The notes under the pieces: model-generated
The model's database searches: none
What the model saw: the letters and a program-made list of their open reading frames with translations, nothing else
Told to the model about the DNA's origin: nothing
Program-made: the position numbers and the translations under genes
Source: a virus
Taxonomy: Duplodnaviria > Heunggongvirae > Uroviricota > Caudoviricetes
Virus record (IMG/VR): IMGVR_UViG_2778261642_000006
Length of the DNA stretch: 42,980 nt
Reading direction: 5' to 3' (one strand)
Shown here: one piece after another, positions 1 through 42,980 of the stretch
How positions within the stretch are numbered: the first letter of the stretch is position 1
How the letters are laid out: each line of letters begins with the position of its first letter

Positions 1-1284
1 CTACTTCTTCGCCTCTGCAACCACTTTGCTACCCACGCCGCGGTTATTGTATTCCCACATGCGGTTGTAGTTAGTGTCATTCAGATTGCGCTGTACTTCG
101 TCGTTATCATCAACGCTGCCGGTGTTACCCGCAAATGGACGATTAGAGATCACCGCATCAGCCCACGGTTTGGCTGTGTTAAAACCTTCGTTGATGGCGC
201 TATCACGGATCACTACCTGACCGTTGGTATTGGCATCAACATCCAGCGAGCGGCCCAGTTGCGCCACGCCATCACCGGAAGCATTGAAACGGCTGTTTAC
301 GGCGAGGAAACCGTAGTAAATGTTGGACAGCGTAGCCGGTGCAAACACATACGCTTCTTGCTGGGTACGGGAGTTCACCACGCGGAATTCGGTGTTATCG
401 AACACCACTGCGCCGCGACCAGAAACGATATCCACATCCCCTTCAATATAGCTGTTGGTCACCAGCGTACGTGGCTGACGATTCGTTTCCAGACGGTTCT
501 GCACACCGCTGTTGGTGACAAAGAAGGTGTTCTGACGACCGAGAATGTTGACGTTATTGATCTGCACTTTGTCGCCATCAGTACGCAGTGCCACCGCCGG
601 ATGGTTACCCGCATCTACGCTATCGCCCAGCGTGTTTTCGATGGTCAGGTTTTGCAGTTGCAGGCCATTGTTTTGTGACCAGAAGACCGCAGAGCAGAGA
701 ACACCGATACTGTCGCTGCGTTTACTCTGGCAGCTATCGTACATATACCACGCCGGTTTACCTGGCATATATTTGCCGCGCGGGTTGACGTCGTGACGCC
801 AGTCGGCAGGGCTCATGCCACCATCAAGGGAAAGCCCAATCTTCACATCAATCGGTTTTTCACCCGTACCGTACAGAGTAATTCCACCCGGAGCGGCAGG
901 GACATACACCGTTCCCTGATACTCACCAGGCATCACGGCAATATACTGGCGCTTGTTGGTACGCTTGATAATTGCCGCATCTACCGCCGCCTGAATCGTG
1001 GTATGCGTTACACCTTGAGTACCCGCCGGGCCGACAACAAAGTCAGGTTGCGCAGGCAGGGTAATCGGGGAAGGATTCCACGCTGCCGCACCTGGTGTCA
1101 GGGATGCAAAATAGTGTTGAGCATCGAAATTCTGCGCTTCTTTTGCCGACAGAATCGGGCGCGAAGAGGTACCAGGCGCGGTTTGATCAGAAGGACGTTG
1201 ATCGGGCGGTGTTGAGCTACAGGCGGTCAGCGTCACGCCAAAAGCCAATGCCAGCGCCAGACGGGAAACTGAAAATGTGTTCAC
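1..1284 (-). CDS. ybhC: Host lipoprotein YbhC-like (pectinesterase / acyl-CoA thioesterase family)
   Basis: 427-aa ORF with lipoprotein signal (LTACSS); recalled match to E. coli YbhC, the gene flanking attB-lambda; lies just outside the attL core. Confidence 0.85.
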   Translation of the reverse strand: MNTFSVSRLALALAFGVTLTACSSTPPDQRPSDQTAPGTSSRPILSAKEAQNFDAQHYFASLTPGAAAWNPSPITLPAQPDFVVGPAGTQGVTHTTIQAAVDAAIIKRTNKRQYIAVMPGEYQGTVYVPAAPGGITLYGTGEKPIDVKIGLSLDGGMSPADWRHDVNPRGKYMPGKPAWYMYDSCQSKRSDSIGVLCSAVFWSQNNGLQLQNLTIENTLGDSVDAGNHPAVALRTDGDKVQINNVNILGRQNTFFVTNSGVQNRLETNRQPRTLVTNSYIEGDVDIVSGRGAVVFDNTEFRVVNSRTQQEAYVFAPATLSNIYYGFLAVNSRFNASGDGVAQLGRSLDVDANTNGQVVIRDSAINEGFNTAKPWADAVISNRPFAGNTGSVDDNDEVQRNLNDTNYNRMWEYNNRGVGSKVVAEAKK

Positions 1285-1330
1285 AGGTTGCTCCGGGCTA
1301 TGAAATAGAAAAATGAATCCGTTGAAGCCT

Positions 1331-1345
1331 GCTTTTTTATACTAA
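1331..1345. repeat. attL core (GCTTTTTTATACTAA)
   Basis: Exact lambda att core followed by P' arm sequence (…attataaaaaagcattgcttatcaatttgttgcaacgaacaggtcactatcag…) leading into int. Confidence 0.85.
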
Positions 1346-1418
1346 GTAGGCCTTATAAAAAAGCATTGCTTATCAATTTGTTGCAACGAACAGGTCACTA
1401 TCAGTCAAAATAAAATCA

Positions 1419-2489
1419 TTATTTGATTTCAATTTTGTCCCACTCCCTGCCTCTGTCATCACGATACTGTGATGCCATGGTGTCCGACTTATGCCCGAGA
1501 AGATGTTGAGCAAACTTATCGCTTATCTGCTTCTCATAGAGTCTTGCAGACAAACTGCGCAACTCGTGAAAGGTAGGCGGATCCCCTTCGAAGGAAAGAC
1601 CTGATGCTTTTCGTGCGCGCATAAAATACCTTGATACTGTGCCGGATGAAAGCGGTTCACGACGAGTAGATGCAATTATGGTTTCTCCGCCAAGAATCTC
1701 TTTGCATTTATCAAGTGTTTCCTTCATTGATATCCCGAGAGCATCAACATGCAATGTTGTAGGGATGGCAATTTTTACGCCTGTTTTGCTTTGTTCGACA
1801 TAAAGATATCCATCTACGATATCAGACCACTTCATTTCGCATAAATCCCCAACACGCTGCCCGGTAACAACAGCCAGTTCCATTGCAAGTCTGAGCCAAC
1901 ATGGTGATGATTCTGCTGCTTGATAAATTTTCAGGTATTCGTCAGCCGTAAGTCTTGATCTCCTTACCTCTGATTTTGCTGCGCGAGTGGCAGCGACCGG
2001 GTTTGTTGTTATATGGCCTTCAGCTATTGCCTCTCGGAATGCATCGCTCAGTGTTGATCTGATTAACTTGGCTGATGCCGCCTTGCCCTCGTCTATGTAT
2101 CCATTGAGCATTGCCGCAATTTCTTTTGTGGTGATGTCTTCAAGTGGAACATCAGGTAGACCCCTCCTTATTGCTTTAATTTTGCTCATGTAATTTATGA
2201 GTGTCTTCTGCTTGATTCCTCTGCTGGCGAGGATTTTTTCGTAGCGATCAAGCCATGAATGTAACGTAACAGAATTATCACTGTTGATTCTTGCTGTCAG
2301 AGGCTTGTGTTTGTGTCCTGAAAATAACTCAATGTTGGCCTGTATAGCTTCAGTGATTGCTATCCTCCTGTCTCGGCCTAATCCAAACTCTTTACCCGTC
2401 CTTGGGTCCCTGTAGCAGTAATATCCATTGTTTCTTATATAAAGGTTAGGGGGTAAATCCCGGCGCTCATGACCTCGCCTTCTTCCCAT
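1419..2489 (-). CDS. int: Tyrosine integrase, lambda Int-like
   Basis: 356 aa; N-terminus MGRRRGHERRDLPPNLYIRNNGYYCYRDPRTGKEFGLG matches recalled lambda Int; adjacent to attL; overlaps xis as in lambda. Confidence 0.95.
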   Translation of the reverse strand: MGRRRGHERRDLPPNLYIRNNGYYCYRDPRTGKEFGLGRDRRIAITEAIQANIELFSGHKHKPLTARINSDNSVTLHSWLDRYEKILASRGIKQKTLINYMSKIKAIRRGLPDVPLEDITTKEIAAMLNGYIDEGKAASAKLIRSTLSDAFREAIAEGHITTNPVAATRAAKSEVRRSRLTADEYLKIYQAAESSPCWLRLAMELAVVTGQRVGDLCEMKWSDIVDGYLYVEQSKTGVKIAIPTTLHVDALGISMKETLDKCKEILGGETIIASTRREPLSSGTVSRYFMRARKASGLSFEGDPPTFHELRSLSARLYEKQISDKFAQHLLGHKSDTMASQYRDDRGREWDKIEIK

Positions 2490-2685
2490 TTCTGATCCTC
2501 TTCAAAAGGCTACCTGTTACTGGTCGATTTAAGTCAACCTTTACCGCTGATTCGTGGAACAGATACTCTCTTCCATCCTTAACCGGAGGAGGGAATATCC
2601 TGCATTCGCGCACCCATCGACGAACTGTTTCAAGGCTTCTTGGGCGTCGCTGGCGTGCGTTCCACTCCTGAAGTGTCAAGTACAT
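2467..2685 (-). CDS. xis: Excisionase, lambda Xis-like
   Basis: 72 aa from internal Met MYLTLQEWNARQRRPRSLETVRRWV…; matches recalled lambda Xis; the longer track ORF (to 2775) is an upstream in-frame extension. Confidence 0.9.
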   Translation of the reverse strand: MYLTLQEWNARQRRPRSLETVRRWVRECRIFPPPVKDGREYLFHESAVKVDLNRPVTGSLLKRIRNGKKARS

Positions 2686-2802
2686 CGCAAAGTCTCCGCA
2701 ATTACACGCAAGAAAAAGCCGCATTGATGCGGCGATGGTAGGTCTGGATATCATTGAGCAATGAACAGGCCTCACCGAGTGTGAGGCGGTGTTATTTCAT
2801 GG

Positions 2803-3147
2803 TTAGTCCTTGCGTAGCTCGCTGATTCTTCTGTAAGTCTCTGGTGCTTTGTTCCCGTACGTCTTCATTTCAGACTTCAACAGAGCAACGAGTGAATCCC
2901 ATTCGTTGAGGATTCCTTTGAATGCCGGAACGCGCTTTGCAACCTTGTCGAATGAATCTCTGATTTCTGGAATATGCTCAACAAGTGCAACGCATCGCCG
3001 GAAGTCTGCTGCGTCATGTGGAGCGCCGAAGTGATGACCATAGATATTCTTTTTCAGTCCACATGCGATTGAGGCAAGAGTTGCGCTACTGATGCCAACA
3101 TCGCCAGTCGATTGCCATTTCAAAACCTTCATAGCCAAATCTGACAT
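2803..3147 (-). CDS. Hypothetical protein (early-left accessory gene)
   Basis: 114-aa ORF with GGAG-type RBS, located just downstream of a minus-strand terminator hairpin. Confidence 0.55.
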   Translation of the reverse strand: MSDLAMKVLKWQSTGDVGISSATLASIACGLKKNIYGHHFGAPHDAADFRRCVALVEHIPEIRDSFDKVAKRVPAFKGILNEWDSLVALLKSEMKTYGNKAPETYRRISELRKD

Positions 3148-3160
3148 TTCTTGTCTCCAA

Positions 3161-3182
3161 TAAAAAAACCGCCATCAGGCGG
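3161..3182 (-). terminator. Intrinsic terminator (CCGCC-tgat-GGCGG + U-tract) in the early-left operon
   Basis: Forward strand reads aaaaaaaccgccatcaggcgg; on the minus strand this is a GC stem followed by TTTTTTTA. Confidence 0.6.
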
Positions 3183-3248
3183 CTTGGTGTTCTTTCAGTT
3201 CTTCAATTCGAATATTGGTTACATTGTTTTCATATATGAATAAATAAA

Positions 3249-3428
3249 TTAGCTTTTTTCGTTGCCTTCGCGTTCTTTATTAATTTTGACAAACTCGTTT
3301 TTACCACGCTCTCCAAATGCGTCTTTAGAGTCGTTGTATCCGCAATCGCAGCACACATAATCATCAGACCATCCACGCATTGTTTTTTCTTTTGCAATAT
3401 TTCCAGAACCGCATTTTGGACAAGACAT
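3249..3428 (-). CDS. Small zinc-ribbon protein (CPKC…CCDC)
   Basis: 59 aa from MSCPKCGSGN…; two Cys pairs; GGAGG RBS 7 nt upstream of the ATG. Confidence 0.5.
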   Translation of the reverse strand: MSCPKCGSGNIAKEKTMRGWSDDYVCCDCGYNDSKDAFGERGKNEFVKINKEREGNEKS

Positions 3429-3524
3429 ATCACTACCTCCAAAGCATGAGTGAGATGACAACGTAACATTGATTGGAGATTAACAATAGATTGCTGATGT
3501 AAAAGATATGTATAAGCTTCGCTA

Positions 3525-4151
3525 TCAAAGTGGAGGCTCTGGTAGCGGCATCCAGTACAAGGCGTTCCCTAACCACGATAAAGTGCCGTCGCTCAACTCC
3601 ACGTATTCCCCTTGTACCTGTCCTGCCATATACTCGCCGTGCTTTGAATAAATTAAAATCCAATCATCTTGAGCGGGCATTCGCTCACTACAGCTTATCC
3701 AACCATCCGGAGTTACCGGAGAGTTGCCGGGTTCTTTAATGTGCAATCGAGGCTCACCATCTTTTGGTTCAGGCCACTGGCGCTCCATGTTGATCTTCAA
3801 TTTATTTTCCATTGCAGCGGTAATTTCAGCATCACTGATACCAGCACGGCGCTGTGCATCCCACAACAGAAACTGCATATCAGCCCACTCGCTAAGATCG
3901 TCTGGTTCGGCTGCGGCTTCCAGTGCCTCTTTTGAGAGGTGTTTCAGTGGACCAATGGGGCCAACGCAGCCAAATGTGGAGTCAGACCATTTGGCATGCT
4001 CGTGGCGAATCTGTTCGCGTTCCAGTGATGCCAGTGCAATTCGTGCCAGTTCTTCCGCTTCTTCTGCTGGCAGTACAACGTTGCTACCAGGTCCGTATGT
4101 TTCGCGCCACTGCTTGATTGTCAGCAGTCGATCTTTGGTAATAGTGGTCAT
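3525..4151 (-). CDS. Putative MazG-like dNTP pyrophosphohydrolase with C-terminal DUF551-like domain
   Basis: 208 aa; N-terminal region resembles phage dATP/dGTP pyrophosphohydrolase, C-terminus (…DGWISCSERMPAQDDWILIYSKHGEY…YWMPLPEPP) resembles DUF551; recalled family assignment. Confidence 0.6.
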   Translation of the reverse strand: MTTITKDRLLTIKQWRETYGPGSNVVLPAEEAEELARIALASLEREQIRHEHAKWSDSTFGCVGPIGPLKHLSKEALEAAAEPDDLSEWADMQFLLWDAQRRAGISDAEITAAMENKLKINMERQWPEPKDGEPRLHIKEPGNSPVTPDGWISCSERMPAQDDWILIYSKHGEYMAGQVQGEYVELSDGTLSWLGNALYWMPLPEPPL

Positions 4152-4153
4152 AG

Positions 4154-4345
4154 CTATTTCACCTTAATCTCAACATTTCGCAGCTTTAGCTCCACTGGCA
4201 GGTCTGACTTTCCGGTTAAAGCTAATGCGAGATTTTCTGGAGTAATGAGAGCTGTTATTGTTTTCCCCATCGCCAGACGAATAATCATTCGTATCTCGCA
4301 ATCGTCACATGCTCCCGGTCGAACAATTGATATTTGTCCGTTCAT
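4154..4345 (-). CDS. Hypothetical small protein
   Basis: 63-aa ORF tightly packed between neighbouring genes (stop 3 nt from the next start). Confidence 0.45.
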   Translation of the reverse strand: MNGQISIVRPGACDDCEIRMIIRLAMGKTITALITPENLALALTGKSDLPVELKLRNVEIKVK

Positions 4346-4346
4346 C

Positions 4347-4799
4347 TCACTTCCCCTTCACACCAATGTTGGCGGCGGCGCGCTCGGCTTCACTTTGTTC
4401 CCAAAACCACTTGTGAAGCGCCATAAGCTTTTCGTCAATCGGTGCATATTTGCGATTAAAGTAGGCCTGAGCATCTTTCTCAGATTCGTCCGGTAATTCG
4501 CCAGGGCCAAACAGTGTGTTATAAATCCATGCCAGTCCGCTTTTAGCGTCGCCAGTCGATTGCCATTCGATAATGGCAGCCTGCATGACCAGAATGTTTT
4601 TCCCGATTAATAGGTCCAGTTCTTTGTACCTGTTGCGGATGTATGCATTCTCGCTTTGTAATTCAGCGTTTCGCTTCTCTGCTGCTTCTATCTCATCCAG
4701 CAGCGCGTTAGCTTCATACTCTCTCAACACCACTGTGTCGAAGCTTTCGGCCTGCTTTTTGATTTTTGCAATCAGCGCCTGTTTGTTGATGTTGCTCAT
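4347..4799 (-). CDS. Ea22-like coiled-coil protein
   Basis: 150 aa from MSNINKQ…; GGAG RBS; start overlaps upstream stop as ATGA; coiled-coil composition typical of lambdoid Ea22-like proteins. Confidence 0.55.
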   Translation of the reverse strand: MSNINKQALIAKIKKQAESFDTVVLREYEANALLDEIEAAEKRNAELQSENAYIRNRYKELDLLIGKNILVMQAAIIEWQSTGDAKSGLAWIYNTLFGPGELPDESEKDAQAYFNRKYAPIDEKLMALHKWFWEQSEAERAAANIGVKGK

Positions 4800-5113
4800 T
4801 TGGCGGACTCCTGTGCTCCAAGTTTTGCCCATACTTCAAGGCTGTTATGCGAAATCAGCGCTTCGCGAACGCATGGCCTGTAGTAGTGATGGAAAGCGAA
4901 GGTCATGCCGATCTTTGTCGGGCGATTGTGTTTGCCAAGCAATCCCAGGCGAATACAGATAGTCGTTGCCGTGTAGCCAGAGTGATAGCCAGCAGCACGC
5001 TTCATGACTGTTTCTGCCAGAATGGTGCGGAAATCAGTGCGCCCGAAATTGGTACCTTCGAAAGCGGCGTTAACCACTTCGTCTGTAAGATGTGAATCAT
5101 CAACTATGCTCAT
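4796..5113 (-). CDS. Hypothetical protein
   Basis: 105 aa from [14 protein letters not shown]…; RBS GGGGGAAG; ATGA overlaps on both sides. Confidence 0.5.
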   Translation of the reverse strand: MSIVDDSHLTDEVVNAAFEGTNFGRTDFRTILAETVMKRAAGYHSGYTATTICIRLGLLGKHNRPTKIGMTFAFHHYYRPCVREALISHNSLEVWAKLGAQESAK

Positions 5114-5637
5114 ACCGCTTCCCCCTGACGAAGCTGGGCGGCGAACTCGTCGCATACGTGCGTTAAAGAGCAAATCTGGATAGCAGGATGCTCGCGCAAC
5201 AATTCAACACCCTGCGCCCGTACTTCAGCCAGGAAAGCATCGGTGGCCGGAGTTTCAGGAATCCGTCTCCTCATCAGTTCTATTGCATGATTGAACCCGA
5301 AATCTTCAGCAAGAGATACGTCATCCATATTGTCATTGTCGTCCTCAATATCCCGTGGTTCTGGAATTGCAGACTTTATTACCGCATTCTCCGCCGCTAG
5401 CGCCGAAAACTTCTCGTGTGCCAACTTAACAGCCGCATCAGCCTGCTTAATTGACTCAATCGCTTTCTGGTGGTCTTCGGACAGAGCCGAAATCTTGGCC
5501 TCCGCTTCAGCAAATTTACGCACCAGATATTCAGCGTTTGTTTCGTTAACCTTTAAATCTCGCGGGATGCATTTACCTTTCAGAAATCCATCCATCTCAA
5601 TTAGTGACATTTGTTTCATTTCTTCCCACTCCGCCAC
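5110..5637 (-). CDS. Ea22-like coiled-coil protein (start uncertain)
   Basis: 175-aa ORF; acidic coiled-coil sequence; several candidate start Mets near 5637. Confidence 0.5.
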
Positions 5638-5798
5638 ATCGCATTCAGATATTTGTTGTCATTAACAGAGCCGAAACTATTTCTCTTAAGCAATTCCTCT
5701 CTCGATGGCATTGGCTTTACGCGTTGGCGAATAATCATTTCTGCCGGAAGAATGCCGGGATTGTATGCAAGTCCTCTCATGGTAAATTCCTCAGTCAT
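5616..5798 (-). CDS. Hypothetical small protein
   Basis: 60 aa from [15 protein letters not shown]…; start overlaps the stop of the upstream gene. Confidence 0.35.
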
Positions 5799-6084
5799 TA
5801 CTGATAGCGCCATAGCGTGAGCGGTAATTACGCAGGCGCGGGTCAATTTCAGGGAAGTGGGTATATGTGGCTTTGCGGAATGGTCGGATTGATGTCTGGT
5901 AAATTCGCTCGCGTTCTTCTTTCTCTGCAAGCCATATACAATGGCGAAATTCCTTTTCCTCTTTCGTTTCCTGCGGTAGCGACATTATCCGGTCGTAGTT
6001 TTTCCTGAATTTATCCAGCACCTCCGATACGGAATTGCCGGAACAGCGGCGCGCGTCATCCGCACCATACAGAGGCGCTGGCAT
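5791..6084 (-). CDS. Hypothetical protein
   Basis: 97-aa ORF with AGGAG RBS 7 nt upstream. Confidence 0.5.
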
Positions 6085-6097
6085 GATTTTCTCCTGA

Positions 6098-6604
6098 TTA
6101 AATAGCGTGAATAGCGTGACGAGGGAAGGGGAGAGTTACTGGTGCAAAGGGTATATCGTCGTCAAAATCCATCGGAGGTTCGTTGTGTTGTGCTGGTGAT
6201 GATTGCTGCTGTGGCTTCTGTGATTGCCTGCTGGCTGCTTGTTGTTTGCTGTCGCCAATGCCGCCAAGCATTTGCATCACGCCATTAATTCCGACATGAA
6301 CCTCGGTTGTGTAACGGTCTTGCCCTGACTGGTCTTTCCACTTTCTGGTTCTCAGCATTCCCTCGAAATAAATCTGATCACCTTTTTTCACATACTGCCC
6401 CACGACCTCAGCCAGTTTCCCGGATACAGCAACACGATGCCATTCAGTCAATTCCTTTTGCTCGCCAGTATTTTTATCTCGCCATTGTTCTGATGTGGCT
6501 ATTGTCAGGTTAGCGAACGCTGTTCCTGATGGTGAGTATCGAACTTCCGGGTCTTGTCCTACCCGACCAAGGATTATCACCTTATTTATCCCGCGAGAAC
6601 TCAT
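6098..6604 (-). CDS. ssb: Single-stranded DNA-binding protein
   Basis: [44 protein letters not shown]… OB-fold; Gln/Pro-rich tail ending DDDIPF; RBS GAGGTGGAG. Confidence 0.9.
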
Positions 6605-7068
6605 TTGCTCCACCTCTTGCCAGTTTTTATGTTGCTTATAATTGATTGAGATACACCCATGTCTTTTGCTATCTTGTACTGACTCTCTTTTTCAGAGAGT
6701 CTTTTCCTAATTTCTATAACCTGCCACTCTGTTAATTTTGCACCATGATGAGCATGACCTTTCTTGGCTCCACGATGCCTTCCTTTTGCTATCTTGTCGT
6801 CCATGTTTTCTTGCGCGCTACCTAAAAAGAGATGTTCAGGATTAACGCAGCATGGGTTATCGCATTTGTGGCAAACCATCTTCCCAGATGGAATGGGGGA
6901 GTGATAAAGCTCAAAAGCAACCCGATGAGAAAGCATTGTTACGCCAAAGGCTACAAATTTTGTGTATCCTCCTTTGTTTTTTGAATAGGTAGACTCCCAG
7001 CAACCTGTTGTTTCATTAACTTTGTAGCTGGACTCGAATCTTTTAATAATTCCGTCCAAGTGAGACAT
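6601..7068 (-). CDS. HNH endonuclease
   Basis: 155 aa; Cys/His-rich HNH-like core (…[26 protein letters not shown]…); sits between recombinase and ssb. Confidence 0.75.
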
Positions 7069-7776
7069 TTATGCCGCCTGTTTTAGTTCGTTAACTCTGA
7101 TGTTCATTACCTGAACGCATTTAGCCTGCGCCTCCTCGTTGCCAGCCATTAATTGCCAGTCACGCTGATAACGCTCGATGAGTTTTTTCTTGTCAGTTTC
7201 TGTTGACGCATAATCGCTGAAGTCTTTCAGGATTTGCTCGCAGTCAACCGATGGAGATTTCTGGTTGGTATTTTCTGGTGATGGTTTGTTATCTGATGCT
7301 GGCATTGCCCATCCCGGCAGCGATGGAGGGGACCAGTAAAATCCTGTTCCATCTTTCAGTTTTGCCCTGTGCCATCCCTGCTTTTTATCGAGAGATGTTT
7401 GTGCGAAACCTTCCTCAAGGTTATACAGATACCGACCGATTCCCCACTGAACGGCAGCACGCTTCATTGCACCGGAACGACCACCTTTGACGGCTTCTAC
7501 CTGCGTGTTTTCAGCAGCATCCCATTTGGTTACCCATTCGGAATCAATCTTGATTGATATGCCGCATTCAACTCCGCCGTTGTTGGGAATATCGCGGTAT
7601 TCATTGCGCCATCCTGCTTTGCCGCAAACATCGTCCAGGCGTTTCATGATTGCCCTGTTCGTGACATAAGCCAGCACCATAGCCCACACTTTTCCATCGC
7701 GTGTTTTACCGCTTTGCTGTATTCGCCATTCGATATCTTCAGGGCTGAATGGCTCGTCGAATTTATTCAAATTCAT
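7069..7776 (-). CDS. Rad52/Rad22-family single-strand annealing recombinase (Sak-like)
   Basis: 235 aa; …KRAAVQWGIGRYLY… motif typical of phage Rad52-like annealing proteins; occupies the bet position. Confidence 0.75.
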   Translation of the reverse strand: MNLNKFDEPFSPEDIEWRIQQSGKTRDGKVWAMVLAYVTNRAIMKRLDDVCGKAGWRNEYRDIPNNGGVECGISIKIDSEWVTKWDAAENTQVEAVKGGRSGAMKRAAVQWGIGRYLYNLEEGFAQTSLDKKQGWHRAKLKDGTGFYWSPPSLPGWAMPASDNKPSPENTNQKSPSVDCEQILKDFSDYASTETDKKKLIERYQRDWQLMAGNEEAQAKCVQVMNIRVNELKQAA

Positions 7777-7875
7777 AATTCACCTCAGAATGGACATGGC
7801 CCAAGGAAATAACGCTGATTTAATACTTCGACTCGGGACAAATTAAGGCATACCAGCATTCCTTCGCGGTCGCCA

Positions 7876-8034
7876 TTATGGCGATACAAGAGAGCTTTCT
7901 GCGTGTACATGCGTCTCTGTAACTTGCTCTCCTTCACTGTGGTTGCAAGTGACATGAATATCTCCTTCGTTACCGATTAATTCTTTCATCTGACGAATGA
8001 ATTCTTCGTCTGACCAGTTATCTGTAAAACTCAT
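7876..8034 (-). CDS. Hypothetical small protein at the kil position
   Basis: 52 aa from MSFTDNWSDEEF…; start overlaps the cIII-like stop (ATGA); position only. Confidence 0.4.
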   Translation of the reverse strand: MSFTDNWSDEEFIRQMKELIGNEGDIHVTCNHSEGEQVTETHVHAESSLVSP

Positions 8035-8201
8035 GGACGGCCTTGTTGTTTCAAAATATCCCAAAGCTTTTCGAGCAAACTTTTCATTCTTGGTTGTTTA
8101 AAGTCTGCTCCGGTTAAAATATTTTTTCGTGAATGCTGTACCGATAAAATCGGGTTGAAAGGGCGAACCGATGCCGCCCCTGCAATAGCGAACTGTTGCA
8201 T
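8031..8201 (-). CDS. cIII: cIII-like protein (putative FtsH inhibitor)
   Basis: Hand-translated 56-aa ORF MQQFAIAGAASVRPFNPILSVQHSRKNILTGADFKQPRMKSLLEKLWDILKQQGRP with GGAG RBS; resembles recalled lambda CIII (MQYAIAG…LIDILNQPG); under 60 aa so absent from the ORF track. Confidence 0.65.
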   Translation of the reverse strand: MQQFAIAGAASVRPFNPILSVQHSRKNILTGADFKQPRMKSLLEKLWDILKQQGRP

Positions 8202-8415
8202 AGGATGCTCCTTCTGTTTGATTGCATAACGAAAAACGCCTCGAGTGAAGCGTTATTGGTATGCATATAAAAAGGCCCTCACACTGGAGGGCAAAGAAGA
8301 TTTCCAATAATCAGAACAAGTCGGCTCCTGTTTAGTTACGAGCGACATTGCTCCGTGTATTCACTCGTTGGAATGAATACACAGTGCAGTGTTTATTAGT
8401 ATGCCTGTCTTTTAA

Positions 8416-8997
<582 letters not shown>

Positions 8998-9085
8998 GTG
9001 ATATAGATTTACCTTTAATTTTCTGGCGTCCTCTGCATGTTATGCCGCGTTCGCCAGGCTTGCGGTAGTAAATTCGGTTATTTAT

Positions 9086-9111
9086 GTAATAAAAACCCGC
9101 CTTAGCGGGTT
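9086..9111 (-). terminator. Intrinsic terminator after the first pL gene (tL1-like), possibly bidirectional
   Basis: AACCCGC-ctta-GCGGGTT hairpin; minus strand continues TTTTTATTAC; plus strand continues with a weaker T-rich tract. Confidence 0.65.
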
Positions 9112-9112
9112 A

Positions 9113-9556
9113 TTATTTCTTTGGATTTAGCTTTTCCATGTTCTCTGCGATCGTACCTATTCTTGACCTTATTGTTGGAACATCAATTCCTCTCTGTATG
9201 TCTACATTTAAAGACATAAGCTCTCTGCTCCATCCTGCGATCGCATCGTGAAATTGTCTTGCCCTGCTTGCTTGTCTACGTCTGCTGCTTTCAAGCTCTG
9301 TAAGCATTTGCTTTGCTTCGATCTGAGACTTGCCTTGCCCAACTCCCAATGCATCGATTGCACATTGCTTCATCTCTGCTTTTATCAAAGGGTGAAGATT
9401 TTCAGCGCCAATAAAAATTACCTCGTCTATGCTTTTAAAAAGCAGAAGGCAATCAGTAACAACTTTGGTTCTTTTATCATCACACCTTACCTCTACCGAA
9501 GGTACGCCGCCATATTGCTTAACTCTCATTGCCGTGTAAACTGTAGCACTCTTCAA
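9113..9556 (-). CDS. Hypothetical protein at the N/Nun position (not N-like)
   Basis: 147-aa ORF starting at TTG with AGGAGG RBS 5 nt upstream (or ATG 9 codons in); first gene after the pL leader; no arginine-rich N-terminal motif. Confidence 0.55.
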   Translation of the reverse strand: MKSATVYTAMRVKQYGGVPSVEVRCDDKRTKVVTDCLLLFKSIDEVIFIGAENLHPLIKAEMKQCAIDALGVGQGKSQIEAKQMLTELESSRRRQASRARQFHDAIAGWSRELMSLNVDIQRGIDVPTIRSRIGTIAENMEKLNPKK

Positions 9557-9644
9557 ATCAGCCTCCTTTTTCTTTTTCTATATCAAAAAGCTGCTTTGCT
9601 TTTTGTGACTAAAAGCAAAAAAGCCTTCTCGCTAATGAGCAGCA

Positions 9645-9706
9645 TTGCCGTTCATCCTGAACCCGCCGCGCTCCCGACGCATGGTTTAAAGACGCGCCGT
9701 TCGTCT
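9645..9706 (-). promoter_or_regulatory. Conserved leader element L (candidate nutL/put-like antitermination site)
   Basis: Minus-strand GAACGGCGCG…GCGTCGGGAGCGCGGCGGGTTCAGGATGAACGGCAATG aligns with the element after cro; followed by a stem-loop before the first pL gene. Confidence 0.45.
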
Positions 9707-9720
9707 ATGGGTTTATGATG

Positions 9721-9808
9721 TACTTAAAGTTCATTAATGTAAAGTACCAATAGTACATTTTATGGATATAAAAAGCTCACTACATCATAAGTTAGTGAAC
9801 TTTAAGGA
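9721..9808. promoter_or_regulatory. Putative OL operators / pL promoter region
   Basis: Partial copies of the OR half-site (…TTAAAGTTCA…, …ATAAGTTAGTGAACTTTAAG…) between cI and the pL leader. Confidence 0.35.
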
Positions 9809-9817
9809 AATTTATTT

Positions 9818-10525
9818 TTATCCGAATCGCTTGTAATCGATTGACTGCCTAATGAGGACTTTGGCTAGAATGTGAAGTTGCTCTTCTTCACCTTCTTCTA
9901 TGTACCATCGATCATAAGCGGCATTGTCAGAGATGACGGCAAGCCTGTTCTTTTGCATTTGCAGGCGCTTAACGTGCATTGTTTTCCCGTATACAAACAC
10001 ATAAATGCCATCGCCATCAAAACAGGTTATGGATACATCAACAAAGATCTCATCTCCCGGATTGATGGTTCCCTCCATGCTGTCACCGCGAACCGTGATG
10101 ACTTTTACGCTTTCCTGTGGCCTTCCATTAAATAAAATTCTTGCCTGCTCGGTCGTATATTCAATTGCTCTTATCTTTTCTATAAATTCATTGGAAACCA
10201 TGGTTCCTGGCCCGGCGCTCGCCTGAACATCCAATACATCAACACGATAATAATCATTTGATCTTGATAGATGATTTACCGTGATACCGTCATCATCAGC
10301 ATAGCCATGCAGATATGCAGCAGTAGTTCCCAGCACCGAAGCCAGAGATTCCATCTTGTCTTTTCTTGGTATTGACTCCCCGTTGAACCATTTACTAATG
10401 GCTTTTGGTGTGACCTTAAGCCTGACAGCTAAATCAGCCTGCCTACCATGCAAAGGTAATCCCGCTTTATCACAGGCCAGCGCAAGCCTCTGCGAGAAAG
10501 TTTCACGCTCTTTCTGTTGAACCAT
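9818..10525 (-). CDS. cI: CI-type repressor (HTH_XRE + S24/LexA-like peptidase domain)
   Basis: HTH region (…QADLAVRLKVTPKAISKWFNGESIPRKDKMESLASVLG…) and C-terminal S24 motifs (GDSMEGT…HVKRL); divergent from cro across operators; start ambiguous (in-frame ATGs near 10525, 10570, 10582). Confidence 0.8.
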   Translation of the reverse strand: MVQQKERETFSQRLALACDKAGLPLHGRQADLAVRLKVTPKAISKWFNGESIPRKDKMESLASVLGTTAAYLHGYADDDGITVNHLSRSNDYYRVDVLDVQASAGPGTMVSNEFIEKIRAIEYTTEQARILFNGRPQESVKVITVRGDSMEGTINPGDEIFVDVSITCFDGDGIYVFVYGKTMHVKRLQMQKNRLAVISDNAAYDRWYIEEGEEEQLHILAKVLIRQSIDYKRFG

Positions 10526-10589
10526 AAGTTCAACTATATTAGGTATTGACTGTACTATCAGTTCCGTCATAATATGAACCATAAGTTCA
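10517..10589. promoter_or_regulatory. OR operator region: two near-perfect 17-bp palindromes plus a degenerate middle site; pR/pRM
   Basis: TTGAACCATAAGTTCAA (~10517..10533) and ATGAACCATAAGTTCAC (~10575..10589) with TTGACTGTACTATCAGTTC between; lies between cI and cro. Confidence 0.6.
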
Positions 10590-10604
10590 CCACAGGAGAG
10601 AAGC

Positions 10605-10835
10605 ATGAACGAAGTTACGTTTGGAGAAGTTATCAAATCCGTTCGAGTTTCTGTTGTGGCTGATGTTTGTGGACTTACGCCAAAAGCCATCTATAAGTGG
10701 CTTGAGCGTGGTTCTCTGCCGCGTACCGAGTTCACTGGTGAAACCGAATATGCGGATAAGATCGCCAAGGCATCAGGCGGCAAGTACTCAGCAGCACAGA
10801 TTCGCCGTATCGGTAAACAGCAGTTTGTTATGTAA
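10605..10835 (+). CDS. cro: Cro-like repressor
   Basis: 76 aa; HTH (…VADVCGLTPKAIYKWLERGSL…); GGAGAG RBS; divergent to cI directly downstream of operators. Confidence 0.8.
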   Translation: MNEVTFGEVIKSVRVSVVADVCGLTPKAIYKWLERGSLPRTEFTGETEYADKIAKASGGKYSAAQIRRIGKQQFVM

Positions 10836-10856
10836 TAAAAATGTACTTTTAGTACC

Positions 10857-10912
10857 GAACGGCCCGGTATACGGTCGGGTGCCCGGCGTGGTCAAGGATG
10901 ACTGTCAATGGT
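10857..10912 (+). promoter_or_regulatory. Conserved leader element R (candidate nutR/put-like site)
   Basis: GAACGGCCCGGTATACGGTCGGGTGCCCGGCGTGGTCAAGGATGACTGTCAATG; ~75% identical in blocks to element L. Confidence 0.45.
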
Positions 10913-10956
10913 GCACGATAAAAACCCAAATTATTTACCTATGGAGATAGTAAGAA

Positions 10957-11256
10957 ATGACACAAGCAAGCTACAGCAAGCCAACACAGCGAGAAATTGA
11001 TCGCGCAGAAACAGATTTACTCATCAACCTGTCAACGCTTACCCAGCGCGGTCTGGCAAATATGATTGGCTGTCATGAATCGAAGATAAGCAGAACGGAC
11101 TGGAGATTTATTGCTTCGGTCTTGTGTGCTTTCGGAATGGCATCAGACATCAGTCCGATTAGCAGGGCTTTTAAGTATGCGCTTGATGGACTCACCAATA
11201 AAAAACGCCCGGTGTGCAAGACCGAGCGTTCTGATCAAATACAAATGGAATTTTAA
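10957..11256 (+). CDS. cII: CII transcriptional activator
   Basis: 99 aa; C-terminus …LTNKKRPVCKTERSDQIQMEF matches recalled lambda CII …LTNKKRPAATERSEQIQMEF. Confidence 0.9.
   Translation: MTQASYSKPTQREIDRAETDLLINLSTLTQRGLANMIGCHESKISRTDWRFIASVLCAFGMASDISPISRAFKYALDGLTNKKRPVCKTERSDQIQMEF
11198..11229 (-). terminator. OOP-like antisense RNA terminator (to) within the cII 3' end
   Basis: Minus strand reads CGCTCGG-tcttgcaca-CCGGGCG followed by TTTTTTATT, the same position as lambda to/oop. Confidence 0.5.
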
Positions 11257-11278
11257 CAACATCCAGCGAGGTAATTAT

Positions 11279-11551
11279 ATGCGAAACAAAGGCTTTAATC
11301 CACCTGATACACACAAAGAAGTTAAGCGTTTGCGCTTCCTTCGTTCCATTGATGAAAGAACTCAAATCTCTTTTGTGAAAGTTGCCAGAACTGAGCTTCT
11401 GAAGGCTGAGGCGAGGGCGTTGCTCCCGTCTCTACCAAAAGAGGAGGGATATAGGCTCATTCCAAACGCATTTCTGGAAAAGCTGCTCAAAGAAGACATA
11501 TCCGTAAGTCAGTTTAACGATGTTCTTAAGGTCTTTCGTCAAGGCAGGTAG
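11279..11551 (+). CDS. Hypothetical protein between cII and the replication initiator
   Basis: 90 aa from MRNKGFNPPDTHKEVKRLRFL…; the longer track ORF (from 11111) overlaps cII. Confidence 0.45.
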   Translation: MRNKGFNPPDTHKEVKRLRFLRSIDERTQISFVKVARTELLKAEARALLPSLPKEEGYRLIPNAFLEKLLKEDISVSQFNDVLKVFRQGR

Positions 11552-11553
11552 TT

Positions 11554-12501
11554 ATGAGCAATACAGCAAAAATCTACGATTTCAGCGCCGCACACGAGCG
11601 CAGGAGCAACAGGATGGAGAACCAGAAAACTGGTTACATTCCGTTGTACCGGAGCATTCTGAAACAGTCATGGGCGAAAGATGTTTATCTTCGCACCCTG
11701 TGGGAAAACCTTCTCCTGAATGCCGCCAGAAAGCCATACAAAGCGAATTTCAAAGGTCATGAATGGCATCTGCAACCCGGTCAACTGGTTGTGACAGCAG
11801 CTGATTTAGGTCTTCAGTTATGCGACAGGCATGGCAAGCCGGCAAGCCGTGATCAGGTTGAGCGGATGCTTCAGGTTTTTGTGAAAGAGGGGATGATCTC
11901 CATTGATGGAGAGAAGCAAAAAGGTCGTGTGATCACCATCACAAATTACCATGAATATGCTCAAAAAATGGACGATTCACCCGCACATGAAGCCGCACAA
12001 ACAACCGCACATGATGCCGCACATGATGAAGCCAGTAATGGCGCGGCATTCAGCGTACATGCCGCACATGAAAGCGCACATGAAGCCGCACAAACAACCG
12101 CACATCATGAACAAGAAGGTATTAACAAGAATATAAATAATACCCCCCTACCCCCCAATGGGGGAGGCGATGGGCAGGTTAAACCTGAACGTCGCAAGGC
12201 AGAACGCATCGACTACGAATCCTTCCTGAACGCCTACAACACCGAAGTCGGTGACAGACTTCCACACGCTGTTGCGGTCAACGAGAAACGCAAACGCCGC
12301 CTGAAGAAAATCATCCCGCAACTGAAAACGCCAAACGTGGACGGTTTCAGAGCGTATGTCAGGGCGTTTGTGCATCAGGCCAAGCCGTTTTACTTCGGAG
12401 ACAACGACACGGGCTGGGTGGCAGATTTTGATTACCTGCTGAGGGAGGATTCGTTAACGGGAGTTCGGGAAGGGAAGTTTGCAGACAGGGGGATTGCATG
12501 A
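11554..12501 (+). CDS. Replication initiator (lambda O / P22 gene 18 analogue)
   Basis: 315 aa; position after cII; contains the iteron array and its repeated [10 protein letters not shown] peptide; stop overlaps helicase start (ATGA). Confidence 0.75.
11975..12165. repeat. Putative origin of replication: CCGCACATGA-type iterons, AT-rich tract, C6/G5 inverted repeat
   Basis: At least 8 copies of (C)CGCACATGA(A/T)G within ~130 bp, then aagaatataaataata and cccccctaccccccaatggggga. Confidence 0.6.
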
Positions 12502-13874
12502 AACAGGATATCGAAGCGAGCGTTATCGGTGGCCTGCTGATTGGTGGATTAACACCAATTGCCAGTGACGTTCTGGCAACGCTTGAGCCGGAAGCGTTTT
12601 CAATTCCGCTCTACCGGAAAGCCTTCGAGGTTATCCGCAAGCAGGCGCGAAACAGAAATTTAATCGACGCGCTGATGGTTGCCGAGGCGTGCGGAGAGGA
12701 ACATTTCACGTCAATCCTGATGACCAGCAAAAACTGCCCGAGTGCCGCAAACCTGAAGGGATATGCCGGAATGGTCGCGGATAATTATCACCGCCGTCTG
12801 GTGCTGGAAATCATGGATGAAATGCGTGAACCAATTCAGAGCGGAACCATCGACGCATCGAGTCAGGCGATGGATGAACTTGTAAAGCGTCTTTCAGCCA
12901 TCAGAAAGCCCCGTGACGAGGTTAAACCTGTACGGTTAGGGGAAATCATCACTGACTACACTGACACGCTTGACAGGCGTCTGAGGAACGGAAAAGAGTC
13001 AGATACCCTGAAGACCGGAATCGAAGAACTTGACGCCATCACCGGAGGGATGAACGCAGAAGACCTGGTGATAATCGCCGCTCGTCCTGGTATGGGGAAA
13101 ACCGAGCTGGCGCTGAAGATTGCCGAAGGCGTTGCAAGCCGTGTTATTCCTGGTTCTGACGTCCGGCGCGGAGTATTGATTTTCTCGATGGAAATGAGCG
13201 CATTGCAGATTGCAGAGCGAAGCATCGCCAACGCCGGGAGGATGTCGGTTAGCGTGCTGCGAAATCCTGCATCGATGGATGACGAAGGCTGGGCGCGCGT
13301 TGCTAACGGCATGAGTCAGCTTGCAGATTTGGATGTATGGGTGGTCGATGCCTCGCGGTTATCGGTCGAAGAAATACGCTCAATCGCAGAACGGCACAAA
13401 CAGGAAAATCCAAACCTCTCACTCATCATGGCGGATTATCTTGGCCTGATTGAGAAGCCGAAAGCAGACCGCAACGACCTCGCAATTGCTCACATCTCCG
13501 GAAGCCTGAAGGCGATGGCGAAAGACCTGAAAACGCCTGTTATCTCCCTGAGTCAGCTTTCGCGCGATGTTGAGAAGCGACCAAACAAACGCCCGACAAA
13601 CGCAGATTTGCGTGATTCAGGAAGCATTGAACAGGACGCAGACTCAATCATCATGCTCTATCGGGAAGCAGTATATGACGAGAACAGTAGCGCCGCGCCA
13701 TTTGCTGAAATCATTGTGACAAAAAACCGTTTTGGCTCACTTGGTACGGTTTACCAGCGGTTCTGCAACGGACACTTTGTTGCATGTGACCAGGATGAAG
13801 CCAGACAGATTTGCACAGCATCAAATGCACCTGCTGCGCGTGGCAGACGATATGCACAAGGGGCTGACGTATGA
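12498..13874 (+). CDS. Replicative DNA helicase, DnaB-like
   Basis: 458 aa; Walker A ([12 protein letters not shown]) and DnaB-family motifs (…[17 protein letters not shown]…[13 protein letters not shown]…). Confidence 0.9.
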
Positions 13875-13900
13875 CCATCTACATCACTGAGCTAATAACA

Positions 13901-13930
13901 GGCCTGCTGGTAATCGCAGGCCTTTTTATT
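13901..13930 (+). terminator. Intrinsic terminator after the helicase (tR2-like)
   Basis: GGCCTGC-tggtaatc-GCAGGCC followed by TTTTTATTT. Confidence 0.7.
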
Positions 13931-13946
13931 TGGGGGAGAGTAAATC

Positions 13947-14153
13947 GTGGTTGAGTTGATTTTTTCTGCATTGAGGATTCTCGGTGCTATGTGGATGGTG
14001 GCGACGTTCATTGTGGTTGCCAGCAGTTTTGTCCGGCTGGTAGGCGAAGGTAAAGACCTGGTTGGTGTGCTTTTCGGTAGCATTTTCCTGTGGGTGATTA
14101 TCGGTGTTGCGCCTGTAGCTGTAGCAAAAATGGCGTGGCGTTTTGTGAGTTGA
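13947..14153 (+). CDS. Small two-helix membrane protein
   Basis: 68 aa, GTG start after GGGGGAGAG RBS; two hydrophobic segments. Confidence 0.4.
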   Translation: MVELIFSALRILGAMWMVATFIVVASSFVRLVGEGKDLVGVLFGSIFLWVIIGVAPVAVAKMAWRFVS

Positions 14154-14170
14154 ACTGAGGGTAAGTATCG

Positions 14171-14437
14171 ATGGACGAATCAAGAAAGCAGTTTGAAGAA
14201 TGGTTTAAAAACAAATATCACGTTTCAAGTGACGTGATGAAGATTATGCACATCAAGGTCGAGATTGCATGGGAGGCATGGCAGGCATCGCGAGCAGCTA
14301 TTGAAATTGAGCTGCAAAAGCCAAAGAAAGGCCCACTTCCCGGTGATTATCACATTGGCTATGACTCAGGTGCAGAATCACAATACGAAAGCGATGTAGA
14401 GGCCATCCGCGCTGCTGGGGTTAAAGTGAAGGAGTGA
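14171..14437 (+). CDS. Hypothetical protein
   Basis: 88-aa ORF in the nin region. Confidence 0.5.
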   Translation: MDESRKQFEEWFKNKYHVSSDVMKIMHIKVEIAWEAWQASRAAIEIELQKPKKGPLPGDYHIGYDSGAESQYESDVEAIRAAGVKVKE

Positions 14438-14439
14438 GT

Positions 14440-14646
14440 ATGACAAATCAGCAGCAAATAGAGTTCATCCTTGAGCAGATCCGAAAAATGCGAGAAAAGA
14501 ACCAGCCAGACATGATGGAAATATGGAGACGCCAGCAGGAAGAATACCGCAAGCATATTTTTGGTGAGAGAAAACAGGATGACTGGAGCCTATATGGCTA
14601 TGGCACCAGGACAAATAAAAACGGATATAGCCTTTACACATATTGA
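14440..14646 (+). CDS. Hypothetical protein
   Basis: 68 aa from MTNQQQIEFILEQ…; AGGAG RBS. Confidence 0.45.
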   Translation: MTNQQQIEFILEQIRKMREKNQPDMMEIWRRQQEEYRKHIFGERKQDDWSLYGYGTRTNKNGYSLYTY

Positions 14647-14654
14647 GGAATTCC

Positions 14655-15065
14655 ATGAAACAGACAATTTTCCTCAGGAGTAAGCAACAACAGCAAGCCG
14701 CAATCAACGCCATCCTCGCAACACCACTCGATAAAGACAAGCCAGTTACCATCCGCATTACTGACTACAAGCGCAACCTTGACCAGAACGCAAAATTTCA
14801 CGCGATGCTGGCGGATATCGCAAGTCAGGTTCAATGGTGCGGCAAATGGTTAAAACCAGAACAATGGAAGGTTTTGTTGATAAGCGGTCATGCAGTGGCT
14901 ACAAAGCAGGAAGCTGATGTTTTGCCCGGGCTTGAAGGCGAATACGTCAACATTCGCGAAAGCAGCGCGCAGATGAGTGTGAAGCGTATGGCAAGTCTGA
15001 TTGAGTACACGACAGCCTGGGCTATTGGTCAGGGTGTCAGATTTACCGACAGGAGGTATGAATGA
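14655..15065 (+). CDS. ninB: NinB recombination protein
   Basis: 136 aa from [11 protein letters not shown]…; …[27 protein letters not shown]… matches recalled lambda NinB pattern. Confidence 0.8.
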
Positions 15066-15238
15066 GGCGACAGCGACGAAGTTTCACCGACATCATCTGC
15101 GAAAACTGCAAATACCTTCCAACGAAACGCTCCAGAAATAAACGCAAGCCAATCCCAAAAGAATCTGACGTAAAAACCTTCAACTACACGGCTCACCTGT
15201 GGGATATCCGGTGGCTAAGACATCGTGCGAGGAAATGA
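15062..15238 (+). CDS. ninE: NinE
   Basis: Hand-translated 58 aa [58 protein letters not shown], near-identical to recalled lambda NinE; ATGA overlaps on both sides. Confidence 0.75.
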
Positions 15239-16224
15239 CGATGACTGCGTATTACAACGAAATAGATCCGTATGCAGCGCAATGGCTGCGTAACTTAATT
15301 GACGCTGGAGAAATTGCCCCCGGTTATGTAGATGAAAGGAGTATTGAAGATGTCACACCAGGTGATTTGCGAGGATTTACCCAGCACCACTTTTTTGCAG
15401 GAATCGGAGTTTGGAGCTATGCACTTAGAAAAGCAGGATGGCCAGACAACAAGAGTATCTGGACAGGAAGTTGCCCATGCCAACCTTTCAGCTCGGCAGG
15501 CAAAGGAAAAGGGGTTGATGACGAGCGGCACTTATGGCCGGCATTCTTCTGGCTTATTGAAAAATGCAATCCTGGCATCGTTATTGGCGAACAGGTTGCA
15601 AGCGCAGACGGCCTCGCTTGGCTCGACCTTGTACAAACTGACTTGGAAGGTGCGAACTACACCTCTGCAGGTACCGATATTTGCGCTGCGGGCTTCGGTT
15701 CTCCGCACATCAGGCAGCGATTGTATTGGGTGGCCTACTCCAACGACAAATATCAACTTTCAGCCAGAGACGCGCAGGGGAATTCAGAACCTATCTGGAT
15801 GCGTGAGACTAGCGGGATGGCAAACTCCTTTAGCGAACGATGCAACAGGTTCAACGCATTGCTACAGCGGAAAAGACAAGAGCGGAACCCCAAGAATCTG
15901 CTTGAAACTTCCCGGGACGGTGAAGCTATGTACCCATTACCGGTTAACGGCTTCTGGAGAGATGCAGACTGGCTTTACTGTAGAGATGAAAAATATCGTC
16001 CAGTTAGACCCGGCTCATTCCCGATGGTTAATGGCATTGCCAAAAGCTTGGGACGAGGCAAGTCCACACTGGGAAGAATGGCAAAGCGCAATCAAGATCA
16101 GCGAATTATTGGATATGGAAACGCAATCAATGCAGAAGTAGCAACGGCATTCGTGAAAGTTTGTATGGAGGTTGTTAATGCTTATCCCATCCCAATCCAT
16201 TCAATACCAGAAAGAAAGCGTTGA
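15235..16224 (+). CDS. DNA (cytosine-5)-methyltransferase, orphan
   Basis: Motif [12 protein letters not shown], catalytic PCQ ([16 protein letters not shown]), ENV-like region; no restriction endonuclease partner seen. Confidence 0.85.
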
Positions 16225-16354
16225 GCGGGCTTTAACGTGCGCTAACTGCGGTCAGAAGCTGCATGTGCTGGAAGTTCACGTGTGCTCCGATTGCTGCGCA
16301 GAACTGATGAGCGATCCGAATAGCTCGATGCACGAGGAAGAAGACGATGGCTAA
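16178..16354 (+). CDS. ninF: NinF
   Basis: 58 aa [66 protein letters not shown]; matches recalled lambda NinF. Confidence 0.75.
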   Translation: MLIPSQSIQYQKESVERALTCANCGQKLHVLEVHVCSDCCAELMSDPNSSMHEEEDDG

Positions 16355-16913
16355 ACCAGCGCGAAGACGATGTAACCGTAAAAGAGAAGATTTAACTGTT
16401 AAAAGGATATTTGAGTTACTAAGTTTCGATAAATCTACCGGGGTATTTAGATGGAAAGTTCCCACTCAGGGAAGGATAGCATTAAATAGTGTTGCTGGAA
16501 CTTTTGATTCCAACGGTTATTCAATGATCATGATAGATGGGCGTAGATATAAAACTCACATCTTAGTTTTTTACATAACTCATAATCGCTGGCCTGCTGG
16601 TCAAATTGACCACGTTAATGGAATTAGGACCGACAATAGGCCAGAAAATTTAAGAGAATGCCTGCCAATAGAAAATTCAAGAAATATAAGGATCCGAAAG
16701 AACAGCAAATCAGGTTGCAGAGGAGTTACTTGGCACAAACGACAGAAAAAATGGAATGTTAGGCTAGGTTTCCATGGCAAGAGTAAACACTTCGGATGCT
16801 TTGATGATCTGGAGTTAGCGGTACTAGTTGCTGAAGAAGCCCGAGATAAGTATTACGGTGATTTTTCCGGCAACGAAAGGAGCACTTATGCGAATCTATC
16901 GAAGGAAATGTAA
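16347..16913 (+). CDS. HNH endonuclease with AP2-like DNA-binding domain, apparently inserted at the ninG 5' end
   Basis: Begins MAKPARRRC (recalled NinG N-terminus) then HNH motifs (…[18 protein letters not shown]…) and AP2-like segment (…[31 protein letters not shown]…). Confidence 0.75.
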
Positions 16914-17490
16914 ATGTTGCAATGAATGGTTTATACCAAAATATCAAAATCAATATTGGTGTAATGAGATTTGTGGAACCAAGATAGCACTCGAACGACG
17001 AAGTAAAGAACGCGAAAAAGCGGAAAAAGCAGCAGAGAAGAAACTACGACGAGAGGAGCAGAAACAGAAAGATAAACTGAAGATTCGAAAACTCGCCTTA
17101 AAGCCCCGCAGTTACTGGATTAAACAAGCACAACAAGCCGTAAACGCCTTCATCAGAGAAAGAGACCGCGACTTACCATGTATCTCGTGCGGAACGCTCA
17201 CGTCTGCTCAGTGGGATGCCGGACATTACCGGACAACTGCTGCGGCACCTCAACTCCGATTTGATGAACGCAATATTCACAAGCAATGCGTGGTGTGCAA
17301 CCAGCACAAAAGCGGAAATCTCGTTCCGTATCGCGTCGAACTGATTAACCGCATCGGGCAGGAAGCAGTAGACGAAATCGAATCAAACCATAGCCGCCAT
17401 CGCTGGACTATCGAAGAGTGCAAGGCGATCAAGGCAGAGTACCAACAGAAACTCAAAGACCTGCGAAATAGCAGAAGTGAGGCCGCATGA
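16888..17490 (+). CDS. ninG: NinG (Rap-like recombination protein), N-terminus replaced
   Basis: From [15 protein letters not shown]…; from …[24 protein letters not shown]… onward matches recalled lambda NinG; AAGGAG RBS inside the HNH gene 3' end. Confidence 0.75.
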
Positions 17491-17693
17491 CGTTCTCAGT
17501 AAAAACCATTCCAGACATGCTCGTTGAAGCATACGGAAACCAGACAGAAGTAGCACGCAGACTGAAATGTAGTCGCGGCACGGTAAGAAAATACGTTGAT
17601 GATAAAGACGGGAAAATGCACGCCATCGTCAACGACGTTCTCATGGTTCATCGCGGATGGAGTGAAAGAGATGCGCTATTACGAAAGAATTGA
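17487..17693 (+). CDS. ninH: NinH
   Basis: 68 aa [37 protein letters not shown]… matches recalled lambda NinH. Confidence 0.8.
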
Positions 17694-18342
17694 TGGCAGC
17701 AAATACCGAAATGTTTGGGTAGTTGGCGATCTGCACGGATGCTACACGAACCTGATGAAAAAACTGGAGACGATAGGATTCGACACCAAAAAAGACCTGC
17801 TTATCTCGGTGGGCGATTTGGTTGATCGCGGTACAGAGAACGTCGAATGTCTGGAATTAATCACATTCCCCTGGTTCCGAGCTGTACGTGGAAACCATGA
17901 GCAAATGATGATTGATGGCTTATCAGAGCGTGGAAACGTCAATCACTGGCTGTTTAATGGCGGTGGCTGGTTCTTTAATCTCGATTACGACAAAGAAATT
18001 CTGGCTAAAGCTCTTGCCCATAAAGCAGATGAACTTCCGTTAATCATCGAACTGGTGAGCGAAGGTAAAAAATATGTCATCTGCCACGCCGATTATCCCT
18101 GTGACGAATACGAGTTTGGAAAGCCAGTTGATCATCAGCAGGTAATCTGGAACCGCGAACGAATCAGCAACTCACAAGACGGGATCGTGAAAGAAATCAA
18201 AGGAGCGGACACGTTCATCTTTGGTCATACGCCAGCAGTGAAACCACTCAAGTTTGCCAACCAGATGTATATCGATACCGGCGCAGTGTTCTGCGGAAAC
18301 CTCACATTGATTCAGGTACAGGGAGAAGGCGCATGGGCATAA
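17671..18342 (+). CDS. ninI: Ser/Thr protein phosphatase (NinI, lambda PPase-like)
   Basis: From [28 protein letters not shown]…; metallophosphatase motifs GDLHG, GDLVDRG, GNHE. Confidence 0.9.
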
Positions 18343-18851
18343 GAGAACTAAACCTCACCAAAGAGCAGCACGAGTGGCTGAATGGCTGGCTTGAACTGTG
18401 GGGAGCATGGGTTTATTCAGGTCGTCTGGAAAAGCGCATGAGCAGCGTAATAGCTAAGTTCATGGAGAGCGTAGAGCCGGGAAGAGTTATGACAAGGCCA
18501 ATGTGTAATGATGATGATGGAATGTTGATTTCTCAGGTCGTCGATTCCGTCATGTACATTGACAAGAAAGCCTTTGGCATCCTCCTCAGCTACTACGCTC
18601 ATGGTTCATCTAAGCGAGCAATTGCATCCTACTATCACGAGACTGCAAAGCCACGCAAGATGTGTGGGCGTGGTGGCGAGGGATGGAGAAAACCTTCACT
18701 GGCAACCTGTAGAAACGAAATTGACGATATCCTGAAAGCGTCATTATTTGTTTTGTACCAACCAATGAAAAATGCTTTCAAAATGCGTAAACGTGTTGAG
18801 AAAGTTAAGCATGTTGCTGTTAAAAGTCTTGACATGCAATTAGCCATTTAG
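18333..18851 (+). CDS. Q: Late-gene antiterminator Q (non-lambda Q family)
   Basis: 172 aa; directly upstream of pR'-like promoter and tR'; composition resembles the Q family of phage 21/82 type; mainly positional. Confidence 0.6.
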
Positions 18852-18858
18852 CCATAAT
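18829..18858 (+). promoter_or_regulatory. Late promoter pR'-like (TTGACA, 17-18 nt spacer, CATAAT)
   Basis: gtcTTGACAtgcaattagccatttagcCATAATat at the 3' end of Q, ~45 nt upstream of the tR' hairpin. Confidence 0.6.
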
Positions 18859-18898
18859 ATTCACATATGCTGCTGCTTTTGCATTCAGCAACCATCAC

Positions 18899-18924
18899 AA
18901 GCCCACCTCCTGTGGGCTTTTTTG
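18899..18924 (+). terminator. tR'-like intrinsic terminator
   Basis: AAGCCCAC-ctcct-GTGGGCTT followed by TTTTTTGC. Confidence 0.75.
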
Positions 18925-19045
18925 CATTCGCGTGCAATCAAAACAAGAGTCTTAGTGATATGGGCCTGAGATATGGTGGTGGAAACATCGCTCCGCTCTT
19001 GGCTGTCATATCTACGCGAACAGGCTCTATCCCTAAGGTAAAGCG

Positions 19046-19558
19046 ATGAAAGAAATAAAATTAACGCCAGAAATGGTGCTTTCTGTTGTTGATTACAATC
19101 CATCGTCAGGCGACTTTCACTGGAGATGGAGGCAGGGGAGAGAGAGGACCACTTTGACATGGAACTCTCGTTTTGCTTTCAAGAAATGCTCATCAATAAA
19201 TTCTGATGGGTATTTAATGATTATGATTAATGGTAAAGCATACCCTGCTCACAGACTGGCATGGTTGATTGTTTATGGCACCATGCCCGATGGTTTTATT
19301 GATCACATCAACAGGGTAAGAACAGATAACCGGATATCAAATCTTCGTCTTGTCACTCATTCCGAAAATATGCAAAACAGGAAAATTCAGAAGAATAATA
19401 AATCTGGATACCGTGGCGTGTCTTGGGATGCTAAGTACGGGAAATGGAGAGCAAGAATTAATGCGTCTGGAAAGTGTATTAACCTTGGATACCATGACAC
19501 TGCCGAACTTGCCGCTGCGGCTTTTGAGGCAGCCAGAATGAAATATCATACCGTTTAA
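19046..19558 (+). CDS. HNH endonuclease with AP2-like domain (paralogue of 16347..16913)
   Basis: 170 aa; shares HNH block (…IDHINRVRTDNRISNLR…) and AP2-like block (…SGYRGVSWDAKYGKWRARINASGKCINLGYH…) with the ninG-associated copy. Confidence 0.8.
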   Translation: MKEIKLTPEMVLSVVDYNPSSGDFHWRWRQGRERTTLTWNSRFAFKKCSSINSDGYLMIMINGKAYPAHRLAWLIVYGTMPDGFIDHINRVRTDNRISNLRLVTHSENMQNRKIQKNNKSGYRGVSWDAKYGKWRARINASGKCINLGYHDTAELAAAAFEAARMKYHTV

Positions 19559-19612
19559 AGATGTAAGCTGCCGTTAGTGACTCTTAAGTTGCAACGGTGG
19601 CTTTTTTTATTT

Positions 19613-19687
19613 GGGTCAGTCGTATAAAGGTCATTACGGAAGGCTGTTAACCTTCTTATCGTGGTTCGAGTCCACGCTGTCCCGCCA
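19613..19687 (+). tRNA. tRNA-like gene, anticodon GUU (Asn) by manual folding
   Basis: Acceptor GGGTCAG/CTGTCCC (1 mismatch), weak D-stem, anticodon arm GAAGG-CTGTTAA-CCTTC, T-arm CGTGG-TTCGAGT-CCACG, discriminator G, CCA. Confidence 0.5.
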
Positions 19688-19692
19688 AATAT

Positions 19693-19768
19693 GCTGGTTT
19701 AGCTCCAATGGTAGAGCAGTCGCCTTGTAAGCGAATGGGTAGCGGTTCAAGTCCGTTAACCAGCACCA
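19693..19768 (+). tRNA. tRNA, anticodon UGU (Thr) by manual folding
   Basis: 76 nt; acceptor GCTGGTT/AACCAGC, D-arm GCTC…GAGC, anticodon loop CTTGTAA, T-loop TTCAAGT, discriminator A, CCA. Confidence 0.6.
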
Positions 19769-20011
19769 TAACTGAGCCGTAGCCACTGGCTATCCTGAAT
19801 TCATCAGTGATAGTTATGCTGCGGCCTTCTACACATGACCATCGTGAAAGCGGGTGGCAAGAGGCTGCGCTAACAACCTCCTGCCGTTTTGCCCGTGCAT
19901 ATCGGTCACGAACAAATCTGATTACTAAACACAGTAGCCTGGATTTGTTCTATCAGTAATCGACCTTATTCCTAATTAAATAGAGCAAATCCCCTTATTG
20001 GGGGGTAAGAC

Positions 20012-20335
20012 ATGAAGATGCCAGAAAAACATGACCTGTTAGCCGCCATTCTCGCGGCAAAGGAACAAGGCATCGGGGCAATCCTTGCGTTTGCAATGGC
20101 GTACCTTCGCGGCAGATACAATGGTGGTGCGTTTACAAAAACAGTAATCGACGCAACGATGTGCGCCATTATCGCCTGGTTCATTCGTGACCTTCTCGAC
20201 TTCGCCGGACTAAGTAGCAATCTCGCTTATATAACGAGCGTGTTCATCGGCTACATCGGTACTGACTCGATTGGTTCGCTTATCAAACGCTTCGCTGCTA
20301 AAAAAGCCGGAGTAGAAGATGGTGGAAATCAATAA
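20012..20335 (+). CDS. S: Holin S (lambda S107/S105 dual start)
   Basis: [34 protein letters not shown]… essentially identical to recalled lambda S. Confidence 0.95.
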
Positions 20336-20795
20336 TCAACGTAAGGCGTTCCTCGATATGCTGGCGTGGTCAGAGGGAACTGATAACGGACGTCAGAAAA
20401 CCAGAAATCATGGTTATGACGTCATTGTAGGTGGTGAGCTATTCACTGATTACTCCGATCACCCTCGTAAACTTGTCACGCTAAACCCCAAACTCAAATC
20501 AACAGCAGCCGGACGCTACCAGCTTCTTTCCCGTTGGTGGGATGCCTATCGTAAGCAGCTTGGCCTGAAAGACTTCTCTCCGAAAAGCCAGGACGCTGTG
20601 GCACTGCAACAGATTAAAGAGCGTGGCGCTTTACCGATGATTGATCGCGGTGATATCCGTCAGGCAATCGACCGTTGCAGCAATATCTGGGCTTCACTGC
20701 CGGGCGCTGGTTATGGTCAGTTCGAGCATAAGGCTGACAACCTGATTGCAAAATTCAAAGAAGCAGGCGGAACGGTCAGAGAGATTGAGGTATGA
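20319..20795 (+). CDS. R: Endolysin R (lytic transglycosylase)
   Basis: [51 protein letters not shown]… matches recalled lambda R. Confidence 0.95.
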
Positions 20796-21259
20796 GCAGA
20801 GTCACCGCGATTATCTCCGCTCTGGTTATCTGCATCATCGTCTGCCTGTCGTGGGTTGTTAATCATTACCGTGATAACGCCATCGCCTACAAGGAGCAGC
20901 GCGATAAAAAAGTCAGAGAGCTGAAGCAGGCGACTGCCACCATTACTGACATGCAGCAGCGCCAGCGCGATGCTGATGCACTCGATGCTAAATACACGAA
21001 GGAGTTAGCTGATGCGAAAGCTGAAAATGATGCTCTTCGGCGCAAGCTTGATAATGGTGGCAGGGTGCTCGTCAAAGGAAAATGCCCTGTGCCATCCTCA
21101 GACGAAACCTCCAGCGCCTCCGGCATGGGCAATGATGCCACCGTCGAACTCTCTCCAGTTGCTGGACGAAACGTTCTCGGTATCCGGGACGGAATTATCC
21201 GCGACCAAACAGCACTGAGAACGCTTCAGGAGTACATCAGGACGCAATGCCTTCGATGA
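20792..21259 (+). CDS. Rz: Spanin inner-membrane subunit Rz
   Basis: [34 protein letters not shown]… matches recalled lambda Rz N-terminus; C-terminus diverges. Confidence 0.9.
21012..21218 (+). CDS. Rz1: Spanin outer-membrane lipoprotein Rz1 (embedded in Rz, +1 frame)
   Basis: [21 protein letters not shown]… lipobox followed by proline-rich region, entirely within Rz. Confidence 0.8.
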
Positions 21260-21480
21260 TAGCGATAATTTTACTCATCATCCTTCACATCTGGCTCTGT
21301 AGACAGGGTGGTGATCACTTCTGGAGTAAATCCAGATTAAACATCTCATTGCTGATGCTTGATATTGAGCATCTGGCGCGCGGTAAGGGGCTGCGTTGAG
21401 ATAAGAGCCAGTCATCACAAACACCAGGATTTAGCCTCGCATTCGCGGGGTTTTTTATTCCCAACTCCATAGGTAATTTT

Positions 21481-21960
21481 ATGACCCAGCATATTGGCGT
21501 AAAACTGATTAACGCCTTTCCGATGACGAGACAGGCATATAACGATTTTCGTGGCTGGCAGCTTCCTGCCGGAGAAAACGGCGAGGACGAAGGCTATCTG
21601 GTTGAATATCTGGATGGCGGAAAACCTAACACCGATCGCTTTGATGGCTACGTTAGCTGGAGTCCAAAAGAAGTATTCGAAAAGGCTTATCGTCCGGTAT
21701 CAGGGTTAAGTTTCGGCCTTGCCATGGAAGCGTTAAAACAGGGCAAAAGTTTGCAGCGGGCAGGATGGAATGGGAAAGACCAGTTTGTTTATCTCGTGAA
21801 AGGGGAAAAATTAGCGTCTGCGTTGGGTTATGGCTTTGGCGAATATGTTGGCGAGCCAACTTTCAATGACACGCTTGTATTGAAAAACTCACAGAACCGC
21901 CTTGCTACATGGGTTCCATCCATTGGCGACCTGATGGCTGAAGACTGGCAAATCATTTAA
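21481..21960 (+). CDS. Hypothetical protein, C-terminal half DUF2829-like (possible Tad2-like)
   Basis: 159 aa; …AMEALKQGKSLQRAGWNGKDQFVYLV…WVPSIGDLMAEDWQII resembles my recollection of the DUF2829 pattern; N-terminal ~70 aa unassigned. Confidence 0.45.
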   Translation: MTQHIGVKLINAFPMTRQAYNDFRGWQLPAGENGEDEGYLVEYLDGGKPNTDRFDGYVSWSPKEVFEKAYRPVSGLSFGLAMEALKQGKSLQRAGWNGKDQFVYLVKGEKLASALGYGFGEYVGEPTFNDTLVLKNSQNRLATWVPSIGDLMAEDWQII

Positions 21961-22263
21961 CCATGTAGGCATTACAAAGCCTATCTACGGGTGGGCTTGA
22001 TAATGAAACCGGAGTTAATTTCTGGTCACTAATTAACGGCAGTACAGCGAAACAACCCAAGCCAGTAAGTGGGGAAATAACACTGGCAGCCACTGAAAGA
22101 TGAACCTCCAGCCTTATGGCAAAAAAGATTCTTTGTGGTGGCGGACTGATGGAAAGACATCGGTTATTGCAGAGGCCATTCAATGAATGGTCTCGACAAT
22201 GGCTTATACCCTACACGGGATAACTTAACTGATATCCCTTTTAACGGATAAACGGAGCCAACA

Positions 22264-22506
22264 ATGGCAGAGATTATTCCCATGACTGAAGAACAGAAAT
22301 TCCAGTTAGAGATTTACAAGCTGGTCATGAACCAGAGCGCAGCCGCAGAGGAAGCATTTCAATTCATCGGCACTGACGCGTTGAAGCTTGAGCTATTCAA
22401 AATTCACTTCCAGTCAGGCGGCGCTAATTCAGATATCACGACCCGCACAATCGAAGCGGTGCGTAAATCGAAGGAAGCGTTAGACCTGTTCACCACCGGA
22501 GCATGA
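22264..22506 (+). CDS. Hypothetical protein
   Basis: 80-aa ORF upstream of terminase genes. Confidence 0.45.
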   Translation: MAEIIPMTEEQKFQLEIYKLVMNQSAAAEEAFQFIGTDALKLELFKIHFQSGGANSDITTRTIEAVRKSKEALDLFTTGA

Positions 22507-22507
22507 T

Positions 22508-22699
22508 GTGAGTCGCGTAATAATTTTGGGTAAGGAGAAGAAATTCCCAATTACTCAAGAGCTATACGAGAGGCTGGAAAGCGTCATCCATGATTATGGT
22601 GAAATCAGTGTATGTGAGGCGATTGGTACACTCGAATTGCTGAAGCAGTCATTGATTGAAAGCATGAAGAGCCAACGACCTGAAATGACAATTAAGTGA
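22508..22699 (+). CDS. Hypothetical protein
   Basis: 63-aa ORF starting 2 nt after the upstream stop. Confidence 0.45.
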   Translation: MSRVIILGKEKKFPITQELYERLESVIHDYGEISVCEAIGTLELLKQSLIESMKSQRPEMTIK

Positions 22700-22706
22700 G
22701 ATGAAT

Positions 22707-23129
22707 ATGGCGACTGAACCAAAAGCTGGTCGCCCCTCTGATTATATGCCGGAGGTGGCTGACGATATCTGCTCGTTGCTTTCTTCTGGCGAGAGCTTGC
22801 TGAAAGTATGCAGGCGCCCAGGTATGCCGGATAAGTCCACTGTTTTCCGCTGGTTGGCAAAGCATGAGGATTTTCGCGACAAGTACGCGAAGGCAACTGA
22901 GGCACGAGCTGATTCTATTTTCGAAGAGATATTCGAAATTGCTGACAATGCGATTCCAGATGCTGCTGAGGTGGCAAAGGCAAGACTTCGCGTTGATACC
23001 CGCAAATGGGCGCTGGCCAGAATGAATCCCCGTAAGTATGGCGACAAGGTAACTAACGAGCTTGTCGGTAAGGACGGCGGCGCAATCCAGATTGAAACAT
23101 CACCGATGAGTACTCTATTCGGAAAATGA
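22707..23129 (+). CDS. Terminase small subunit
   Basis: 140 aa from MATEPKAGRPSDYMPEVADDICSLLSSGESLLKVCRRPGMPDKSTVFRWL… (HTH-like); directly upstream of large terminase with overlapping stop/start. Confidence 0.7.
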   Translation: MATEPKAGRPSDYMPEVADDICSLLSSGESLLKVCRRPGMPDKSTVFRWLAKHEDFRDKYAKATEARADSIFEEIFEIADNAIPDAAEVAKARLRVDTRKWALARMNPRKYGDKVTNELVGKDGGAIQIETSPMSTLFGK

Positions 23130-24541
23130 CCTCGATTAATCCTATCTTTGAACCGTTCATTGAGGCGCATCGCTACAAAGTCGCCAAAGGCGGTCGAGGT
23201 AGCGGTAAGTCATGGGCAATTGCGAGGCTGCTTGTTGAAGCGGCGCGTCGGCAGCCAGTGCGTATTCTCTGCGCTCGTGAACTGCAAAACAGTATCAGCG
23301 ATTCGGTAATCAGGTTACTTGAAGATACCATCGAGCGGGAAGGGTATTCGGCTGAGTTTGAAATTCAGCGTTCCATGATTCGTCATCTCGGAACGAATGC
23401 TGAATTCATGTTCTACGGCATCAAAAACAACCCGACGAAGATTAAATCGCTCGAAGGCATTGATATCTGCTGGGTGGAAGAAGCGGAAGCGGTAACGAAG
23501 GAATCATGGGATATCCTGATACCAACCATCCGCAAGCCATTTTCCGAAATATGGGTGAGCTTTAACCCGAAAAACATCCTCGACGATACCTATCAGCGAT
23601 TCGTCGTAAATCCTCCAGATGATATTTGCCTGCTGACGGTGAACTACACCGACAACCCGCACTTTCCTGAAGTTCTCCGTCTGGAGATGGAAGAGTGTAA
23701 ACGCAGAAATCCGACCCTGTATCGTCACATCTGGCTTGGTGAGCCAGTGAGCGCAAGTGATATGGCAATCATCAAACGTGAATGGCTTGAAGCCGCAACC
23801 GATGCGCACAAGAAACTAGGATGGAAAGCGAAAGGCGCTGTTGTTTCTGCACATGACCCGTCAGATACAGGGCCGGATGCTAAAGGTTATGCATCGCGTC
23901 ACGGTTCGGTTGTTAAGCGCATTGCCGAAGGTCTGCTGATGGACATCAACGAGGGTGCTGACTGGGCTACTTCGCTGGCGATTGAAGACGGCGCTGACCA
24001 TTACCTGTGGGATGGTGATGGTGTTGGTGCCGGGCTACGCAGACAGACAACGGAAGCGTTCTCCGGCAAGAAAATCACCGCCACGATGTTCAAGGGCAGC
24101 GAATCGCCATTCGATGAAGATGCACCGTATCAGGCCGGAGCATGGGCTGATGAAGTCGTACAGGGCGACAACGTTCGCACTATTGGCGATGTATTCCGCA
24201 ATAAGCGAGCGTAATTCTATTACGCGCTGGCTGACAGGCTGTATCTGACATATCGGGCGGTTGTTCACGGTGAGTATGCAGACCCAGACGACATGCTGAG
24301 TTTCGACAAAGAAGCGATAGGCGAGAAGATGCTGGAGAAGCTGTTTGCAGAACTGACGCAGATTCAGCGCAAATTCAATAACAACGGGAAGCTGGAGCTT
24401 ATGACTAAGGTCGAAATGAAGCAGAAGCTCGGTATTCCATCTCCTAACCTGGCTGATGCACTGATGATGTGTATGCATTGCCCGGAGTCGGCTGCGCAAC
24501 CCGACTATTCCAGTTACTCAATTCCTTGTGGTGTAGGTTGA
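23126..24541 (+). pseudogene. Terminase large subunit interrupted by in-frame TAA at 24212..24214
   Basis: Walker A VAKGGRGSGKS; 362-aa ORF ends at TAA, and the same frame continues without frameshift (FYYALADRLYLTYRAVVHGEYADPDDMLSFDKEAIG…) to 24541, 2 nt before the portal start. Confidence 0.7.
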
Positions 24542-24542
24542 T

Positions 24543-26741
24543 ATGGCAGAAAAAAAGATGACTGACTGGCATCGCAAGGTGCTGTGCAACTTTGATAATG
24601 CCTGGTCAGCAACGCAGGATATGCGTGAGCAGATTATTGAGGCTCAGCGTTTCGTCCGGGTGTCCGGCGCACAGTGGGAAGGCAGCACAAACGCTGGTTA
24701 CTCATTTGATGAAGGCAGGTTTGAGCATTATCCGCGTTTTGAACTGAATAAGATTTCCCGTGAATGTGATCGCATCATTGGCGAGTATCGGCAGAATCGC
24801 ATCAGCGTTAAATTCAGGCCAAAGGATGACAAGGCATCGGAAGCGTTAGCCGAAAAGATGAACGGCAAATTCCGCGCTGATTATCAGGAAACATCCGGTG
24901 GCGAAGCGTGTGATAACGCATTTGATGATGCTGTAACGGGCGGATTCGGTTGTTTCCGCATGTGTGCTGATTACGAAGATGAAATGGATCCGAGTAACGA
25001 GCAGCGACGCATCAGTCTTCTTCCTGTTTACGACCCAGCGACATGCGTCTTCTTCGATCAGGACAGCAAGCAATATGACCGCTCTGATGCTATGTGGGCT
25101 ATGGAAATGTTCTCCATGACGCCTAAAGCGTTCGAGGCTGAATACCCTGATTCCATCGCGGCAAGCCTTTCTCGTGATGACACTGGCACTCAATATGACT
25201 GGTCAACTCCTGATGCCATCTATGTTGGACGCTACTACGAAGTTCGCATAGAGAAGGTGAAGCTCACGGCGTGGCGCAACCCTGTTAGCGGAGAAACGGC
25301 AATCTATGATGAAGAGCAAATCAAAGATATTGTCGACGAACTGACCGATGGTGCATTCGAACTGATTGGCGAGCGAACGGTGAAGAAGCGCCGCGTTTAT
25401 TGCGGTCTTCTGTCTGGCGCTGAATGGCTGGAAGAACCGAAGCGTATTCCGGGCGAACATATTCCTCTCATCCCGGTATATGGGCGTCGCTCATTTGTTG
25501 ATAATCAGGAGCGAATCGAAGGCCACGCAGCAAAAGCGATGGATGCACAGCGTCTTGAGAACCTGATGGTTTCCATGATTGCAGATAACGCCACTCAGGC
25601 TGGCGGTGATGGCATTCCTATCGTGGATGTTGATTTCATTCCCGGCCCATTAATGAATCACTGGGCAGAGAGGAATAAGAAAAGACCTGCAGTTCTTCCT
25701 ATGACCAGCAAGAAGGACAAAAACGGAACAGTCATTTCAGAAGCTCAGGTTGCTGGCTGGACACCTCCGACACAAATGCCTCCTGCTCTTGCCGGGCTAT
25801 TGCAGTACACCGGAACTGCTATTCAGCAAATTACAGGCGCGTCGCAGCTTGAGAACATGCCGAGCAACGTCGCTACTGATACCGTTGATAGCATCTTTAA
25901 CCGGATGGATACGCAGTCCTATATCTACATGGACAACATGGCTAAATCCATGCGTCGCGCTGGCGTTGTGTGGCTTTCTATGGCGCGTGAAGTCTATGGC
26001 AGCGATACGCCGATGCGTATCGTTAATGAGGACGGCAGCGATGACGTGGCGCTGATGACTGGTGAAGTGATTGACCGTCAGACAGGGCAGGTTATCGCGC
26101 TTAACGACCTTTCGCAGGGTAACTATGAAGTGACTGTCGATGTTGGTCAGTCGTTCGCTACTCGCCGTGATGCAACGGTTAAGTCGTTACTTTCCATGCT
26201 GGCACTTATCCCGCCAGGAACGCCGAAGCATGACCTTGTATCGTCGATGATTCTCGACAATATGGACGGCGAAGGGATGGAGGACCTTAAAGAATACAAC
26301 CGCAATCAGTTGCTTCTGTCTGGCGTTATCAAGCCGAGAACGCCAGAAGAGCAGCAAATGGTTGAGCAGGCGAAACAACAACAGGCCAGTCAGCCAGATC
26401 CGGCTATGGTTGCTGCGCAAGGTCAGCTTCTTGCTGGTCAGGCTGAATTGCAGAAAGCGCAGAACGAACAGGCAGCCATTCAGGTTAAAGCATTCCAGGC
26501 ACAGACTGATGCTCAGGTTGCAGCGGCAAATGTTGTGAAAATCCTCGCATCTGCCGATAGCCAGCAGAAATCTGATATCCGCGAGGCTCTGAAACTGCTC
26601 GGACAGTTCCAGCAACAGCAAGGAGACAATGCCCGTGCTGATGCAGAGCTTGTCCTGAAAAGTCAGGCACAGGGCCATGCGCAGCGCATGGACATCAGCA
26701 GCATCCTGCAAAAACCAACTCAGCAACAACCACAGCAGTAA
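24543..26741 (+). CDS. Portal protein (P22 gp1 family)
   Basis: 732 aa; conserved blocks shared with recalled P22 portal (…KRRRVY…GEHIP…PV…, C-terminal …RMDI…ILQ…). Confidence 0.9.
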   Translation: MAEKKMTDWHRKVLCNFDNAWSATQDMREQIIEAQRFVRVSGAQWEGSTNAGYSFDEGRFEHYPRFELNKISRECDRIIGEYRQNRISVKFRPKDDKASEALAEKMNGKFRADYQETSGGEACDNAFDDAVTGGFGCFRMCADYEDEMDPSNEQRRISLLPVYDPATCVFFDQDSKQYDRSDAMWAMEMFSMTPKAFEAEYPDSIAASLSRDDTGTQYDWSTPDAIYVGRYYEVRIEKVKLTAWRNPVSGETAIYDEEQIKDIVDELTDGAFELIGERTVKKRRVYCGLLSGAEWLEEPKRIPGEHIPLIPVYGRRSFVDNQERIEGHAAKAMDAQRLENLMVSMIADNATQAGGDGIPIVDVDFIPGPLMNHWAERNKKRPAVLPMTSKKDKNGTVISEAQVAGWTPPTQMPPALAGLLQYTGTAIQQITGASQLENMPSNVATDTVDSIFNRMDTQSYIYMDNMAKSMRRAGVVWLSMAREVYGSDTPMRIVNEDGSDDVALMTGEVIDRQTGQVIALNDLSQGNYEVTVDVGQSFATRRDATVKSLLSMLALIPPGTPKHDLVSSMILDNMDGEGMEDLKEYNRNQLLLSGVIKPRTPEEQQMVEQAKQQQASQPDPAMVAAQGQLLAGQAELQKAQNEQAAIQVKAFQAQTDAQVAAANVVKILASADSQQKSDIREALKLLGQFQQQQGDNARADAELVLKSQAQGHAQRMDISSILQKPTQQQPQQ

Positions 26742-26831
26742 TTAACCCATAACGTGCAATGGCTGTCTTTATGAGGCCTGGCACCCTATTGCCTTCCGAT
26801 GGGCTGAACATCGAGTAAACAGGGGTAACAA

Positions 26832-27725
26832 ATGGATCAGATGGCAGAAAACACACCAGAAGTTGAAATCGAAACCGACGCGTCAGAGCAGATTCCTGAT
26901 GATGTCGAACTGGCTGAAGAAGTCGAAACAGAAGATGGCAGTGAGTCCTCCGGCAATGATGCAGAGGAAGCTACTGAAACTGATGACGACGAATCAGAGC
27001 AGGAATTCTACTTTGGTGACGAAAAGCTGGATTCGCCAACCAGCGAAGATGGCGCAGAGCATGGACTGGTAAAACACCTGCGCAAGACGATTAAAGAGAA
27101 AGACCGCGAACTGAAAGAGCTGATGCGTCAGTCTCAGAAACCCGTCGAGCAGCAGCCGGTAATCACTCAACCACCGCGAATGCCAAAACTGGATGATGAG
27201 GACATCGGTTTCGATGAAGAAATCTATCAGCAACGTATGGCTAAGTGGGCAGAGGAAAACGGCAAATACCAGGAGCAAGTACGAGAGCGGAAACGAGAGG
27301 AAGAGGCGCGTACCGCAACTCTTCAGCAGAAAGCAGCCAATTACATGCAGAGAGTAAAAGCACTGAAAGTGGCTGGCTACCAGGATGCAGAGCAGGCTGT
27401 ACGCGAAGATGTTCCTGTTCATATTCAGGACATGATCCTTCTTGAGTCAGAGAAGCCGGAAATCGTTGTTCTGGCGCTCGGCCGCAACGCTGAACTGCGC
27501 AAGCAACTGGCAGAAGCTACCAACCCCGTAGCAATTGGTCGTCTGCTGGAACGTATCGAATCGAAGGCCAGAATCATGCCAAAAGCAAAAACCACGGCAG
27601 CCACAACCCCGACAGTTAAGGGGAGCAACGGCGCAGTAATCAATAACCTCGACAAACTGAAAGCCAAGGCGCTGGAAACTGGTGACTGGACGCCGTATTT
27701 CGCCGCTAAAAAGGCAAAAAAATAA
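26832..27725 (+). CDS. Scaffolding protein (P22 gp8-like)
   Basis: 297 aa; highly acidic N-terminus, coiled-coil middle, basic C-terminus; between portal and coat. Confidence 0.75.
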   Translation: MDQMAENTPEVEIETDASEQIPDDVELAEEVETEDGSESSGNDAEEATETDDDESEQEFYFGDEKLDSPTSEDGAEHGLVKHLRKTIKEKDRELKELMRQSQKPVEQQPVITQPPRMPKLDDEDIGFDEEIYQQRMAKWAEENGKYQEQVRERKREEEARTATLQQKAANYMQRVKALKVAGYQDAEQAVREDVPVHIQDMILLESEKPEIVVLALGRNAELRKQLAEATNPVAIGRLLERIESKARIMPKAKTTAATTPTVKGSNGAVINNLDKLKAKALETGDWTPYFAAKKAKK

Positions 27726-27743
27726 CCTATCGGAGCATTAAGC

Positions 27744-28997
27744 ATGGCTAACCAATTAGCAAAAGACCTTGAAATCATGTTCGAAAACTACGTTGAAGGC
27801 TTTGAGGCCGCCTGCGTAGTTTCCCGTAACGCTAAAAAATTCCGTCCCGGTGATACAGCAATGCAGCGAGCAGGTGATGTTCTGTATCGTCCGCAGCATT
27901 ACCACATGAACATTGAGGAAGGCCTCGACCTCAGCAGCAAAACACCAACAGCACTGGTTCAGCGCCTTGTTCCTTCTGTGTTCAAGGAGCCGAAAAACAT
28001 TCTGTACACTCTGGATGCGCGTGAAATGCGTGACCCGGAACATAAAACTGAAGCTGGTCGCGCCGCAGGTATGCGCCTTGCTGCACAGATTGACTCTGAC
28101 CTGATTTCCATGGTCACGCAGCGTGCTACTAACGTGATCACAATGGCTGACTCAACCACTGGTTCACAGGGCCGTGATTTGTGGAACTGTGCGGCAGGTA
28201 TTGATGCCACCATGACGGCGATTGGTGTACCACAGGGTATCAACCGCCGCTCTTTCTGGAACCCCTTCAACTATAAAGACCTTGCTGGCGAGCTTGGTCA
28301 CCGTGCTTATGCTCAGGGCGCAACCCTGACAGCATACGAAAAAGCGCAGATCCCTCCGGTTGCGTCCTTCGATAGCTACAAGACCGATATTTCCGGTCGT
28401 GTTCCGAAGGGTACAGCAACTTCCATTACGCTGGCAGCAGCACCTGCGCACAAGGTTGAAGCGAAAGATGCTAACGATATGCCAGTGGATAACCGACAGG
28501 GGACCATTACGGTATCTGCTGAAGGTTTGCAGGTTGGCGATGCGTTTACCATCGCAGGGGTGAATTCCGTACACCAGATCACCAAAGATACCACCGGGCA
28601 GCCGCAGGTATTCCGCGTTCTGGCAGTTAGCGGAACGACAGTAACTATATCCCCGAAAATTCTGCCGCCTGACAACGCGGATGTCGCCAGCCGTCCATAT
28701 GCAAACGTTGATGCTAATGCGGCAAGTAGCGCAGCAATCACCATTCTCAACAAAAATGCCGCACCGGCTAACCTGTTCTGGGCTGATGGTTCTGTTGAAC
28801 TGATGTACGGCAAACTGGCGTTCCCGACTGGTCAGGGTCCACAGGTAATGACAGCAACCACCGAGCAGGGCGCTACGCTGATCATGTCTTATGCCTTCGA
28901 CCACATCAAAGGCGTAACCACTGCTCGTTTCACCACTCTGTACGGTTGCTCTGTACTTGTTCCTGAATATACGGGCATCGTTATTGCCGGGCAGTAA
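27744..28997 (+). CDS. Major capsid (coat) protein, P22 gp5-like
   Basis: 417 aa; size and position after scaffold; followed by a strong terminator. Confidence 0.8.
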   Translation: MANQLAKDLEIMFENYVEGFEAACVVSRNAKKFRPGDTAMQRAGDVLYRPQHYHMNIEEGLDLSSKTPTALVQRLVPSVFKEPKNILYTLDAREMRDPEHKTEAGRAAGMRLAAQIDSDLISMVTQRATNVITMADSTTGSQGRDLWNCAAGIDATMTAIGVPQGINRRSFWNPFNYKDLAGELGHRAYAQGATLTAYEKAQIPPVASFDSYKTDISGRVPKGTATSITLAAAPAHKVEAKDANDMPVDNRQGTITVSAEGLQVGDAFTIAGVNSVHQITKDTTGQPQVFRVLAVSGTTVTISPKILPPDNADVASRPYANVDANAASSAAITILNKNAAPANLFWADGSVELMYGKLAFPTGQGPQVMTATTEQGATLIMSYAFDHIKGVTTARFTTLYGCSVLVPEYTGIVIAGQ

Positions 28998-29004
28998 TTT
29001 TGGT

Positions 29005-29027
29005 GGGGCTTCGGCCCCATTTTTATT
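29005..29027 (+). terminator. Intrinsic terminator after the coat gene
   Basis: GGGGC-ttcg-GCCCC followed by ATTTTTATT. Confidence 0.8.
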
Positions 29028-29038
29028 GGGAGAAGACA

Positions 29039-29227
29039 ATGGCACGAACAATGCTCTATAAGCCGGGCAACATGATCACCTGTGGTCAGTTTGCTGTCGA
29101 TTACATCATTGTTGATGACGAAGAAGTTAAATCTCACCTGAAAAAAGGCTGGGTAAAAACTCCTGAAGAAACCGCAACGAAGCAAAAAGTGGCTAAGGCG
29201 GAAGAAGATGGCGAAAACGAAGGGTGA
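29039..29227 (+). CDS. Hypothetical small protein
   Basis: 62 aa from MARTMLYKPGNMITCGQ…; immediately downstream of the coat terminator. Confidence 0.4.
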   Translation: MARTMLYKPGNMITCGQFAVDYIIVDDEEVKSHLKKGWVKTPEETATKQKVAKAEEDGENEG

Positions 29228-29669
29228 TCTCGTTCTTAAGGCTTTACGAAAAGCCGGGCTGTATTCCAATGCCACGTTGACAGATGCCGACCCTCAGGCA
29301 ATTGAAGATGCCATTAATGACCTCGAAGACATGATGGCAGCATGGCAGGCGAAAGGTATCGAGCTTGGATATCAGTTTGCTGATACAGAAAACGGCATCA
29401 TGCCGTTACCTGACGATGATTCAGGTATCCCTGCATGGGCAAATGATGGCGTCGCTTTGAAGCTCGCTGTGCAGGTGTGCATGGATAACGTCATTCAGCC
29501 GTCGGATGCTCTCCTGACCGCTGCTGACAGTGCATATCAGACAATCTGTATCGCTTTAACAAAAATACCACCACTTGAGCGACGAAATGACATGCCTCGC
29601 GGTAGTGGTAACAAAAGCGCGTTTACGTGGAATCGGTTTTACATCGAGAAAGATGATCCGAGTACGTGA
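29208..29669 (+). CDS. Tail accessory / head-completion protein (P22 gp4-like)
   Basis: 153 aa; N-terminus [46 protein letters not shown] resembles recalled P22 gp4. Confidence 0.75.
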   Translation: [153 protein letters not shown]

Positions 29670-29678
29670 GGTGAATAA

Positions 29679-31097
29679 ATGCCGATTCAGCAACTTCCGC
29701 TTATGAAAGGTGTCGGCAAAGATTTCCGAAACGCCGACTATATCGACTATCTGCCAGTGAATATGTTGGCTACACCCAAAGAAATCCTTAACAGCAGCGG
29801 ATATCTTCGTTCATTCCCGGGCATTGCCAAACGTTCTGATGTGAACGGAGTATCGCGAGGCGTCGAGTACAACATGGCGCAGAATGCTGTTTATCGCGTG
29901 TGTGGTGGAAAGCTGTACAAAGGAGAAAGTGAAGTCGGTGATGTTGCCGGAAGTGGTCGCGTATCAATGGCGCATGGTCGGACATCACAGGCGGTAGGCG
30001 TTAATGGTCAACTGGTCGAGTATCGCTATGATGGCACGGTTAAAACCGTCTCAAACTGGCCTACAGACAGCGGATTCACACAGTATGAGTTAGGTTCAGT
30101 TCGCGACATTACGCGCTTACGTGGCCGTTATGCGTGGTCAAAAGACGGCACCGATTCATGGTTTATCACTGACCTTGAAGACGAATCGCATCCTGACCGA
30201 TACAGCGCACAATATCGCGCAGAATCACAGCCTGACGGCATCATCGGAATCGGAACATGGCGAGACTTCATCGTCTGCTTTGGTACATCGACTATTGAAT
30301 ATTTCTCCCTGACTGGTGCAACCACAGTTGGTGCTGCTTTGTATGTCGCACAGCCATCGCTGATGGTGCAGAAAGGCATTGCCGGGACTTACTGCAAAAC
30401 ACCATTCGCTGATTCTTATGCGTTCATCAGCAATCCGGCAACGGGTGCGCCGTCTGTGTACATCATCGGTTCCGGGCAGGTGTCACCAATCGCCAGCGCG
30501 AGCATTGAGAAAATTCTTCGCACCTACACTGCTGATGAACTGGCTGATGGCGTAATGGAATCGCTGCGGTTTGATGCTCATGAATTGCTGATTATCCATC
30601 TTCCGCGTCACGTCCTCGTGTACGACGCATCTTCAAGCGCCAATGGTCCGCAATGGTGTGTGTTGAAAACAGGCCTGTATGACGATGTGTACCGCGCTAT
30701 CGACTTCATTTACGAAGGCAATCAGATAACGTGCGGCGATAAGCTGGAATCCGTGACCGGGAAATTGCAGTTCGATATCAGCAGCCAGTACGACAAGCAG
30801 CAGGAACACCTGCTGTTTACTCCACTATTCAAAGCAGATAACGCCAGAGTTTTCGACCTTGAGGTTGAATCGTCAACTGGCGTTGCGCAGTACGCCGACC
30901 GCCTGTTCCTCTCTGCAACCACTGACGGCATAAATTACGGACGTGAGCAGATGATTGAGCAGAATGAACCGTTCGTTTACGACAAGCGTGTTTTGTGGAA
31001 GCGAGTAGGGCGCATCAGGAAAAATGTCGGCTTCAAACTTCGCGTTATCACGAAGTCACCTGTAACTCTGTCTGGCGCTCAGATAAGGATTGAGTAA
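29679..31097 (+). CDS. Tail hub protein (P22 gp10-like)
   Basis: 472 aa, same length as P22 gp10; position between gp4-like and needle. Confidence 0.75.
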
Positions 31098-31945
31098 TGG
31101 CGGATTCATCACTGAATAATCCTGTAGCGGTTCAGGCTACGCGCCTTGATGCTTCAATTTTGCCACGCAATATATTCAGCCAGTCTTACCTGCTGTATGT
31201 CATTAATCAGGGGGCTGATGTAGGCGCAATTGCCGGGAAGGCAAATCAGGCTGGTCAGGGCGCTTATGACGCGCAGGTAAGGAACGATGAGCAGGATGTG
31301 ATTCTCGCTGACCATGAGCAGCGAATTTCTGCTGCGGAAGCAACGCTTGTTAATCATGAGGAGCGAATCAGCCAGGCAGAATCAACTCTTCAGGACCATG
31401 AAACACGAATCGCTCAGAATGAAAGCGATATTGCGTCGCTTGATACCAGAGTTCAGTCGCTGGAATCGCAGGTTTCAGACCATGAAACGCGCATCGATGC
31501 TCTGGAGTATGCAACTACTCGCAAGAAGTCAGAGGTTGTTTACTCTGGCGTATCTGTAACCATCCCGACAGCGCCGACCAACCTTGTTAGCCTGCTGAAA
31601 ACGCTCACGCCGTCATCTGGCACGTTGACACCATTCTTCGACACCGTTAACAACAAGATGGTTGTGTTCAACGAGAACAAAACCTTGTTCTTCAAGCTGT
31701 CGATCGTCGGGACGTGGCCCAGCGGAACCGCCAACAGGTCAATGCAGCTAACATTCTCCGGTTCTGTTCCTGACACACTGGTAAGCAGTCGCAACTCGGC
31801 GACAACAACCGATAACATCTTGTTAGCTACGTTCTTCAGCGTGGATAAAGACGGCTTTCTTGCCACAAATGGCAGCACGTTAACCATTCAGTCGAATGGT
31901 GCGGCGTTTACTGCCACAACCATCAAAATCATTGCGGAACAATGA
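31097..31945 (+). CDS. Tail needle protein (P22 gp26-like) with divergent C-terminal domain
   Basis: N-terminus [61 protein letters not shown] matches recalled gp26; heptad coiled coil; different C-terminal knob. Confidence 0.85.
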
Positions 31946-32331
31946 CAAACATAGACGCTATTACTGGCTCACAATTAATGAGATTGTGGGGTGTTAGCTC
32001 GTGGATTGATCCGGGGGCTAACTATTATTTGTGGGATGGGTGTTGCGTATTTGCCATGGTGAAACAATCAGGCTTCTATGACATCCATGTTGCAATGGAT
32101 AAACGAAGATGGAGTGAGTGCAGAAAAGCTGGTGAATCAATTCTTAAAATGTTTGGCCACCATAAATTGCGGGCGGTAATAATCAGCGACAGGCCAAGAG
32201 TATGCAACTATGCCAGGAGAATGGGGTTTGGTGAGCGAACGTTACAAACCCTAAGGACTGTAGATGGGCGCGAAAGCGCCTTTTTTATTATGTGGCGTGA
32301 TCCGGGGGAATATCATGGGCGGAGCAATTAA
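31942..32331 (+). CDS. Hypothetical virion-associated protein (P22 gp14 position)
   Basis: 129-aa ORF; assignment by position only. Confidence 0.4.
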
Positions 32332-32977
32332 AGGTGTAACAAATGCTGCCAGCGGGATACTTGGTGGAATAGGTGCCAATTCTGCGAGCAAAGAGTACAA
32401 AAAAGCTAATGACAGGCAGCAAAACCTTCAGGAGCAAATGTATCAGCAGCAGATAGCGTTTGGAAAACCTTATCGTGAAGTTGGCGAATCAGCTTTACCA
32501 CGTTTGCAAAAGCTTGCTGGCATTCCTATTGATCGAAATAAATTATTAGGAGACTACTTTAATTCGCAAGAATTCAAACTCCTAAATGATCAGGCTCGTT
32601 ATAGTGGGCTTGCATCTGCTGAAGCTACAGGCGGTCTTGGGTCAACGGCTACTGGAAATATGCTGGCTTCTATTGCCCCTCAATTAGGCCAGCAATATCT
32701 TTCCATGAAGACAGCAGAGCAGCAGGATATGTATAACCAGTTAATGGGGTTAACGAATGTTGGGTTAACTGCTGCTGGTATGGGTAGTGCGGCATCGGCA
32801 AATAACTCAAATGTTTTAACGTCACTTATAGGTGAATCAGGGCAAATCAGGGGGGCGCAAAAAGCCTTACCATGGCAGACGGCAGCCAGTGCTAACTCAT
32901 CATTAGGTAATGGCGCATCTCAGGATGTTAACTCTTTCACTAACATGTTTGGTGGATTTTTAGGAGGATTATTCTGA
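32315..32977 (+). CDS. Ejection (internal virion) protein, gp7 position
   Basis: 220 aa from [13 protein letters not shown]…; Gly/Ala/Ser/Gln-rich; GGGGG RBS; positional analogy to P22 gp7. Confidence 0.55.
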   Translation: MGGAIKGVTNAASGILGGIGANSASKEYKKANDRQQNLQEQMYQQQIAFGKPYREVGESALPRLQKLAGIPIDRNKLLGDYFNSQEFKLLNDQARYSGLASAEATGGLGSTATGNMLASIAPQLGQQYLSMKTAEQQDMYNQLMGLTNVGLTAAGMGSAASANNSNVLTSLIGESGQIRGAQKALPWQTAASANSSLGNGASQDVNSFTNMFGGFLGGLF

Positions 32978-34314
32978 TGGCTTATAGTATTGGCAGCCCA
33001 TTAAATCTGATGTCATTAGTTCCTGACTTCAGACTGGAAGGATTGAAAGAAGCTCAAACCTTTGCCACGACACAGCAAGGTATAGCGCAGGGAATAGATA
33101 ACCAGCGGGCTATTCGACAGGATGCCAGACAGCAGGAATTCTATAAAGCTATGAATGAAACTCCTCCTGAACAAATAGCTTCTCTGCGTAGAAAATTCCC
33201 TGAGTTTACTCAGGCTATACAACAGGAGTTAGGTATTCAGAGTGCTGAGCATTCAGCATTTGTTAATTCAGCTTTAAATAAAATATCAATTGCTGCATCT
33301 ACAGGAAATCCAAATGAAATTGCAAATGCTCTGAATAGCAACAGCGCAGCATTATTAAGTCTTGGTGTGAGTAAGGATGATGCATGGCAGCTTTATCAAC
33401 AGGATCCGGCCAGGTTTAATAGTCTGTTAAATGCTAGCCGCCTTGCCACTCTGCCTATGGATAAACAGTTTGATGTGCAGCATCAACGCGATCAGCTTAA
33501 TGAGACAATCCGCAGCAATAAAGCTGGGGAAGGTTTACAGGCGCAAAGCATTGCTGTTAGCCGTGAAAACTCCCTGCGCACTGCTGGAGGTGCTGTTCCT
33601 GCATCTGTTAAAGAATATCAATATTTCAACAGCCTGTCTCCAGAGCAACAAAAGACATATCTTCGTGTTCGAGGCCGTCCTGATGCTGGCGGGGAGAATG
33701 TTGTGCAACTGGCAGATGGCAGAACGGTAACGGTTGGTAAGAAGCTTCACGGCGCTGGTGCTAACGCGTTCTACGAAGGAATAGACAACGAGGGCAATAT
33801 GATTCGCGTCCCCGCCAGTTCTATTGCTGCTCCGGCTACATCGGCAGCTAATGCGCAGAATTACGAAATGAAGAAAGATCTTGATGCAATTTCTGGCGCA
33901 TCAATTGACGATCTTGGCTTCATGACAGGTATTACAGGTTCTTCAGGTTCTTTTGCTCTTGGTGCAGATATTCGTAGCCGGGCATCTGGTGTTGAGGAGA
34001 GGAGGCTATACAACGCTGCACAGCGAATCATGGGCAAAATGCAAAATCAGGGGATTGCAGCAGCCCGAGATATGGGGGCATCTGGCATCAACACCGAAGC
34101 AGAGGCTAATAGGTATTTTCAGGGTATGCCAAAGCCTGATTTCTCAAGTCCTGAAGCGCTGCAACAATCAATGCGCGACATTCAGCAATATACCGACAAT
34201 TACAACCAGCAATATAACGTTAATGTTGGTAAATCTCAGCGGCAGCAATCTCAACCTACACAGGTATCACAGCCAGCAGCCAGCAGTAACTTTTCTTCAC
34301 TATGGGGTGATTAA
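32977..34314 (+). CDS. Ejection (internal virion) protein, gp20 position
   Basis: 445 aa, Gln/Ala/Ser-rich; size and order as P22 gp20. Confidence 0.6.
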
Positions 34315-36482
34315 TGGCTAAAGCATGGAAAGATGTTATCGCCTCTCCACAGTATCAGGCGTTAACTGAAGAACAGAAAGCACAGGCTCAAGCGCAATAT
34401 TTTGATGAGGTTGTTGCCCCTAAGGCTGGTGACAAATGGGCTGAAGCAAGAGATCAGTTTTATGCAGCATACCCTCCGCCTCAGCAGCAGAAAGAAGAAC
34501 CATCATTGATGCAACAAGCTGGTGATTGGCTCACAGGCGGTCAAAGTGCAGGGCAAATTGCAGAGCAGGCTGGTCGTGGTCTGGTAAACATACCATTTGA
34601 CGTATTGCAGGGTGGCGCAAGTCTGATTAATGCAATCAGTCAGGGGCTTGGTGGGCCCAAGGTTTTGGATGATGTCTATCGTCCAGTCGATCGACCGACA
34701 GACCCTTACGCGCAAGCCGGTGAAACAATTGGTGGGTATCTCCTGCCAATTGGCACAGCGGCAAAAGCTGCTGGAGCGCCAGCAAAGCTCGCTGGAGATA
34801 TCAGTTCCGCAGGAAACATGATTGCAGGTTCTCTTGCTGATGCTGCAAATCAGGAGGGTGATTTTGCACAAAATGCTGCCATTAACGGTGGTATCAATAT
34901 TGGTGCTCAAGGCGTTCTTTCAGGTGTCGGGCGCGTTATTGCGCCAAGGGTTTCACAGGCTCTTGGTGGTGCAGCACTGAATTCTGCTAATGATGTTTCG
35001 AAAATGGCAAAGTCAGGTACAGGAAGAGAGATTATTGCCAGACAGTCAGCTAACGTGTCAGACGAAATAGCAAAAGCAGCAGATACTGCTGGAATAGATA
35101 TCAACGCATTAACTCCTGGCATGAGATCAGGTAGTCGTGGTCTTGCTCAGGCGGAGGGGATTCTGGCGTCAAAGCCCGGAATTACACAGGATGCACACAC
35201 CAAAGCATTCAGTGAAATAGAGTCGAAATTTAACTCAGCATTGGATGAGTTTGGGGCTGAAGCAGGAACTGCATCAGAAAAAAGTGCAGCCATAAAACAG
35301 AGGGTTTTGGCAAGCATTGATAAAATGAAAAATTCAGAAAAGGCCGCATGGGATAGCGTCCGCTCCACGATGCCTGACGCAAAGGCCAGAATGTCAAACC
35401 TGAACGCTACAATTCAGGGTGATATTTTGGCTGGCATGCCGCTAACTCCTGAGATGAAACAATTCGCATCTGCTTATGCTAAAACTGGTAAAAAAGGAAT
35501 CACGTTTGATGCCATGAAGGCATGGCGAAGTAAACTTGCTGACGCAGAGCAGAAGTATATAAGGTCTGGTGAGGCAAATACGGCAAGGCGCATGGCTGAG
35601 CTTCGTGATGCAGCAACGGAAGATATGCGCATAATGGCTCAAAATGGCGGTTTTCTTGATGACTGGCAAAAAGCTAATGACCTGTCAAAGGCAAGATTTA
35701 CAGCACAAGAACAGGCTGAAGCAGCGTTTGGCAGAGACCTTGCAACTGATCAGTTGGTAAATAATGGCTCTAAGGCGTTACAGGGCTCAGCAAAAAGTGG
35801 AACAGGTCAGTTCCATAAAATAATAAGCGCCCTACCTGAGTCGGAACGCGCGCCAGCAATTGCATCAATATTACAAGATGCAATGTCGCAAGGGGTACGC
35901 GGAGGTAAGTCTGAAGAGGCTGGAATTAAGCATATCGCGACTATTCTTACCCCACAAAACGTGAAGGCAATTAGTCGATATTCTCCAGAACTTGGCAGGA
36001 TTACAAGTTCATACGGAGAACTTGCAAGAGCAGCAACAAAGCCACTTCGATATGTTGAACAGACAGGGCGATCTATGCCAGCCATTAGCACTCTTGAGAA
36101 TGGCCTTCATCCAGTTTTAGAGAGCGCATTGTCTGGCGCTTTTAGAACTACTGGCACTATCGCAGGGTTCTCTGGAGGAGGCGTTATTGGAGCAATAGCG
36201 GGTGGCGCTGCAGGTGGAGCAATTGATGCAATGGCAAAAGGAGCGATAGCGAAATTATCCGCAACTAGAAGCGGTCGTTACGCTATTGAAAAGGCTGTTC
36301 AAGAGGCAACAAAGGCAGTTAAGGTTGGGGCAAGTGATGGTGCATTAGCGGCGGCGGAACGCAGATTTATGGCAAATAAGGCCGCCGTAAAAGCAATACG
36401 CGAGGCACTAGGAAACGAAGAGTTCCAGCGTTTAGCAAGGGCTGGAATTGTGGCATCGCTAAGCGGAATGGCACAGGAGTAA
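34314..36482 (+). CDS. Ejection (internal virion) protein, gp16 position
   Basis: 722 aa, Ala/Gly-rich with Gly-rich C-terminal segment; order as P22 gp16. Confidence 0.6.
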
Positions 36483-36812
36483 TTAGTCATCCATGGATGG
36501 ATTGAGCTTATCTCGTGTTGATGTGGCAATTTTCCCAACATTTTTCAACCAAGATTTTAAGAAGGATATGTCGTCCTTAATATCATGAATATCCTCATTC
36601 TTTATACGATCAACCTTATCCTCTAGGCTCTCTATAGAACGCTCAATGCTAGACAGAGAGATTTTTAAGTCTCCTTGATCACGTTCCAGTGAGGATTTGA
36701 GAGCACAATATTCGTTTTCTAGAATTCCTATTTTTTTTGTTAGAGAGTGCATTCGATACTCATACACCAAACCAGAAACGACTAATGCAGCCAACAGAAA
36801 CCATTCAAGCAC
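36483..36812 (-). CDS. Hypothetical membrane-anchored coiled-coil protein (sieA-position accessory gene)
   Basis: 109 aa from GTG with AAGGAGG RBS 5 nt upstream; N-terminal hydrophobic helix (LEWFLLAALVVSGLVYEY) then heptad-rich region. Confidence 0.5.
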   Translation of the reverse strand: MLEWFLLAALVVSGLVYEYRMHSLTKKIGILENEYCALKSSLERDQGDLKISLSSIERSIESLEDKVDRIKNEDIHDIKDDISFLKSWLKNVGKIATSTRDKLNPSMDD

Positions 36813-36842
36813 ACCAACCTCCTTAGTTTTGCGCAGGATACC

Positions 36843-37208
36843 ATGAAAAAAGTTAACATTGGAAACGTACCAAAGATGCTCGTTCCGCTCTTTGAGAGCG
36901 GTACAATTGTGTTTTGTAGAGACTTTCCAGAATGGCAACGCCTGCATCAAAAACTTGGCGTTGACGTGCATGACTCGGACGCCAACGGAGCGTCTCATAC
37001 AATGAGTAGCGAGAATGGTGTTTTGCATGTGATAGGCGTGTTCAATGGCAAACTATCTACTATTGCCCATGAGTGCGCTCACATGGCATTCGATATCTGC
37101 TCAAGGGTAGGTGTTGATGTTGAACCAGGAAGAGCCAACGAGACTTACTGCTACTTAATGAGCAGGCTTGTTGAGTTCTGCGAGCGACATATCAAAAAGC
37201 CGGAGTGA
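36843..37208 (+). CDS. Hypothetical protein with HEXXH zinc-metallopeptidase-like motif
   Basis: 121 aa; …STIAHECAHMAFDI…; divergent from the membrane gene with only ~30 bp between starts. Confidence 0.5.
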   Translation: MKKVNIGNVPKMLVPLFESGTIVFCRDFPEWQRLHQKLGVDVHDSDANGASHTMSSENGVLHVIGVFNGKLSTIAHECAHMAFDICSRVGVDVEPGRANETYCYLMSRLVEFCERHIKKPE

Positions 37209-37221
37209 CCCGGCTTGATTA

Positions 37222-37401
37222 TTACTTTTTGCTGTCTGGAGTTCGCTTATCCAATACCCAGCCATGACCTGGCTTTGTTGTTGGTGGAAGCCTTTCGTTG
37301 TCCTTGACGGTTGCAAAATTGTCTTTCTTACCGCCGCGTGGGCCAACTTCTTGGTATATTCCGCCGTTTTTTCCTGTGTTTTCACCTGGTTTTTTCGCCA
37401 T
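37222..37401 (-). CDS. Small YjzC-like protein
   Basis: 59 aa MAKKPGENTGKNGGIYQEVGPRGG…; GAGGT RBS; Gly/Pro/Lys-rich pattern recalled for YjzC-family proteins. Confidence 0.45.
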   Translation of the reverse strand: MAKKPGENTGKNGGIYQEVGPRGGKKDNFATVKDNERLPPTTKPGHGWVLDKRTPDSKK

Positions 37402-37500
37402 GATATACCTCAACATACACCCGTTATTGGGCGATTAAATATTGATCTCATTTTATAAGTAGTCAATATGGCCCAGGTAAATGCAAAAATTAACCCACCT

Positions 37501-37752
37501 TCAGGTGGGTTTTTTGTACAAATCCTTCAGCGTATCAAACACCATCTTCTTAACAAGCTCTGACTGCTCATCAGCGATGCGTTCCGCATCGTCTCGATAG
37601 CCTGAAATTTTGGATGGCTTTGATACAGCATCAGTCACTATCTGAACTAATTCTGAATTAAGAGAGCGACCATTGGATTTGGCTCGCTGTTTTAGTTTTT
37701 CCTTTAATTCGTAAGGTAGCCGCAGATTAAATTGCGGGTCATCTCTTCCCAT
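37501..37752 (-). CDS. mnt: Mnt repressor (ribbon-helix-helix, P22 immI)
   Basis: 83 aa MGRDDPQFNLRLPYELKEKLKQRAKSNGRSLNSELVQIVTDAVSKPSKISGYRDDAERIADEQSELVKKMVFDTLKDLYKKPT, closely matching recalled P22 Mnt. Confidence 0.9.
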   Translation of the reverse strand: MGRDDPQFNLRLPYELKEKLKQRAKSNGRSLNSELVQIVTDAVSKPSKISGYRDDAERIADEQSELVKKMVFDTLKDLYKKPT

Positions 37753-37815
37753 TCTTGATGCCTCGCTTTTGTGAGTGGATCGGCATCTTATTATCTGCTG
37801 GTTGCATCCTCAATA

Positions 37816-37830
37816 AGACCACAGTGGTCT
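37816..37830. promoter_or_regulatory. Putative Mnt operator (AGACCAC-A-GTGGTCT palindrome)
   Basis: Perfect 15-bp inverted repeat between mnt and the tailspike start, where P22 has Omnt/Pant. Confidence 0.55.
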
Positions 37831-37898
37831 CTTTGTTTGATTAATAATGCATCACTGTGGCAATGCTGCGGCGATTCCTTGTATCTGGAGCAAATTAA

Positions 37899-40550
37899 AT
37901 GACAGACATTACAGCCAATGTTGTAGTGAGTATGCCTTCGCAACTCTTCACTATGGCGCGTTCTTTTAAAGCCGTAGCCAATGGCAAAATTTATATCGGT
38001 AAAATTGACACTGACCCGGTAAATCCTGAAAACCGGATTCAGGTTTATGTGGAGAACGAAGACGGCTCTCACGTTCCTGTATCGCAGCCAATCATCATTA
38101 ACGCTGCCGGATATCCTGTATATAACGGACAGATTGCCAAATTCGTTACTGTACAGGGCCATTCTATGGCTGTTTATGATGCGTATGGTTCGCAGCAGTT
38201 CTATTTTCCAAACATTCTGAAATATGATCCTGATCAGTTTAAACAAGAACTAGAGAATAAATTTAACAATGGTTCAACTCCATCAATTATAAATTATAAG
38301 TACGGTCTTCCAGAAGAAGTAGACGGAGCAACACAAAGGACGCTACAGGATAAACTTGATGACCATGTAAATGTTCGCGATTTTGGTGCAAAAGGGGATG
38401 GCATTACTGACGATACAGACGCAATAACAAGTGCCATCATTTACTGCGCATCTAACGGAAAACGCCTGAAGTGGGATTCTGGTGTGTATTTGATTAGCCG
38501 CATAAAATGCGGCGGGGATAATTATAACTATGACTGGGTAGCTGATGGCAAGGTTGTCTTAAAGTCAACCGCAAAAGAGCCTCTTGGCCCAAACTGGATT
38601 GATGATTATTTCATAAGACTCGAAGGTGGAGATGCCACGCCAATTGACTATAATTCAACAATAAATCCTGGTGACACATCAATATCAATTAACTCAGCAT
38701 ACTCTGTTGATGCAGGCGATATAATTATGATTCATGGCAATCGCTTAATTCAGACAGATAATAGAGGACAGGCTTGTGAAGGTGAAATGCATGTTGTTAC
38801 TGCTTTTGATAATGCAACAAAAAAAGCGGAGATATCAGGTGCATTTTATTTTTTCTACTCTGCGAGCAATGATTACTCAACGACCGTAACAGCATCTGTA
38901 TCCGGAGGTGAATTCTCATTTGGTAATGATGCAACATTAACAAAACAATACAATCAGGTAAAAGTAACAGGTGTCACCGGAGCTAACGCCGGAACATCAA
39001 GATACATAACTCATTGGGATTACGACACTAAAACAGCAAAATTTGAATATGCTCAGGGACCATTCCCGTTTAAACCATCTGTTGGAGACGTGTTTAAAAT
39101 CACAAGAAAGGCAAATATATATAAAAGAAAACCATGCTACGGCAGAATTGTTGGTGATTTCAATTTTGAAAGACCTGTCACGCAGAACGCATCTCCTGGT
39201 GATTTGGGGTTCCGTGGTCTTGTGATAGATGGCGCTGTTGATATGCATATAGAAGGAATAAAACTAATCGGCTTTTCAGAAACTGGAATTTTTCTTGAGT
39301 CATGCTACAGAACGAAAATAATAGAACCATATATTGAATACTCAAACCGTGCATATGATTTAACAAACGGCACTGGTTATGGTGTTGAAATATACAATAG
39401 CAGCTATTGCACAGTCGTGGATATGATAGCATTTGCTTGCAGGAGGGGGCTTGATGTAAGCGGGACTCAAATGGTATCACTGTATAATAACATTATAAAT
39501 CCAACGATGATGGGTGGTGGAACTGCATATGATGGAGTTAAATTTTTCCCTGATGGCGATACAAGAAATTCATGTTGCGGTGGACACGGCCCATCATACG
39601 AAACAACTTTTACAGGCGGCAATTCAGTCAATTTGTATTATGCTGGTGTAATACGCGGATTAAATGAAGTGTATGATGGAATGAACGCCAGGGGATTTAG
39701 CGGCCCGGCTCCTTTTTTTGTAAGATATAGTGGTGGTGGGTTCACGATTCAGAACTGTAATTATATTGATGGTTTTACTGAGATGTCTTTGCCATACAAC
39801 TTGAGGTACAAACCTGTGAATGCAACTCAACGTAATCACAGACCTCTTGTTTTTATTGAAACAACTCTGGCACAGACAGACAGAAACTCTTACTATAAAG
39901 AACTTCCTGTTGTTATTAAAAATAATACCGCAAGGACTGTTCTCAAGGGCTTTTTACGTTTTGAGGTTAATGATGGCCTCACCCCTCTAATCCAAAATAT
40001 TTATTTTGGTGGTAATTTATGTATGGCGAACCCAGAAACATCAGACTCTGTATCAGGGCAAACAGAGGCAGTAATGGTTTATTCATCTGTTCCTGGTGCA
40101 ATAATTGTTCGAAATTTCCATGATCTTGGCGGTAACAGAATTGTTCCTGTTGGAGCAGGATACAGATACTGCGGTATGTTCAACACGCCAGATGGAATAG
40201 CAGGAACAATAGTTCAACCAGACGGAAAATATCTAATAACACTTGAAGCCAACAAATCTACAAGTATCCTTGTTGGTGGATACGTACCATGTGTTCGCCT
40301 TGATATGCACGACATACTTGATATTCATGGGGTAATTGCAGTTGGTGTTCTTATTCATCGTGGTGAGGCAATTGATTTTTCTCCTTTAAAAGAAATTAAT
40401 AAGCAAAATGTTGTATTGAAAACCGGAGTTCTTTCAGATAATGATGGTGATGAAAATAACTTAAATATTTCGTTTGACTTTGCAACCATATATTTAAGCA
40501 ACAAGATGCCAAATAAGATTCAACTATCTATTGAAGTATCAGGAGTGTAA
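37899..40550 (+). CDS. Tailspike protein: P22-type head-binding domain plus long divergent beta-helix receptor-binding domain
   Basis: N-terminus [59 protein letters not shown]… matches recalled P22 gp9 N-terminus; 883 aa total. Confidence 0.9.
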
Positions 40551-40586
40551 TTGTATCAATTTGCTAAATTAAAAAAGGATAAAAAT

Positions 40587-40874
40587 ATGGATACAACACC
40601 AATAACACATGCAGTATGCGCGGTTATTGCGCAGATACTGGTTGGCCTTTCTACCGGAAACTGGGCTTACGGTGCGATAGCCGGTTGTACGTTCTTCATT
40701 GCGCGTGAACACACCCAGGCAGAATATCGCTGGATAGAAAAGTTTGGGAAAGGGAAACGCATCAACATGCCGTGGTGGGGAGGTTTTGATCCACGCGTGT
40801 GGGATGTGGGAAGTCTGTTGGATTTTTCTTTCCCAATTATCGGATGCTTATTGGTATGGATTCTTGCATCGTAG
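40587..40874 (+). CDS. Hypothetical small membrane protein downstream of tailspike
   Basis: 95 aa from MDTTPITHAVCAVIAQILVGLSTGNWAYGAIAGCTFFIA…; AAGGA RBS; two hydrophobic segments. Confidence 0.45.
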   Translation: MDTTPITHAVCAVIAQILVGLSTGNWAYGAIAGCTFFIAREHTQAEYRWIEKFGKGKRINMPWWGGFDPRVWDVGSLLDFSFPIIGCLLVWILAS

Positions 40875-40970
40875 CGAACACATAATTACCGATGAAACAA
40901 AACTGAGACACACAAAGCTTTGCACTGGATTGCGAGGCGTTGCGCTTCTCTGGAGTGCGACAGGTTTGAT

Positions 40971-41013
40971 GACAAAAAATTAGCGCAAGAAGACAAAAAC
41001 CACCTTGCGCTAA
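40971..41013 (-). terminator. lambda sib/tI-like hairpin in the attP P-arm
   Basis: TTAGCGCAAG…CTTGCGCTAA stem preceded on the forward strand by an A-run (U-tract on minus strand); surrounding sequence matches recalled lambda attP arm. Confidence 0.55.
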
Positions 41014-41159
41014 TGCTCTGTTACAGGTCACTAATACCATCTAAGTAGTTGATTCATAGTGACTGCATATGTTGTGTTTTACAGTATTATCTAGTCTATT
41101 TTTTATACGAAATGAAATGTAATATATTGATATTTATAACATTTTACGTTTCTCGTTCA

Positions 41160-41174
41160 GCTTTTTTATACTAA
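41160..41174. repeat. attR core (GCTTTTTTATACTAA)
   Basis: Exact repeat of the attL core, followed by attB-like …cttgagcgaaacggg. Confidence 0.85.
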
Positions 41175-41264
41175 CTTGAGCGAAACGGGAAGGTAAAAAG
41201 ACAAAAAGTTGTTTTTAATACCTTTAAGTGATACCAGATGGCATTGCGCCATCTGGCAGAGTGA

Positions 41265-41741
41265 TTAACTAAACATCGCAGTAATCGAGGCACTCGCCAG
41301 AGAGTGAAAATGAACGTTAAACCCGACCATCGCGCCGCTGGCACCTTCATCGACATCAATACGTTCTACATCCAGCGCGTGAACGGTAAAAATGTAGCGA
41401 TGGGTTTCGCCTTTCGGCGGCGCTGCGCCATCGTACCCGGTTTTACCAAAGTCGGTACGCGTCTGCAAAACGCCGTCTGGCATAGCTACCAGACCAGAGC
41501 CAAACCCTTGCGGTAATACGCGGGTATCAGCGGGTAAATTAACAACTACCCAGTGCCACCAGCCGGAGCCGGTTGGCGCATCCGGGTCATAGCAGGTGAC
41601 AACAAAACTTTTCGTTCCCACAGGAACATCATCCCACGCCAGATGCGGTGAAATATTATCGCCATCGTAACCCATGCCGTTAAAGACATGACGATGCGGC
41701 AGCTTATCGCCATCGCGCAGATCGTTACTGATGAGTTTCAT
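41265..41741 (-). CDS. ybhB: Host PEBP/UPF0098-family protein YbhB-like
   Basis: 158 aa; PEBP-like motifs (…CYDPDAPTGSGWWHWVVVNLP…); recalled as the gene on the bio side of attB-lambda. Confidence 0.85.
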   Translation of the reverse strand: MKLISNDLRDGDKLPHRHVFNGMGYDGDNISPHLAWDDVPVGTKSFVVTCYDPDAPTGSGWWHWVVVNLPADTRVLPQGFGSGLVAMPDGVLQTRTDFGKTGYDGAAPPKGETHRYIFTVHALDVERIDVDEGASGAMVGFNVHFHSLASASITAMFS

Positions 41742-41849
41742 TAGAATGCCTCCGGGAAACCTCGGCCTTCAGACCGGGGAGGAAAGGAGGCGGTTTTCCG
41801 ACTAACTGTACTTTGCATAATCACATTTTCCTCTTTAGTATGTGAACAC

Positions 41850-42980
41850 ATGAAACGCGCATATAAATACCGGTTTTACCCGACAACTGAGCAGGCTGAG
41901 CTTTTAGCTCAGACGTTTGGCTGTGTGCGCTTCGTCTACAATTCCATCCTTCGTTGGCGTACCGATGCGTACTACGAGCGAAAAGAAAAGATCGGTTATC
42001 TACAGGCCAACGCTCGCCTTACGGCGCTCAAAAAAGAGCCTGAATACATATGGCTGAATGATGTTTCCTGCGTTCCCCTCCAGCAGTCGTTGCGCCACCA
42101 ACAAGCCGCCTTTGCTAACTTCTTTGCCGGACGAGCTGCATATCCGGCTTTCAAAAGCAAACGGCACAAACAGGTGGCTGAGTTCACTGCCAGCGCGTTT
42201 AAACACCGTGACGGCGAGTTGTATATAGCAAAGAGCAAGTCGCCGCTGGATGTTCGCTGGAGTCGAGAATTACCATCTGCGCCGTCAACCGTTACCATTT
42301 CCAGAGATAGCGCTGGCAGGTACTTTGTTTCCTGCCTGTGTGAGTTTGAACCTGTATCAATGCCTGTTACCGCTAAAACGGTCGGCATTGATGTGGGCTT
42401 AAAAGATTTATTCGTCACCGATACCGGATTCAAAACCGACAATCCCCGCCACACCGCTAAATATGCGAAGCGATTAACGCTGCTACAGCGACGTTTAAGC
42501 AGGAAGCAAAAAGGCTCAAGAAACCGTATTAAAGCCCGCTTAAAGGTCGCCCGACTCCACGCGAAAATCGCCGATTGCCGGATGGACAATCTGCACAAGT
42601 TGTCCCGCAAACTGATTAACGAAAACCAAGTTGTTTGCGTCGAATCCCTCAAGGTGAAAAACATGATCCGCAACCCGAAGCTGTCTAAAGCAATAGCTGA
42701 CGCAGGCTGGAGCGAACTTGTTCGCCAGCTCCAGTACAAAGGCAAATGGGCCGGGCGGTCAGTGGTCGCCATTGACCAGTATTTACCGTCCTCAAAATGC
42801 TGTAGTTGCTGCGGTTTCACCATGCAAAAAATGCCTCTTAATGTTCGTAAATGGCACTGCCCTGAATGCGGCGCAGACCATGATCGCGACATTAACGCGG
42901 CACGTAATATTAAAGCTGCCGGGCTGGCAGTGTTAGCCCACGGAGAGCCTGTAAACCCTGAATCGCAGCACGCGGCTTAG
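41850..42980 (+). CDS. tnpB: IS200/IS605-family TnpB (OrfB) RuvC-like nuclease
   Basis: 376 aa; N-terminus MKRAYKYRFYPTTEQ; RuvC-like motifs (GIDVGLKDLFV, …DHDRDINAARNI) and zinc finger (CCSCCG…CPECG); stop codon is the last 3 nt of the window. Confidence 0.85.
   Translation: MKRAYKYRFYPTTEQAELLAQTFGCVRFVYNSILRWRTDAYYERKEKIGYLQANARLTALKKEPEYIWLNDVSCVPLQQSLRHQQAAFANFFAGRAAYPAFKSKRHKQVAEFTASAFKHRDGELYIAKSKSPLDVRWSRELPSAPSTVTISRDSAGRYFVSCLCEFEPVSMPVTAKTVGIDVGLKDLFVTDTGFKTDNPRHTAKYAKRLTLLQRRLSRKQKGSRNRIKARLKVARLHAKIADCRMDNLHKLSRKLINENQVVCVESLKVKNMIRNPKLSKAIADAGWSELVRQLQYKGKWAGRSVVAIDQYLPSSKCCSCCGFTMQKMPLNVRKWHCPECGADHDRDINAARNIKAAGLAVLAHGEPVNPESQHAA

Follow-up and report, generated by a model that had tools for sequence, protein, structure and literature searches.

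A putative free-standing homing endonuclease cassette at the 5′ end of ninG in lambdoid prophages

How does a phage gene come to begin with the first codons of ninG and then continue as an endonuclease, with ninG itself starting again inside the end of that gene? The question is raised by the ninF-ninG region of the window, a stretch of 42,980 nucleotides of a virus of the Caudoviricetes (IMG/VR record IMGVR_UViG_2778261642_000006). An earlier note, made from the letters alone, had read the open reading frame at 16347, here called HE1, as a freestanding homing endonuclease that invaded a conserved phage gene. The region is organized as follows.

16178..16354, + strand: ninF (Pfam NinF, 51.5 bits; the ATG at 16178 was placed by comparison with HK630)
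16347..16913, + strand: HE1, a 188-aa HNH_3 (I-HmuI-like) plus AP2 open reading frame, in frame with a ninG remnant
16347..16375, + strand: remnant of lambda-type (A-type) ninG, comprising the start codon, codons 2-9 and two bases of codon 10
16376..16887, + strand: foreign endonuclease body, 512 nt, without its own start or stop codon
16877..16882, + strand: Shine-Dalgarno sequence AAGGAG, inside the HE1 coding sequence, with 5-nt spacing to the ATG at 16888
16888..16971, + strand: replacement ninG 5′ end (B-type patch, codons 1-28), 84 nt, GC 29%
16888..17490, + strand: intact ninG (Rap), 200 aa, lambda-type from 16972

The earlier note was correct in stating that the frame opens with the NinG N-terminus. 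HE1 begins with MAKPARRRC, as do the NinG proteins of lambda and HK630, and its first 29 nt, ATGGCTAAACCAGCGCGAAGACGATGTAA, agree with those of lambda ninG at 29 of 29 positions, far more than chance would give. The A-type codons AGA CGA TGT set this remnant apart from the B and C alleles, and a point on which the earlier note had made its reading depend, that MAKPARRRC is the ancestral NinG start, was borne out for the lambda-type allele. The remnant (16347-16375) is now the translation start of HE1 and was unchanged in all 60 HE1 loci examined; the endonuclease body, as read from its sequence, has no in-frame ATG, GTG or TTG before M60. The stop codon of ninF overlaps the ninG-type start (ATGGCTAA), and the 3′ end of ninF upstream of the ATG is identical in lambda and mEp213. 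We think that ninF is probably the left homology arm and that HE1 is probably coupled to it in translation. At its other end, HE1 runs into ninG-derived sequence, where it reads ninG codons 1-9 in the +1 frame and stops 26 nt into the new ninG; bases 16888-16913 double as its C-terminal tail and stop codon. Compared with its relatives, HE1 has about 10 extra residues at either end, and these are the ninG-derived parts. The body between them (16376-16887) has a GC content of 39.1%, as compared with 49-50% in the flanks. In the databases, hundreds of genomes, including that of E. coli O157:H7 EDL933, already carry the annotation "HNH endonuclease" for this gene; a literature search for a description of it found no paper.

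The continuation of the frame as an HNH/AP2-like endonuclease, also claimed earlier, was confirmed. HE1 scored 42.4 bits against Pfam HNH_3 (cut-off 24.8 bits) and 22.2 bits against AP2, which is below the cut-off of 33.3 bits, and the AP2 assignment is supported by the predicted fold. Both HE1 and a second endonuclease gene of the window, HE2 (see below), fall in phrog_99 with E-values of about 1e-71 to 1e-73. The AlphaFold2 model of HE1 has a pLDDT of 86.8, with residues 1-10 and 178-188 poorly ordered. Its top match in a Foldseek search of the PDB was I-HmuI (1u3e), with a probability of 1.00 over 109 columns and a weak E-value of 5e-3, and its AP2 part superposes on the AP2 domain of ERF1 (1gcc; 1.3 Å over 51 residues) and on that of TEM1. 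A sequence search of solved structures with HE1 gave only a marginal AP2 match, I-HmuI being seen only by the fold search. In an alignment of 14 family members including HE1, residues D88, H89, N101, L102, R103 and N110 are invariant and N113 is nearly so; judged from this alignment, the catalytic motif of HE1 is intact.

I-HmuI and its HNH_3/zf-His_Me_endon group (His-Me finger group 2; PMC5714182) share with HE1 the HNH_3 domain, the conserved D-H...N...N residues and a modular plan in which the nuclease is joined to a separate DNA-binding module. I-HmuI, however, is encoded within a group I intron and carries other DNA-binding modules, whereas HE1 is free-standing with AP2, and the two are only about 18% identical. 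We considered whether HE1 could be intron- or intein-encoded, and this was ruled out: no Rfam intron family matched 16100-19800 at E ≤ 1, the HE1 open reading frame has its own stop codon, and its frame differs from that of the downstream ninG. HE1 is therefore free-standing. Proteins combining HNH and AP2 have been described as a homing endonuclease family (PMC10448857, PMC5714182) that occurs in phages, cyanobacteria and protists (Magnani et al. 2004, cited by the same two papers). The two-domain architecture, phrog_99 membership and presence/absence polymorphism between otherwise similar genomes are common to this family and HE1. Its members include T7 gene 3.8 and many genes of T5-, Felix-O1- and T1-like phages, and about 3,000 phage records, T7 among them, hold relatives at <60% identity. 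Unlike these, HE1 forms an isolated lineage, resides in temperate lambdoid prophages and has a body without start or stop codon of its own. No relative of 47-98% identity was found in 5.8 billion proteins, phage records or IMG/VR, and a scan of GTDB species-representative genomes for relatives gave only one from a planctomycete, at 39%.

The claim that ninG restarts inside the endonuclease 3′ end with its own ribosome-binding site also holds, given the AAGGAG in front of the ATG at 16888 and the return of lambda sequence at 16972. From that position on, ninG is 98.8% identical to lambda at the nucleotide level, and its product is a full-length match to Pfam NinG (PF05766; 283.8 bits, residues 4-194 on HMM positions 5-192 of 193). 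Folding of the RNA around the restart revealed nothing unusual (z = −0.37). The B-type patch has 54% nucleotide identity to lambda ninG codons 1-32 and retains the Cys/Trp/Phe pattern of NinG N-termini; codons 1-9, which the remnant in HE1 repeats, are also present in it. The earlier note had missed that the B-type 5′ end is a foreign, very AT-rich replacement that arrived with the endonuclease and not the diverged remainder of the original gene. As for its donor, residues 1-40 matched nothing but fragments of this same allele in a word-indexed search; in an exhaustive HMMER search, which covered 1.84 billion representatives, the variable part had no match closer than about 54-57%. The other inserts seen between ninF and ninG are located at the boundary of the two genes, with the ninG N-terminus left intact; the insertion of HE1 is therefore not of the ordinary kind. 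The junctions given here were derived by hand and from a codon alignment, the multiple alignment having misplaced lambda ninF and the ninG 5′ end against the HE1 3′ end.

The flanks of the insert are 98-99% identical to lambda and HK630, both of which are without it, indicating a presence/absence polymorphism at a single, precisely defined site. Of 498 phage records matching the region, 494 do not have the insert. Among 5,426 complete E. coli genomes, 538 (about 10%) carry the variant B-type ninG 5′ end, and the endonuclease lay beside the B patch in all 40 matches sampled across the ranking of these genomes; a B-type 5′ end without the endonuclease was sought among the sampled E. coli matches and no copy was seen. 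H180 had been a candidate for such an allele, and hence for a footprint of loss, and was rejected; its locus is an HE1-positive one disrupted by IS2. Because every examined copy has the same left junction (60 of 60 loci), the data point to a single origin, by one insertion event into a lambda-type ninG. By context, the HE1 loci form 8 classes upstream and at least 5 downstream, and three Q types occur among them; many of the carriers are clonal O157:H7 strains. About 31 of the E. coli genomes have HE1 in two copies. A link of HE1 to stx1, hinted at by the phage records, was dropped; stx1 is present in only 3 of the 42 loci with enough downstream sequence.

Diversity among the HE1 loci is low over the cassette (pi ≤ 0.012 across 16359-16958) and rises steeply on both sides of it, with values of 0.02-0.14 in the rest of ninG, 0.02-0.08 in ninF and more than 0.2 beyond. 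Relative to the adjoining ninG and ninF, diversity in the cassette is 5-30 times lower across at least 8 backgrounds. The HE1 reading frame is intact in 59 of 60 loci, and its polymorphic sites comprise 11 synonymous and 11 non-synonymous ones over 119 and 445 sites, respectively, or a pN/pS of about 0.27 from small counts; purifying selection on HE1 is detectable. A few copies are decaying, one through a frameshift, and single loci carry P83T or N101S at invariant positions. Such decay fits the life cycle of a homing endonuclease, and equally neutrality.

The interpretation that we favor is that HE1 is a free-standing homing endonuclease cassette that entered a lambda-type ninG once and has recently spread among lambdoid prophages; we place its probability at roughly two in three. 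The main reading of the earlier note thus survives both the check on the ancestral start and that on the direction of change (see below), with homing itself being what we infer. The cassette would correspond to 16376-16971, that is, the endonuclease body together with a functional, AT-rich replacement of the first 28 ninG codons and a strong ribosome-binding site. HE1 would be translated from the old ninG start, and NinG would still be made from the new one. We envision that HE1 is expressed in lytic growth from the N-antiterminated PR transcript and may then nick or cut ninG 5′ sequence of the lambda type, either in a co-infecting phage or in a prophage of the same cell. The break would be repaired from the HE1-bearing genome, with ninF and the 29 nt of the remnant as the left arm and ninG, starting at codon 29, as the right arm, and the repair would copy the cassette along with flanks of variable length. 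The valley in diversity centered on the cassette and its many mosaic contexts are what such transmission would be expected to leave. The recoded 5′ patch would remove the target and so render carriers immune. The 84-nt patch beside the insert does differ by 46% from the empty allele and is strictly linked to HE1; the target site of HE1 need not lie in ninG.

A more specific version of this reading has HE1 act as a gene drive in lambdoid and Stx prophages and target the lambda-type ninG 5′ end. The AT-rich B patch would be a cleavage-immune, functional 5′ end that travels along, the 29-nt remnant would provide both translation start and left arm, and co-conversion would shape mosaic boundaries. 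We offer this version tentatively, with the odds somewhat against it. The recognition segment in lambda-type ninG is perhaps AAAAACGATGAATGCCGGG (6 nt missing from both the B and C alleles). If the gene drive is real, then co-conversion would shape the spread of the adjacent late-regulatory alleles (ninH, ninI, Q and occasionally stx1) in pathogenic E. coli.

Alternatively, the cassette might be a passive module of the mosaic, acquired in one illegitimate event and moved thereafter by general homologous recombination only, with HE1 being inert or cutting something unrelated to ninG. The lambdoid nin regions, which are highly mosaic and receive unrelated genes at the same ninF/ninG junction, would be a natural place for such a module, and the valley in diversity could also be obtained by ordinary homologous recombination around a recently acquired one. 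The clonality of many carriers and the degeneration of some HE1 copies agree with this explanation, but the near-universal integrity of the reading frame, the low pN/pS and the conservation of all catalytic residues do not. Moreover, low cassette diversity across so many backgrounds is hard to get without preferential transmission or very recent spread, and the exchange of just the 84 nt nearest the presumed target for a recoded copy that still functions would be the hallmark of endonuclease immunity. We give passive movement some weight and consider it unlikely.

Another scenario is that HE1 is kept for the benefit of its carrier as a means of cutting rival lambdoid genomes (marker exclusion or superinfection interference), the copying being incidental. 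Goodrich-Blair and Shub are said to have found in 1996 that intron-encoded relatives such as I-HmuI favor their own genome in mixed infections. Rivals would be at hand in E. coli, which often carries several lambdoid prophages (up to 6 places per genome match the region), and the selection detectable on HE1 would be in keeping with such a use. HE1 lies, however, in the PR delayed-early operon and should be silent in the lysogen, and therefore cannot serve as a prophage-encoded defense. This scenario is also hard to separate from homing, because cutting and repair yield both outcomes; we regard it as improbable.

The opposite history, in which ninF-HE1-ninG is the original state and lambda-type phages have deleted the endonuclease, has nothing in its favor beyond the bare presence/absence polymorphism and is refuted by the duplicated 5′ end and the base composition. 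A deletion cannot recreate a lambda-type 5′ end so different from the B patch, the ninG codons of the remnant are present a second time in the B copy, and the insert is foreign in GC and missing from nearly all matching phage records. Together with the common left junction, this bears out the view of the earlier note that the arrangement is derived. Some phage HNH proteins assist terminase in cos cleavage, and a role of HE1 as a packaging accessory of this sort, as in HK97-like phages, can be dismissed as extremely improbable, HE1 being of the wrong family (HNH_3/AP2 in phrog_99, not the terminase-associated PF01844 type), located in the nin region far from terminase, and dispensable in that most close relatives are without it.

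Under the favored reading of a homing cassette, HE1 neatly exemplifies a kind of mobile element that is already known. Gene 31 of Salmonella phage epsilon34, likewise a lambdoid/P22-like phage, is described (PMC2629481) as an HNH homing endonuclease fused in frame to the N-terminus of eaE; there, unlike in HE1, the invaded gene, eaE, belongs to the early-left operon, and the HNH lineage is related to Lactobacillus phage endonucleases. The passage on gene 31 makes no mention of a new 5′ end supplied to eaE. Intronless homing has been proposed for the T4-type Seg/Mob and ICP1 homing endonuclease genes (HEGs), in which the HEG-less allele is cut near the insertion point, carriers are protected by site differences, flanking markers are co-converted and the HEGs mark exchange boundaries (PMC10448857). 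Those enzymes are mostly of the GIY-YIG, T5orf172 or other HNH types and belong to virulent phages, with cleavage shown for several, whereas HE1 is from a temperate phage and known from sequence and predicted structure. Work on homing endonucleases has dealt almost exclusively with virulent phages such as T4, T7, T5, SPO1 and ICP1, and mosaicism in temperate lambdoid phages is usually ascribed to general and illegitimate recombination. The HE1 cassette appears to be a clean, widespread case in which a selfish nuclease gene seized the translation start of a host gene and supplied a recoded 5′ end. If HE1 cuts lambda-type ninG, then it would provide a simple system, with lambda genetics, for homing and co-conversion between prophages, and could account for some of the allele turnover immediately upstream of the Q/late-gene (and stx) region. 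Otherwise, the cassette is only a well-resolved example of phage mosaicism.

The earlier note had also placed a paralogue of HE1 between tR′ and the tRNAs. The features of this part of the window are as follows.

18829..18858, + strand: late promoter PR′ (TTGACA, 18 nt, CATAAT; 11/12 matches in the promoter scan)
18899..18925, + strand: first intrinsic terminator of the late leader ("type X"), an 8-bp stem followed by U6 (z = −3.9)
19046..19558, + strand: HE2, 170 aa, HNH_3 (66.1 bits) plus AP2 (35.1 bits), both above the Pfam cut-offs
19565..19610, + strand: second intrinsic terminator (Sf6/phage-21-type tR′), from alignment to the annotated Sf6 tR′ (fold z = −4.1)
19613-19687: tRNA-Asn, directly 3′ of the second terminator
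19693-19768: tRNA-Thr, 3′ of tRNA-Asn

HE2 does belong to the same HNH_3 plus AP2 family, but with 39% identity to HE1 it is not a copy of that gene. It was inserted into the late-operon leader independently, and "paralogue" overstated the relationship. The position, too, needs correction, in that HE2, downstream of PR′, lies between two terminators and not simply between tR′ and the tRNAs. The promoter is identical to the annotated phage-21-type PR′ of Sf6, and the HE2 cassette starts directly after its −10 element. HK629 has HE2, whereas Sf6 and many others do not, and E. coli WCHEC115106 has the same leader with the type X terminator but lacks HE2. The leader upstream of HE2 (18855-19050) was found in 41 of the 5,426 E. 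coli genomes, nearly always beside HE2.

HE1 and HE2, the two endonuclease ORFs of the window, lie in the nin/late-regulatory part of a lambdoid phage genome, where the genes are arranged as follows.

Features of the region (window coordinates)
14643-15065, ninB
15199-16224, C5 DNA methyltransferase
16178-16354, ninF
16347-16913, plus strand, HE1 ORF (188 aa, HNH_3 + AP2)
16888 (restart ATG) to 17490, ninG
17487-17693, ninH
ending at 18342, ninI phosphatase
18333-18851, Q of the phage-21/Sf6 type
18829-18858, PR'
19046-19558, HE2 ORF
downstream of HE2, tRNA-Asn and tRNA-Thr, then S, R and Rz

The C5 cytosine DNA methyltransferase (15199-16224) takes the position of lambda ninC/D/E, with its 3' end overlapping the start of ninF; it is present upstream of HE1 in one of 60 database and IMG/VR HE1 loci, a set that does not contain the window.

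The earlier note had proposed that the ORF at 16347 starts as NinG and that ninG restarts internally with its own RBS, and both proposals held. The N-terminus of the ORF is MAKPARRRC, as in the NinG of lambda and HK630; its first 29 nt, ATGGCTAAACCAGCGCGAAGACGATGTAA, are those of lambda, and beyond them the likeness ends sharply. A codon-level comparison with lambda divides HE1 and ninG into four segments.

Segments of the HE1-ninG region
16347-16375, remnant of the A-type (lambda) ninG 5' end, 29 of 29 nt identical to lambda
16376-16887, endonuclease body, 512 nt, GC 39.1%
16888-16971, a divergent ninG 5' end, itself complete (B-type, the B patch), GC 29%
16972 onward, lambda-like remainder of ninG, 98.8% identity to lambda, GC 49%

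The ATG of the old ninG initiation region overlaps the ninF stop codon (ATGGCTAA), and, on the basis of the four-segment comparison, this region is the predicted translation start of HE1. The endonuclease body has no stop codon, nor any in-frame start codon ahead of residue 60. The restarted ninG has its ATG at 16888, with AAGGAG (16877-16882) 5 nt before it, and its product of 200 aa matches the Pfam NinG model nearly end to end (283.8 bits). Compared with lambda codons 1-32, the B patch shows 54% identity, is shorter by one plus two codons and still has Cys, Trp and Phe at the conserved positions. HE1 itself runs on for 26 nt of the new ninG, read in the +1 frame, where its TAA stop is formed from the ninG codons TGT AAA.

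That the ORF continues as an HNH/AP2 endonuclease was likewise borne out: the 179 codons past the remnant score 42.4 bits with HNH_3 (cut-off 24.8), and the AP2 domain scores 22.2 bits, below Pfam's cut-off. Both HE1 and HE2 belong to phrog_99, and the family-invariant residues D88, H89, N101, L102, R103 and N110 are all present in HE1. Among PDB structures the HE1 AlphaFold2 model (pLDDT 86.8) matches best with I-HmuI, an HNH homing endonuclease (1u3e; probability 1.00, E 5e-3), and plant AP2 domains superpose on its C-terminal part (1gcc, 1.3 A over 51 residues). HNH_3 proteins with NUMOD or AP2 modules are regarded in the literature as a large homing endonuclease group (PMC5714182), and HNH+AP2 proteins of phages, cyanobacteria and protists as a homing endonuclease family (PMC10448857, citing Magnani et al. 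2004). In an alignment HE1 exceeds 12 relatives by about 10 residues at either end, and the poorly ordered parts of the model are exactly residues 1-10 and 178-188; these extensions look like appendages made by the insertion. No Rfam intron family matched 16100-19800 at E ≤ 1, and the frame change into ninG rules out an intein; HE1 is a free-standing gene.

The 5' end of ninG occurs in three types: A (lambda), B, and C, the last found in mEp213 (L073 701-840), VT1-Sakai and many Stx phages. The C-type shows 78-85% identity to A; over codons 1-46 its identity to lambda is 76-85%, and the 15 codons compared after these do not differ. The B-type has 54% identity to A and C alike. Two lambda codons after CK are missing from both the C-type and the HE1-linked B-type, and A differs from both by six extra bases in AAAAACGATGAATGCCGGG, adjoining the junction. 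Protein sequence searches found no donor of the B patch. The C-type allele may represent natural resistance to HE1 or the trace of an older exchange.

The insert is present in four of the 498 phage records matching the region, which represent two Stx1 phages (AU6Stx1 and SH2026Stx1), and in 531 of 5,426 complete E. coli genomes, including O157:H7 EDL933, where the locus is annotated 'HNH endonuclease | recombination protein NinG'. The B patch at ≥99% identity occurs in 538 of the complete E. coli genomes. An endonuclease lies beside it in 40/40 rows sampled across the ranking, and the single B-patch row without one proved to be an IS2 insertion in the patch of an HE1-positive locus. The left junction is identical in all 60 HE1 loci collected, and no HE1 relatives at 47%-98% identity were found in 5.8 billion proteins, the phage records or IMG/VR. 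The distribution, the B-patch linkage, the A-type remnant and the common left junction point to a single insertion into an A-type ninG. MAKPARRRC is the A-type NinG start and the arrangement is derived, not ancestral, in agreement with the earlier note.

In EDL933 the HE1-ninG cassette adjoins an IS30 remnant; ninH is missing, and a lambda-type Q comes next, with no stx genes within 3 kb. The link between HE1 and Stx1 phages seen among the phage records therefore does not hold in general. Of 42 loci with enough downstream sequence, only 3 have stx1 after HE1. In AU6Stx1 (L001 ~2780-2815) a run of ATTTCT hexamer repeats precedes HE1; in this O157/Stx1-type context ninF is replaced, with only about its last 14 nt left before the ninG-type ATG. 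Among 60 loci, the sequences upstream of HE1 fall into eight classes, with several ninF alleles or none, and those downstream into at least five, which differ in the presence of ninH and ninI and have a Q of the lambda, 21 or Stx type. Diversity is lowest at the cassette (HE1 body plus B patch).

Diversity (pi) across HE1 loci
HE1 and patch (16359-16958), 0-0.012
immediately after the patch, 0.02-0.04
ninG 3' end, 0.07-0.14
ninF, 0.02-0.08
beyond ninF and ninG, above 0.2

The way in which the loci were retrieved does not account for this valley, since more divergent HE1 copies are absent from the searched databases and the patch lies outside the search pattern. The polymorphic sites of HE1 comprise 11 synonymous (of 119 sites) and 11 non-synonymous (of 445 sites), a pN/pS of ~0.27. 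Decay is seen as a 1-nt frameshift in one locus (L069), as P83T or N101S at invariant positions in single loci, and as an IS2 in the B patch of E. coli Z1323CEC0014 (L011 97-1557). These sequences suggest a gene that spread recently and is mostly still functional, with decay in a few copies, and the population pattern fits the life cycle that homing endonuclease genes are known to follow.

The junctions, family and spread of HE1 thus support the earlier proposal that a free-standing homing endonuclease invaded ninG. Homing itself we infer; the gene order, junctions and population pattern are observed, and the remaining steps would be these. During lytic growth the N-antiterminated PR transcript would yield HE1, coupled to ninF translation. 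HE1 would bind through its AP2 domain and nick or cut the ninG 5' region of a genome without HE1, be it a co-infecting phage or a prophage resident in the same cell. Repair from the HE1-positive genome, with ninF plus 29 nt as left arm and ninG from 16972 as right arm, would copy the cassette and some flank, and the AT-rich patch, lacking the target site, would render carriers immune. Because the six A-only bases adjoin the junction, AAAAACGATGAATGCCGGG is a testable candidate for the HE1 target, which would explain why the remnant is always A-type. In the original event the right side was probably joined by homology and the left illegitimately, within or beside the shared ATGTAA; since the endonuclease has no start codon of its own, selection would have favoured its fusion in frame to the ninG start.

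The main alternative to homing is that the cassette is a passive mosaic module; a similar pattern would be expected if ordinary recombination had acted around a module of recent acquisition, and we consider this unlikely but worth weighing. A role for HE1 in competition or exclusion, hard to tell from homing, seems distinctly less probable still. The ninF/ninG junction is an insertion hot spot, as a 130-aa hydrophobic ORF in E. coli R3 (L004 1598-1990) and an 89-aa ORF in E. coli E189 (L005 1598-1867) illustrate. These unrelated ORFs lie exactly at the gene boundary and leave ninG and its usual start intact, whereas HE1 lies inside the coding sequence and replaces the part it displaced, unlike an ordinary mosaic insert. 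An ancestral ninF-HE1-ninG order is ruled out by the duplicated 5' end and foreign composition, and a terminase-accessory HNH by family, position and dispensability.

The architecture combines start-codon capture with a travelling recoded replacement 5' end, and the HE1 ORF begins and ends in target sequence that is duplicated. Its closest precedents are HNH-AP2 and I-HmuI-like endonucleases, T4 Seg/Mob intronless homing and the HEG-marked exchange boundaries of ICP1 phages (PMC10448857), and gene 31 of phage epsilon34, an in-frame fusion of the eaE N-terminus to an HNH homing endonuclease (PMC2629481). We found no paper on the HE1 gene, which is already routinely annotated in databases. The architecture is neat and well resolved, yet would not surprise a specialist; proof that HE1 cleaves lambda-type ninG and is inherited in a drive-like way would make it more notable.

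A second HNH_3+AP2 ORF does lie at 19046-19558, as the note had stated, but at 39% identity to HE1 the words 'copy' and 'paralogue' overstate the relation. HK629 carries HE2; Sf6, HF4s and many P22-like phages lack it. The leader upstream of HE2 occurs in 41 of 5,426 E. coli genomes. Relative to Sf6, the window has an insert of ~700 nt (18859 to about 19562) right after the PR' -10 element, so that the phage-21-type early transcribed (qut) region is pushed ~700 nt downstream. The insert carries its own leader and a 'type X' terminator (18899-18925), and on its 3' side stand the remainder of an Sf6/21-type leader and tR' (19565-19610); HE2 is therefore bracketed by two alternative late-leader terminators, and should be expressed solely under Q antitermination. 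HE1 and HE2 are alike in that each is flanked by two versions, diverged from one another, of a single local element. The 'type X' leader and terminator also occur without HE2, in E. coli WCHEC115106.

What the first reader, a model, noticed from the sequence alone, without database searches (positions are those of the whole stretch)
19613..19768. Two tRNA-like genes between tR' and the lysis genes
Manual folding gives a standard tRNA with anticodon UGU (Thr) and a second, less canonical tRNA-like sequence with anticodon GUU (Asn; one acceptor mismatch, weak D-stem). Phage tRNAs at this late-leader position often compensate for codon usage; the odd one may be degenerate or specialised.
Basis: seen in the sequence. 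Interest (0 to 1): 0.4.

Follow-up and report, generated by a model that had tools for sequence, protein, structure and literature searches.

The report
Known phage tRNA-Asn/tRNA-Thr late-leader cassette
The two sequences are real, intact tRNA genes (Asn-GUU and Thr-UGU) identical to a pair long annotated in phage 21, Sf6 and HK446, so the finding is ordinary, but their anticodons match host tRNAs cut by the PARIS and P2-OLD anti-phage nucleases, which probably explains why phages keep them.

Summary
Observation confirmed. ARAGORN and Rfam both call tRNA-Asn(GUU) at 19613-19687 and tRNA-Thr(UGU) at 19693-19768, directly after a phage-21-type tR' terminator and upstream of lambda-type S/R/Rz.

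The pair is 100% identical to annotated genes in phage 21, Sf6 and SfI, and to unannotated copies in HK446. The full cassette is in 344 of 5,426 complete E. coli genomes. It is already known.

The odd features are not decay. Diverged Klebsiella-phage copies keep them unchanged while the stems change by compensatory substitutions.

Codon compensation explains the pair only partly. ACA is 2.5-fold enriched but ranks sixth, Asn codons are barely enriched, and lambda has similar usage without the tRNAs. The top-ranked codons match the different cassette of Stx phage 933W.

The better fit is counter-defence.
- PARIS AriB cleaves host tRNA-Lys(UUU), Thr(UGU) and Asn(GUU). P2 OLD depletes Thr(UGU).
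- Both window tRNAs are altered at the published AriB determinants (positions 39, 41 and 16).
- A 2026 preprint reports that the HK446 Thr(UGU) tRNA (gene identical to the window's) rescues OLD-sensitive phages.

The role of Asn is untested.

The parts
19613..19687 (+). tRNA-Asn, anticodon GUU, 75 nt with encoded CCA. Non-canonical features: U4:U69, C9, U13:U22, D-loop AAAGGUCA (no U16/U17), 4-nt variable loop. Positions 36-41 are UAACCU (host asnT: UAAUCC).
   Evidence: ARAGORN; Rfam 55.3 bits; positional parse; 100% identical to phage 21, Sf6, SfI and HK446; compensatory changes at pairs 6-67, 7-66 and 28-42 in Klebsiella phage copies.
19693..19768 (+). tRNA-Thr, anticodon UGU, 76 nt with encoded CCA. 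It has C14 and a G27:A43 mismatch. Positions 36-41 are UAAGCG (host thrU: UAAUCA).
   Evidence: ARAGORN; Rfam 61.5 bits; MFE fold is the cloverleaf; 100% identical to HK446 35177-35252, phage 21, BTP1 and others; 6 pairs with double changes, reached by 1 of 500 shuffles (covariation score by 0 of 500).
19565..19612 (+). Phage-21-type tR' intrinsic terminator (hairpin 19565-19603 plus U-run). It directly abuts the 5' end of tRNA-Asn and is the left edge of the cassette.
   Evidence: Identical to the annotated phage 21 and Sf6 terminators; fold -20.2 kcal/mol, z -4.64.
18829..18858 (+). Late promoter pR' (-35 TTGACA at 18829-18834, -10 CATAAT at 18853-18858) with Sf6/21-type Q-binding repeats between the hexamers.
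   Evidence: Promoter scan, 11 of 12 matches; aligns to the annotated Sf6 and phage 21 pR'.
18333..18851 (+). Phage-21-type antiterminator Q, needed for transcription to pass the terminators and reach the tRNAs.
   Evidence: Pfam Phage_antitermQ, 90.8 bits; annotated homologues in Sf6 and HK629.
18859..19562 (+). About 700 bp inserted between pR' and tR', compared with phage 21 and Sf6. It carries an extra terminator-like hairpin (18899-18919) and an HNH_3 + AP2 endonuclease ORF (19046-19558). It is context, not part of the tRNA cassette.
   Evidence: Alignment A1; terminator scan and fold z -4.2; Pfam; shared with HK629, which lacks the tRNAs; with the tRNAs in 39 of 5,426 E. coli genomes.
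19770..20011 (+). Conserved lambda-like leader upstream of S, starting AACTGAGCCGTAGCC. It is the right edge of the cassette.
   Evidence: Alignment A3: homology to lambda and HK629 resumes here.
20012..21259 (+). Lambda-type lysis cassette: S (20012-20335), R (20319-20795), Rz (20792-21259) and the embedded Rz1 (21012-21218). It lies downstream of the tRNAs in the same late operon.
   Evidence: ORF list; homologues annotated in Sf6, HK629 and lambda.

Best explanation
These are two functional tRNA genes forming a small mobile cassette in the leader of the late operon.

Transcription (inferred). They are transcribed from pR' only when Q lets RNA polymerase read through tR'. The tRNAs are then cut out of the late transcript by the host tRNA-processing enzymes.

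Main benefit (inferred). [quoted passage not shown] Toprim-family abortive-infection tRNases cleave those host tRNAs: P2 OLD, and PARIS AriB carried on P2-like prophages and P4-like satellites. Late-gene translation can then continue.

Secondary benefit. Extra Thr(UGU) also helps to read the ACA codons that are over-represented in the phage.

Shown here: the genes are real, intact and under purifying selection. They are identical to the HK446 genes, and both differ from the host tRNAs at the published AriB determinants.

Shown by others: host Thr(UGU) and Asn(GUU) are AriB targets, Thr(UGU) is an OLD target, and the HK446 Thr(UGU) tRNA rescues OLD-sensitive phages in trans.

Inferred only: resistance of these particular tRNAs to cleavage, any role for tRNA-Asn, and benefit at native late expression.
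For: 1. The anticodons GUU and UGU are two of the three main AriB targets: Lys-UUU, Thr-UGU and Asn-GUU (PMC12409363). Thr-UGU is also depleted by P2 OLD (bioRxiv 10.64898/2026.07.10.737580).

2. AriB cleaves within U36-A-A-U39-C40|A41. U39->A abolishes cleavage, and A41->C and U16->C impair it. My numbering reproduces the paper's host motifs. The window Asn has C39/U41/A16 and the window Thr has G39/G41/A16, like the PARIS-resistant T5 Thr (G39) and T5 Asn (G39).

3. The HK446 Thr(UGU) tRNA, which restored plating of OLD-sensitive HK97 and HK542 in trans, comes from a gene 100% identical to the window's.

4. The OLD-sensitive phages lambda, HK97 and HK75 have no tRNAs in the regions scanned.

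5. The window prophage encodes an 88%-identical homologue of the OLD trigger Gp33 and a 99%-identical Abc2, but only a 47%-identical Oad2 homologue.

6. PARIS protects against lambda (PMC9122126).

7. Codon demand does not single out this pair. ACA ranks 6th, AAU 12th and AAC 29th. The top four codons (AGG, AGA, AUA, CGA) match the alternative 933W cassette instead: CAU, UCG, UCU.

8. Asn(GUU) and Thr(UGU) recur together in other small phage tRNA sets: P1, N4-like PMBT57 and Klebsiella lambdoid phages. The P1/PMBT57 Asn belongs to a different sequence family, 59% identical.

9. The odd features are conserved alongside compensatory stem changes.
Against: - There is no tRNA-Lys(UUU), the primary AriB target. 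Published rescue of T5 and T7 needed the Lys variant.
- OLD depletes five tRNAs and the cassette covers one. HK446 Thr alone did not rescue lambda or OLD toxicity in recB cells.
- Asn is not among the listed OLD targets.
- The preprint's own authors favour a lysogeny-related role, and HK446 also has the protein inhibitor Oad2.
- The tRNAs are made late, after the triggers act, and Q itself contains 1 ACA and 5 Asn codons.
- A non-U at position 39 could be a phylogenetic accident. P1's Asn keeps a host-like UAAUCA.
- ACA enrichment is a simpler explanation for Thr. The tailspike is very rich in both ACA (31.7 per 1000) and Asn (73.5 per 1000).
- There are no cleavage data for these two tRNAs.
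- I could not establish how common Asn and Thr are among phage tRNAs in general.
Confidence: 0.5

Rival explanations
1. Pure codon or amino-acid supply. The tRNAs simply raise the pools needed to translate phage genes whose codon usage differs from the host's, with no link to defence.
For: ACA is 2.55-fold enriched (15.7 vs 6.2 per 1000), and only one Thr(UGU) gene, thrU, appears in the K-12 region fetched. Total Asn codons are 47 vs 38 per 1000. The late tailspike has 28 ACA and 65 Asn codons in 884. The SfI authors reported the same ACA bias (PMC3636060).
Against: ACA ranks only 6th, AAU 12th and AAC 29th. The four most enriched codons are served by a different cassette in 933W. There is no late-gene excess: 16.4 vs 14.7 per 1000. 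Lambda has near-identical usage without the tRNAs. The host has four asn tRNA genes. The SfI authors found no bias for Asn and called its significance unclear. Codon supply does not explain the conserved non-canonical features or the altered positions 39, 41 and 16.
Confidence: 0.28
2. Compensation for a host tRNA gene disrupted by prophage integration, as suggested for HK446 in the OLD preprint.
For: HK446 and SfI integrate in thrW, a tRNA-Thr gene. The preprint's discussion raises this idea.
Against: This prophage sits between ybhC and ybhB, the lambda attachment site, which is not a tRNA gene. thrW is, from my own knowledge, the Thr(CGU) isoacceptor, not UGU, and HK446's attP carries the thrW-like segment. 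The cassette lies behind tR' in the late operon, so it should be largely silent in a lysogen. The idea does not explain Asn. From my own knowledge, phage 21 integrates in icd.
Confidence: 0.03
3. Decaying or neutral passengers. The odd tRNA-Asn is a pseudo-tRNA carried along by recombination of the flanks.
For: Asn has two stem mismatches and a short variable loop, and its MFE fold rearranges the D arm. In ST64T the second tRNA has decayed.
Against: Three compensatory double substitutions in Asn and two in the closely related Thr copies preserve the cloverleaf, while the odd positions stay invariant. By established knowledge of the synthetases, the identity elements are intact: GUU plus G73 for AsnRS, and G1-C72, C2-G71, G35 and U36 for ThrRS (sequence). 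The CCA ends are encoded. The Asn and Thr genes are each >=99% identical in 39 and 34 phage records respectively, spanning E. coli, Shigella and Salmonella phages.
Confidence: 0.04
4. RNA-processing punctuation. The tRNA structures mainly serve as RNase P and RNase E cleavage sites that detach the terminator leader from the lysis and structural mRNA and so tune its stability.
For: The tRNAs abut tR' with no spacer and sit in a long polycistronic leader.
Against: Lambda, HK97, HK75 and HK629 express the same lysis genes without them. This idea does not explain the conserved anticodons or identity elements, or the recurrence of the same two anticodons in unrelated phages.
Confidence: 0.05

Closest known systems
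Phage 21 / Sf6 / SfI / HK446 tRNA-Asn(GUU)-tRNA-Thr(UGU) late-leader pair
   Same: Both genes are 100% identical, in the same order, with a 5-nt spacer (one base differs) and the same position directly after tR'. They are annotated in phage 21, Sf6 and SfI.
   Different: The window has about 700 bp (an extra terminator and an HNH-AP2 ORF) inserted between pR' and tR'. HK446 has a lambda-type Q and tR', and phage 21 has a pinholin/SAR-endolysin lysis cassette. The HK446 record does not annotate either tRNA.
[quoted passage not shown]
   Same: Two of the three anticodons are the same. Position 39 is substituted in both tRNAs, and position 16 also differs from the host U16 that impairs AriB cleavage when mutated.
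   Different: There is no Lys tRNA. The sequences are only 62-66% identical to the T5 tRNAs. T5 carries about 24 tRNAs with their own promoters, whereas here there are two tRNAs behind a Q-dependent terminator. Resistance to AriB has not been tested for these.
Stx phage 933W ileZ-argN-argO cassette
   Same: It is also a small tRNA cassette between Q/pR'/tR' and the downstream late genes of a lambdoid phage.
   Different: Its anticodons are CAU (Ile2), UCG and UCU. These match the four most enriched codons here: AUA, CGA, AGA and AGG. It fits codon compensation, and it has its own putative promoter pT.
Phage P1 trnA(Asn)-trnT(Thr) pair
   Same: It is an adjacent Asn(GUU) then Thr(UGU) pair in a temperate coliphage, and its Thr also has G39.
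   Different: It lies in the C1-repressed ban operon, not the late leader. Its Asn is only 59% identical, belongs to another family (shared with N4-like PMBT57) and keeps a host-like UAAUCA. P1 also has tRNA-Ile(CAU).

Membership tests
Canonical elongator tRNA (Rfam RF00005) | Covariance-model score above the family's gathering threshold, matched over the full model | tested here: met
   55.3 bits (Asn) and 61.5 bits (Thr) against a gathering score of 29, model positions 1-71 of 71. ARAGORN calls both.
Canonical elongator tRNA (Rfam RF00005) | Four-helix cloverleaf maintained by selection (covariation) | tested here: met
   Asn: 3 pairs with changes on both sides and none in the slid controls (only 3 distinct sequences). 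Thr: 6 such pairs, 97% of cells paired, covariation score reached by 0 of 500 shuffles.
Canonical elongator tRNA (Rfam RF00005) | Universal tertiary nucleotides (U8, A14, G18-G19, U33, purine 37, T-loop UUCRA) and a 5-nt variable loop | tested here: inconclusive
   U8, G18-G19, U33, A37 and the T-loops UUCGA/UUCAA are present. But Thr has C14, and Asn has C9, U13:U22, U4:U69 and a 4-nt variable loop. These deviations are conserved in diverged copies.
tRNA-Asn (substrate of E. coli AsnRS) | Anticodon G34-U35-U36 and discriminator G73 (identity elements from established knowledge) | tested here: met
   Anticodon loop CUGUUAA and G73 followed by CCA. Aminoacylation itself cannot be tested here.
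tRNA-Thr (substrate of E. coli ThrRS) | G1-C72, C2-G71, G35 and U36 (identity elements from established knowledge) | tested here: met
   Acceptor GCUGGUU/AACCAGC, anticodon UGU, A73.
Phage-21-type late-leader tRNA cassette | Sequence identity and position directly after tR', upstream of the lysis genes | tested here: met
   Both tRNAs are 100% identical to phage 21, Sf6 and HK446. Junctions are at the tR' T-run and at AACTGAGCC.
Nuclease-resistant phage tRNA (counter-defence against PARIS AriB or P2 OLD) | Same anticodon as a host tRNA that the nuclease cleaves | tested here: met
   GUU and UGU. AriB targets are Lys-UUU, Thr-UGU and Asn-GUU. OLD targets include Thr-UGU.
Nuclease-resistant phage tRNA (counter-defence against PARIS AriB or P2 OLD) | Substitutions at experimentally defined recognition and cleavage positions (39, 41 and 16 for AriB; 27-29 for OLD) | tested here: met
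   Asn has C39, U41 and A16. Thr has G39, G41 and A16. Thr 27-31 is GUCGC with a G27:A43 mismatch, against host ACUGA.
Nuclease-resistant phage tRNA (counter-defence against PARIS AriB or P2 OLD) | The tRNA is not cleaved by the activated nuclease | not testable with these tools
   There are no data for these tRNAs. The preprint showed stability for the Bas32 Thr, not the HK446 Thr.
Nuclease-resistant phage tRNA (counter-defence against PARIS AriB or P2 OLD) | Expression rescues phage infection or cell growth when the defence is active | not testable with these tools
   Reported by others for the HK446 Thr(UGU) tRNA (gene identical to the window's) against OLD: HK97 and HK542 were rescued, lambda was not. 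Nothing has been reported for Asn, or for either tRNA against PARIS.
Codon-compensating phage tRNA | The cognate codon is strongly over-represented in the phage and the cognate host tRNA is scarce | tested here: inconclusive
   Thr: ACA is 2.55-fold enriched and thrU is the only Thr(UGU) gene in the region fetched, so the feature is met. Asn: AAC 1.06-fold, AAU 1.63-fold and four host genes, so it is not met. The pair does not match the top-ranked codons.

The most novel reading that the evidence does not exclude
The Asn(GUU)-Thr(UGU) pair is a dedicated two-tRNA counter-defence cassette of temperate enterobacterial phages against Toprim-family abortive-infection tRNases (P2 OLD, PARIS and their relatives). 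In this reading, the conserved non-canonical features of tRNA-Asn (U4:U69, C9, U13:U22, no U16/U17, 4-nt variable loop, C39) and of tRNA-Thr (C14, G27:A43, G39) are nuclease-evasion adaptations. Carriage of the cassette would then help to explain which lambdoid phages escape P2 and P4 exclusion. tRNA-Asn, which is unannotated in HK446 and was overlooked in the OLD preprint, would be a second active component.
Probability: 0.35. Interest if true: 0.5.

Novelty: already known. Interest (0 to 1): 0.3.

Why it matters
The genes themselves are old news. The open question is why small temperate phages keep exactly these two tRNAs. [quoted passage not shown]

The match between this pair and the target lists of PARIS and P2 OLD turns that into a direct experiment: delete or swap the cassette and plate on OLD+ and PARIS+ hosts. 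If the idea holds, a 156-base cassette present in about 6% of complete E. coli genomes would be a common anti-defence module. It would also matter for predicting the host range of temperate and engineered phages.

The analysis also makes one factual correction. HK446, described as encoding a single tRNA, carries both.

Tried and rejected
- Pseudo-tRNA or decay for Asn: rejected, because the oddities are conserved alongside compensatory changes.
- Integration compensation: rejected, because the prophage sits at the lambda attachment site between ybhC and ybhB.
- Late-gene-specific codon bias: not found, with ACA at 14.7 per 1000 in early genes and 16.4 in late genes.
- A separate promoter for the tRNAs: the scan found no sigma-70-like site between the HNH ORF and tRNA-Asn on the + strand. 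This is a weak negative.
- HK629 as a full match: it shares the HNH insertion but has no tRNAs.
- Whether Q avoids ACA and Asn codons: only a weak trend (1 ACA, and the lowest Asn density of the genes counted), not an absence.
- Literature search for base rates of Asn and Thr among phage tRNAs: it returned mostly mitochondrial-genome papers, and the 2026 codon-usage preprint gave no such table.
- Technical failures with no result.

Full report
**1. Observation**

ARAGORN finds exactly two tRNA genes in the window: tRNA-Asn (gtt) at 19613-19687 and tRNA-Thr (tgt) at 19693-19768, both on the + strand. Rfam's tRNA model scores them at 55.3 and 61.5 bits against a gathering score of 29, with E-values of 2.3e-9 and 4.7e-11.

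A parse by standard tRNA positions shows these features:
- Asn has U4:U69 and U13:U22 mismatches, C9, the D-loop AAAGGUCA and a 4-nt variable loop.
- Thr is closer to canonical, and its minimum-energy fold is the cloverleaf. But it has C14 instead of A14 and a G27:A43 mismatch.
- Both encode CCA.
- By established knowledge of the synthetases, both carry the expected identity elements. For AsnRS these are GUU plus G73. For ThrRS they are G1-C72, C2-G71, G35 and U36.

**2. Context**

The window is a P22-like/lambdoid prophage integrated between ybhC (1-933) and ybhB (41265-41741). That is the lambda attachment site. It is 100% identical to part of the E. coli YP3 chromosome.

Upstream of the tRNAs, in order:
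- a phage-21-type Q gene (18333-18851; Pfam);
- pR' (18829-18858);
- a terminator-like hairpin (18899-18919);
- an HNH_3 + AP2 endonuclease ORF (19046-19558);
- the phage-21-type tR' hairpin (19565-19603, z -4.6), which abuts tRNA-Asn.

Lambda-type S, R, Rz and Rz1 follow from 20012.

Compared with phage 21 and Sf6, where pR', tR' and tRNA-Asn are contiguous, the window has about 700 bp inserted between pR' and tR'. HK629 shares that insertion but has no tRNAs. The insertion together with the tRNAs occurs in 39 of 5,426 complete E. coli genomes.

**3. It is a known cassette**

- The 281-base region matches 95 phage records, 76 of them at 95% identity or more.
- Each tRNA is 100% identical to those of phage 21, Sf6, SfI, BTP1, HK446 and others.
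- Phage 21, Sf6 and SfI annotate them as tRNA-Asn and tRNA-Thr.
- The full module is in 344 of 5,426 complete E. coli genomes, where PGAP annotates it.

Alignment of five contexts shows a precise cassette. Its left edge is the T-run of tR', which is lambda-type in HK446 and 21-type here. Its right edge is AACTGAGCCGTAGCC upstream of S. The cassette replaces about 190 bp of unrelated DNA present in lambda and HK629.

**4. Functional, not decaying**

Klebsiella phage copies (Mulock, ST16-OXA48phi5.2) differ from the window by compensatory double substitutions. In Asn these are at pairs 6-67, 7-66 and 28-42. In Thr they are at 3-70 and 6-67. Every odd feature is retained.

When the more distant PMBT57 and P1 Thr genes are added, six pairs show double changes, a count reached by 1 of 500 shuffles; no shuffle reaches the observed covariation score. 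The Asn sample has only three distinct sequences, so its statistics are weak (23 of 500 shuffles). The slid-partner controls show no such changes.

**5.

I applied the same greedy ORF caller to the window, to 100 kb of E. coli K-12 and to lambda.

| Codon | Window (per 1000) | E. coli (per 1000) | Enrichment | Rank |
|---|---|---|---|---|
| ACA | 15.7 | 6.2 | 2.55x | 6th |
| AAU | 22.9 | 14.1 | 1.63x | 12th |
| AAC | 24.3 | 22.9 | 1.06x | 29th |

- ACA ranks behind AGG, AGA, AUA, CGA and UCA.
- Early and late genes do not differ in ACA (14.7 vs 16.4 per 1000).
- Lambda has no tRNAs yet has ACA at 13.8 and AAU at 19.2 per 1000.
- E. coli has four asn tRNA genes; thrU is the only Thr(UGU) gene in the region fetched.
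- The four most enriched codons are exactly those served by the different cassette at the same position in Stx phage 933W, whose anticodons are CAU (Ile2), UCG and UCU.

So codon supply is a reasonable partial explanation for Thr and a poor one for Asn. The SfI authors reached the same conclusion in 2013. One point in its favour is that the late tailspike is unusually rich in both ACA (31.7 per 1000) and Asn codons (73.5 per 1000).

**6. The counter-defence lead**

Belukhina et al. 2025 (PMC12409363) show the following for the PARIS effector AriB:
- It cuts between positions 40 and 41, within U36-A-A-U39-C40|A41.
- U39->A abolishes cleavage. A41->C and U16->C impair it.
- The T5 Lys, Thr and Asn variants together neutralise PARIS.

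My numbering reproduces their host motifs: thrU is UAAUCA and asnT is UAAUCC. The window tRNAs read UAACCU (Asn) and UAAGCG (Thr), and both have A at position 16. The T5, P1 and N4-like Thr genes and the T5 and N4-like Asn genes also lack U39. P1's Asn is the exception.

A July 2026 preprint (10.64898/2026.07.10.737580) reports the following for P2 OLD, the classical anti-lambda exclusion system:
- It is a tRNase that depletes Thr(UGU), Gly(UCC), fMet, Val(UAC) and Pro(UGG).
- The Thr(UGU) tRNA of HK446, expressed in trans, restores plating of OLD-sensitive HK97 and HK542.
- That tRNA does not rescue lambda.

HK446's Thr gene is 100% identical to the window's. HK446 also carries the identical Asn gene, which is unannotated in the record. 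The preprint describes HK446 as encoding a single tRNA.

Further supporting points:
- Lambda, HK97 and HK75 lack tRNAs in the regions I scanned.
- PARIS also protects against lambda.
- The window prophage has an 88%-identical homologue of the OLD trigger Gp33 and a 99%-identical Abc2.
- Its Oad2 homologue is only 47% identical. The preprint found that a 54%-identical homologue was not protective.

**7. Recurrence**

Asn(GUU) and Thr(UGU) occur together in several other small phage tRNA sets:
- P1: Asn, Thr, Ile;
- N4-like PMBT57: Asn, Ser, Thr, Pro;
- Klebsiella lambdoid phages: Asn, Phe, Thr, Arg.

The P1/PMBT57 Asn is a different sequence family, 59% identical to the window's. The pairing has therefore been assembled more than once.

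If two anticodons were drawn at random from about 40, the chance that both fall among the three main AriB targets is about 3 in 780. This is my own post hoc calculation. It ignores the unknown base rates of phage tRNA types, which I could not obtain.

**8. Weighing**

The identification as a known, functional tRNA cassette is secure. The claim that its main benefit is replacement of nuclease-cleaved host tRNAs is an inference. It is reasonably supported for Thr, because others obtained experimental rescue with the tRNA of an identical gene. It is only circumstantial for Asn.

Against it:
- There is no Lys(UUU) tRNA.
- OLD has four other targets.
- The tRNA alone did not rescue lambda.
- Expression is late and Q-dependent.
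- ACA enrichment offers a simpler account of Thr.

The integration-compensation idea fails for this element. The attachment site is not a tRNA gene, and thrW encodes (from my own knowledge) a different isoacceptor.

**9. Verdict**

The feature is real and was correctly read, but it is already known. Interest is modest. It comes from the testable link to PARIS and OLD and from the overlooked tRNA-Asn in HK446.

Noticed in passing
window 18859-19562: About 700 bp are inserted between pR' and the 21-type tR', compared with phage 21 and Sf6. The insert carries an extra intrinsic-terminator-like hairpin (18899-18919) and an HNH_3 + AP2 endonuclease ORF (19046-19558). It is flanked by similar short sequences (ATATGCTGC on the left, GTAAGCTGC on the right). 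Late transcription must therefore pass two terminators. HK629 has the same insert without the tRNAs, and 39 of 5,426 E. coli genomes have the insert with the tRNAs.
   Followed up: partly
window 16347-16913 and 6601-7068: There are two more HNH endonuclease ORFs. One is a second HNH_3 + AP2 (weak) ORF in the nin region. The other is an HNH ORF between erf and ssb in the recombination operon. That makes three free-standing HNH genes in one 40-kb prophage.
   Followed up: partly
L006 (HK446, NC_019714.1) 1421-1495 and 1501-1576, which is record 35097-35171 and 35177-35252: [quoted passage not shown] Neither is annotated in the RefSeq record, and the 2026 OLD preprint describes HK446 as encoding a single Thr(UGU) tRNA.
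   Followed up: yes
L020 (ST64T, AY052766.1) about 981-1056: After an intact tRNA-Asn, ST64T has a tRNA-like remnant. It shares the Thr acceptor 5' strand, with a closely related 3' strand, but its anticodon arm has collapsed to CCUUC-CUAA-GAAGG. ARAGORN does not call it. So Asn is the member retained in this Salmonella P22-like phage.
   Followed up: partly
L014 (Mulock) 1201-1520; L016 (ST16-OXA48phi5.2) 1039-1358; L015 (2b LV-2017): Klebsiella lambdoid phages have an expanded array at the same position between Q and the holin gene: Asn(GUU)-Phe(GAA)-Thr(UGU)-Arg(UCU). Phage 2b LV-2017 has two different Asn(GUU) genes plus Arg(UCU). One of those Asn genes has a U:C mismatch at pair 4-69.
   Followed up: partly
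window 7879-8034 (-), 5791-6084 (-), 5110-5619 (-): The prophage has homologues of three HK446 proteins: the OLD trigger Gp33 (88% identity), Abc2 anti-RecBCD (99%) and the anti-OLD protein Oad2 (47% over 133 of 175 residues).
   Followed up: partly
window 1-933, 41265-41741, 41850-42980: The window ends in host DNA: ybhC on the left and ybhB on the right. The prophage therefore occupies the lambda attachment site although it has P22-like virion genes (tailspike at 37899-40550). An InsQ/TnpB-family RNA-guided endonuclease ORF lies beyond ybhB and runs off the end of the window.
   Followed up: partly
L017 (N4-like PMBT57, MG770228.1) 1027-1705: A virulent N4-like phage carries Asn(GUU), Ser(UGA), Thr(UGU) and Pro(UGG). 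Thr(UGU) and Pro(UGG) are both reported OLD targets, and Pro(UGG) also gave probable AriB cleavage products. Its Asn shares acceptor and T stems with P1's trnA.
   Followed up: no

What the first reader, a model, noticed from the sequence alone, without database searches (positions are those of the whole stretch)
21481..21960. Possible DUF2829 (Tad2-like) protein downstream of the lysis cassette
The C-terminal half (…AMEALKQGKSLQRAGWNGKDQFVYLV…WVPSIGDLMAEDWQII) matches my recollection of the DUF2829 pattern, the family that includes the Thoeris anti-defence sponge Tad2. It carries an extra ~70-aa N-terminal domain of unknown function. If correct, this is a candidate anti-defence gene.
Basis: inference. 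Interest (0 to 1): 0.55.

Follow-up and report, generated by a model that had tools for sequence, protein, structure and literature searches.

The report
Two-domain Tad2-type phage signal sponge
This prophage gene encodes a relative of Tad2, a phage protein that soaks up the alarm molecules of the bacterial Thoeris defence; it is fused to a small, very conserved module of unknown role that phages also attach to at least three other families of such sponge proteins.

Summary
The ORF is real (21481-21960, +, 159 aa). Residues 76-159 are a clear Tad2/DUF2829 domain:
- Pfam PF11195 scores 78 bits against a cut-off of 25.
- It is 48% identical to SPO1 Tad2, aligned without gaps.
- The predicted secondary structure matches the published topology.
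- The five main gcADPR contacts (W96, N97, W144, S147, D150) are invariant in 45 homologues.

Four peripheral pocket residues differ, including the adenine-contacting Thr (here G149), so the exact ligand is uncertain.

RefSeq already labels the protein "DUF2829 domain-containing", and phage N4 "gp49" has the same architecture, so this is a new member of a known kind.

The added value is the N-terminal 72 aa. It has no Pfam family and no convincing match among solved folds. It is homologous to the N-terminal domain of the RyR Tad sponge, which forms a domain-swapped dimer in the crystal structure. It is also fused to Tad2, Sequestin and Acb4. In the Pfam scan of 150 family representatives there were 105 sponge-domain matches; in my per-protein assignment 99 of the 150 carry a sponge domain. 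It also occurs alone, and it is more conserved than the Tad2 domain. Its function is open.

Sibling prophages carry an Acb4 gene right after this one. The window lacks it cleanly.

The parts
21481..21960 (+). Complete ORF, 159 aa plus stop; identical to RefSeq WP_000191869.1 'DUF2829 domain-containing protein'
21481..21696 (+). N-terminal module (aa 1-72), predicted beta-alpha-beta-beta-alpha, no Pfam family; homologous to the N-terminal domain of RyR Tad gp68
   Evidence: AF2 pLDDT 94.9; hhalign probability 97%, E = 5e-11 against gp68; 2,726 representative clusters; PHROG 872/9467/32732
21697..21705 (+). Short linker (aa 73-75, VSG) between the two domains
   Evidence: Domain boundaries
21706..21957 (+). 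Tad2-like (DUF2829, PF11195) domain, aa 76-159, short-insert SPO1 type
21766..21771 (+). Codons W96-N97, equivalent to SPO1 Tad2 W25-N26 (van der Waals and phosphate/hydroxyl contacts to gcADPR); invariant in 45 homologues
21910..21930 (+). Codons W144...S147, G149, D150, equivalent to SPO1 W73, S76, T78, D79. W, S and D are invariant; the adenine-contacting Thr is Gly here
21779..21934 (+). Segment (codons ~100-151) replaced in phage Huey by a divergent, longer-insert Tad2 allele, while the N-module and both flanks stay 95-99% identical
21433..21462 (+). Terminator-like hairpin plus T-run just upstream of the gene; no sigma-70-like + strand promoter was found in 19500-22800
   Evidence: consensus scan only
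22161..22163 (+). Empty site where sibling prophages carry a 413-bp cassette encoding an Acb4 (PF13876, 'Gp49 family') sponge
20012..21259 (+). Upstream lysis cassette (holin, GH24 endolysin, Rz/Rz1), context only
22264..22506 (+). DUF2560 gene (hkbM-like), conserved downstream boundary of the variable slot, context only

Best explanation
The gene encodes a two-domain nucleotide-signal sponge of a P22-like (Lederbergvirus-type) E. coli prophage. The C-terminal Tad2 domain most likely assembles into the family's homotetramer. Its pockets between protomers would sequester a TIR-produced ADP-ribose-derived alarm signal, most probably 3'cADPR (1''-3' gcADPR) of type I Thoeris, so the effector is never activated. 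The N-terminal 72-aa module most likely acts as a dimerising accessory handle, as it does in the RyR Tad crystal structure. That would be compatible with even-numbered sponge oligomers. The gene sits in a variable accessory slot between the lysis and packaging genes and is probably transcribed with the late operon. Shown here: the homology, the predicted fold, the conservation of pocket residues, the fusion pattern of the module and the variability of the slot. Inferred: oligomeric state, ligand identity, the module's role and expression timing.
For: Tad2 domain:
- Pfam PF11195 scores 78 bits against a cut-off of 25.
- SPO1 Tad2 matches at E = 3e-26 and is 48% identical over 85 ungapped residues.
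- The AF2 model (pLDDT 90.7) has helix, strands and short helices in the published Tad2 order.
- SPO1 contacts W25, N26, W73, S76 and D79 correspond to W96, N97, W144, S147 and D150, all invariant in 45 two-domain homologues.

N-terminal module:
- It is homologous to the gp68 N-domain (BLASTP E = 2e-6; hhalign 97%, E = 5e-11).
- That domain is a domain-swapped dimer in the crystal structure. It is dispensable for anti-Thoeris I activity when gp68 fragments are overexpressed.
- It is fused to Tad2 (window; N4 'gp49'), Acb4 (crAssphage gp41, Clostridium phage), Sequestin and RyR Tad.
- In 150 representatives, Pfam finds Tad2 in 48, Sequestin in 41, Acb4 in 15 and an Acb2/Tad1 hairpin in 1.

Context:
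- Siblings carry Acb4 next to this gene, and phage N4 has the same pair.
- The slot holds different accessory genes in relatives.
- Capsid proteins are implicated as type I Thoeris triggers, which fits late co-expression.
Against: - No experiment exists for this protein.
- Four secondary pocket positions differ from SPO1 Tad2 (T65N, D67Q, H71A, T78G). T78 gives the only direct hydrogen bond to adenine.
- Tad2 homologues are known to bind His-ADPR, N7-cADPR, cUMP/cCMP or cyclic dinucleotides instead of, or in addition to, 3'cADPR.
- A pure dimerisation handle does not explain why the module is more conserved than the sponge domain (68% against 56% mean pairwise identity).
- It also does not explain why the module exists as a free-standing gene with no recognisable sponge gene adjacent.
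- Tetramer formation was not modelled.
- The prophage has a nonsense codon in TerL, so the gene may not currently be used in a productive cycle.
Confidence: 0.75

Rival explanations
1. The N-terminal module is not just a dimerisation handle. It is an autonomous anti-defence unit: a further sponge for an untested signal, or a binder of a host immune protein. That would make this a dual-function fusion like the Tad2-Acb4 and Tad2-Sequestin fusions.
For: - Sponge domains are typically fused to other sponge domains, and this logic led to the discovery of Sequestin.
- The module occurs alone in the N4-like anti-signalling hotspot of Erwinia phage phiEaP8.
- It also occurs alone on several long phage contigs without a recognisable sponge neighbour.
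- 13 of 150 representatives are stand-alone.
- It is more conserved than the Tad2 domain, with about 25 nearly invariant aromatic or charged positions across 150 representatives.
- It has no Pfam family, so the Pfam-based fusion screen could not have seen it.
Against: - gp68_N alone had no activity against type I Thoeris.
- The module is acidic (pI 4.9), whereas known sponge pockets are positively charged.
- There is never more than one copy per chain, and it almost always directly precedes a sponge domain. That looks more like an accessory element.
- No structural similarity to any solved sponge was found.
Confidence: 0.3
2. The Tad2 domain is retargeted. It sequesters a signal other than 3'cADPR, such as His-ADPR (type II Thoeris), N7-cADPR (type IV Thoeris) or a Pycsar/CBASS nucleotide.
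For: - Peripheral pocket residues differ: G149 in place of T78, A142 in place of H71 (the same as ModTad2 A71), N136 and Q138.
- Tad2 homologues with these alternative specificities exist.
- Two residue states (Gly or Thr/Ser at position 149) segregate among the two-domain homologues.
Against: - The closest characterised relative by far is SPO1 Tad2 (E = 3e-26 against 1.6e-18 for ModTad2).
- SPO1 Tad2 binds gcADPR and not the cyclic nucleotides tested, and it does not inhibit type II Thoeris.
- The insert between beta2 and beta3 has the short SPO1 length, so the cyclic-dinucleotide pocket built by long inserts is unlikely.
- The gcADPR site is reported as conserved in about 99% of Tad2 proteins.
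Confidence: 0.25
3. It is an anti-CRISPR (AcrIIA7-like), as the automatic annotation of the homologue in phage Huey says.
For: DUF2829 was first linked to AcrIIA7. There is weak similarity to AcrIIA7 chains (E = 1.6e-5 to 4e-6, limited to aa 76-111). The Huey homologue is labelled 'anti-CRISPR protein'.
Against: The literature reinterprets DUF2829 proteins as sponges. Binding to Cas9 was never shown, and AcrIIA7 itself (HgmTad2) binds gcADPR and cyclic dinucleotides. The same pipeline also labels the unrelated Acb4 gene 'anti-CRISPR'. From general knowledge, E. coli has no type II CRISPR-Cas.
Confidence: 0.03
4. It is a decaying, non-functional passenger gene in a defective prophage.
For: TerL carries an in-frame TAA, so the prophage may be unable to package DNA.
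Against: The ORF is intact and identical in other E. coli genomes. All family-invariant residues of both domains are retained. Near-identical copies exist in isolated, viable phages (HZ41, Kapi1).
Confidence: 0.05

Closest known systems
SPO1 Tad2 (Gp34.65; PDB 8SME/8SMF/8WJE), Thoeris anti-defence 2
   Same: 48% identity over the whole 85-residue domain without gaps. Same short beta2-beta3 insert length and same predicted secondary-structure order. The principal gcADPR contacts W25, N26, W73, S76 and D79 are conserved.
   Different: SPO1 Tad2 is a single-domain 89-aa protein of a Bacillus myophage. The window protein adds a 72-aa N-terminal module. It changes T65N, D67Q, H71A and T78G, and has L115 in place of the pocket-occluding F44.
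Phage N4 'gp49' (GenBank EF056009, 160 aa) and other two-domain DUF2829 proteins of N4-like, P22-like and Pseudomonas phages
   Same: Identical architecture (module plus Tad2-like). The module is 54% identical. It is adjacent to an Acb4 (PF13876) gene, as in the window's sibling prophages.
   Different: N4 gp49 has a different insert in the Tad2 domain. It lies in the hotspot beside the virion RNA polymerase, not after the lysis genes. I found no experimental test of it in the held literature.
RyR Tad (gp68 of Pectobacterium phage vB_PatP_CB1)
   Same: Homologous N-terminal module (34% identity; hhalign 97%, E = 5e-11), followed by a gcADPR-binding sponge domain. Same two-domain logic.
   Different: The C-terminal domain is an all-helical RyR Repeat12-like fold forming dimers, unrelated to Tad2. 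The gp68 module is a divergent, shorter version lacking the GGKPN loop.
Sponge-sponge fusions (Tad2-Acb4, Tad2-Sequestin, Acb4-Sequestin)
   Same: Multi-domain chains of small sponge units in phages. The module is found inside such chains, for example Acb4-module-Sequestin and module-Sequestin-Tad2.
   Different: In those fusions every unit is a demonstrated sponge. The module has no demonstrated ligand, and the one fragment tested was inactive against type I Thoeris.
ModTad2 / HgmTad2 (AcrIIA7) / SptTad2
   Same: Same Pfam family and tetrameric fold. ModTad2 shares A at the H71 position.
   Different: They are more distant (E = 1.6e-18 to 4e-6). Those proteins have extended or long inserts forming a second pocket for cyclic nucleotides. 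The window protein has the short SPO1-type insert, and the Huey allele is closer to ModTad2.

Membership tests
Tad2 / DUF2829 (Pfam PF11195) | Match to the curated family profile above its gathering score | tested here: met
   78.3 bits against a cut-off of 25, profile positions 2-73 of 73, aa 77-159
Tad2 / DUF2829 (Pfam PF11195) | Full-domain homology to an experimentally validated member | tested here: met
   SPO1 Tad2 E = 3e-26, 41 of 85 identical, no gaps; ModTad2 E = 1.6e-18
Tad2 / DUF2829 (Pfam PF11195) | Fold: N-terminal helix, then an antiparallel five-stranded sheet with short helices in the beta2-beta3 and beta4-beta5 loops | tested here: met
   AF2 model elements H78-86, E91-93, E102-106, H108-115, E131-135, E141-143, H148-152, E156-158 at pLDDT about 90, compared with the published description. 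No 3D superposition was run.
Tad2 / DUF2829 (Pfam PF11195) | Principal gcADPR-contact residues (SPO1 W25, N26, W73, D79, plus water-coordinating S76) | tested here: met
   W96, N97, W144, D150 and S147 are present and invariant in 45 homologues
Tad2 / DUF2829 (Pfam PF11195) | Secondary pocket residues (SPO1 I63, T65, D67, H71, T78) | tested here: not met
   L134 (conservative), N136, Q138, A142, G149. These positions also vary among validated Tad2 proteins (ModTad2: L, T, D, A, S), so they bear on specificity rather than membership.
Tad2 / DUF2829 (Pfam PF11195) | Homotetramer with pockets between protomers | not testable with these tools
Tad2 / DUF2829 (Pfam PF11195) | Sequesters a TIR-derived signal and relieves Thoeris defence | not testable with these tools
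   Requires biochemistry and phage assays
Sponge-associated N-terminal module (N-domain of RyR Tad gp68; PHROG 872 N-half, 9467, 32732) | Sequence or profile homology to the gp68 N-terminal domain | tested here: met
   BLASTP 34% identity, E = 2e-6; hhalign probability 97.1%, E = 5e-11; local HMM E = 9.5e-9
Sponge-associated N-terminal module (N-domain of RyR Tad gp68; PHROG 872 N-half, 9467, 32732) | Domain-swapped dimer through strand beta1 | not testable with these tools
   Described for gp68. The structure is not in the PDB copy searched, and no multimer modelling was available.
AcrIIA7-type anti-CRISPR | Inhibition of, or binding to, a type II CRISPR-Cas effector | not testable with these tools
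   Only the shared DUF2829 domain links them. The literature reinterprets the family as sponges.

The most novel reading that the evidence does not exclude
The N-terminal 72-aa module is a previously unnamed, autonomous anti-defence unit, either a new sponge or a binder of an immune protein. It is not a passive dimerisation handle. Its fusion partners that match no known family form a reservoir of undiscovered sponge families: 38 of 150 representatives, for example the 'DYAWAWHCNIAM' domain of Rhodoferax phage gp06. The module would then serve as bait for finding them, as its fusion to RyR Tad already illustrates.
Probability: 0.3. Interest if true: 0.7.

Novelty: new member of a known kind. 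Interest (0 to 1): 0.45.

Why it matters
For this locus, it identifies a probable anti-Thoeris gene in a common E. coli prophage type. It also shows that the slot between the lysis and packaging genes of P22-like phages is an anti-signalling island where Tad2 alleles and an Acb4 cassette are swapped in and out.

More generally, one small unnamed module precedes four unrelated sponge families and is under stronger constraint than the sponge domains themselves. That suggests sponges share a requirement not yet understood, such as assembly, stability, a second target, or evasion of sponge-sensing defences. It also offers a simple sequence handle for finding new sponge families that Pfam-based fusion screens cannot see.

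Tried and rejected
- **NCBIfam:** no informative hit for either domain.
- **Sequence search of the module against solved structures:** nothing significant; the best hit was E = 0.4.
- **AlphaFold-database fold library:** unavailable.
- **Supplementary tables of the 2025 sponge-diversity preprint:** searched for this sequence, nothing held.
- **Lockin, Acb5, TadIV-1:** considered as identities for the module and rejected on description. They are a larger beta-rich hexamer, an enzyme and a two-helix dimer respectively.
- **Split-gene idea:** I tested whether free-standing modules are halves of genes next to a sponge gene. Neighbours in phiEaP8 and on two metagenomic phage contigs match no Tad2, Sequestin or Acb4 profile.
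- **Own promoter:** none found on the + strand by the consensus scan.
- **Virion-packaging signal:** I considered this for the module. There is no evidence for it, and it was not pursued.

Full report
**Observation.** The window contains an ATG-initiated ORF at 21481-21960 on the + strand. It follows a lambda-type holin (20012-20335), a GH24 endolysin (20319-20795) and Rz/Rz1 (20792-21259 / 21012-21218). It precedes a DUF2560 gene (22264-22506), an Sf6-type small terminase (22701-23129) and the large terminase. The window is a P22-like (Lederbergvirus/HK620/Sf6-type) E. coli prophage. The 1.1-kb region is 100% identical to E. coli HB37, where RefSeq calls the product WP_000191869.1, 'DUF2829 domain-containing protein'. 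It is 97-99% identical to phages HZ41 and Kapi1. Only 29 of 5,426 complete E. coli genomes carry most of the region (≥80% of the 1.1-kb query), although the flanks occur in 2,636 genomes.

**The C-terminal domain is Tad2.**
- Pfam PF11195 (Tad2-like) matches aa 77-159 at 78.3 bits against a gathering score of 25.
- The best solved relatives are SPO1 Tad2 (Gp34.65, E = 3e-26), ModTad2 (E = 1.6e-18) and another Tad2 chain, 8v3e (E = 1.9e-18). SptTad2 and AcrIIA7/HgmTad2 are more distant.
- The alignment to SPO1 Tad2 is ungapped over 85 residues with 48% identity. The insert between beta2 and beta3 therefore has the short SPO1 length.
- The AlphaFold2 model (45-sequence alignment, pLDDT 90.7) has helix 78-86, strands 91-93 and 102-106, helix 108-115, strands 131-135 and 141-143, helix 148-152 and strand 156-158. 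That is the published Tad2 order of elements.

**Pocket residues.**
- The SPO1 Tad2-gcADPR structure uses W25, W73, N26 and D79 as main contacts. T78 gives the only hydrogen bond to adenine. I63 and T65 make non-polar contacts, and D67, H71 and S76 coordinate waters.
- These map to W96, W144, N97, D150, G149, L134, N136, Q138, A142 and S147.
- W96, N97, W144, S147 and D150 are invariant in 45 two-domain homologues. Position 149 is Thr in 25, Gly in 11 and Ser in 9.
- The core of the pocket is therefore intact while the adenine side is remodelled.
- Tad2 homologues are known that bind His-ADPR, N7-cADPR, cUMP/cCMP or cyclic dinucleotides. I therefore treat 3'cADPR as the most likely ligand, not an established one.
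- A second cyclic-dinucleotide pocket requires a long insert. The window protein lacks one.

**The N-terminal module.**
- Residues 1-72 have no Pfam or NCBIfam match.
- The module hits the N-terminal parts of PHROGs 872, 9467, 32732 and 18865.
- It is predicted with high confidence (pLDDT 94.9) as beta-alpha-beta-beta-alpha.
- Among predicted viral structures it recurs in uncharacterised proteins of varied length, including a RyR-domain protein of Yersinia phage TG1.
- A June 2026 preprint describes gp68 of Pectobacterium phage CB1 ('RyR Tad') as a two-domain gcADPR sponge. [quoted passage not shown] It forms a domain-swapped dimer in the crystal. It is inactive alone against type I Thoeris, whereas the C-domain alone suffices.
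- I fetched gp68 and found its N-domain homologous to the module here: BLASTP 34% identity, E = 2e-6; hhalign probability 97%, E = 5e-11; local HMM E = 9.5e-9.

**Fusion pattern of the module.** The same module precedes four validated sponge families:
- Tad2: the window protein; N4 'gp49' in EF056009; many Enterobacterales prophages; Pseudomonas phage Skulduggery.
- Sequestin, PF21825.
- Acb4, PF13876: crAssphage KP06_gp41 and Clostridium phage vB_CpeS-1181.
- RyR Tad.

An exhaustive profile search finds 2,726 representative clusters at E ≤ 0.001. Of the best 150 representatives, Pfam finds Tad2 in 48, Sequestin in 41, Acb4 in 15 and an Acb2/Tad1 hairpin in 1. My per-protein assignment gives these results:
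- 13 are stand-alone.
- 38 have only a partner of ≥45 aa that matches none of my local Tad2, Sequestin or Acb4 profiles.
- The remaining 99 carry at least one sponge domain.
- Several are three-unit chains, such as Acb4-module-Sequestin or module-Sequestin-Tad2.
- There is never more than one module per chain.

Most unassigned partners are singletons at BLAST level. One groups with the RyR Tad C-domain, and a small group shares a 'DYAWAWHCNIAM' motif with Rhodoferax phage gp06.

Within the 45 two-domain homologues the module is more conserved than the Tad2 domain: 68% against 56% mean pairwise identity, with 20 against 11 invariant positions.

Free-standing copies lie in phage genomes without a recognisable sponge neighbour. 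One is beside the virion RNA polymerase of Erwinia phage phiEaP8, the N4-like anti-signalling hotspot.

**Locus dynamics.**
- In relatives the slot between Rz and DUF2560 holds Rha, KilA-N, GIY-YIG or DUF2829 genes.
- Sibling prophages and phage Huey carry a 413-bp cassette with an Acb4 gene right after the Tad2-like gene. The window lacks exactly this segment, at 22161/22163.
- Phage N4 has the same Acb4 plus module-Tad2 pair.
- In Huey only codons ~100-151 of the Tad2 domain are replaced, by a longer-insert allele closer to ModTad2. The module and the flanks stay nearly identical. This indicates recombination that exchanges the specificity-determining part.

**Mechanism.**
- Most likely (about 0.75): a Tad2-type tetrameric sponge for a TIR-derived ADPR signal, with the module acting as a dimerising accessory element.
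- Expression is probably with the late operon. No + strand promoter was found, and a terminator-like hairpin lies upstream. This fits capsid-triggered Thoeris sensing, but it is inference.
- The module's stronger conservation and its autonomous copies are not explained by a mere handle. I therefore keep an autonomous anti-defence function as a serious rival (about 0.3).
- The anti-CRISPR label found in automatic annotations is outdated.

**Novelty.** The Tad2 assignment is correct but ordinary. The protein is already labelled DUF2829 in RefSeq, and the architecture is that of N4 gp49. I found no paper in the held library that describes the module's association with several sponge families. The only mention is the brief remark in the RyR Tad preprint. 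I rate the finding as a new member of a known kind, with moderate interest that comes from the module.

Noticed in passing
window 24212-24214 (within TerL 23126-24541): The large terminase gene has an in-frame TAA at codon 363. Phage Sf101 has CAA there (single C-to-T change), and the reading frame otherwise continues to the normal end just before the portal gene. The prophage is probably packaging-defective, unless this is a sequencing error.
   Followed up: partly
window 22161-22163; L003:2461-2873: A 413-bp cassette encoding an Acb4 sponge (PF13876, annotated 'Gp49 family protein') is present in sibling prophages and phage Huey and cleanly absent here. The slot behaves as an anti-signalling island.
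   Followed up: yes
window 21779-21934; L002:2056-2232: Phage Huey carries a different, longer-insert allele of only the central and C-terminal part of the Tad2 domain, in an otherwise 95-99% identical gene. This suggests recombinational exchange of the specificity-determining region.
   Followed up: partly
L004:2109-2962 (phage N4, EF056009): In this GenBank record 'gp48' is the PF13876/Acb4 protein and 'gp49' is the module-Tad2 protein, although Pfam names PF13876 after 'N4 Gp49'. The numbering mismatch can mislead annotation, for example 'Gp49 family protein'.
   Followed up: partly
L008:2341-2478 and L005:17794-18006: A small acidic protein (motif FLxEHWxxWEEH...EIYxxLGGE) is encoded next to the module gene in both Erwinia phage phiEaP8 and Pectobacterium phage CB1 (gp69). 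The two are 57% identical, E = 7e-13. Function unknown.
   Followed up: partly
L009:2501-3046 (Rhodoferax phage P26218 gp06); P0252, P0277: A recurrent C-terminal partner of the module, with the motif DYAWAWHCNIAM, matched none of the local Tad2, Sequestin or Acb4 profiles; P0252 and P0277 also had no Pfam partner hit in the 150-protein scan. By the fusion logic it is a candidate new sponge domain.
   Followed up: no
L002:1758-2258 and 2493-2873 (phage Huey): Automatic annotation labels both the Tad2-like gene and the unrelated Acb4 gene 'anti-CRISPR protein'. Both labels appear outdated.
   Followed up: yes
window 19046-19768: An HNH_3 plus AP2-domain ORF (19046-19558, homing-endonuclease-like) is followed by tRNA-Asn (19613-19687) and tRNA-Thr (19693-19768), just upstream of the lysis cassette.
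   Followed up: no
window 21247-21399: A 50-aa ORF with a hydrophobic N-terminus lies between Rz and the Tad2-like gene. RefSeq annotates it as a hypothetical protein (WP_001543881.1). It has no Pfam match.
   Followed up: no

What the first reader, a model, noticed from the sequence alone, without database searches (positions are those of the whole stretch)
23126..24541. Large terminase carries an in-frame TAA (ochre) codon
The 362-aa ATPase-domain ORF ends at TAA (24212..24214), but the same frame continues with no frameshift for a further 108 codons of terminase-like sequence and ends 2 nt before the portal start. That looks like a single point nonsense mutation (consistent with CAA to TAA) removing part of the nuclease domain. 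The prophage may be unable to package DNA, which would make it a cryptic or recently inactivated element rather than an inducible phage.
Basis: partly seen in the sequence, partly recalled or inferred. Interest (0 to 1): 0.7.

Follow-up and report, generated by a model that had tools for sequence, protein, structure and literature searches.

The report
Nonsense-mutated terminase in intact prophage
A single C-to-T change has put a stop codon in the DNA-packaging enzyme of an otherwise complete P22/Sf6-like prophage of E. coli; this almost certainly stops it making infectious particles, and it is an ordinary, very recent case of prophage decay.

Summary
The large-terminase (TerL) gene at 23126..24541 has an in-frame TAA at 24212..24214. 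After it come 108 more in-frame terminase codons and the normal TGA, one base before the portal ATG.

Phages Sf101, Sf6, CUS-3 and HK620 all have CAA there. None of 565 complete E. coli genomes carrying this 61-bp site matches it exactly. The prophage of E. coli YP3 differs from this gene at exactly one base, 24212, and that is the only difference across 4.9 kb.

With Gln363 restored, the protein is identical to crystallised Sf6 gp2 over residues 1-453. The stop removes nuclease active-site residues K428, N441 and D444 and the C-terminus.

The T also appears in a separate read assembly (Logan SRR6728020), so a consensus error is unlikely.

No other gene with a close reference is broken. Integrase, excisionase, both lambda att cores, the lysis genes and all head and tail genes are intact. 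This is therefore a freshly inactivated prophage, not an old cryptic remnant.

I found no sign of recoding, and there is no suppressor tRNA in the window. Other broken alleles of this TerL family occur in public assemblies.

The parts
23126..24214 (+). Truncated large-terminase ORF (362 aa plus TAA). It holds the ATPase domain (Walker A G22-S29, Walker B ICWVEE 114-119) and the first part of the RNase H-like nuclease domain (D244, D296).
24212..24214 (+). Ochre codon TAA (Q363stop). The T at 24212 replaces the C found in all homologues. The next base is T, giving the tetranucleotide TAAT.
24215..24541 (+). Orphaned 3' part of the terminase gene: 108 in-frame codons plus the native TGA. It encodes residues 364-471, including K428, N441 and D444. 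It is identical to the YP3 allele, and its differences from Sf101 are all at third codon positions.
22701..23129 (+). Sf6-type small terminase gene. It overlaps the TerL start by 4 bases and is intact.
24543..26741 (+). P22-type portal gene (732 aa), intact, starting one base after the native TerL stop.
1331..41174 (.). The whole prophage, about 39.8 kb and P22/Sf6-like (Lederbergvirus-type). It is bounded by identical lambda att core sequences GCTTTTTTATACTAA at 1331-1345 and 41160-41174, and sits between ybhC-like and ybhB-like host genes.
1419..2489 (-). Lambda-type integrase (arm-binding, core and catalytic domains), intact. The excisionase lies just upstream at 2467..2775.

Best explanation
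This is a genuine and very recent C-to-T transition (CAA to TAA, Gln363 to ochre) in the large-terminase gene of an otherwise complete P22/Sf6-like prophage. The prophage is integrated at the lambda attachment site of an E. coli chromosome.

Translation stops after residue 362. The product keeps the packaging ATPase domain and two of the three catalytic aspartates. It lacks the last 108 residues of the RNase H-like nuclease domain (K428, N441, D444) and the C-terminal tail.

The rest is inferred. Such a protein should be unable to cut concatemeric DNA and unable to drive headful packaging. On induction the prophage should still excise, replicate, build procapsids and tails and lyse the cell, but release no DNA-filled infectious particles. 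Rescue would need a related terminase supplied in trans or a host ochre suppressor.

The sequence change and its ancestral state are shown directly. The loss of function is inferred from the Sf6 gp2 structures and from the behaviour of P22 gene 2 nonsense mutants.
For: - In-frame TAA followed by 108 further terminase codons.
- CAA in Sf101, Sf6, CUS-3 and HK620.
- The only difference from the intact YP3 allele in 1416 bases, and the only difference in window 22338-27240.
- No exact match to the 61-bp site among 565 complete E. coli genomes that carry it.
- The same T in the source assembly GCA_002513305.1 and in a separate read assembly, Logan SRR6728020, whose contig runs unbranched through the site.
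- The restored protein is identical to Sf6 gp2 (PDB 4IDH) over residues 1-453.
- D244, D296 and D444 bind the two catalytic metals, with N441 and K428 also in the active site (PMC4678813). K428, N441 and D444 map downstream of the stop.
- TIGR01547 aligns to profile positions 1-338 of 396 in the truncated product and 1-396 in the restored one.
- P22 phage with amber mutations in gp2 and gp3 is routinely grown on a non-suppressor host to produce procapsids (PMC11728703).
- No other in-frame stop or split gene relative to the YP3, Sf101 and CUS-3 references. Both att cores, the integrase and the excisionase are intact.
Against: - No raw reads could be inspected.
- It is not known whether SRR6728020 is an independent isolate or the run behind the deposited assembly.
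- No experiment shows the packaging defect.
- The rest of the host genome is not in the window, so a suppressor tRNA or a second Sf6-type terminase able to complement cannot be excluded.
- Genes without a close reference (parts of the early region, and the ejection-protein module at 31942-34314) were checked only for ORF integrity and distant homologues.
Confidence: 0.85

Rival explanations
1. Sequencing or consensus error: the true base at 24212 is C and the terminase is intact.
For: The allele is confined to one strain background. It is absent from 565 complete E. coli genomes. All other contigs returned for the 362-aa product simply end at that codon and show C where the base is visible.
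Against: Two separately built assemblies carry the T: NCBI GCA_002513305.1 and the Logan assembly of SRR6728020. The Logan contig passes through the site without a branch. A lone substitution error in an otherwise clean 4.9-kb tract is unlikely at normal coverage.
Confidence: 0.07
2. The stop is leaky or suppressed. A host ochre suppressor tRNA or natural readthrough supplies enough full-length TerL for the prophage to remain conditionally viable.
For: The downstream 108 codons are still perfectly intact, so any readthrough product would be functional. The host genome outside the window was not examined.
Against: The window encodes only tRNA-Asn(GTT) and tRNA-Thr(TGT). The stop context is TAA followed by T; from general knowledge of E. 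coli termination, not tested here, this is among the most efficient termination signals. No homologue has a stop here, so no evolved recoding signal is expected. The intact downstream codons are explained just as well by the mutation being very recent.
Confidence: 0.04
3. The truncated TerL, or a two-piece TerL (362 aa plus an 82-aa C-terminal ORF from ATG 24293), is retained because it is useful. It might act as a split enzyme, or as a dominant-negative subunit that poisons the packaging motors of superinfecting relatives.
For: The truncated product keeps a complete ATPase domain. Gene callers do call an 82-aa ORF downstream.
Against: - Residues 363-389 would be missing from any two-piece enzyme.
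- The ATG at 24293 has no recognisable Shine-Dalgarno sequence.
- The allele is found in only one strain background, so there is no sign of spread or selection.
- Other broken alleles carry unrelated lesions, which fits random decay.
Confidence: 0.02
4. Natural two-gene architecture: relatives normally end TerL here and have an independent downstream gene.
For: None found.
Against: All annotated phage and prophage homologues examined have one uninterrupted gene of 470-471 codons with CAA at this codon. The site matches with one mismatch at best in all 565 complete genomes that carry it.
Confidence: 0.01

Closest known systems
Shigella phage Sf6 gp2 large terminase (PDB 4IDH/4IEE/4IEI/4IFE; nuclease domain 5C10, 5C12, 5C15)
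   Same: With Gln restored at 363, the protein is identical over residues 1-453. It has the same Walker A and B motifs and the same D244/D296/D444 plus N441/K428 active site, and the same TerS-TerL-portal gene order.
   Different: Here codon 363 is TAA, so residues 363-470 are not made. The extreme C-terminus (after 453) belongs to the Sf101/CUS-3 variant rather than the Sf6/HK620 variant.
Prophage of E. coli YP3 (NZ_CP072687.1, terminase WP_000200766.1)
   Same: Same insertion site next to ybhB. Large blocks are 97.7-99.99% identical. The TerL gene is identical except for one base.
   Different: YP3 has CAA and an intact 471-aa TerL. Its ejection-protein module differs, and its helicase gene is interrupted.
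Laboratory nonsense (amber) mutants of phage P22 gene 2 (large terminase)
   Same: A stop codon in the large terminase of a P22-like phage. On a non-suppressor host such mutants yield procapsids rather than phage (PMC11728703). That is the phenotype predicted here.
   Different: Those mutants are selected amber alleles in the P22-type terminase, propagated on suppressor hosts. This one is a spontaneous ochre in a natural isolate's Sf6-type terminase, with no known suppressor.
Other decayed alleles of the same TerL family in public assemblies
   Same: Independent disruptions of the same gene: a 1-nt deletion (L024), 8- and 9-nt deletions (L025, L023), a 2-nt insertion (L026), and large deletions (L017; L019 = GCA_900450225.1). 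The 90% cluster also holds truncated entries on long contigs, such as EQP17964.1.
   Different: Those lesions are indels or deletions, some on low-coverage contigs and several in clearly degraded prophages. Here the lesion is a single substitution in an otherwise complete prophage.

Membership tests
PBSX/Sf6-type phage large terminase (NCBIfam TIGR01547; Pfam Terminase_3) | Profile match above the curated cut-off | tested here: met
   The truncated product scores 373 bits against a cut-off of 105 for TIGR01547, but covers only profile positions 1-338 of 396. The restored protein scores 410.5 bits over 1-396. Pfam Terminase_3 gives 142 bits over residues 15-206.
PBSX/Sf6-type phage large terminase (NCBIfam TIGR01547; Pfam Terminase_3) | Walker A and Walker B ATPase motifs | tested here: met
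   GGRGSGKS at 22-29 and ICWVEE at 114-119.
PBSX/Sf6-type phage large terminase (NCBIfam TIGR01547; Pfam Terminase_3) | Complete RNase H-like nuclease active site (D244, D296, D444, with N441 and K428) on one polypeptide | tested here: not met
   D244 and D296 lie before the stop. K428, N441 and D444 are encoded after it. The gene is a member by descent but encodes an incomplete enzyme, so it is a pseudogene of the family.
PBSX/Sf6-type phage large terminase (NCBIfam TIGR01547; Pfam Terminase_3) | Uninterrupted reading frame of about 470 codons ending next to the portal gene | tested here: not met
   TAA at codon 363. Homologues are uninterrupted.
P22-like (Lederbergvirus-type) temperate phage or prophage | Late-gene order TerS, TerL, portal, scaffold, coat, gp4, gp10, needle, ejection proteins, tailspike, with P22-family domains | tested here: met
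   Pfam P22_portal, P22_CoatProtein, P22_Tail-4, Phage_stabilise, Phage_tail_NK, P22_gp7, Inj_translocase and Head_binding, in that order. Full-length matches to the YP3, Sf101 and CUS-3 genes.
Programmed stop-codon readthrough or recoding site | The stop codon is conserved at the same position in functional homologues | tested here: not met
   CAA in four phages. No exact match to the T-containing 61-mer in the 565 complete E. coli genomes that carry the site.
Old cryptic or remnant prophage | Multiple lesions: deletions, several pseudogenes, lost att sites or lost integrase | tested here: not met
   No other in-frame stop or split gene against three references. Both att cores are identical. 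Integrase and excisionase are complete. Genes without close references were only partly checked.
Packaging-defective prophage (functional claim) | No encapsidated DNA or infectious particles after induction | not testable with these tools
   Requires induction, DNase-protection qPCR, electron microscopy and plaque assays.

The most novel reading that the evidence does not exclude
The truncated 362-aa terminase, with its ATPase domain intact and its nuclease domain crippled, might be kept because it benefits the host. It could co-assemble with the terminase of superinfecting Sf6/HK620-type phages and poison their packaging motors. Alternatively, the prophage could persist as a conditionally viable element that depends on an ochre suppressor or a helper terminase.
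Probability: 0.03. Interest if true: 0.5.

Novelty: new member of a known kind. Interest (0 to 1): 0.12.

Why it matters
The practical use is for annotation and for anyone working with this strain. The prophage looks complete and would be scored 'intact' by gene-content tools, yet it should not give infectious phage. It is also a clean example of the first inactivating hit in prophage decay: one substitution, with no other change across 4.9 kb compared with an intact sister prophage. It does not bear on any open question about terminases or phage biology.

Tried and rejected
1. Contigs encoding the exact 362-aa product. Seven of the nine hits (L008-L014) looked like more carriers of the allele. 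They are contigs that happen to end at codon 362, with C at the site where it is visible. I rejected them as an artefact of exact-product look-up. The A/G polymorphism at 24211 may help break metagenome contigs at this point.

2. Clustering of other lesions at gene positions 1092-1144. This looked like a hotspot. The 82-aa ORF look-up, however, can only find lesions between Met321 and Met390, so the clustering is mostly ascertainment.

3. Literature search for the run and assembly accessions returned nothing. The search for defective-prophage terminase nonsense mutations returned nothing useful.

4. An Rfam scan of the window found only the two tRNAs and no recoding element.

5. I considered 5-methylcytosine deamination by the prophage's own C-5 methyltransferase (15199..16224) as the cause. 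The ancestral context is GAGCGCAATT, and the mutated C is the 3' C of GCGC. From memory, that is not the base methylated by HhaI-type enzymes. The enzyme's specificity is unknown, so I did not pursue this.

6. Reinitiation at ATG 24293. There is no Shine-Dalgarno sequence upstream, and residues 363-389 would be missing anyway.

7. A 129-aa ORF in the gp14 position (31942..32331) looked short and had no Pfam hit. Full-length homologues of about 128 aa sit at the same position in lytic podoviruses, so it is not a second lesion.

Full report
**Observation.** The + strand ORF starting at ATG 23126 runs for 362 codons and ends at TAA 24212..24214. The same frame then continues for 108 sense codons to TGA 24539..24541. 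The portal ATG follows at 24543. The stop-to-start spacing is the same as in Sf101 and CUS-3.

**What the gene is.** The 1416-base stretch is 96-98% identical to the large-terminase genes of Sf101, Kapi1, CUS-3, HK620 and Sf6, all annotated as single genes of 470-471 codons. With Gln placed at position 363, the protein is identical to crystallised Sf6 gp2 (PDB 4IDH) over residues 1-453, so the Sf6 numbering applies directly.
- Pfam Terminase_3 covers residues 15-206.
- TIGR01547 (PBSX family large terminase) scores 373 bits on the truncated product but aligns to only 338 of its 396 positions. It scores 410.5 bits over the whole profile once the frame is read through.
- Walker A is at 22-29 and Walker B at 114-119.

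**Ancestral state and age.** Sf101, Sf6, CUS-3 and HK620 all have CAA at this codon. The terminase gene of the E. coli YP3 prophage is identical to the window's gene except at 24212, C versus T. In the aligned block, that base is the only difference between window 22338 and 27240, a stretch of 4.9 kb covering the end of a small upstream gene, TerS, TerL, the portal and part of the scaffold gene. A 61-base query centred on the site matched 565 complete E. coli genomes. All matched with at least one mismatch and none exactly. The downstream 108 codons have not begun to decay. They are identical to YP3, and their four differences from Sf101 are all at third codon positions. The mutation is therefore a single and very recent C-to-T transition.

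**Is the T real?** The window is identical to NLWQ01000001.1 of GCA_002513305.1, an E. coli assembly; the organism name comes. A separately built assembly of run SRR6728020 (Logan) has a 12-kb contig that matches the window over 11,979 bases, apart from one base six positions from the contig end. It carries the same T and has no branch at the site. I could not inspect reads or learn whether that run belongs to the same isolate, so a small chance of error remains.

The other seven contigs returned for the exact 362-aa product are contigs that stop at that codon. They show C where the next base is present, so they are not further carriers.

**Consequence for the protein.** In Sf6 gp2 the nuclease active site is formed by D244, D296 and D444, which hold the two catalytic metal ions. 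N441 also acts as a metal ligand, and K428 reaches into the site (PMC4678813). In the window, D244 and D296 lie before the stop, while K428, N441 and D444 lie after it. The product therefore has a whole ATPase domain and an incomplete RNase H-like domain. It also lacks the C-terminal tail.

I infer that it can neither cut concatemers nor sustain headful packaging. This matches the classical behaviour of P22 gene 2 nonsense mutants, which are still used to make empty procapsids on non-suppressor hosts (PMC11728703).

**Could the stop be bypassed?**
- The window encodes only tRNA-Asn(GTT) and tRNA-Thr(TGT).
- The stop is followed by T. From general knowledge, TAAT is a strong termination context in E. 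coli.
- No homologue has a stop here, so no evolved recoding signal is expected.
- The first in-frame start after the stop is ATG 24293. It has no Shine-Dalgarno sequence, and residues 363-389 would be missing from any two-piece enzyme.

A suppressor or a helper terminase elsewhere in the genome cannot be excluded from the window alone.

**State of the rest of the prophage.** The element runs from 1331 to 41174 between identical copies of the lambda att core GCTTTTTTATACTAA. Pectinesterase-family (ybhC-like) and PEBP-family (ybhB-like) host genes flank it. It has a complete lambda-type integrase and an excisionase.

Translated ORFs of the YP3 prophage, Sf101 and CUS-3 were searched against the window. 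TerL was the only genuine gene with an internal stop, and every shared gene aligned full length in one piece. The helicase, which is interrupted in YP3, is an uninterrupted 458-aa ORF here. A short ORF in the gp14 position has full-length homologues in lytic podoviruses and is not a lesion.

So 'recently inactivated' fits and 'cryptic remnant' does not. One caveat applies: the YP3 annotation shows only a 93-base relic of an N antiterminator gene in a block that the window shares at 99.5% identity. I did not work out how early antitermination is achieved in these two prophages.

**How ordinary is it?** Looking up the 82-aa ORF that gene callers place after the stop returned other public contigs where the same gene is broken in other ways. 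These include a 1-base deletion, 8- and 9-base deletions, a 2-base insertion and large deletions in degraded prophages. All have C at the site where it is present. The 90%-identity cluster of the 362-aa product contains 176 truncated or partial terminases. Some of these are contig-end or low-coverage artefacts. Even so, decay of this gene is clearly recurrent. The ochre allele itself was seen only in the source strain and in SRR6728020.

**Verdict.** The feature is a new instance of a well-known kind: a prophage gene knocked out by a nonsense mutation. Its only distinction is how clean and recent the event is. Interest is low.

Noticed in passing
window 21481..21960 (+): A 159-aa late-region protein with a Tad2-like (Thoeris anti-defence 2) domain, Pfam PF11195, E = 6e-22. 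It lies between the lysis genes and the terminase genes.
   Followed up: no
window 19046..19768 (+): An HNH-AP2 endonuclease ORF (170 aa) lies immediately upstream of two phage-borne tRNA genes, Asn(GTT) at 19613-19687 and Thr(TGT) at 19693-19768, just before the lysis cassette.
   Followed up: partly
window about 8990..9556 (-), compared with L005 5638..6204: The YP3 annotation shows only a 93-base relic of an N antiterminator gene in a block the window shares at 99.5% identity. A 147-aa ORF with no Pfam match occupies the position next to the repressor. How early antitermination works in these prophages is unclear, and this could be a second, older defect.
   Followed up: no
L005 9146..11539 versus window 12498..13874: The YP3 prophage helicase gene carries a 1014-base insert that keeps one open 797-codon frame, possibly an intein. 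RefSeq annotates it as three pseudogene pieces. The window has the uninterrupted 458-aa helicase.
   Followed up: no
L023 and L025 (TerL gene positions 1098-1111, equal to window about 24223-24236): Two separate metagenome contigs carry an 8-9-base deletion at GGCTGACAGGCTG, between short GGCTG direct repeats, which suggests a slippage hotspot in this terminase gene. Both contigs have only about 2.6-2.8x coverage, so assembly error is possible.
   Followed up: partly
L008-L014 (ends of contigs at TerL codon 362): Seven unrelated public contigs end within 3 bases of the mutated codon, which mimics the truncated protein in exact-sequence look-ups. This is probably selection by the look-up itself, plus graph branching at the A/G polymorphism at window 24211.
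   Followed up: partly
window 31942..34314 (+): The gp14/gp7/gp20 ejection-protein module has no close DNA match among deposited phages; the best match overlapping it is a patchy 86% (phage Louie). The 129-aa first ORF resembles proteins of lytic podoviruses (Aeromonas phage 4_4512, Escherichia phage sortsyn) rather than P22 gp14. This looks like a module swap.
   Followed up: partly
window 15199..16224 (+): A prophage-encoded C-5 cytosine DNA methyltransferase in the nin region. Its specificity is unknown. I considered and dropped it as a cause of the C-to-T change.
   Followed up: no
window 41850..42980 (+): A 376-aa ORF 100% identical to the YP3 gene that RefSeq annotates as an InsQ/TnpB-family RNA-guided endonuclease. 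It lies in the host flank next to ybhB, just outside attR.
   Followed up: no

What the first reader, a model, noticed from the sequence alone, without database searches (positions are those of the whole stretch)
36483..37416. Three-gene accessory island at the P22 sieA position
Between the last ejection-protein gene and mnt lie a divergent pair (membrane-anchored coiled-coil protein on minus; HEXXH-motif protein on plus, starts ~30 bp apart) and a YjzC-like minus-strand gene. P22-like phages keep superinfection-exclusion genes (sieA) here. A membrane protein paired with a putative metallopeptidase is a plausible exclusion or defence module that I cannot match to a described system.
Basis: inference. 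Interest (0 to 1): 0.65.

Follow-up and report, generated by a model that had tools for sequence, protein, structure and literature searches.

The report
HK620-type hkcB–hkcC–orf59a prophage accessory genes
These three small genes are the already catalogued but functionally unstudied hkcB, hkcC and hkcD/orf59a genes of an HK620-like (P22-like) E. coli prophage; the membrane protein is one of many swappable cargoes in the superinfection-exclusion slot, and the small zinc-protease-like gene is linked to the tiny gene downstream of it, not to the membrane protein.

Summary
Three real genes lie between ejection gene 16 and mnt: hkcB (minus, 36483-36812, 109 aa, not the 181-aa mechanical ORF), hkcC (plus, 36843-37208, HECAH) and orf59a/hkcD (minus, 37222-37401, YjzC family). 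The stretch is 97% identical to phage HK620, and P22 itself carries hkcC and orf59a next to sieA. The locus is therefore already described, with function listed as unknown.

The proposed membrane-protein-plus-protease module is not supported. Among 80 loci with near-identical hkcC, the slot 30 nt upstream holds at least 12 unrelated small cargoes, including sieA, and nearly all are envelope proteins. hkcB relatives also occur without hkcC. Published work shows sieA works with only 85 upstream bp, and that stretch differs at 1 of 85 positions here.

Two results appear to be new.
- HkcC belongs to a large family with no Pfam model (546 clusters). Only H-E-x-x-H and a Glu 20 residues downstream are invariant, which fits a minimal gluzincin.
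- hkcC and orf59a form a recurrent convergent pair, 13-23 nt between stops, with a shared hairpin. orf59a has its own conserved promoter. The pair is inserted in unrelated phage backbones.

My working model, which is inferred, is that orf59a acts in the lysogen and HkcC is a late-expressed protease that opposes it.

Interest is low to moderate.

The parts
34314..36482 (+). Gene 16-type ejection (DNA transfer) protein, HK620 type, 722 aa. This is context. Its stop codon abuts the hkcB stop codon with no intergenic base.
   Evidence: ORF; HK620 annotation 'DNA transfer protein, gene 16'. hkcB lies next to this gp16 type in 8 of 8 loci.
36483..36812 (-). hkcB, 109 aa. It has an N-terminal hydrophobic anchor (residues 2-17), an acidic coiled-coil-like region, and a conserved C-terminal ~45 aa. 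It is the cargo in the sieA slot.
   Evidence: GTG start with AAGGAGG Shine-Dalgarno. PHROG 5962 E 1e-60 over residues 73-181 of the long ORF. HK620 hkcB. Homologues always abut gene 16. No similarity to SieA.
36813..36897 (-). The 85 bp upstream of hkcB, made of a 30-nt spacer with the Shine-Dalgarno sequence plus the first 55 nt of hkcC. It corresponds to the P22 segment that carries the putative PsieA promoter.
   Evidence: 1 of 85 mismatches to P22. The P22-pbi record annotates PsieA here. The 85 bp plus the sieA ORF are sufficient for exclusion in single copy (PMC10883804). The simple sigma-70 scan found no site here.
36843..37208 (+). hkcC, 121 aa, a cytoplasmic minimal zincin-like protein on the late-operon strand.
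   Evidence: PHROG 1365 E 2e-39. 100% identical proteins are widespread. Family of 546 clusters. AF2 pLDDT 89.
37068..37082 (+). Codons for H76-E77-C78-A79-H80 (the HEXXH motif), located in predicted helix 71-88.
   Evidence: H76, E77 and H80 are invariant in 116 relatives at 23-45% identity. Helix.
37140..37142 (+). Codon for E100, the candidate third zinc ligand, 20 residues after H80 and at the start of helix 100-116 (motif N-E-T).
   Evidence: Invariant in 116 relatives. Helix.
37197..37216 (.). GC-rich hairpin between the convergent hkcC and orf59a genes. It acts as a bidirectional terminator.
   Evidence: Found on both strands. HK620 annotates 'bidirectional terminator tORF59A'. Conserved in other backbones.
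37222..37401 (-). orf59a / hkcD, 59 aa, pI 9.9, YjzC family, predicted three-stranded beta meander.
   Evidence: 98% identical to P22 orf59a. PHROG 3202 E 1e-31. YjzC relatives. AF2 pLDDT 88.
37438..37466 (-). Sigma-70-like promoter for orf59a (TTGACT-17-AATATT).
   Evidence: An equivalent site was found by the scan upstream of orf59a in L004, L006 and L011. The -35 TCAA/TTGA and -10 AAATATT columns are invariant in a 7-locus alignment.
37492..37511 (.). Hairpin just outside the orf59a promoter. It overlaps the mnt stop codon and corresponds to the mnt terminator.
   Evidence: HK620 annotates 'tMNT'. Analogous hairpins lie outside the promoter in L006 and L093.
37501..37752 (-). mnt repressor (context). 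No arc or ant follows it.
   Evidence: Pfam Arc and Repressor_Mnt. ORF list.

Best explanation
The region is the left arm of the immI / 'ant moron' region of an HK620-like (P22-like, Lederbergvirus) prophage. The prophage sits in the E. coli chromosome at the lambda attachment site. The region is not one system but two independently assorting units.

Unit 1 is a cargo slot. A fixed expression region (PsieA and a strong Shine-Dalgarno sequence, partly inside the 5' end of hkcC) drives whichever small gene sits between it and gene 16. In P22 that gene is sieA. Here it is hkcB, a protein with one N-terminal membrane anchor and an acidic coiled-coil body. By the positive-inside rule the body is probably cytoplasmic. 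I infer that hkcB is made in the lysogen. Like most cargoes of this slot, it probably acts at the cell envelope against incoming phage or other mobile DNA.

Unit 2 is a convergent gene pair that moves as a block.
- hkcC encodes a 121-aa cytoplasmic minimal zinc metallopeptidase of the HEXXH...E (gluzincin-like) kind. It lies on the late-operon strand.
- orf59a encodes a very conserved 59-aa basic YjzC-family beta protein. It has its own sigma-70 promoter and hairpins on both sides, and lies antisense to the late operon.

My working model for unit 2 is inferred, not shown. Orf59a is produced in the lysogen. On induction, antiterminated late transcription runs antisense through orf59a, which silences it, and also makes HkcC. 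HkcC then removes Orf59a or undoes its effect.
For: Identity of the locus:
- 97% identity to HK620 over hkcB, hkcC and hkcD.
- P22 carries hkcC, orf59a and mnt at 97.5% identity.
- The window is flanked by ybhC-like and ybhB-like genes and has a lambda-type integrase.

Unit 1 (cargo slot):
- Homology with P22 breaks at the shared GTG start codon.
- The upstream 85 bp differ at 1 of 85 positions. That segment plus sieA gives >=10^7-fold exclusion in single copy (PMC10883804).
- In 80 loci with >=99% identical HkcC, the slot holds at least 12 unrelated cargoes. Eleven have a lipobox, signal peptide or transmembrane segment.
- hkcB relatives always abut gene 16. In K. aerogenes and Salmonella they lie on the mnt strand and, in K. 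aerogenes, directly downstream of mnt.

Unit 2, HkcC as a zincin:
- H76, E77, H80 and E100 are the only invariant residues in 116 relatives.
- The AF2 topology is beta-beta-alpha-beta-beta, then the HEXXH helix, then the Glu helix.
- All weak PDB sequence hits with E <= 1 are metallopeptidases; myroilysin is the best at E 0.015.

Unit 2, the pairing:
- The same convergent hkcC/orf59a pair occurs in siphovirus-type prophages of Klebsiella and Rosenbergiella, and in Xenorhabdus, Proteus, Morganella, Pasteurellaceae and metagenomic contigs.
- All 81 co-occurrences are convergent, with 13-23 nt between stop codons.
- In a tree of 40 non-redundant family members, 13 of 15 outside one derived clade are paired.
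- The pairing persists down to 14-19% HkcC identity.

Unit 2, separate expression:
- The orf59a promoter is conserved in 7 backbones.
- hkcC is co-oriented with the flanking late structural genes in the P22-like and siphovirus-type loci where such genes were identified.
Against: - No expression or phenotype data exist for any of the three genes. Literature searches returned only 'unknown function'.
- The pairing is not obligate. 10 of 80 close relatives have another small membrane gene in place of orf59a. A 25-member clade of HkcC relatives (ST64T Orf129-like, next to terminase genes) lacks orf59a. orf59a occurs alone in a Salmonella bongori prophage and in environmental Pseudomonadota.
- Physical linkage through the shared terminator could explain co-travel without any functional link.
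- The simple promoter scan did not find PsieA.
- An AF2 test of an HkcC-Orf59a complex could not be run.
- hkcB has no similarity to any known exclusion or defence protein.
Confidence: 0.6

Rival explanations
1. hkcB (membrane protein) and hkcC (metallopeptidase) are a divergently transcribed two-component exclusion or defence module, for example a membrane sensor plus a protease effector.
For: The two genes are divergent, with starts 30 nt apart. They sit at the sieA position. HkcC has a conserved zincin signature.
Against: The same hkcC is paired with at least 12 unrelated cargoes, including sieA. sieA works with only 18 codons of hkcC present. hkcB relatives occur in prophages without hkcC. 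hkcC occurs in siphovirus prophages with no divergent membrane gene. No PADLOC model matches HkcC or Orf59a, and HkcB has only two marginal, coiled-coil-type matches.
Confidence: 0.04
2. HkcC is an ImmA/IrrE/CapP-like regulatory protease that cleaves a repressor (Mnt, Arc, C2 or a host regulator). It would be part of the immI antirepressor circuitry.
Confidence: 0.08
3. HkcC and Orf59a are a toxin/antidote-type pair. HkcC is a potentially harmful protease, and Orf59a is its small inhibitor, made constitutively in the lysogen to neutralise leaky HkcC.
For: The pairing is recurrent and tight. Orf59a is far more conserved than HkcC. Orf59a has its own promoter.
Against: The genes are convergent, not co-transcribed, unlike type II toxin-antitoxin pairs. 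Orf59a homologues occur alone, where an inhibitor would have nothing to inhibit. 27 of 40 non-redundant HkcC relatives lack it. No PADLOC or toxin-antitoxin family hit was found.
Confidence: 0.12
4. There is no functional link. hkcC and orf59a are two unrelated accessory genes that travel together only because they share one terminator and are short. HkcC is a late-expressed protease with a host or phage substrate (anti-defence, or SprT-like removal of DNA-bound proteins), and Orf59a is an independent lysogenic-conversion factor.
For: Both genes occur alone. 2 of 116 relatives weakly hit SprT-like (E 1e-4). Some longer relatives carry basic C-terminal tails. The Mantel correlation is only r = 0.42, p about 0.04.
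Against: The pairing survives in at least 12 different backbones and down to 14-19% HkcC identity, always with the same 13-23 nt geometry. That is more persistent than expected for neutral hitch-hiking in mosaic phage genomes.
Confidence: 0.2
5. hkcC is not a functional protein gene here. The ORF is kept only because its 5' end carries the promoter for the cargo slot.
For: PsieA lies inside the first codons of hkcC. The P22-pbi record does not annotate the ORF at all.
Against: The family has 546 clusters, with H-E-x-x-H...E invariant at 23-45% identity. It has a confident fold. It occurs in backbones that have no divergent cargo slot.
Confidence: 0.01

Closest known systems
Phage HK620 genes hkcB, hkcC and hkcD, and phage P22 genes hkcC and orf59a
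   Same: The window is 97% identical in DNA to HK620 over all three genes, and 97.5% identical to P22 over hkcC and orf59a. Gene order, strands, the terminator hairpin and the start codons are the same.
   Different: The differences are in the surroundings. This prophage keeps an intact ST160-type mnt, where HK620 has only an mnt remnant. It lacks arc and ant, which P22 has. It carries a different tailspike.
P22 SieA superinfection exclusion protein (Leavitt et al. 2024, PMC10883804)
   Same: hkcB occupies the same slot between gene 16 and gene 9. It uses the same start-codon position, Shine-Dalgarno sequence and 85-bp upstream promoter region (1 mismatch). It is membrane-anchored.
   Different: There is no sequence similarity. 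hkcB has one hydrophobic segment, whereas SieA is described as having several predicted transmembrane helices. The FxRYPxEAxxFNK motif is absent. hkcB is 109 aa against 164. Its function is untested. hkcB sits next to HK620-type gp16 (8 of 8 loci), the ejection-protein type that partly escapes SieA.
Minimal gluzincins and other small zincins (minigluzincins, Wss1/SprT-like; PDB 3e11 'zincin-like metalloprotease')
   Same: A single domain of about 110-120 aa. HEXXH lies in a helix preceded by a beta sheet, and the third ligand lies on the next helix. The 20-residue spacing from the second His to the Glu equals that of thermolysin (my own knowledge).; family context from PMC4559962.
ImmA/IrrE/CapP regulatory metalloproteases (Peptidase_M78, COG2856)
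   Different: There is no PF06114 hit. HkcC is not in an operon with an HTH target. It is about half the size and has a different genomic logic.
Morons of lambdoid phages (promoter-gene-terminator units inserted in late operons, such as lambda bor/lom and HK97 gp15)
   Same: orf59a has its own conserved promoter and flanking hairpins. It lies antisense within a late operon and is inserted between different gene pairs in different phages.
   Different: It usually travels with a co-oriented late-strand partner gene (hkcC), which is not part of the classical moron picture.

Membership tests
SieA superinfection exclusion proteins (types A/B/C) | Sequence homology, including the cytoplasmic motif FxRYPxEAxxFNK | tested here: not met
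   BLASTP of HkcB against P22 SieA gave no alignment at E <= 100. The motif, as described in PMC10883804, is absent from the HkcB sequence.
SieA superinfection exclusion proteins (types A/B/C) | Inner membrane protein with several predicted transmembrane helices | tested here: not met
   HkcB has one hydrophobic segment (residues 2-17, Kyte-Doolittle 2.16) and is otherwise highly charged.
SieA superinfection exclusion proteins (types A/B/C) | Gene located between the homologues of genes 16 and 9 of a P22-like prophage, expressed from PsieA | tested here: met
   Position. The start codon and upstream 85 bp are shared with P22 sieA, with 1 mismatch. Promoter function itself was not tested here.
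SieA superinfection exclusion proteins (types A/B/C) | Blocks DNA injection by P22-like phages | not testable with these tools
   This needs plating and DNA-entry assays.
Zincin / gluzincin metallopeptidases (HkcC) | HEXXH motif in an alpha helix, conserved across the family | tested here: met
   H76, E77 and H80 are invariant in 116 relatives and lie in predicted helix 71-88.
Zincin / gluzincin metallopeptidases (HkcC) | Third zinc ligand Glu on the following helix, about 20 or more residues after the second His | tested here: met
   E100 is invariant, 20 residues after H80, at the start of helix 100-116. That it binds metal is inferred.
Zincin / gluzincin metallopeptidases (HkcC) | Fold similarity to solved zincins | tested here: inconclusive
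Zincin / gluzincin metallopeptidases (HkcC) | Zinc-dependent peptidase activity | not testable with these tools
   This needs biochemistry.
ImmA/IrrE (Peptidase_M78, PF06114) | Match to the family HMM | tested here: not met
   No hit at E <= 1 for HkcC. None of 116 relatives hits at E <= 0.01.
ImmA/IrrE (Peptidase_M78, PF06114) | Encoded next to, and usually co-transcribed with, its HTH repressor substrate | tested here: not met
   The neighbours are a variable cargo gene (divergent) and orf59a (convergent). In siphovirus backbones the neighbours are tail genes.
SprT-like / Wss1 minigluzincins (PF10263) | Match to the family HMM | tested here: not met
   No hit for HkcC. Only 2 of 116 relatives hit, best E 1e-4.
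YjzC family (PF14168), for Orf59a | Match to the family HMM at the gathering score | tested here: inconclusive
   19.1 bits against a cut-off of 25, E 0.0017. However, relatives at 47-54% identity carry PF14168, closer ones are named 'YjzC family protein' by their sources, and the G-x-Y-x-E-x-G-P-R-G-G and L-P-P-T motifs align throughout.
Known anti-phage defence systems (PADLOC-DB 2.0) | Match of any of the three proteins to a defence-system model | tested here: not met
   HkcC and Orf59a have no hits. HkcB has only coiled-coil-type marginal hits (DpdH E 0.002, PbeC E 0.006).
Type II toxin-antitoxin pair (HkcC + Orf59a) | Two genes co-transcribed in one operon | tested here: not met
   The genes are convergent in all 81 co-occurrences, with a hairpin between them.
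Moron (autonomous promoter-gene-terminator unit in a phage late operon), for orf59a | Own promoter and terminator, inserted between different gene pairs in different phages | tested here: met
   The promoter-like site is conserved in 7 backbones. Hairpins lie on both sides. Insertion sites differ: gene 16 / tailspike in some phages, tail chaperone / tape measure in others. Expression was not tested.

The most novel reading that the evidence does not exclude
hkcC and orf59a may be a previously unrecognised two-phase module of temperate phages. In this reading the highly conserved YjzC-family mini-protein is a lysogen-expressed effector, acting in defence or host modulation. The minimal gluzincin, made only with the late genes, is its dedicated eraser. 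Convergent antiterminated transcription would switch the effector's gene off at the same time. If so, the HkcC family (546 clusters, no Pfam model) would be a new class of small phage proteases. The adjacent slot, with at least 12 unrelated envelope cargoes behind one fixed promoter, would be a ready-made catalogue of untested exclusion proteins. hkcB would be the one associated with SieA-insensitive HK620-type gp16.
Probability: 0.2. Interest if true: 0.65.

Novelty: already known. Interest (0 to 1): 0.33.

Why it matters
As a genome feature this is ordinary. It is a textbook mosaic accessory region of P22-like prophages, present in about 5% of complete E. coli genomes and annotated everywhere as hypothetical proteins.

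It matters in three modest ways.
- The analysis corrects a tempting but wrong pairing of the membrane protein with the protease.
- It gives the first functional handle on two genes that P22, one of the best-studied phages, has carried unexplained for over 20 years. One is a minimal HEXXH...E zincin family. The other is a YjzC-type mini-protein that is its habitual convergent partner.
- It shows that the sieA slot is a plug-in site with a constant promoter and ribosome-binding site and many unrelated envelope cargoes. That makes a compact, directly testable panel of candidate injection-blocking proteins. Each can be cloned with the same 85 bp already shown to work for sieA.

Tried and rejected
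- Curated libraries gave no family for HkcB or HkcC. This covers Pfam, NCBIfam and PADLOC. PHROGs gave only 'unknown function' families.
- Profile searches against PDB sequences found nothing with the close alignment. With the broad one they gave only marginal metzincin hits.
- Foldseek against PDB gave no meaningful match for HkcC.
- The afdb50 library was unavailable.
- hhalign of the HkcC family against the neighbouring PF18894 PhageMetallopep protein found only the HEXXH helix (probability 3%), so the two are not related.
- Ten longer family members carry no extra Pfam domain. The six whose sequences were read have low-complexity, mostly basic C-terminal tails.
- The search for related loci with the very diverse alignment A3 failed because no stretch was conserved enough.
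- Literature searches for hkcC, hkcB, orf59a and YjzC found no functional study.
- I considered and rejected hkcB as a spanin- or holin-like lysis protein. The weak XhlA and Rz1 hits are coiled-coil noise, and the gene is not in the lysis cassette.
- I also rejected the idea that hkcC is only a promoter-bearing pseudo-ORF.
Full report
**What is at the coordinates**

The window carries a P22-like prophage in an E. coli chromosome. At the left end are a YbhC-like pectinesterase-family gene (1-1284) and a lambda-type integrase (1419-2489). At the right end, after the tailspike, are a YbhB-like PEBP-family gene (41265-41741) and an IS605-family TnpB. From my own knowledge, this ybhC/ybhB junction is the lambda attachment site.

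The order between the last ejection-protein gene and the tailspike is as follows:
- gene-16-type protein, 34314-36482 (+)
- a minus-strand ORF ending at 36483
- a plus-strand 121-aa ORF, 36843-37208
- a minus-strand small ORF, 37222-37416
- mnt, 37501-37752 (-)
- tailspike, from 37899 (+)

First, the minus ORF is mechanically 181 aa, but PHROG 5962 aligns only to residues 73-181 (E 1e-60). HK620 annotates 109 aa, and a GTG at 36812 follows an AAGGAGG Shine-Dalgarno sequence. The gene is therefore 36483-36812 and starts 30 nt from the hkcC ATG. Second, the small minus ORF most likely starts at the ATG at 37401 (59 aa), because a GAGG lies between the two in-frame ATGs and P22 orf59a is 59 aa.

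**The locus is already catalogued**

Megablast against phage genomes gives 97% identity to HK620 across the island. There the genes are named hkcB, hkcC and 'may encode HkcD; similar to P22', with a 'bidirectional terminator tORF59A' between the last two.

P22 itself matches window 36810-37599 at 97.5%. So P22 has hkcC, orf59a and the C-terminal part of mnt next to sieA. The epsilon34 genome paper calls this region the 'ant moron'. It lists hkcC and 59a as genes of unknown function and notes an hkcB homologue in epsilon34 (PMC2629481). A 2016 genome paper lists hkcC as 'Unknown' (PMC4837284).

In complete E. coli genomes, 275 of 5426 carry part of the island and 33 carry all of it. In the records listed, the three genes are annotated as 'hypothetical protein'. 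No paper in the searchable library addresses the function of hkcB, hkcC, orf59a or YjzC.

**hkcB is a cargo of the sieA slot, not a partner of hkcC**

A three-way DNA alignment of the window, P22 and HK620 shows that window/P22 similarity begins exactly at the shared GTG start codon. Downstream of it, sieA and hkcB are unrelated. Upstream, the Shine-Dalgarno sequence, the spacer and hkcC are nearly identical.

The 85 bp upstream of hkcB differ from those upstream of P22 sieA at one position. [quoted passage not shown] Two things follow. SieA needs no intact hkcC. And hkcB sits behind a promoter region that is functional in a lysogen-like, single-copy setting. That hkcB is expressed is an inference.

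I then collected 80 viral contigs whose HkcC is >=99% identical and read the minus-strand ORF starting upstream of hkcC. It starts 30 nt upstream in nearly all loci and 34 nt upstream in the lipoprotein class. The slot holds at least 12 unrelated cargo classes:
- SieA, 164 aa (13 loci)
- HkcB (8 loci)
- a lipoprotein with an LLAGC lipobox, 161 aa (18 loci)
- a signal-peptide protein, 129 aa (12 loci)
- a second, unrelated TM-plus-coiled-coil protein, also 109 aa (6 loci; no BLASTP similarity to HkcB)
- a two-TM 75-aa protein (8 loci)
- several other small proteins with a transmembrane segment or signal peptide
- one 140-aa soluble protein

Eleven of the twelve are predicted envelope proteins.

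hkcB relatives are a narrow enterobacterial family whose conserved part is the C-terminal ~45 residues. They always abut the gene 16 stop codon. In a Klebsiella aerogenes prophage and a Salmonella prophage they occur without hkcC and on the mnt strand; in K. aerogenes they follow mnt and two further ORFs directly.

HkcB shows no similarity to SieA and has no significant match to a PADLOC defence model. Its N-terminus (M-L-E) carries no positive charge, while R, K and K follow the hydrophobic segment. By the positive-inside rule the coiled-coil body is probably cytoplasmic; this is an inference.

hkcB lies next to HK620-type gp16 in 8 of 8 loci, and sieA lies next to P22-type gp16 in 13 of 13. 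This may be plain linkage. It is notable because HK620 ejection proteins partly escape SieA (PMC10883804).

**HkcC is a minimal zincin**

The curated libraries give nothing for HkcC. A word-indexed search found only 32 close relatives. An exhaustive HMMER search with their alignment found 546 clusters (at 50% identity) with E <= 1e-3. Nearly all are standalone proteins of 110-130 aa.

In an alignment of 116 of them, at 23-45% identity to the window protein, the only invariant residues are H76, E77, H80 and E100. G49 and Y104 are nearly invariant. HEXXH followed 20 residues later by a Glu in an N-E motif is the gluzincin pattern; from my own knowledge, the spacing equals that of thermolysin.

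AlphaFold2 gives a confident model (pLDDT 89, pTM 0.83). It has strands 11-13 and 21-25, helix 28-37, strands 49-56 and 59-66, helix 71-88 carrying HEXXH, and helix 100-116 starting at E100. This is the zincin layout.

Structure searches are weak:
- Foldseek found nothing.
- A family profile against PDB sequences gives only metallopeptidases at E <= 1: myroilysin at E 0.015, BMP1 and tolloid-like astacins at about 0.11, and a peptidyl-Lys metalloendopeptidase at 0.58.

There is no Peptidase_M78 hit, no SprT-like hit for HkcC, and only 2 of 116 relatives touch SprT-like. Longer relatives add only low-complexity, mostly basic tails. I conclude that HkcC works like a small gluzincin but belongs to no described family.

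**hkcC's habitual partner is orf59a**

Look-ups of HkcC relatives at 43-63% identity show the same picture each time: hkcC followed by a convergent 59-aa gene. The loci were siphovirus-type prophages of Klebsiella oxytoca and Rosenbergiella, a JGI metagenomic phage and short Logan contigs. In the longer siphovirus-type contigs, the pair lies between tail-chaperone-region genes and the tape-measure gene, with hkcC on the late strand. The 59-aa proteins are 76-78% identical to the window's.

A scan of one genome per species adds Xenorhabdus, Proteus and a Pasteurellaceae genome. Morganella P22-like prophages also keep the arrangement mnt, orf59a, convergent hkcC and variable cargo. Across all loci fetched, all 81 co-occurrences are convergent, with 13-23 nt between stop codons.

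The pairing is not obligate:
- In 10 of 80 close relatives, orf59a is replaced by a small membrane protein, with the break right at the hairpin.
- A large subfamily, including Orf129 of ST160 (annotated as similar to ST64T orf129), lies between the lysis genes and the terminase and has no orf59a.
- orf59a homologues occur alone in a Salmonella bongori prophage and in environmental Pseudomonadota.

In a neighbour-joining tree of 40 non-redundant family members, the unpaired proteins form essentially one derived clade of 25. Of the 15 outside it, 13 are paired. Among paired loci, HkcC identity runs from 14% to 66% while Orf59a stays at 48-98%. Distance matrices correlate weakly (r = 0.42, Mantel p about 0.04).

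Orf59a belongs to the YjzC family and is basic (pI 9.9). It is predicted with confidence as a three-stranded beta meander with no informative structural neighbour.

**Expression logic**

This part is inferred from sequence. orf59a has a sigma-70-like promoter (TTGACT-17-AATATT, 37466 to 37438 on the minus strand). The scan found an equivalent site at the same relative position in three other backbones, and its -35 and -10 cores are invariant in a seven-locus alignment. Hairpins lie on both sides: 37197-37216 is shared with hkcC, and 37492-37511 is just outside the promoter. This is the anatomy of a moron.

hkcC has no conserved promoter of its own. It is co-oriented with the surrounding late genes wherever those were identified. 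In the Klebsiella prophage it is even preceded by a terminator-like hairpin. It is therefore most simply expressed by antiterminated late transcription, which would also run antisense through orf59a. The epsilon34 paper treats this region as part of the late operon.

**Mechanism I commit to**

Unit 1: hkcB is a lysogen-expressed, membrane-tethered protein in the exclusion slot. Its most likely role is envelope-level interference with incoming phage. I put this at about 0.5, on positional and cargo-class evidence only.

Unit 2: HkcC is a late-phase zinc peptidase and Orf59a a lysogen-phase effector. HkcC counteracts Orf59a or its effect at the switch to lytic growth. I put a functional link of some kind at about 0.45 and this particular direction at about 0.2-0.25.

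The direction is preferred over 'Orf59a inhibits HkcC' because Orf59a occurs alone in non-phage settings, where an inhibitor would have no target. Hitch-hiking through the shared terminator remains a serious rival.

**Verdict**

The locus is already known as HK620 hkcB-hkcC-hkcD, with unknown function. Interest is low to moderate. It rests on the uncharacterised zincin family, its convergent YjzC-type partner, and the plug-in slot with many envelope cargoes.

Noticed in passing
window 1-2489 and 41265-42980: The window is a prophage in an E. coli chromosome. A YbhC-like pectinesterase-family gene and a lambda-type integrase lie at the left. A YbhB-like PEBP-family gene lies at the right. This looks like the lambda attachment site. 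An IS605-family TnpB (OrfB_IS605 plus a Cas12f-like TNB domain) starts at 41850 and runs off the window.
   Followed up: partly
window 37501-37898: mnt is present, but arc and ant are absent. Only about 146 bp separate mnt from the tailspike. The C-terminal third of mnt is 97.5% identical to P22, but the N-terminal DNA-binding part diverges. The best match through this part is the ST160/SE1 group at 91%. This is an orphan Mnt with no antirepressor to control.
   Followed up: partly
window 37899-40874: The tailspike is 883 aa. It has the P22 head-binding domain followed by a pectate-lyase-like body, and it is longer than the HK620 spike. A 107-aa ORF with no Pfam hit follows it directly (40551-40874).
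   Followed up: no
window 36697-36725: The best sigma-70-like match in the region (TTGAGA-17-TAGAAT, 10 of 12) lies on the plus strand inside hkcB, about 118 nt upstream of hkcC. It is specific to this cargo and so cannot be the general hkcC promoter. It could give hkcC some lysogenic expression, and antisense RNA to hkcB, in this prophage.
   Followed up: no
L013-L092 (IMG/VR loci), slot upstream of hkcC: There are at least 12 unrelated small cargoes behind the same promoter and Shine-Dalgarno sequence. They include a 161-aa lipoprotein (18 loci), a 129-aa secreted protein (12 loci) and a 75-aa two-TM protein (8 loci). None has a known function.
   Followed up: partly
L281 (Salmonella phage ST160, record 22883-23272) and L202-L280: Many phage contigs in this set carry an HkcC-family member without orf59a. 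In phage ST160, which also carries the immI-region hkcC, this is a second paralogue ('Orf129', annotated as similar to ST64T orf129, SE1 orf49 and ST104 orf47) between the lysis cassette and the small terminase subunit. The window has no such second copy.
   Followed up: partly
L104-L108 (Morganella morganii P22-like prophages): In these prophages the cargo slot holds one to three genes. In L108 one of them hits Pfam Rap1a (from memory, a type VI secretion immunity family).
   Followed up: no
L007/L008 and L096: An unrelated 212-aa PF18894 'PhageMetallopep' HEXXH protein sits just downstream of the hkcC-family gene. In the Logan contigs orf59a lies between them; in Kluyvera it does not. hhalign shows no relationship beyond the HEXXH helix.
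   Followed up: partly
L109-L111 (Salmonella bongori prophage): Here orf59a stands alone near the lysis genes. Close by are a GmrSD_N protein and a HEPN (RiboL-PSP/MAE_28990) protein, which looks like a defence islet.
   Followed up: no
L004 (Klebsiella oxytoca prophage) 12241-16256: Downstream of the tape-measure gene this siphovirus-type prophage carries a SNIPE/T5orf172 nuclease-like gene, an Arc/Arc/P22-antirepressor (immI-like) module and a SocA_Panacea-domain gene.
   Followed up: no

What the first reader, a model, noticed from the sequence alone, without database searches (positions are those of the whole stretch)
37501..37898. immI remnant: mnt and operator retained, arc and ant absent
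A P22-like Mnt repressor and a perfect AGACCAC-A-GTGGTCT palindrome lie directly upstream of the tailspike, but no Arc or antirepressor ORF is present. An orphan repressor/operator pair could now regulate tailspike or neighbouring accessory genes instead.
Basis: partly seen in the sequence, partly recalled or inferred. Interest (0 to 1): 0.45.

Follow-up and report, generated by a model that had tools for sequence, protein, structure and literature searches.

The report
Mnt-only immunity remnant beside tailspike
This is the known "mnt-only" form of the phage P22 secondary immunity region: an intact Mnt repressor gene with its own promoter and binding site, from which the antirepressor genes were cleanly deleted. 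It occurs in many E. coli and Salmonella prophages, so it is ordinary rather than new.

Summary
Window 37501..37752(-) encodes an 83-aa Mnt repressor, 76% identical to P22 Mnt and 100% identical to that of E. coli phage Gally. A perfect 15-bp palindrome (37816..37830) sits at the position of the P22 mnt operator. No arc or ant exists anywhere in the window, and the tailspike gene starts at 37899.

The arrangement is not new. Phages L, ST64T, ST104, SE1, ST160 and Gally have it, the literature describes it, and about 2% of complete E. coli genomes carry it.

It is not decaying. dN/dS against the Salmonella ST160 allele is 0.09 and 63 of 65 alleles are intact. The operator arms are conserved while the central base varies freely.

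This Mnt class (Gln6, GRDDPQFNLR) always pairs with AAGACCAC-N-GTGGTCTT and never has arc/ant in 65 loci. The P22 class (His6) always pairs with AGGTCCAC-G-GTGGACCT and has arc/ant in 15 loci.

The leftward mnt promoter is retained next to the operator. The rightward ant promoter is gone, so there is no sequence evidence that Mnt controls a tailspike promoter. The likeliest reading is a self-contained, autoregulated repressor cassette that may act in trans on incoming phages. Low novelty.

The parts
37492..37511 (.). Bidirectional intrinsic-terminator hairpin (AACCCACC-TTCA-GGTGGGTT) overlapping the mnt stop codon. It ends the mnt transcript and faces rightward transcripts coming from upstream.
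   Evidence: Terminator scan, both strands. The homologous position is annotated as a terminator in epsilon34 and L. Homology between the window and Gally begins here, at 37493.
37501..37752 (-). mnt, encoding an 83-aa ribbon-helix-helix repressor with the Mnt C-terminal tetramerisation helix. It belongs to the Gln6 class (N-terminus GRDDPQFNLR).
   Evidence: Pfam PF03869 and PF11423; PDB 1MNT and 1QEY; 76% identical to P22 Mnt; 100% identical to Gally Mnt; dN/dS 0.088 against ST160.
37761..37764 (-). Shine-Dalgarno GAGG, 8 nt upstream of the mnt ATG.
   Evidence: Read from the sequence; invariant in the alignment of 34 distinct intergenic sequences.
37785..37813 (-). Predicted mnt promoter Pmnt: -35 TTGAGG (37813..37808), 17-nt spacer, -10 TAAGAT (37790..37785). 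The predicted start is near 37778.
   Evidence: Best sigma-70 PWM site on either strand of the region (score 10.5). It lies at the position homologous to P22 Pmnt (TTGAGA-17-TATCAT, score 13.1). The same geometry is found in ST160 and L (TTGTGG-17-TATGAT). Predicted only; no transcript mapping.
37815..37831 (.). mnt operator, class B: AAGACCAC-A-GTGGTCTC (perfect 15-bp core at 37816..37830). It is centred at 37823, about -45 relative to the predicted Pmnt start.
   Evidence: It aligns with P22 Omnt AGGTCCAC-G-GTGGACCT. The arms are conserved and the central base is A, C, G or T across 65 loci. The identical site lies between a Gln6 Mnt-like gene and arc-ant in L121/L130. Binding is inferred, not shown.
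37832..37836 (.). Deletion junction. TTGT microhomology where the P22-like Omnt flank joins the P22-like gene 9 leader; arc, sar, ant and t_ant (about 1.29 kb in P22) are absent.
   Evidence: Local alignments: window 37771..37846 aligns with P22 L001 3367..3444, and window 37833..37898 aligns with L001 4721..4786.
37833..37898 (+). Tailspike 5' leader, homologous to the P22 gene 9 leader. It contains a hairpin (CTGTGGC-AAT-GCTGCGG, 37855..37871) and the Shine-Dalgarno GGAG (37887..37890).
37899..40550 (+). Tailspike gene (883 aa), with an N-terminal P22 head-binding domain and a divergent receptor-binding part.
   Evidence: Pfam PF09008, E=4e-66; RefSeq annotation of the same DNA in E. coli YP3.

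Best explanation
The locus is the mnt-only allele of the P22-family "ant moron" (immI), of the same type as in phages L, ST64T, SE1, ST160 and Gally. An ancestral mnt-Pmnt/Omnt/Pant-arc-sar-ant unit lost everything to the right of the operator in a clean deletion. What remains is a self-contained cassette: the mnt gene, its leftward promoter Pmnt, the Mnt operator immediately upstream of the Pmnt -35 (centre about -45, the same geometry as in P22), and a terminator.

Mnt is made as a tetramer. It most likely still binds the palindrome AAGACCAC-N-GTGGTCTT. This is a specificity class distinct from P22: residue 6 of the recognition strand is Gln instead of His, and two base pairs per half-site differ. 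Because the rightward ant promoter has decayed, the only cis target left is the mnt promoter itself (autoregulation; direction unknown).

Strong purifying selection implies a second, useful target. The likeliest is in trans: repression of the ant promoter of incoming or co-resident phages that carry the same operator class. That would protect the prophage's main repressor from a foreign antirepressor.

Shown: gene identity, operator homology, co-variation of the Mnt and operator classes, loss of arc, ant and Pant, and selection on mnt. Inferred: binding, autoregulation and the trans role.
For: Identity and homology.

Known arrangement: annotated mnt-next-to-tailspike in ST160, L, Gally, Sf101 and VSe13, and the literature.

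Selection: 22 synonymous against 9 non-synonymous differences between the window and ST160 alleles, dN/dS 0.088. 63 of 65 IMG/VR alleles are intact.

Operator under constraint: the arms are conserved and the centre is free (A/C/G/T). A 19-bp site identical to the phage L/ST160 (Salmonella-type) operator, and matching the window's at the 15-bp core apart from the central base, occurs in the distant locus L121/L130, whose flanks are unalignable and whose Mnt is only 58% identical.

Class co-variation: 65 of 65 Gln6 Mnt genes have GACCAC-N-GTGGTC-type sites and no arc/ant. 15 of 15 His6 Mnt genes have arc and ant, and 11 of them show a perfect GGTCCAC-N-GTGGACC palindrome. Phage L Mnt has a different C-terminal domain but the same N-terminal domain and the same operator.

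Promoters: Pmnt is retained (score 10.5, homologous position), and no rightward promoter is present (best 4.9; the P22 controls score 15.5 and 13.1).

Targets: there is no second operator in the window. A full class-B immI exists elsewhere, so trans targets exist.

Published genetics: phage L lacks functional immI towards P22, which fits a different operator specificity. A Gally delta-mnt lysogen is viable, as expected when no ant is present.
Against: No binding or transcription data exist for this Mnt class. The Pmnt prediction is modest (8 of 12 consensus positions; about the 92nd percentile of shuffles).

In P22, as I recall from Vershon et al. 1987 (not checked here), Mnt helps Pmnt mainly by shutting off the competing Pant. 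With Pant gone, it is unclear why the operator is still needed in cis.

Only one class-B operator with arc-ant was found (L121/L130, host unknown). None was found in the phage database for E. coli; phage N7 has arc-ant but different operators. Trans targets may therefore be rare.

In Gally, mnt is at background level in LB stationary phase and is induced 40-fold in macrophages together with its neighbours. That pattern suggests condition-dependent control of the region rather than constitutive immunity.

A few loci have single-base changes in one operator arm.
Confidence: 0.6

Rival explanations
1. Mnt bound at the operator modulates tailspike expression in cis. It could act as a roadblock to rightward transcripts, through interference between leftward Pmnt transcription and rightward late-operon transcription, or by repressing a weak non-consensus promoter in the 68 nt between the operator and the tailspike start.
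For: The operator lies 68 nt upstream of the tailspike ATG. The mnt-operator-tailspike-leader block is linked in about 97% of E. coli copies (109 of 112 genomes). The literature already suggests that the P22 ant moron, and possibly Mnt and Arc, set tailspike levels by affecting read-through from the late promoter (Adams et al. 1985, as cited in Villafane 2008). In Gally the tailspike mRNA rises about 20-fold in macrophages while the upstream injection gene stays silent, so late-operon-independent transcription of the tailspike does occur.
Against: No rightward sigma-70 site scores above 4.9, below the shuffled median of 7.7. The operator-to-tailspike spacer is the least conserved part and carries 13-nt and 11-nt indels. 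The mnt and tailspike mRNAs rise together rather than reciprocally. The tailspike signal in Gally can be explained by read-through from the strongly expressed upstream plus-strand gene. Late transcripts are antiterminated and should pass a roadblock.
Confidence: 0.2
2. Mnt has been co-opted as a condition-responsive regulator of other genes, in the host or in another prophage. It would be expressed mainly in particular environments such as inside macrophages, and its own operator would serve only for autoregulation.
For: mnt is the most strongly induced Gally gene in macrophages (40-fold) and is at background level in LB. Purifying selection is strong. Zaworski 2021 raises "another function" for the phage L homologue.
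Against: There is no second operator-like site in the 43-kb window. The delta-mnt mutant has no survival phenotype in macrophages.
Confidence: 0.12
3. The locus is a non-functional remnant. mnt and the palindrome are neutral leftovers of a recent deletion and are on their way to decay.
For: Zaworski 2021 lists this as one possibility for phage L. Two of 65 alleles carry a premature stop, and a few operators have one arm mutated. The delta-mnt mutant shows no phenotype so far.
Against: dN/dS is 0.088 across an E. coli/Salmonella divergence with dS about 0.55. 63 of 65 alleles are intact. The same junction is shared by E. coli and Salmonella phages, so the deletion is old. The operator arms and Pmnt are conserved, whereas the neighbouring former Pant -10 decayed (TATATT in P22, TTATAT in L, TTGCAT here).
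Confidence: 0.06

Closest known systems
Phage P22 immI region (mnt - Pmnt/Oarc/Omnt/Pant - arc - sar - ant)
   Same: Same position, between the gene 16 homologue and the tailspike gene. Mnt is 76% identical and has the same tetramerisation domain. The operator is at the same place relative to the Pmnt -35. The terminator after mnt is the same, and so is the gene 9 leader.
   Different: arc, sar, ant, the arc operator and the Pant promoter are absent. The operator half-site is AAGACCAC instead of AGGTCCAC, and Mnt residue 6 is Gln instead of His. The main job of P22 Mnt, keeping ant off in the lysogen, has no cis target here.
mnt-only "ant moron" of Salmonella phages L, ST64T, ST104, SE1 and ST160
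   Same: Same architecture: mnt, operator, then the tailspike gene. Same Mnt N-terminal class (GRDDPQFNLR), same operator arms, same Pmnt geometry and essentially the same deletion junction. Described.
   Different: About 85% DNA identity. The Salmonella version has a perfect 19-bp palindrome and lacks 13 nt to the right of the operator. Phage L and ST64T Mnt have a divergent C-terminal domain. The genes to the left of mnt differ.
Escherichia phage Gally (prophage 1 of AIEC strain LF82)
   Same: mnt protein 100% identical. In E. coli LF82 the 146-bp intergenic region is 100% identical, and the phage Gally record is 99.0% identical over window 37493..38000. Transcriptome and delta-mnt data exist for it.
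   Different: The genes immediately to the left of mnt are unrelated; homology starts at window 37493. The tailspike receptor-binding part differs (883 aa against 799 aa).
Full class-B immI in IMG/VR contig IMGVR_UViG_2795385501_000005 (L121/L130)
   Same: It has the operator TAAGACCAC-C-GTGGTCTTA next to the -35 of a Gln6 Mnt-like gene (ARNDPQFNLR).
   Different: It still has arc and a 299-aa ant (57% identical to P22 Ant). Its Mnt-like protein has an unrelated C-terminal domain. It lies on a 70-kb contig of unknown host.

Membership tests
Mnt repressor family (Pfam PF03869 + PF11423) | N-terminal ribbon-helix-helix (Arc-like) DNA-binding domain | tested here: met
   PF03869, E=2.8e-22, residues 3-50. 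PDB 1MNT, E=2.8e-34, aligned over residues 3-77.
Mnt repressor family (Pfam PF03869 + PF11423) | C-terminal coiled-coil tetramerisation domain | tested here: met
   PF11423, E=2.2e-18, residues 53-80. PDB 1QEY, E=3e-12; 28 of 31 residues identical.
Mnt repressor family (Pfam PF03869 + PF11423) | Recognition-strand contact residues of P22 Mnt (Arg2, His6, Asn8, Arg10; assignment recalled from Knight and Sauer, not checked here) | tested here: inconclusive
   Arg2, Asn8 and Arg10 are kept. His6 is replaced by Gln in all 65 class-B alleles. This is consistent with an altered specificity rather than a loss of binding.
Mnt repressor family (Pfam PF03869 + PF11423) | Binds a 17-bp two-fold symmetric operator as a tetramer | not testable with these tools
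   A 15/17-bp palindrome is present at the homologous position and is conserved. Binding itself needs a gel-shift or footprinting experiment.
P22-type immI (complete secondary immunity region) | Antirepressor gene ant | tested here: not met
   tblastn with P22 Ant finds no hit in the window. There is no KilAC antirepressor either.
P22-type immI (complete secondary immunity region) | arc gene and arc operator | tested here: not met
   Arc tblastn hits only mnt. There are no TAGA boxes at the homologous position.
P22-type immI (complete secondary immunity region) | Rightward promoter Pant overlapped by Omnt | tested here: not met
   The best rightward PWM score is 4.9, against 15.5 for P22 Pant. 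The hexamer at the former -10 position is TTGCAT.
P22-type immI (complete secondary immunity region) | mnt with leftward Pmnt and Omnt adjacent to its -35 | tested here: met
   TTGAGG-17-TAAGAT scores 10.5 at the homologous position, and the operator ends 2 nt from the -35. This is a prediction only.
mnt-only "ant moron" (L / ST64T / SE1 / ST160 / Gally type) | Located between the gene 16 homologue (DNA transfer protein) and the tailspike gene, with mnt immediately upstream of and divergent from the tailspike | tested here: met
   The DNA transfer protein gene ends at 36482, mnt is at 37501..37752(-) and the tailspike gene starts at 37899. The layout is the same in ST160, L and Gally.
mnt-only "ant moron" (L / ST64T / SE1 / ST160 / Gally type) | Class-B Mnt N-terminus (GRDDPQFNLR) with an AAGACCAC-N-GTGGTCTT operator | tested here: met

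The most novel reading that the evidence does not exclude
The orphan Gln6 Mnt is kept as a trans-acting "anti-antirepressor" immunity factor. A prophage with no ant of its own keeps a repressor and operator class that silences the ant promoter of superinfecting or co-resident phages of the same immI class, so it is not induced by a foreign antirepressor. On this reading, immI specificity classes (His6/AGGTCCAC, Gln6/AAGACCAC, and the Sf101/IME10 class) would be a second layer of immunity groups in P22-like phages. A variant of the idea is that the cassette is a macrophage-induced regulator of tailspike or moron expression.
Probability: 0.25. Interest if true: 0.45.

Novelty: already known. Interest (0 to 1): 0.2.

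Why it matters
It matters little as a discovery. The mnt-only arrangement has been described for ST64T, ST104, L, SE1, ST160 and Gally. The exact sequence is in a studied prophage (Gally of AIEC LF82) for which a delta-mnt mutant already exists.

The modest added value of this analysis is fourfold:
- The orphan mnt is under strong purifying selection, so it is not junk.
- Mnt proteins and operators fall into discrete co-varying specificity classes. This explains the old genetic result that phage L "lacks" immI function towards P22.
- Within the P22-like loci sampled, the Gln6 class is always ant-less, while a complete Gln6-class immI exists in another phage.
- The ant promoter decayed while the mnt promoter and operator were kept.

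Together these turn the open question raised for phage L ("another function or a remnant?") into specific tests that can be run with existing strains.

Tried and rejected
(1) Hidden arc or ant. tblastn with P22 Arc, Ant and SieA over the whole window found none. The small intergenic ORFs (29 aa and 43 aa) have no family hit and are not conserved in the Salmonella version.

(2) Another antirepressor in the prophage. RefSeq annotates a KilAC antirepressor in the nin region of E. coli YP3, whose mnt region is identical. The window is mosaic relative to YP3 and lacks that gene. PHROGs scans of nin-region and early-region ORFs found none.

(3) A second Mnt operator in the prophage. None was found within 3 mismatches.

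(4) A rightward promoter for the tailspike. Neither the consensus scan nor the PWM scan with P22 controls found one.

(5) Operator in other genomic contexts. The IMG/VR scan gave 36 of 39 hits next to mnt, 3 unrelated hits, and one full immI among the 36 (L121).

(6) Gln6 as the sole specificity determinant. This was rejected as a strong claim. Other phages (N7, L132-L137) have ARNDPQFN(L/V)R N-termini with different nearby palindromes, some of which resemble arc operators. The co-variation claim is therefore limited to the P22-like classes plus L121/L131.

(7) Primary papers on Mnt specificity and P22 tail-gene expression (Silbaq 2002, Berggrun 2001, Adams 1985) are not held in the library. 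Statements about His6, and about Mnt helping Pmnt by shutting off Pant, rest on my own recollection and are marked as such.

Full report
**1. What is there**

The window's right end is the late region of a P22-like (Lederbergvirus) prophage inserted next to ybhB-bioA.

- The gene 16 homologue (DNA transfer protein) ends at 36482.
- Three small genes of unknown function follow. They are a phrog_5962 gene at 36483..36812(-), a phrog_1365 gene at 36843..37208(+), and a homologue of P22 ORF59 at 37222..37416(-) that is 98% identical.
- Next comes a bidirectional terminator hairpin at 37492..37511.
- mnt lies at 37501..37752(-).
- A 146-bp intergenic region follows.
- The tailspike gene is at 37899..40550(+).

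The mnt product matches Pfam Arc and Repressor_Mnt. It also matches the solved Mnt structures 1MNT and 1QEY. It is 76% identical to P22 Mnt.

The palindrome AGACCAC-A-GTGGTCT is at 37816..37830 and is unique in the window. P22 Arc and Ant have no counterpart anywhere in the window.

**2. Is the palindrome more than chance?**

On its own, only mildly. A perfect 7+1+7 palindrome appears in 0.7% of shuffles of the 146-bp region, and the whole window contains eight. The strong evidence is homology.

- In P22, the sequence running from the mnt start codon towards arc is ...TTGACA-17-TATATT-CTCAAT-AGGTCCACGGTGGACCT....
- In the window it is ...CCTCAAT-AAGACCACAGTGGTCTC....
- The palindrome therefore sits exactly where the P22 mnt operator (Omnt) sits. 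It abuts the reverse complement of the Pmnt -35 hexamer.

**3. Map of the deletion**

Local alignment places window 37771..37846 on P22 L001 3367..3444, which is the Pmnt/Omnt region. It places window 37833..37898 on L001 4721..4786, which is the leader of gene 9.

The two blocks meet at a TTGT present in both P22 segments, 2-6 nt to the right of the operator. About 1.29 kb of the P22 layout is missing: arc, the arc-ant intercistronic sar region, ant and its terminator. The operator is kept intact.

**4. It is a known, widespread configuration**

A DNA search of phage genomes shows mnt directly followed by the tailspike gene in several phages:
- Salmonella phages ST160, SE1 and the ST-29/32/35/87 series, at 85% identity over the whole 601-bp query.
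- E. coli phages Gally and vB_EcoP-720R6, at 99% identity.

Phage L (= ST64T) has the same layout. So do Sf101, IME10 and VSe13, which carry a third Mnt type.

The literature says so explicitly:
- Villafane et al. 2008 call the gene 16-to-gene 9 region the "ant moron". [quoted passage not shown]
- Zaworski et al. [quoted passage not shown]

Among 5,426 complete E. coli genomes, 112 carry mnt plus operator at 80% coverage or more. In 109 the mnt-tailspike intergenic region is contiguous.

**5. Two co-varying specificity classes**

I fetched 80 IMG/VR loci encoding close relatives of this Mnt and scored each one.

| Mnt N-terminus | Loci | Operator | arc / ant |
|---|---|---|---|
| MGRDDPQFNLR (Gln6, class B) | 65 | GACCAC-N-GTGGTC type (59 perfect; 6 with one arm base changed) | none |
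| MARDDPHFNFR (His6, class A, P22/epsilon34) | 15 | GGTCCAC-N-GTGGACC where a perfect palindrome was scored (11 of 15) | both present |

In class B the central base is A, C, G or T while the arms are constant. That is the pattern expected of a site read by a symmetric protein that does not contact the centre.

Phage L Mnt has a different C-terminal domain but the class-B N-terminal domain and the class-B operator. The N-terminal domain therefore tracks the operator.

Class B differs from class A at two symmetric base pairs per half-site (AAGACCAC against AGGTCCAC) and at residue 6 of the recognition strand. Arg2, Asn8 and Arg10 are unchanged. From memory of the P22 literature (Youderian 1983; Knight and Sauer 1989/1992; Stormo laboratory), residue 6 is a specificity determinant. 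I could not retrieve those papers.

Caution is needed here. Other phages share the Q-F-N-x-R strand but have different nearby palindromes, some of which look like arc operators. Gln6 alone should not be taken as sufficient.

The class difference fits the classical genetic result that phage L lacks immI function towards P22.

**6. A complete class-B immI exists**

An exact scan of IMG/VR for AAGACCACNGTGGTCTT gave 39 loci, 36 of them next to an mnt gene.

One of these, L121/L130 on a 70-kb contig of unknown host, has the Salmonella-type site TAAGACCAC-C-GTGGTCTTA. It lies between a Gln6 Mnt-like gene (MARNDPQFNLR, with an unrelated C-terminal domain) and an arc gene followed by a 299-aa ant. 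Class B was therefore once, and elsewhere still is, a working immI. Potential trans targets for the orphan Mnt exist.

**7. The remnant is under selection**

Between the window allele and the ST160 allele there are 22 synonymous and 9 non-synonymous differences. This gives dS 0.55, dN 0.048 and dN/dS 0.088. Both alleles are orphans and share essentially the same junction, so this selection acted in the orphan state.

Of the 65 alleles, 63 are intact. Two share an R53-stop, and one of those two also has a mutated operator arm.

**8. Which promoter does the operator serve?**

I ran a simple sigma-70 weight-matrix scan. It recovers P22 Pant (15.5) and Pmnt (13.1) as the top sites on their strands.

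- The best site on either strand of the window is leftward: TTGAGG (37813..37808), 17 nt, TAAGAT (37790..37785). It scores 10.5 and lies at the position homologous to P22 Pmnt.
- ST160 and L have TTGTGG-17-TATGAT at the same place.
- The best rightward site scores 4.9, below the median best score of shuffled sequence (7.7).
- The hexamer at the former Pant -10 position reads TATATT in P22, TTATAT in L, TTGTAT in ST160 and TTGCAT here. That is progressive decay.

In the alignment of 34 distinct class-B intergenic sequences, the stretch from the mnt start codon through the operator is nearly invariant. The stretch from the operator to the conserved tailspike leader varies and carries 13-nt and 11-nt indels.

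The conserved unit is therefore mnt, Pmnt and the operator, with the operator centred about 45 bp upstream of the predicted mnt start, as in P22. No promoter links the operator to the tailspike. The tailspike should be expressed from the Q-antiterminated late operon reading through the two terminators at 37197..37216 and 37492..37511.

**9. Experimental data on the identical element**

The intergenic region in E. coli LF82, the host of prophage Gally, is 100% identical to the window's, and Gally Mnt is 100% identical in protein sequence. Misson et al. 2023 report the following for Gally.

- mnt is at background level in LB stationary phase and is 40-fold up in macrophages.
- The tailspike gene and the three neighbouring small genes rise 6- to 40-fold.
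- The injection-protein gene just upstream stays silent.
- A delta-mnt lysogen was built and survives in macrophages like the wild type.

These data lead to four points.
- Mnt is not needed to maintain lysogeny, as expected without ant.
- The region can be transcribed independently of the late operon.
- mnt and tailspike mRNAs go up together, which argues against simple repression of the tailspike by Mnt.
- No phenotype is yet known.

In Gally the tailspike signal may come from read-through of the highly expressed upstream plus-strand gene. That gene is not present in the window, so this point may not transfer.

**10. Verdict**

The label "immI remnant" is right. The idea that the pair now controls the tailspike is not supported by sequence evidence, though interference or roadblock effects remain possible. 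Casjens and colleagues suggested this decades ago.

The best-supported account is a conserved, self-contained, probably autoregulated repressor cassette of a distinct operator class, whose selective value most plausibly lies in trans.

The arrangement is already known. The element is identical to one in a studied prophage. Interest is low.

Noticed in passing
window 37501..37752; records NC_014900, NC_011802, NC_004348, NC_027398 and others: Mnt homologues are annotated as "partition protein ATPase" in several RefSeq phage records, and the best PHROG (phrog_795) carries the same label. This looks like a propagated mis-annotation of an 83-aa ribbon-helix-helix repressor.
   Followed up: partly
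window 37855..37871; P22 locus L001 4622..4640 and 4745..4761: A 7-bp-stem hairpin (CTGTGGC-AAT-GCTGCGG) lies about 15 nt upstream of the tailspike Shine-Dalgarno. It is conserved from P22, which has two copies. Changes are mostly wobble or one-sided and keep the pairing. An 11-nt deletion removes it in three variants (L035, L047, L053), so it is not essential. Function unknown; an mRNA processing or stability element is possible.
   Followed up: partly
IMG/VR loci L028, L039, L056-L060, L065, L069, L074 (between mnt and tailspike): In about 10 class-B loci the ancestral tailspike start survives as a 16-codon stub (ATGACAGATATTATAAATAG...). It is followed by a roughly 280-bp AT-rich insert and a second tailspike start with its own Shine-Dalgarno. 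This looks like a scar of tailspike module replacement. An in-frame upstream ORF beginning MNRRLFFKT resembles a Tat signal but is probably incidental.
   Followed up: partly
IMG/VR loci L069 and L074: Two class-B mnt alleles share a premature stop at codon 53, and L069 also has a mutated operator arm (AAGATCAC). These are examples of real decay of the cassette in some prophages.
   Followed up: no
window 36483..37493 compared with Gally (L003 1953..2992): The part of the moron to the left of mnt is mosaic. The window has a P22 ORF59 homologue (98% identical) plus phrog_1365 and phrog_5962 genes. Gally has two unrelated genes there. Homology with Gally starts exactly at the terminator hairpin (37493), which suggests that the hairpin is a recombination boundary.
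   Followed up: partly
window 37438..37466 (-): The only promoter-like site that passed the consensus scan in 37150..38050 (TTGACT-17-AATATT) lies upstream of the ORF59 homologue, between it and the mnt terminator. This small gene may have its own promoter and be expressed from the prophage.
   Followed up: no
window 16347..16913 and 19046..19558: Two paralogous HNH endonuclease genes (phrog_99) flank the NinG/NinI/Q part of the nin region.
   Followed up: no
window 40875..42980: The prophage's right end abuts ybhB, with an IS200/IS605-family TnpB gene (41850 to the window end) between ybhB and bioA. This is the neighbourhood of the lambda attachment site. The window is mosaic relative to the E. 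coli YP3 prophage, which shares the mnt region at 100% identity.
   Followed up: partly
loci L006 (Sf101), L007 (IME10), L008 (VSe13): A third orphan Mnt class has the N-terminus ...YDEAQFHLRLPHE and a different, imperfect site (AGTACC-ATTTC-GGTAT) at the same position next to CTCAATA / CAACAAT. It also has no arc or ant and lies directly upstream of the tailspike. The mnt-only state therefore occurs in at least two Mnt classes.
   Followed up: partly
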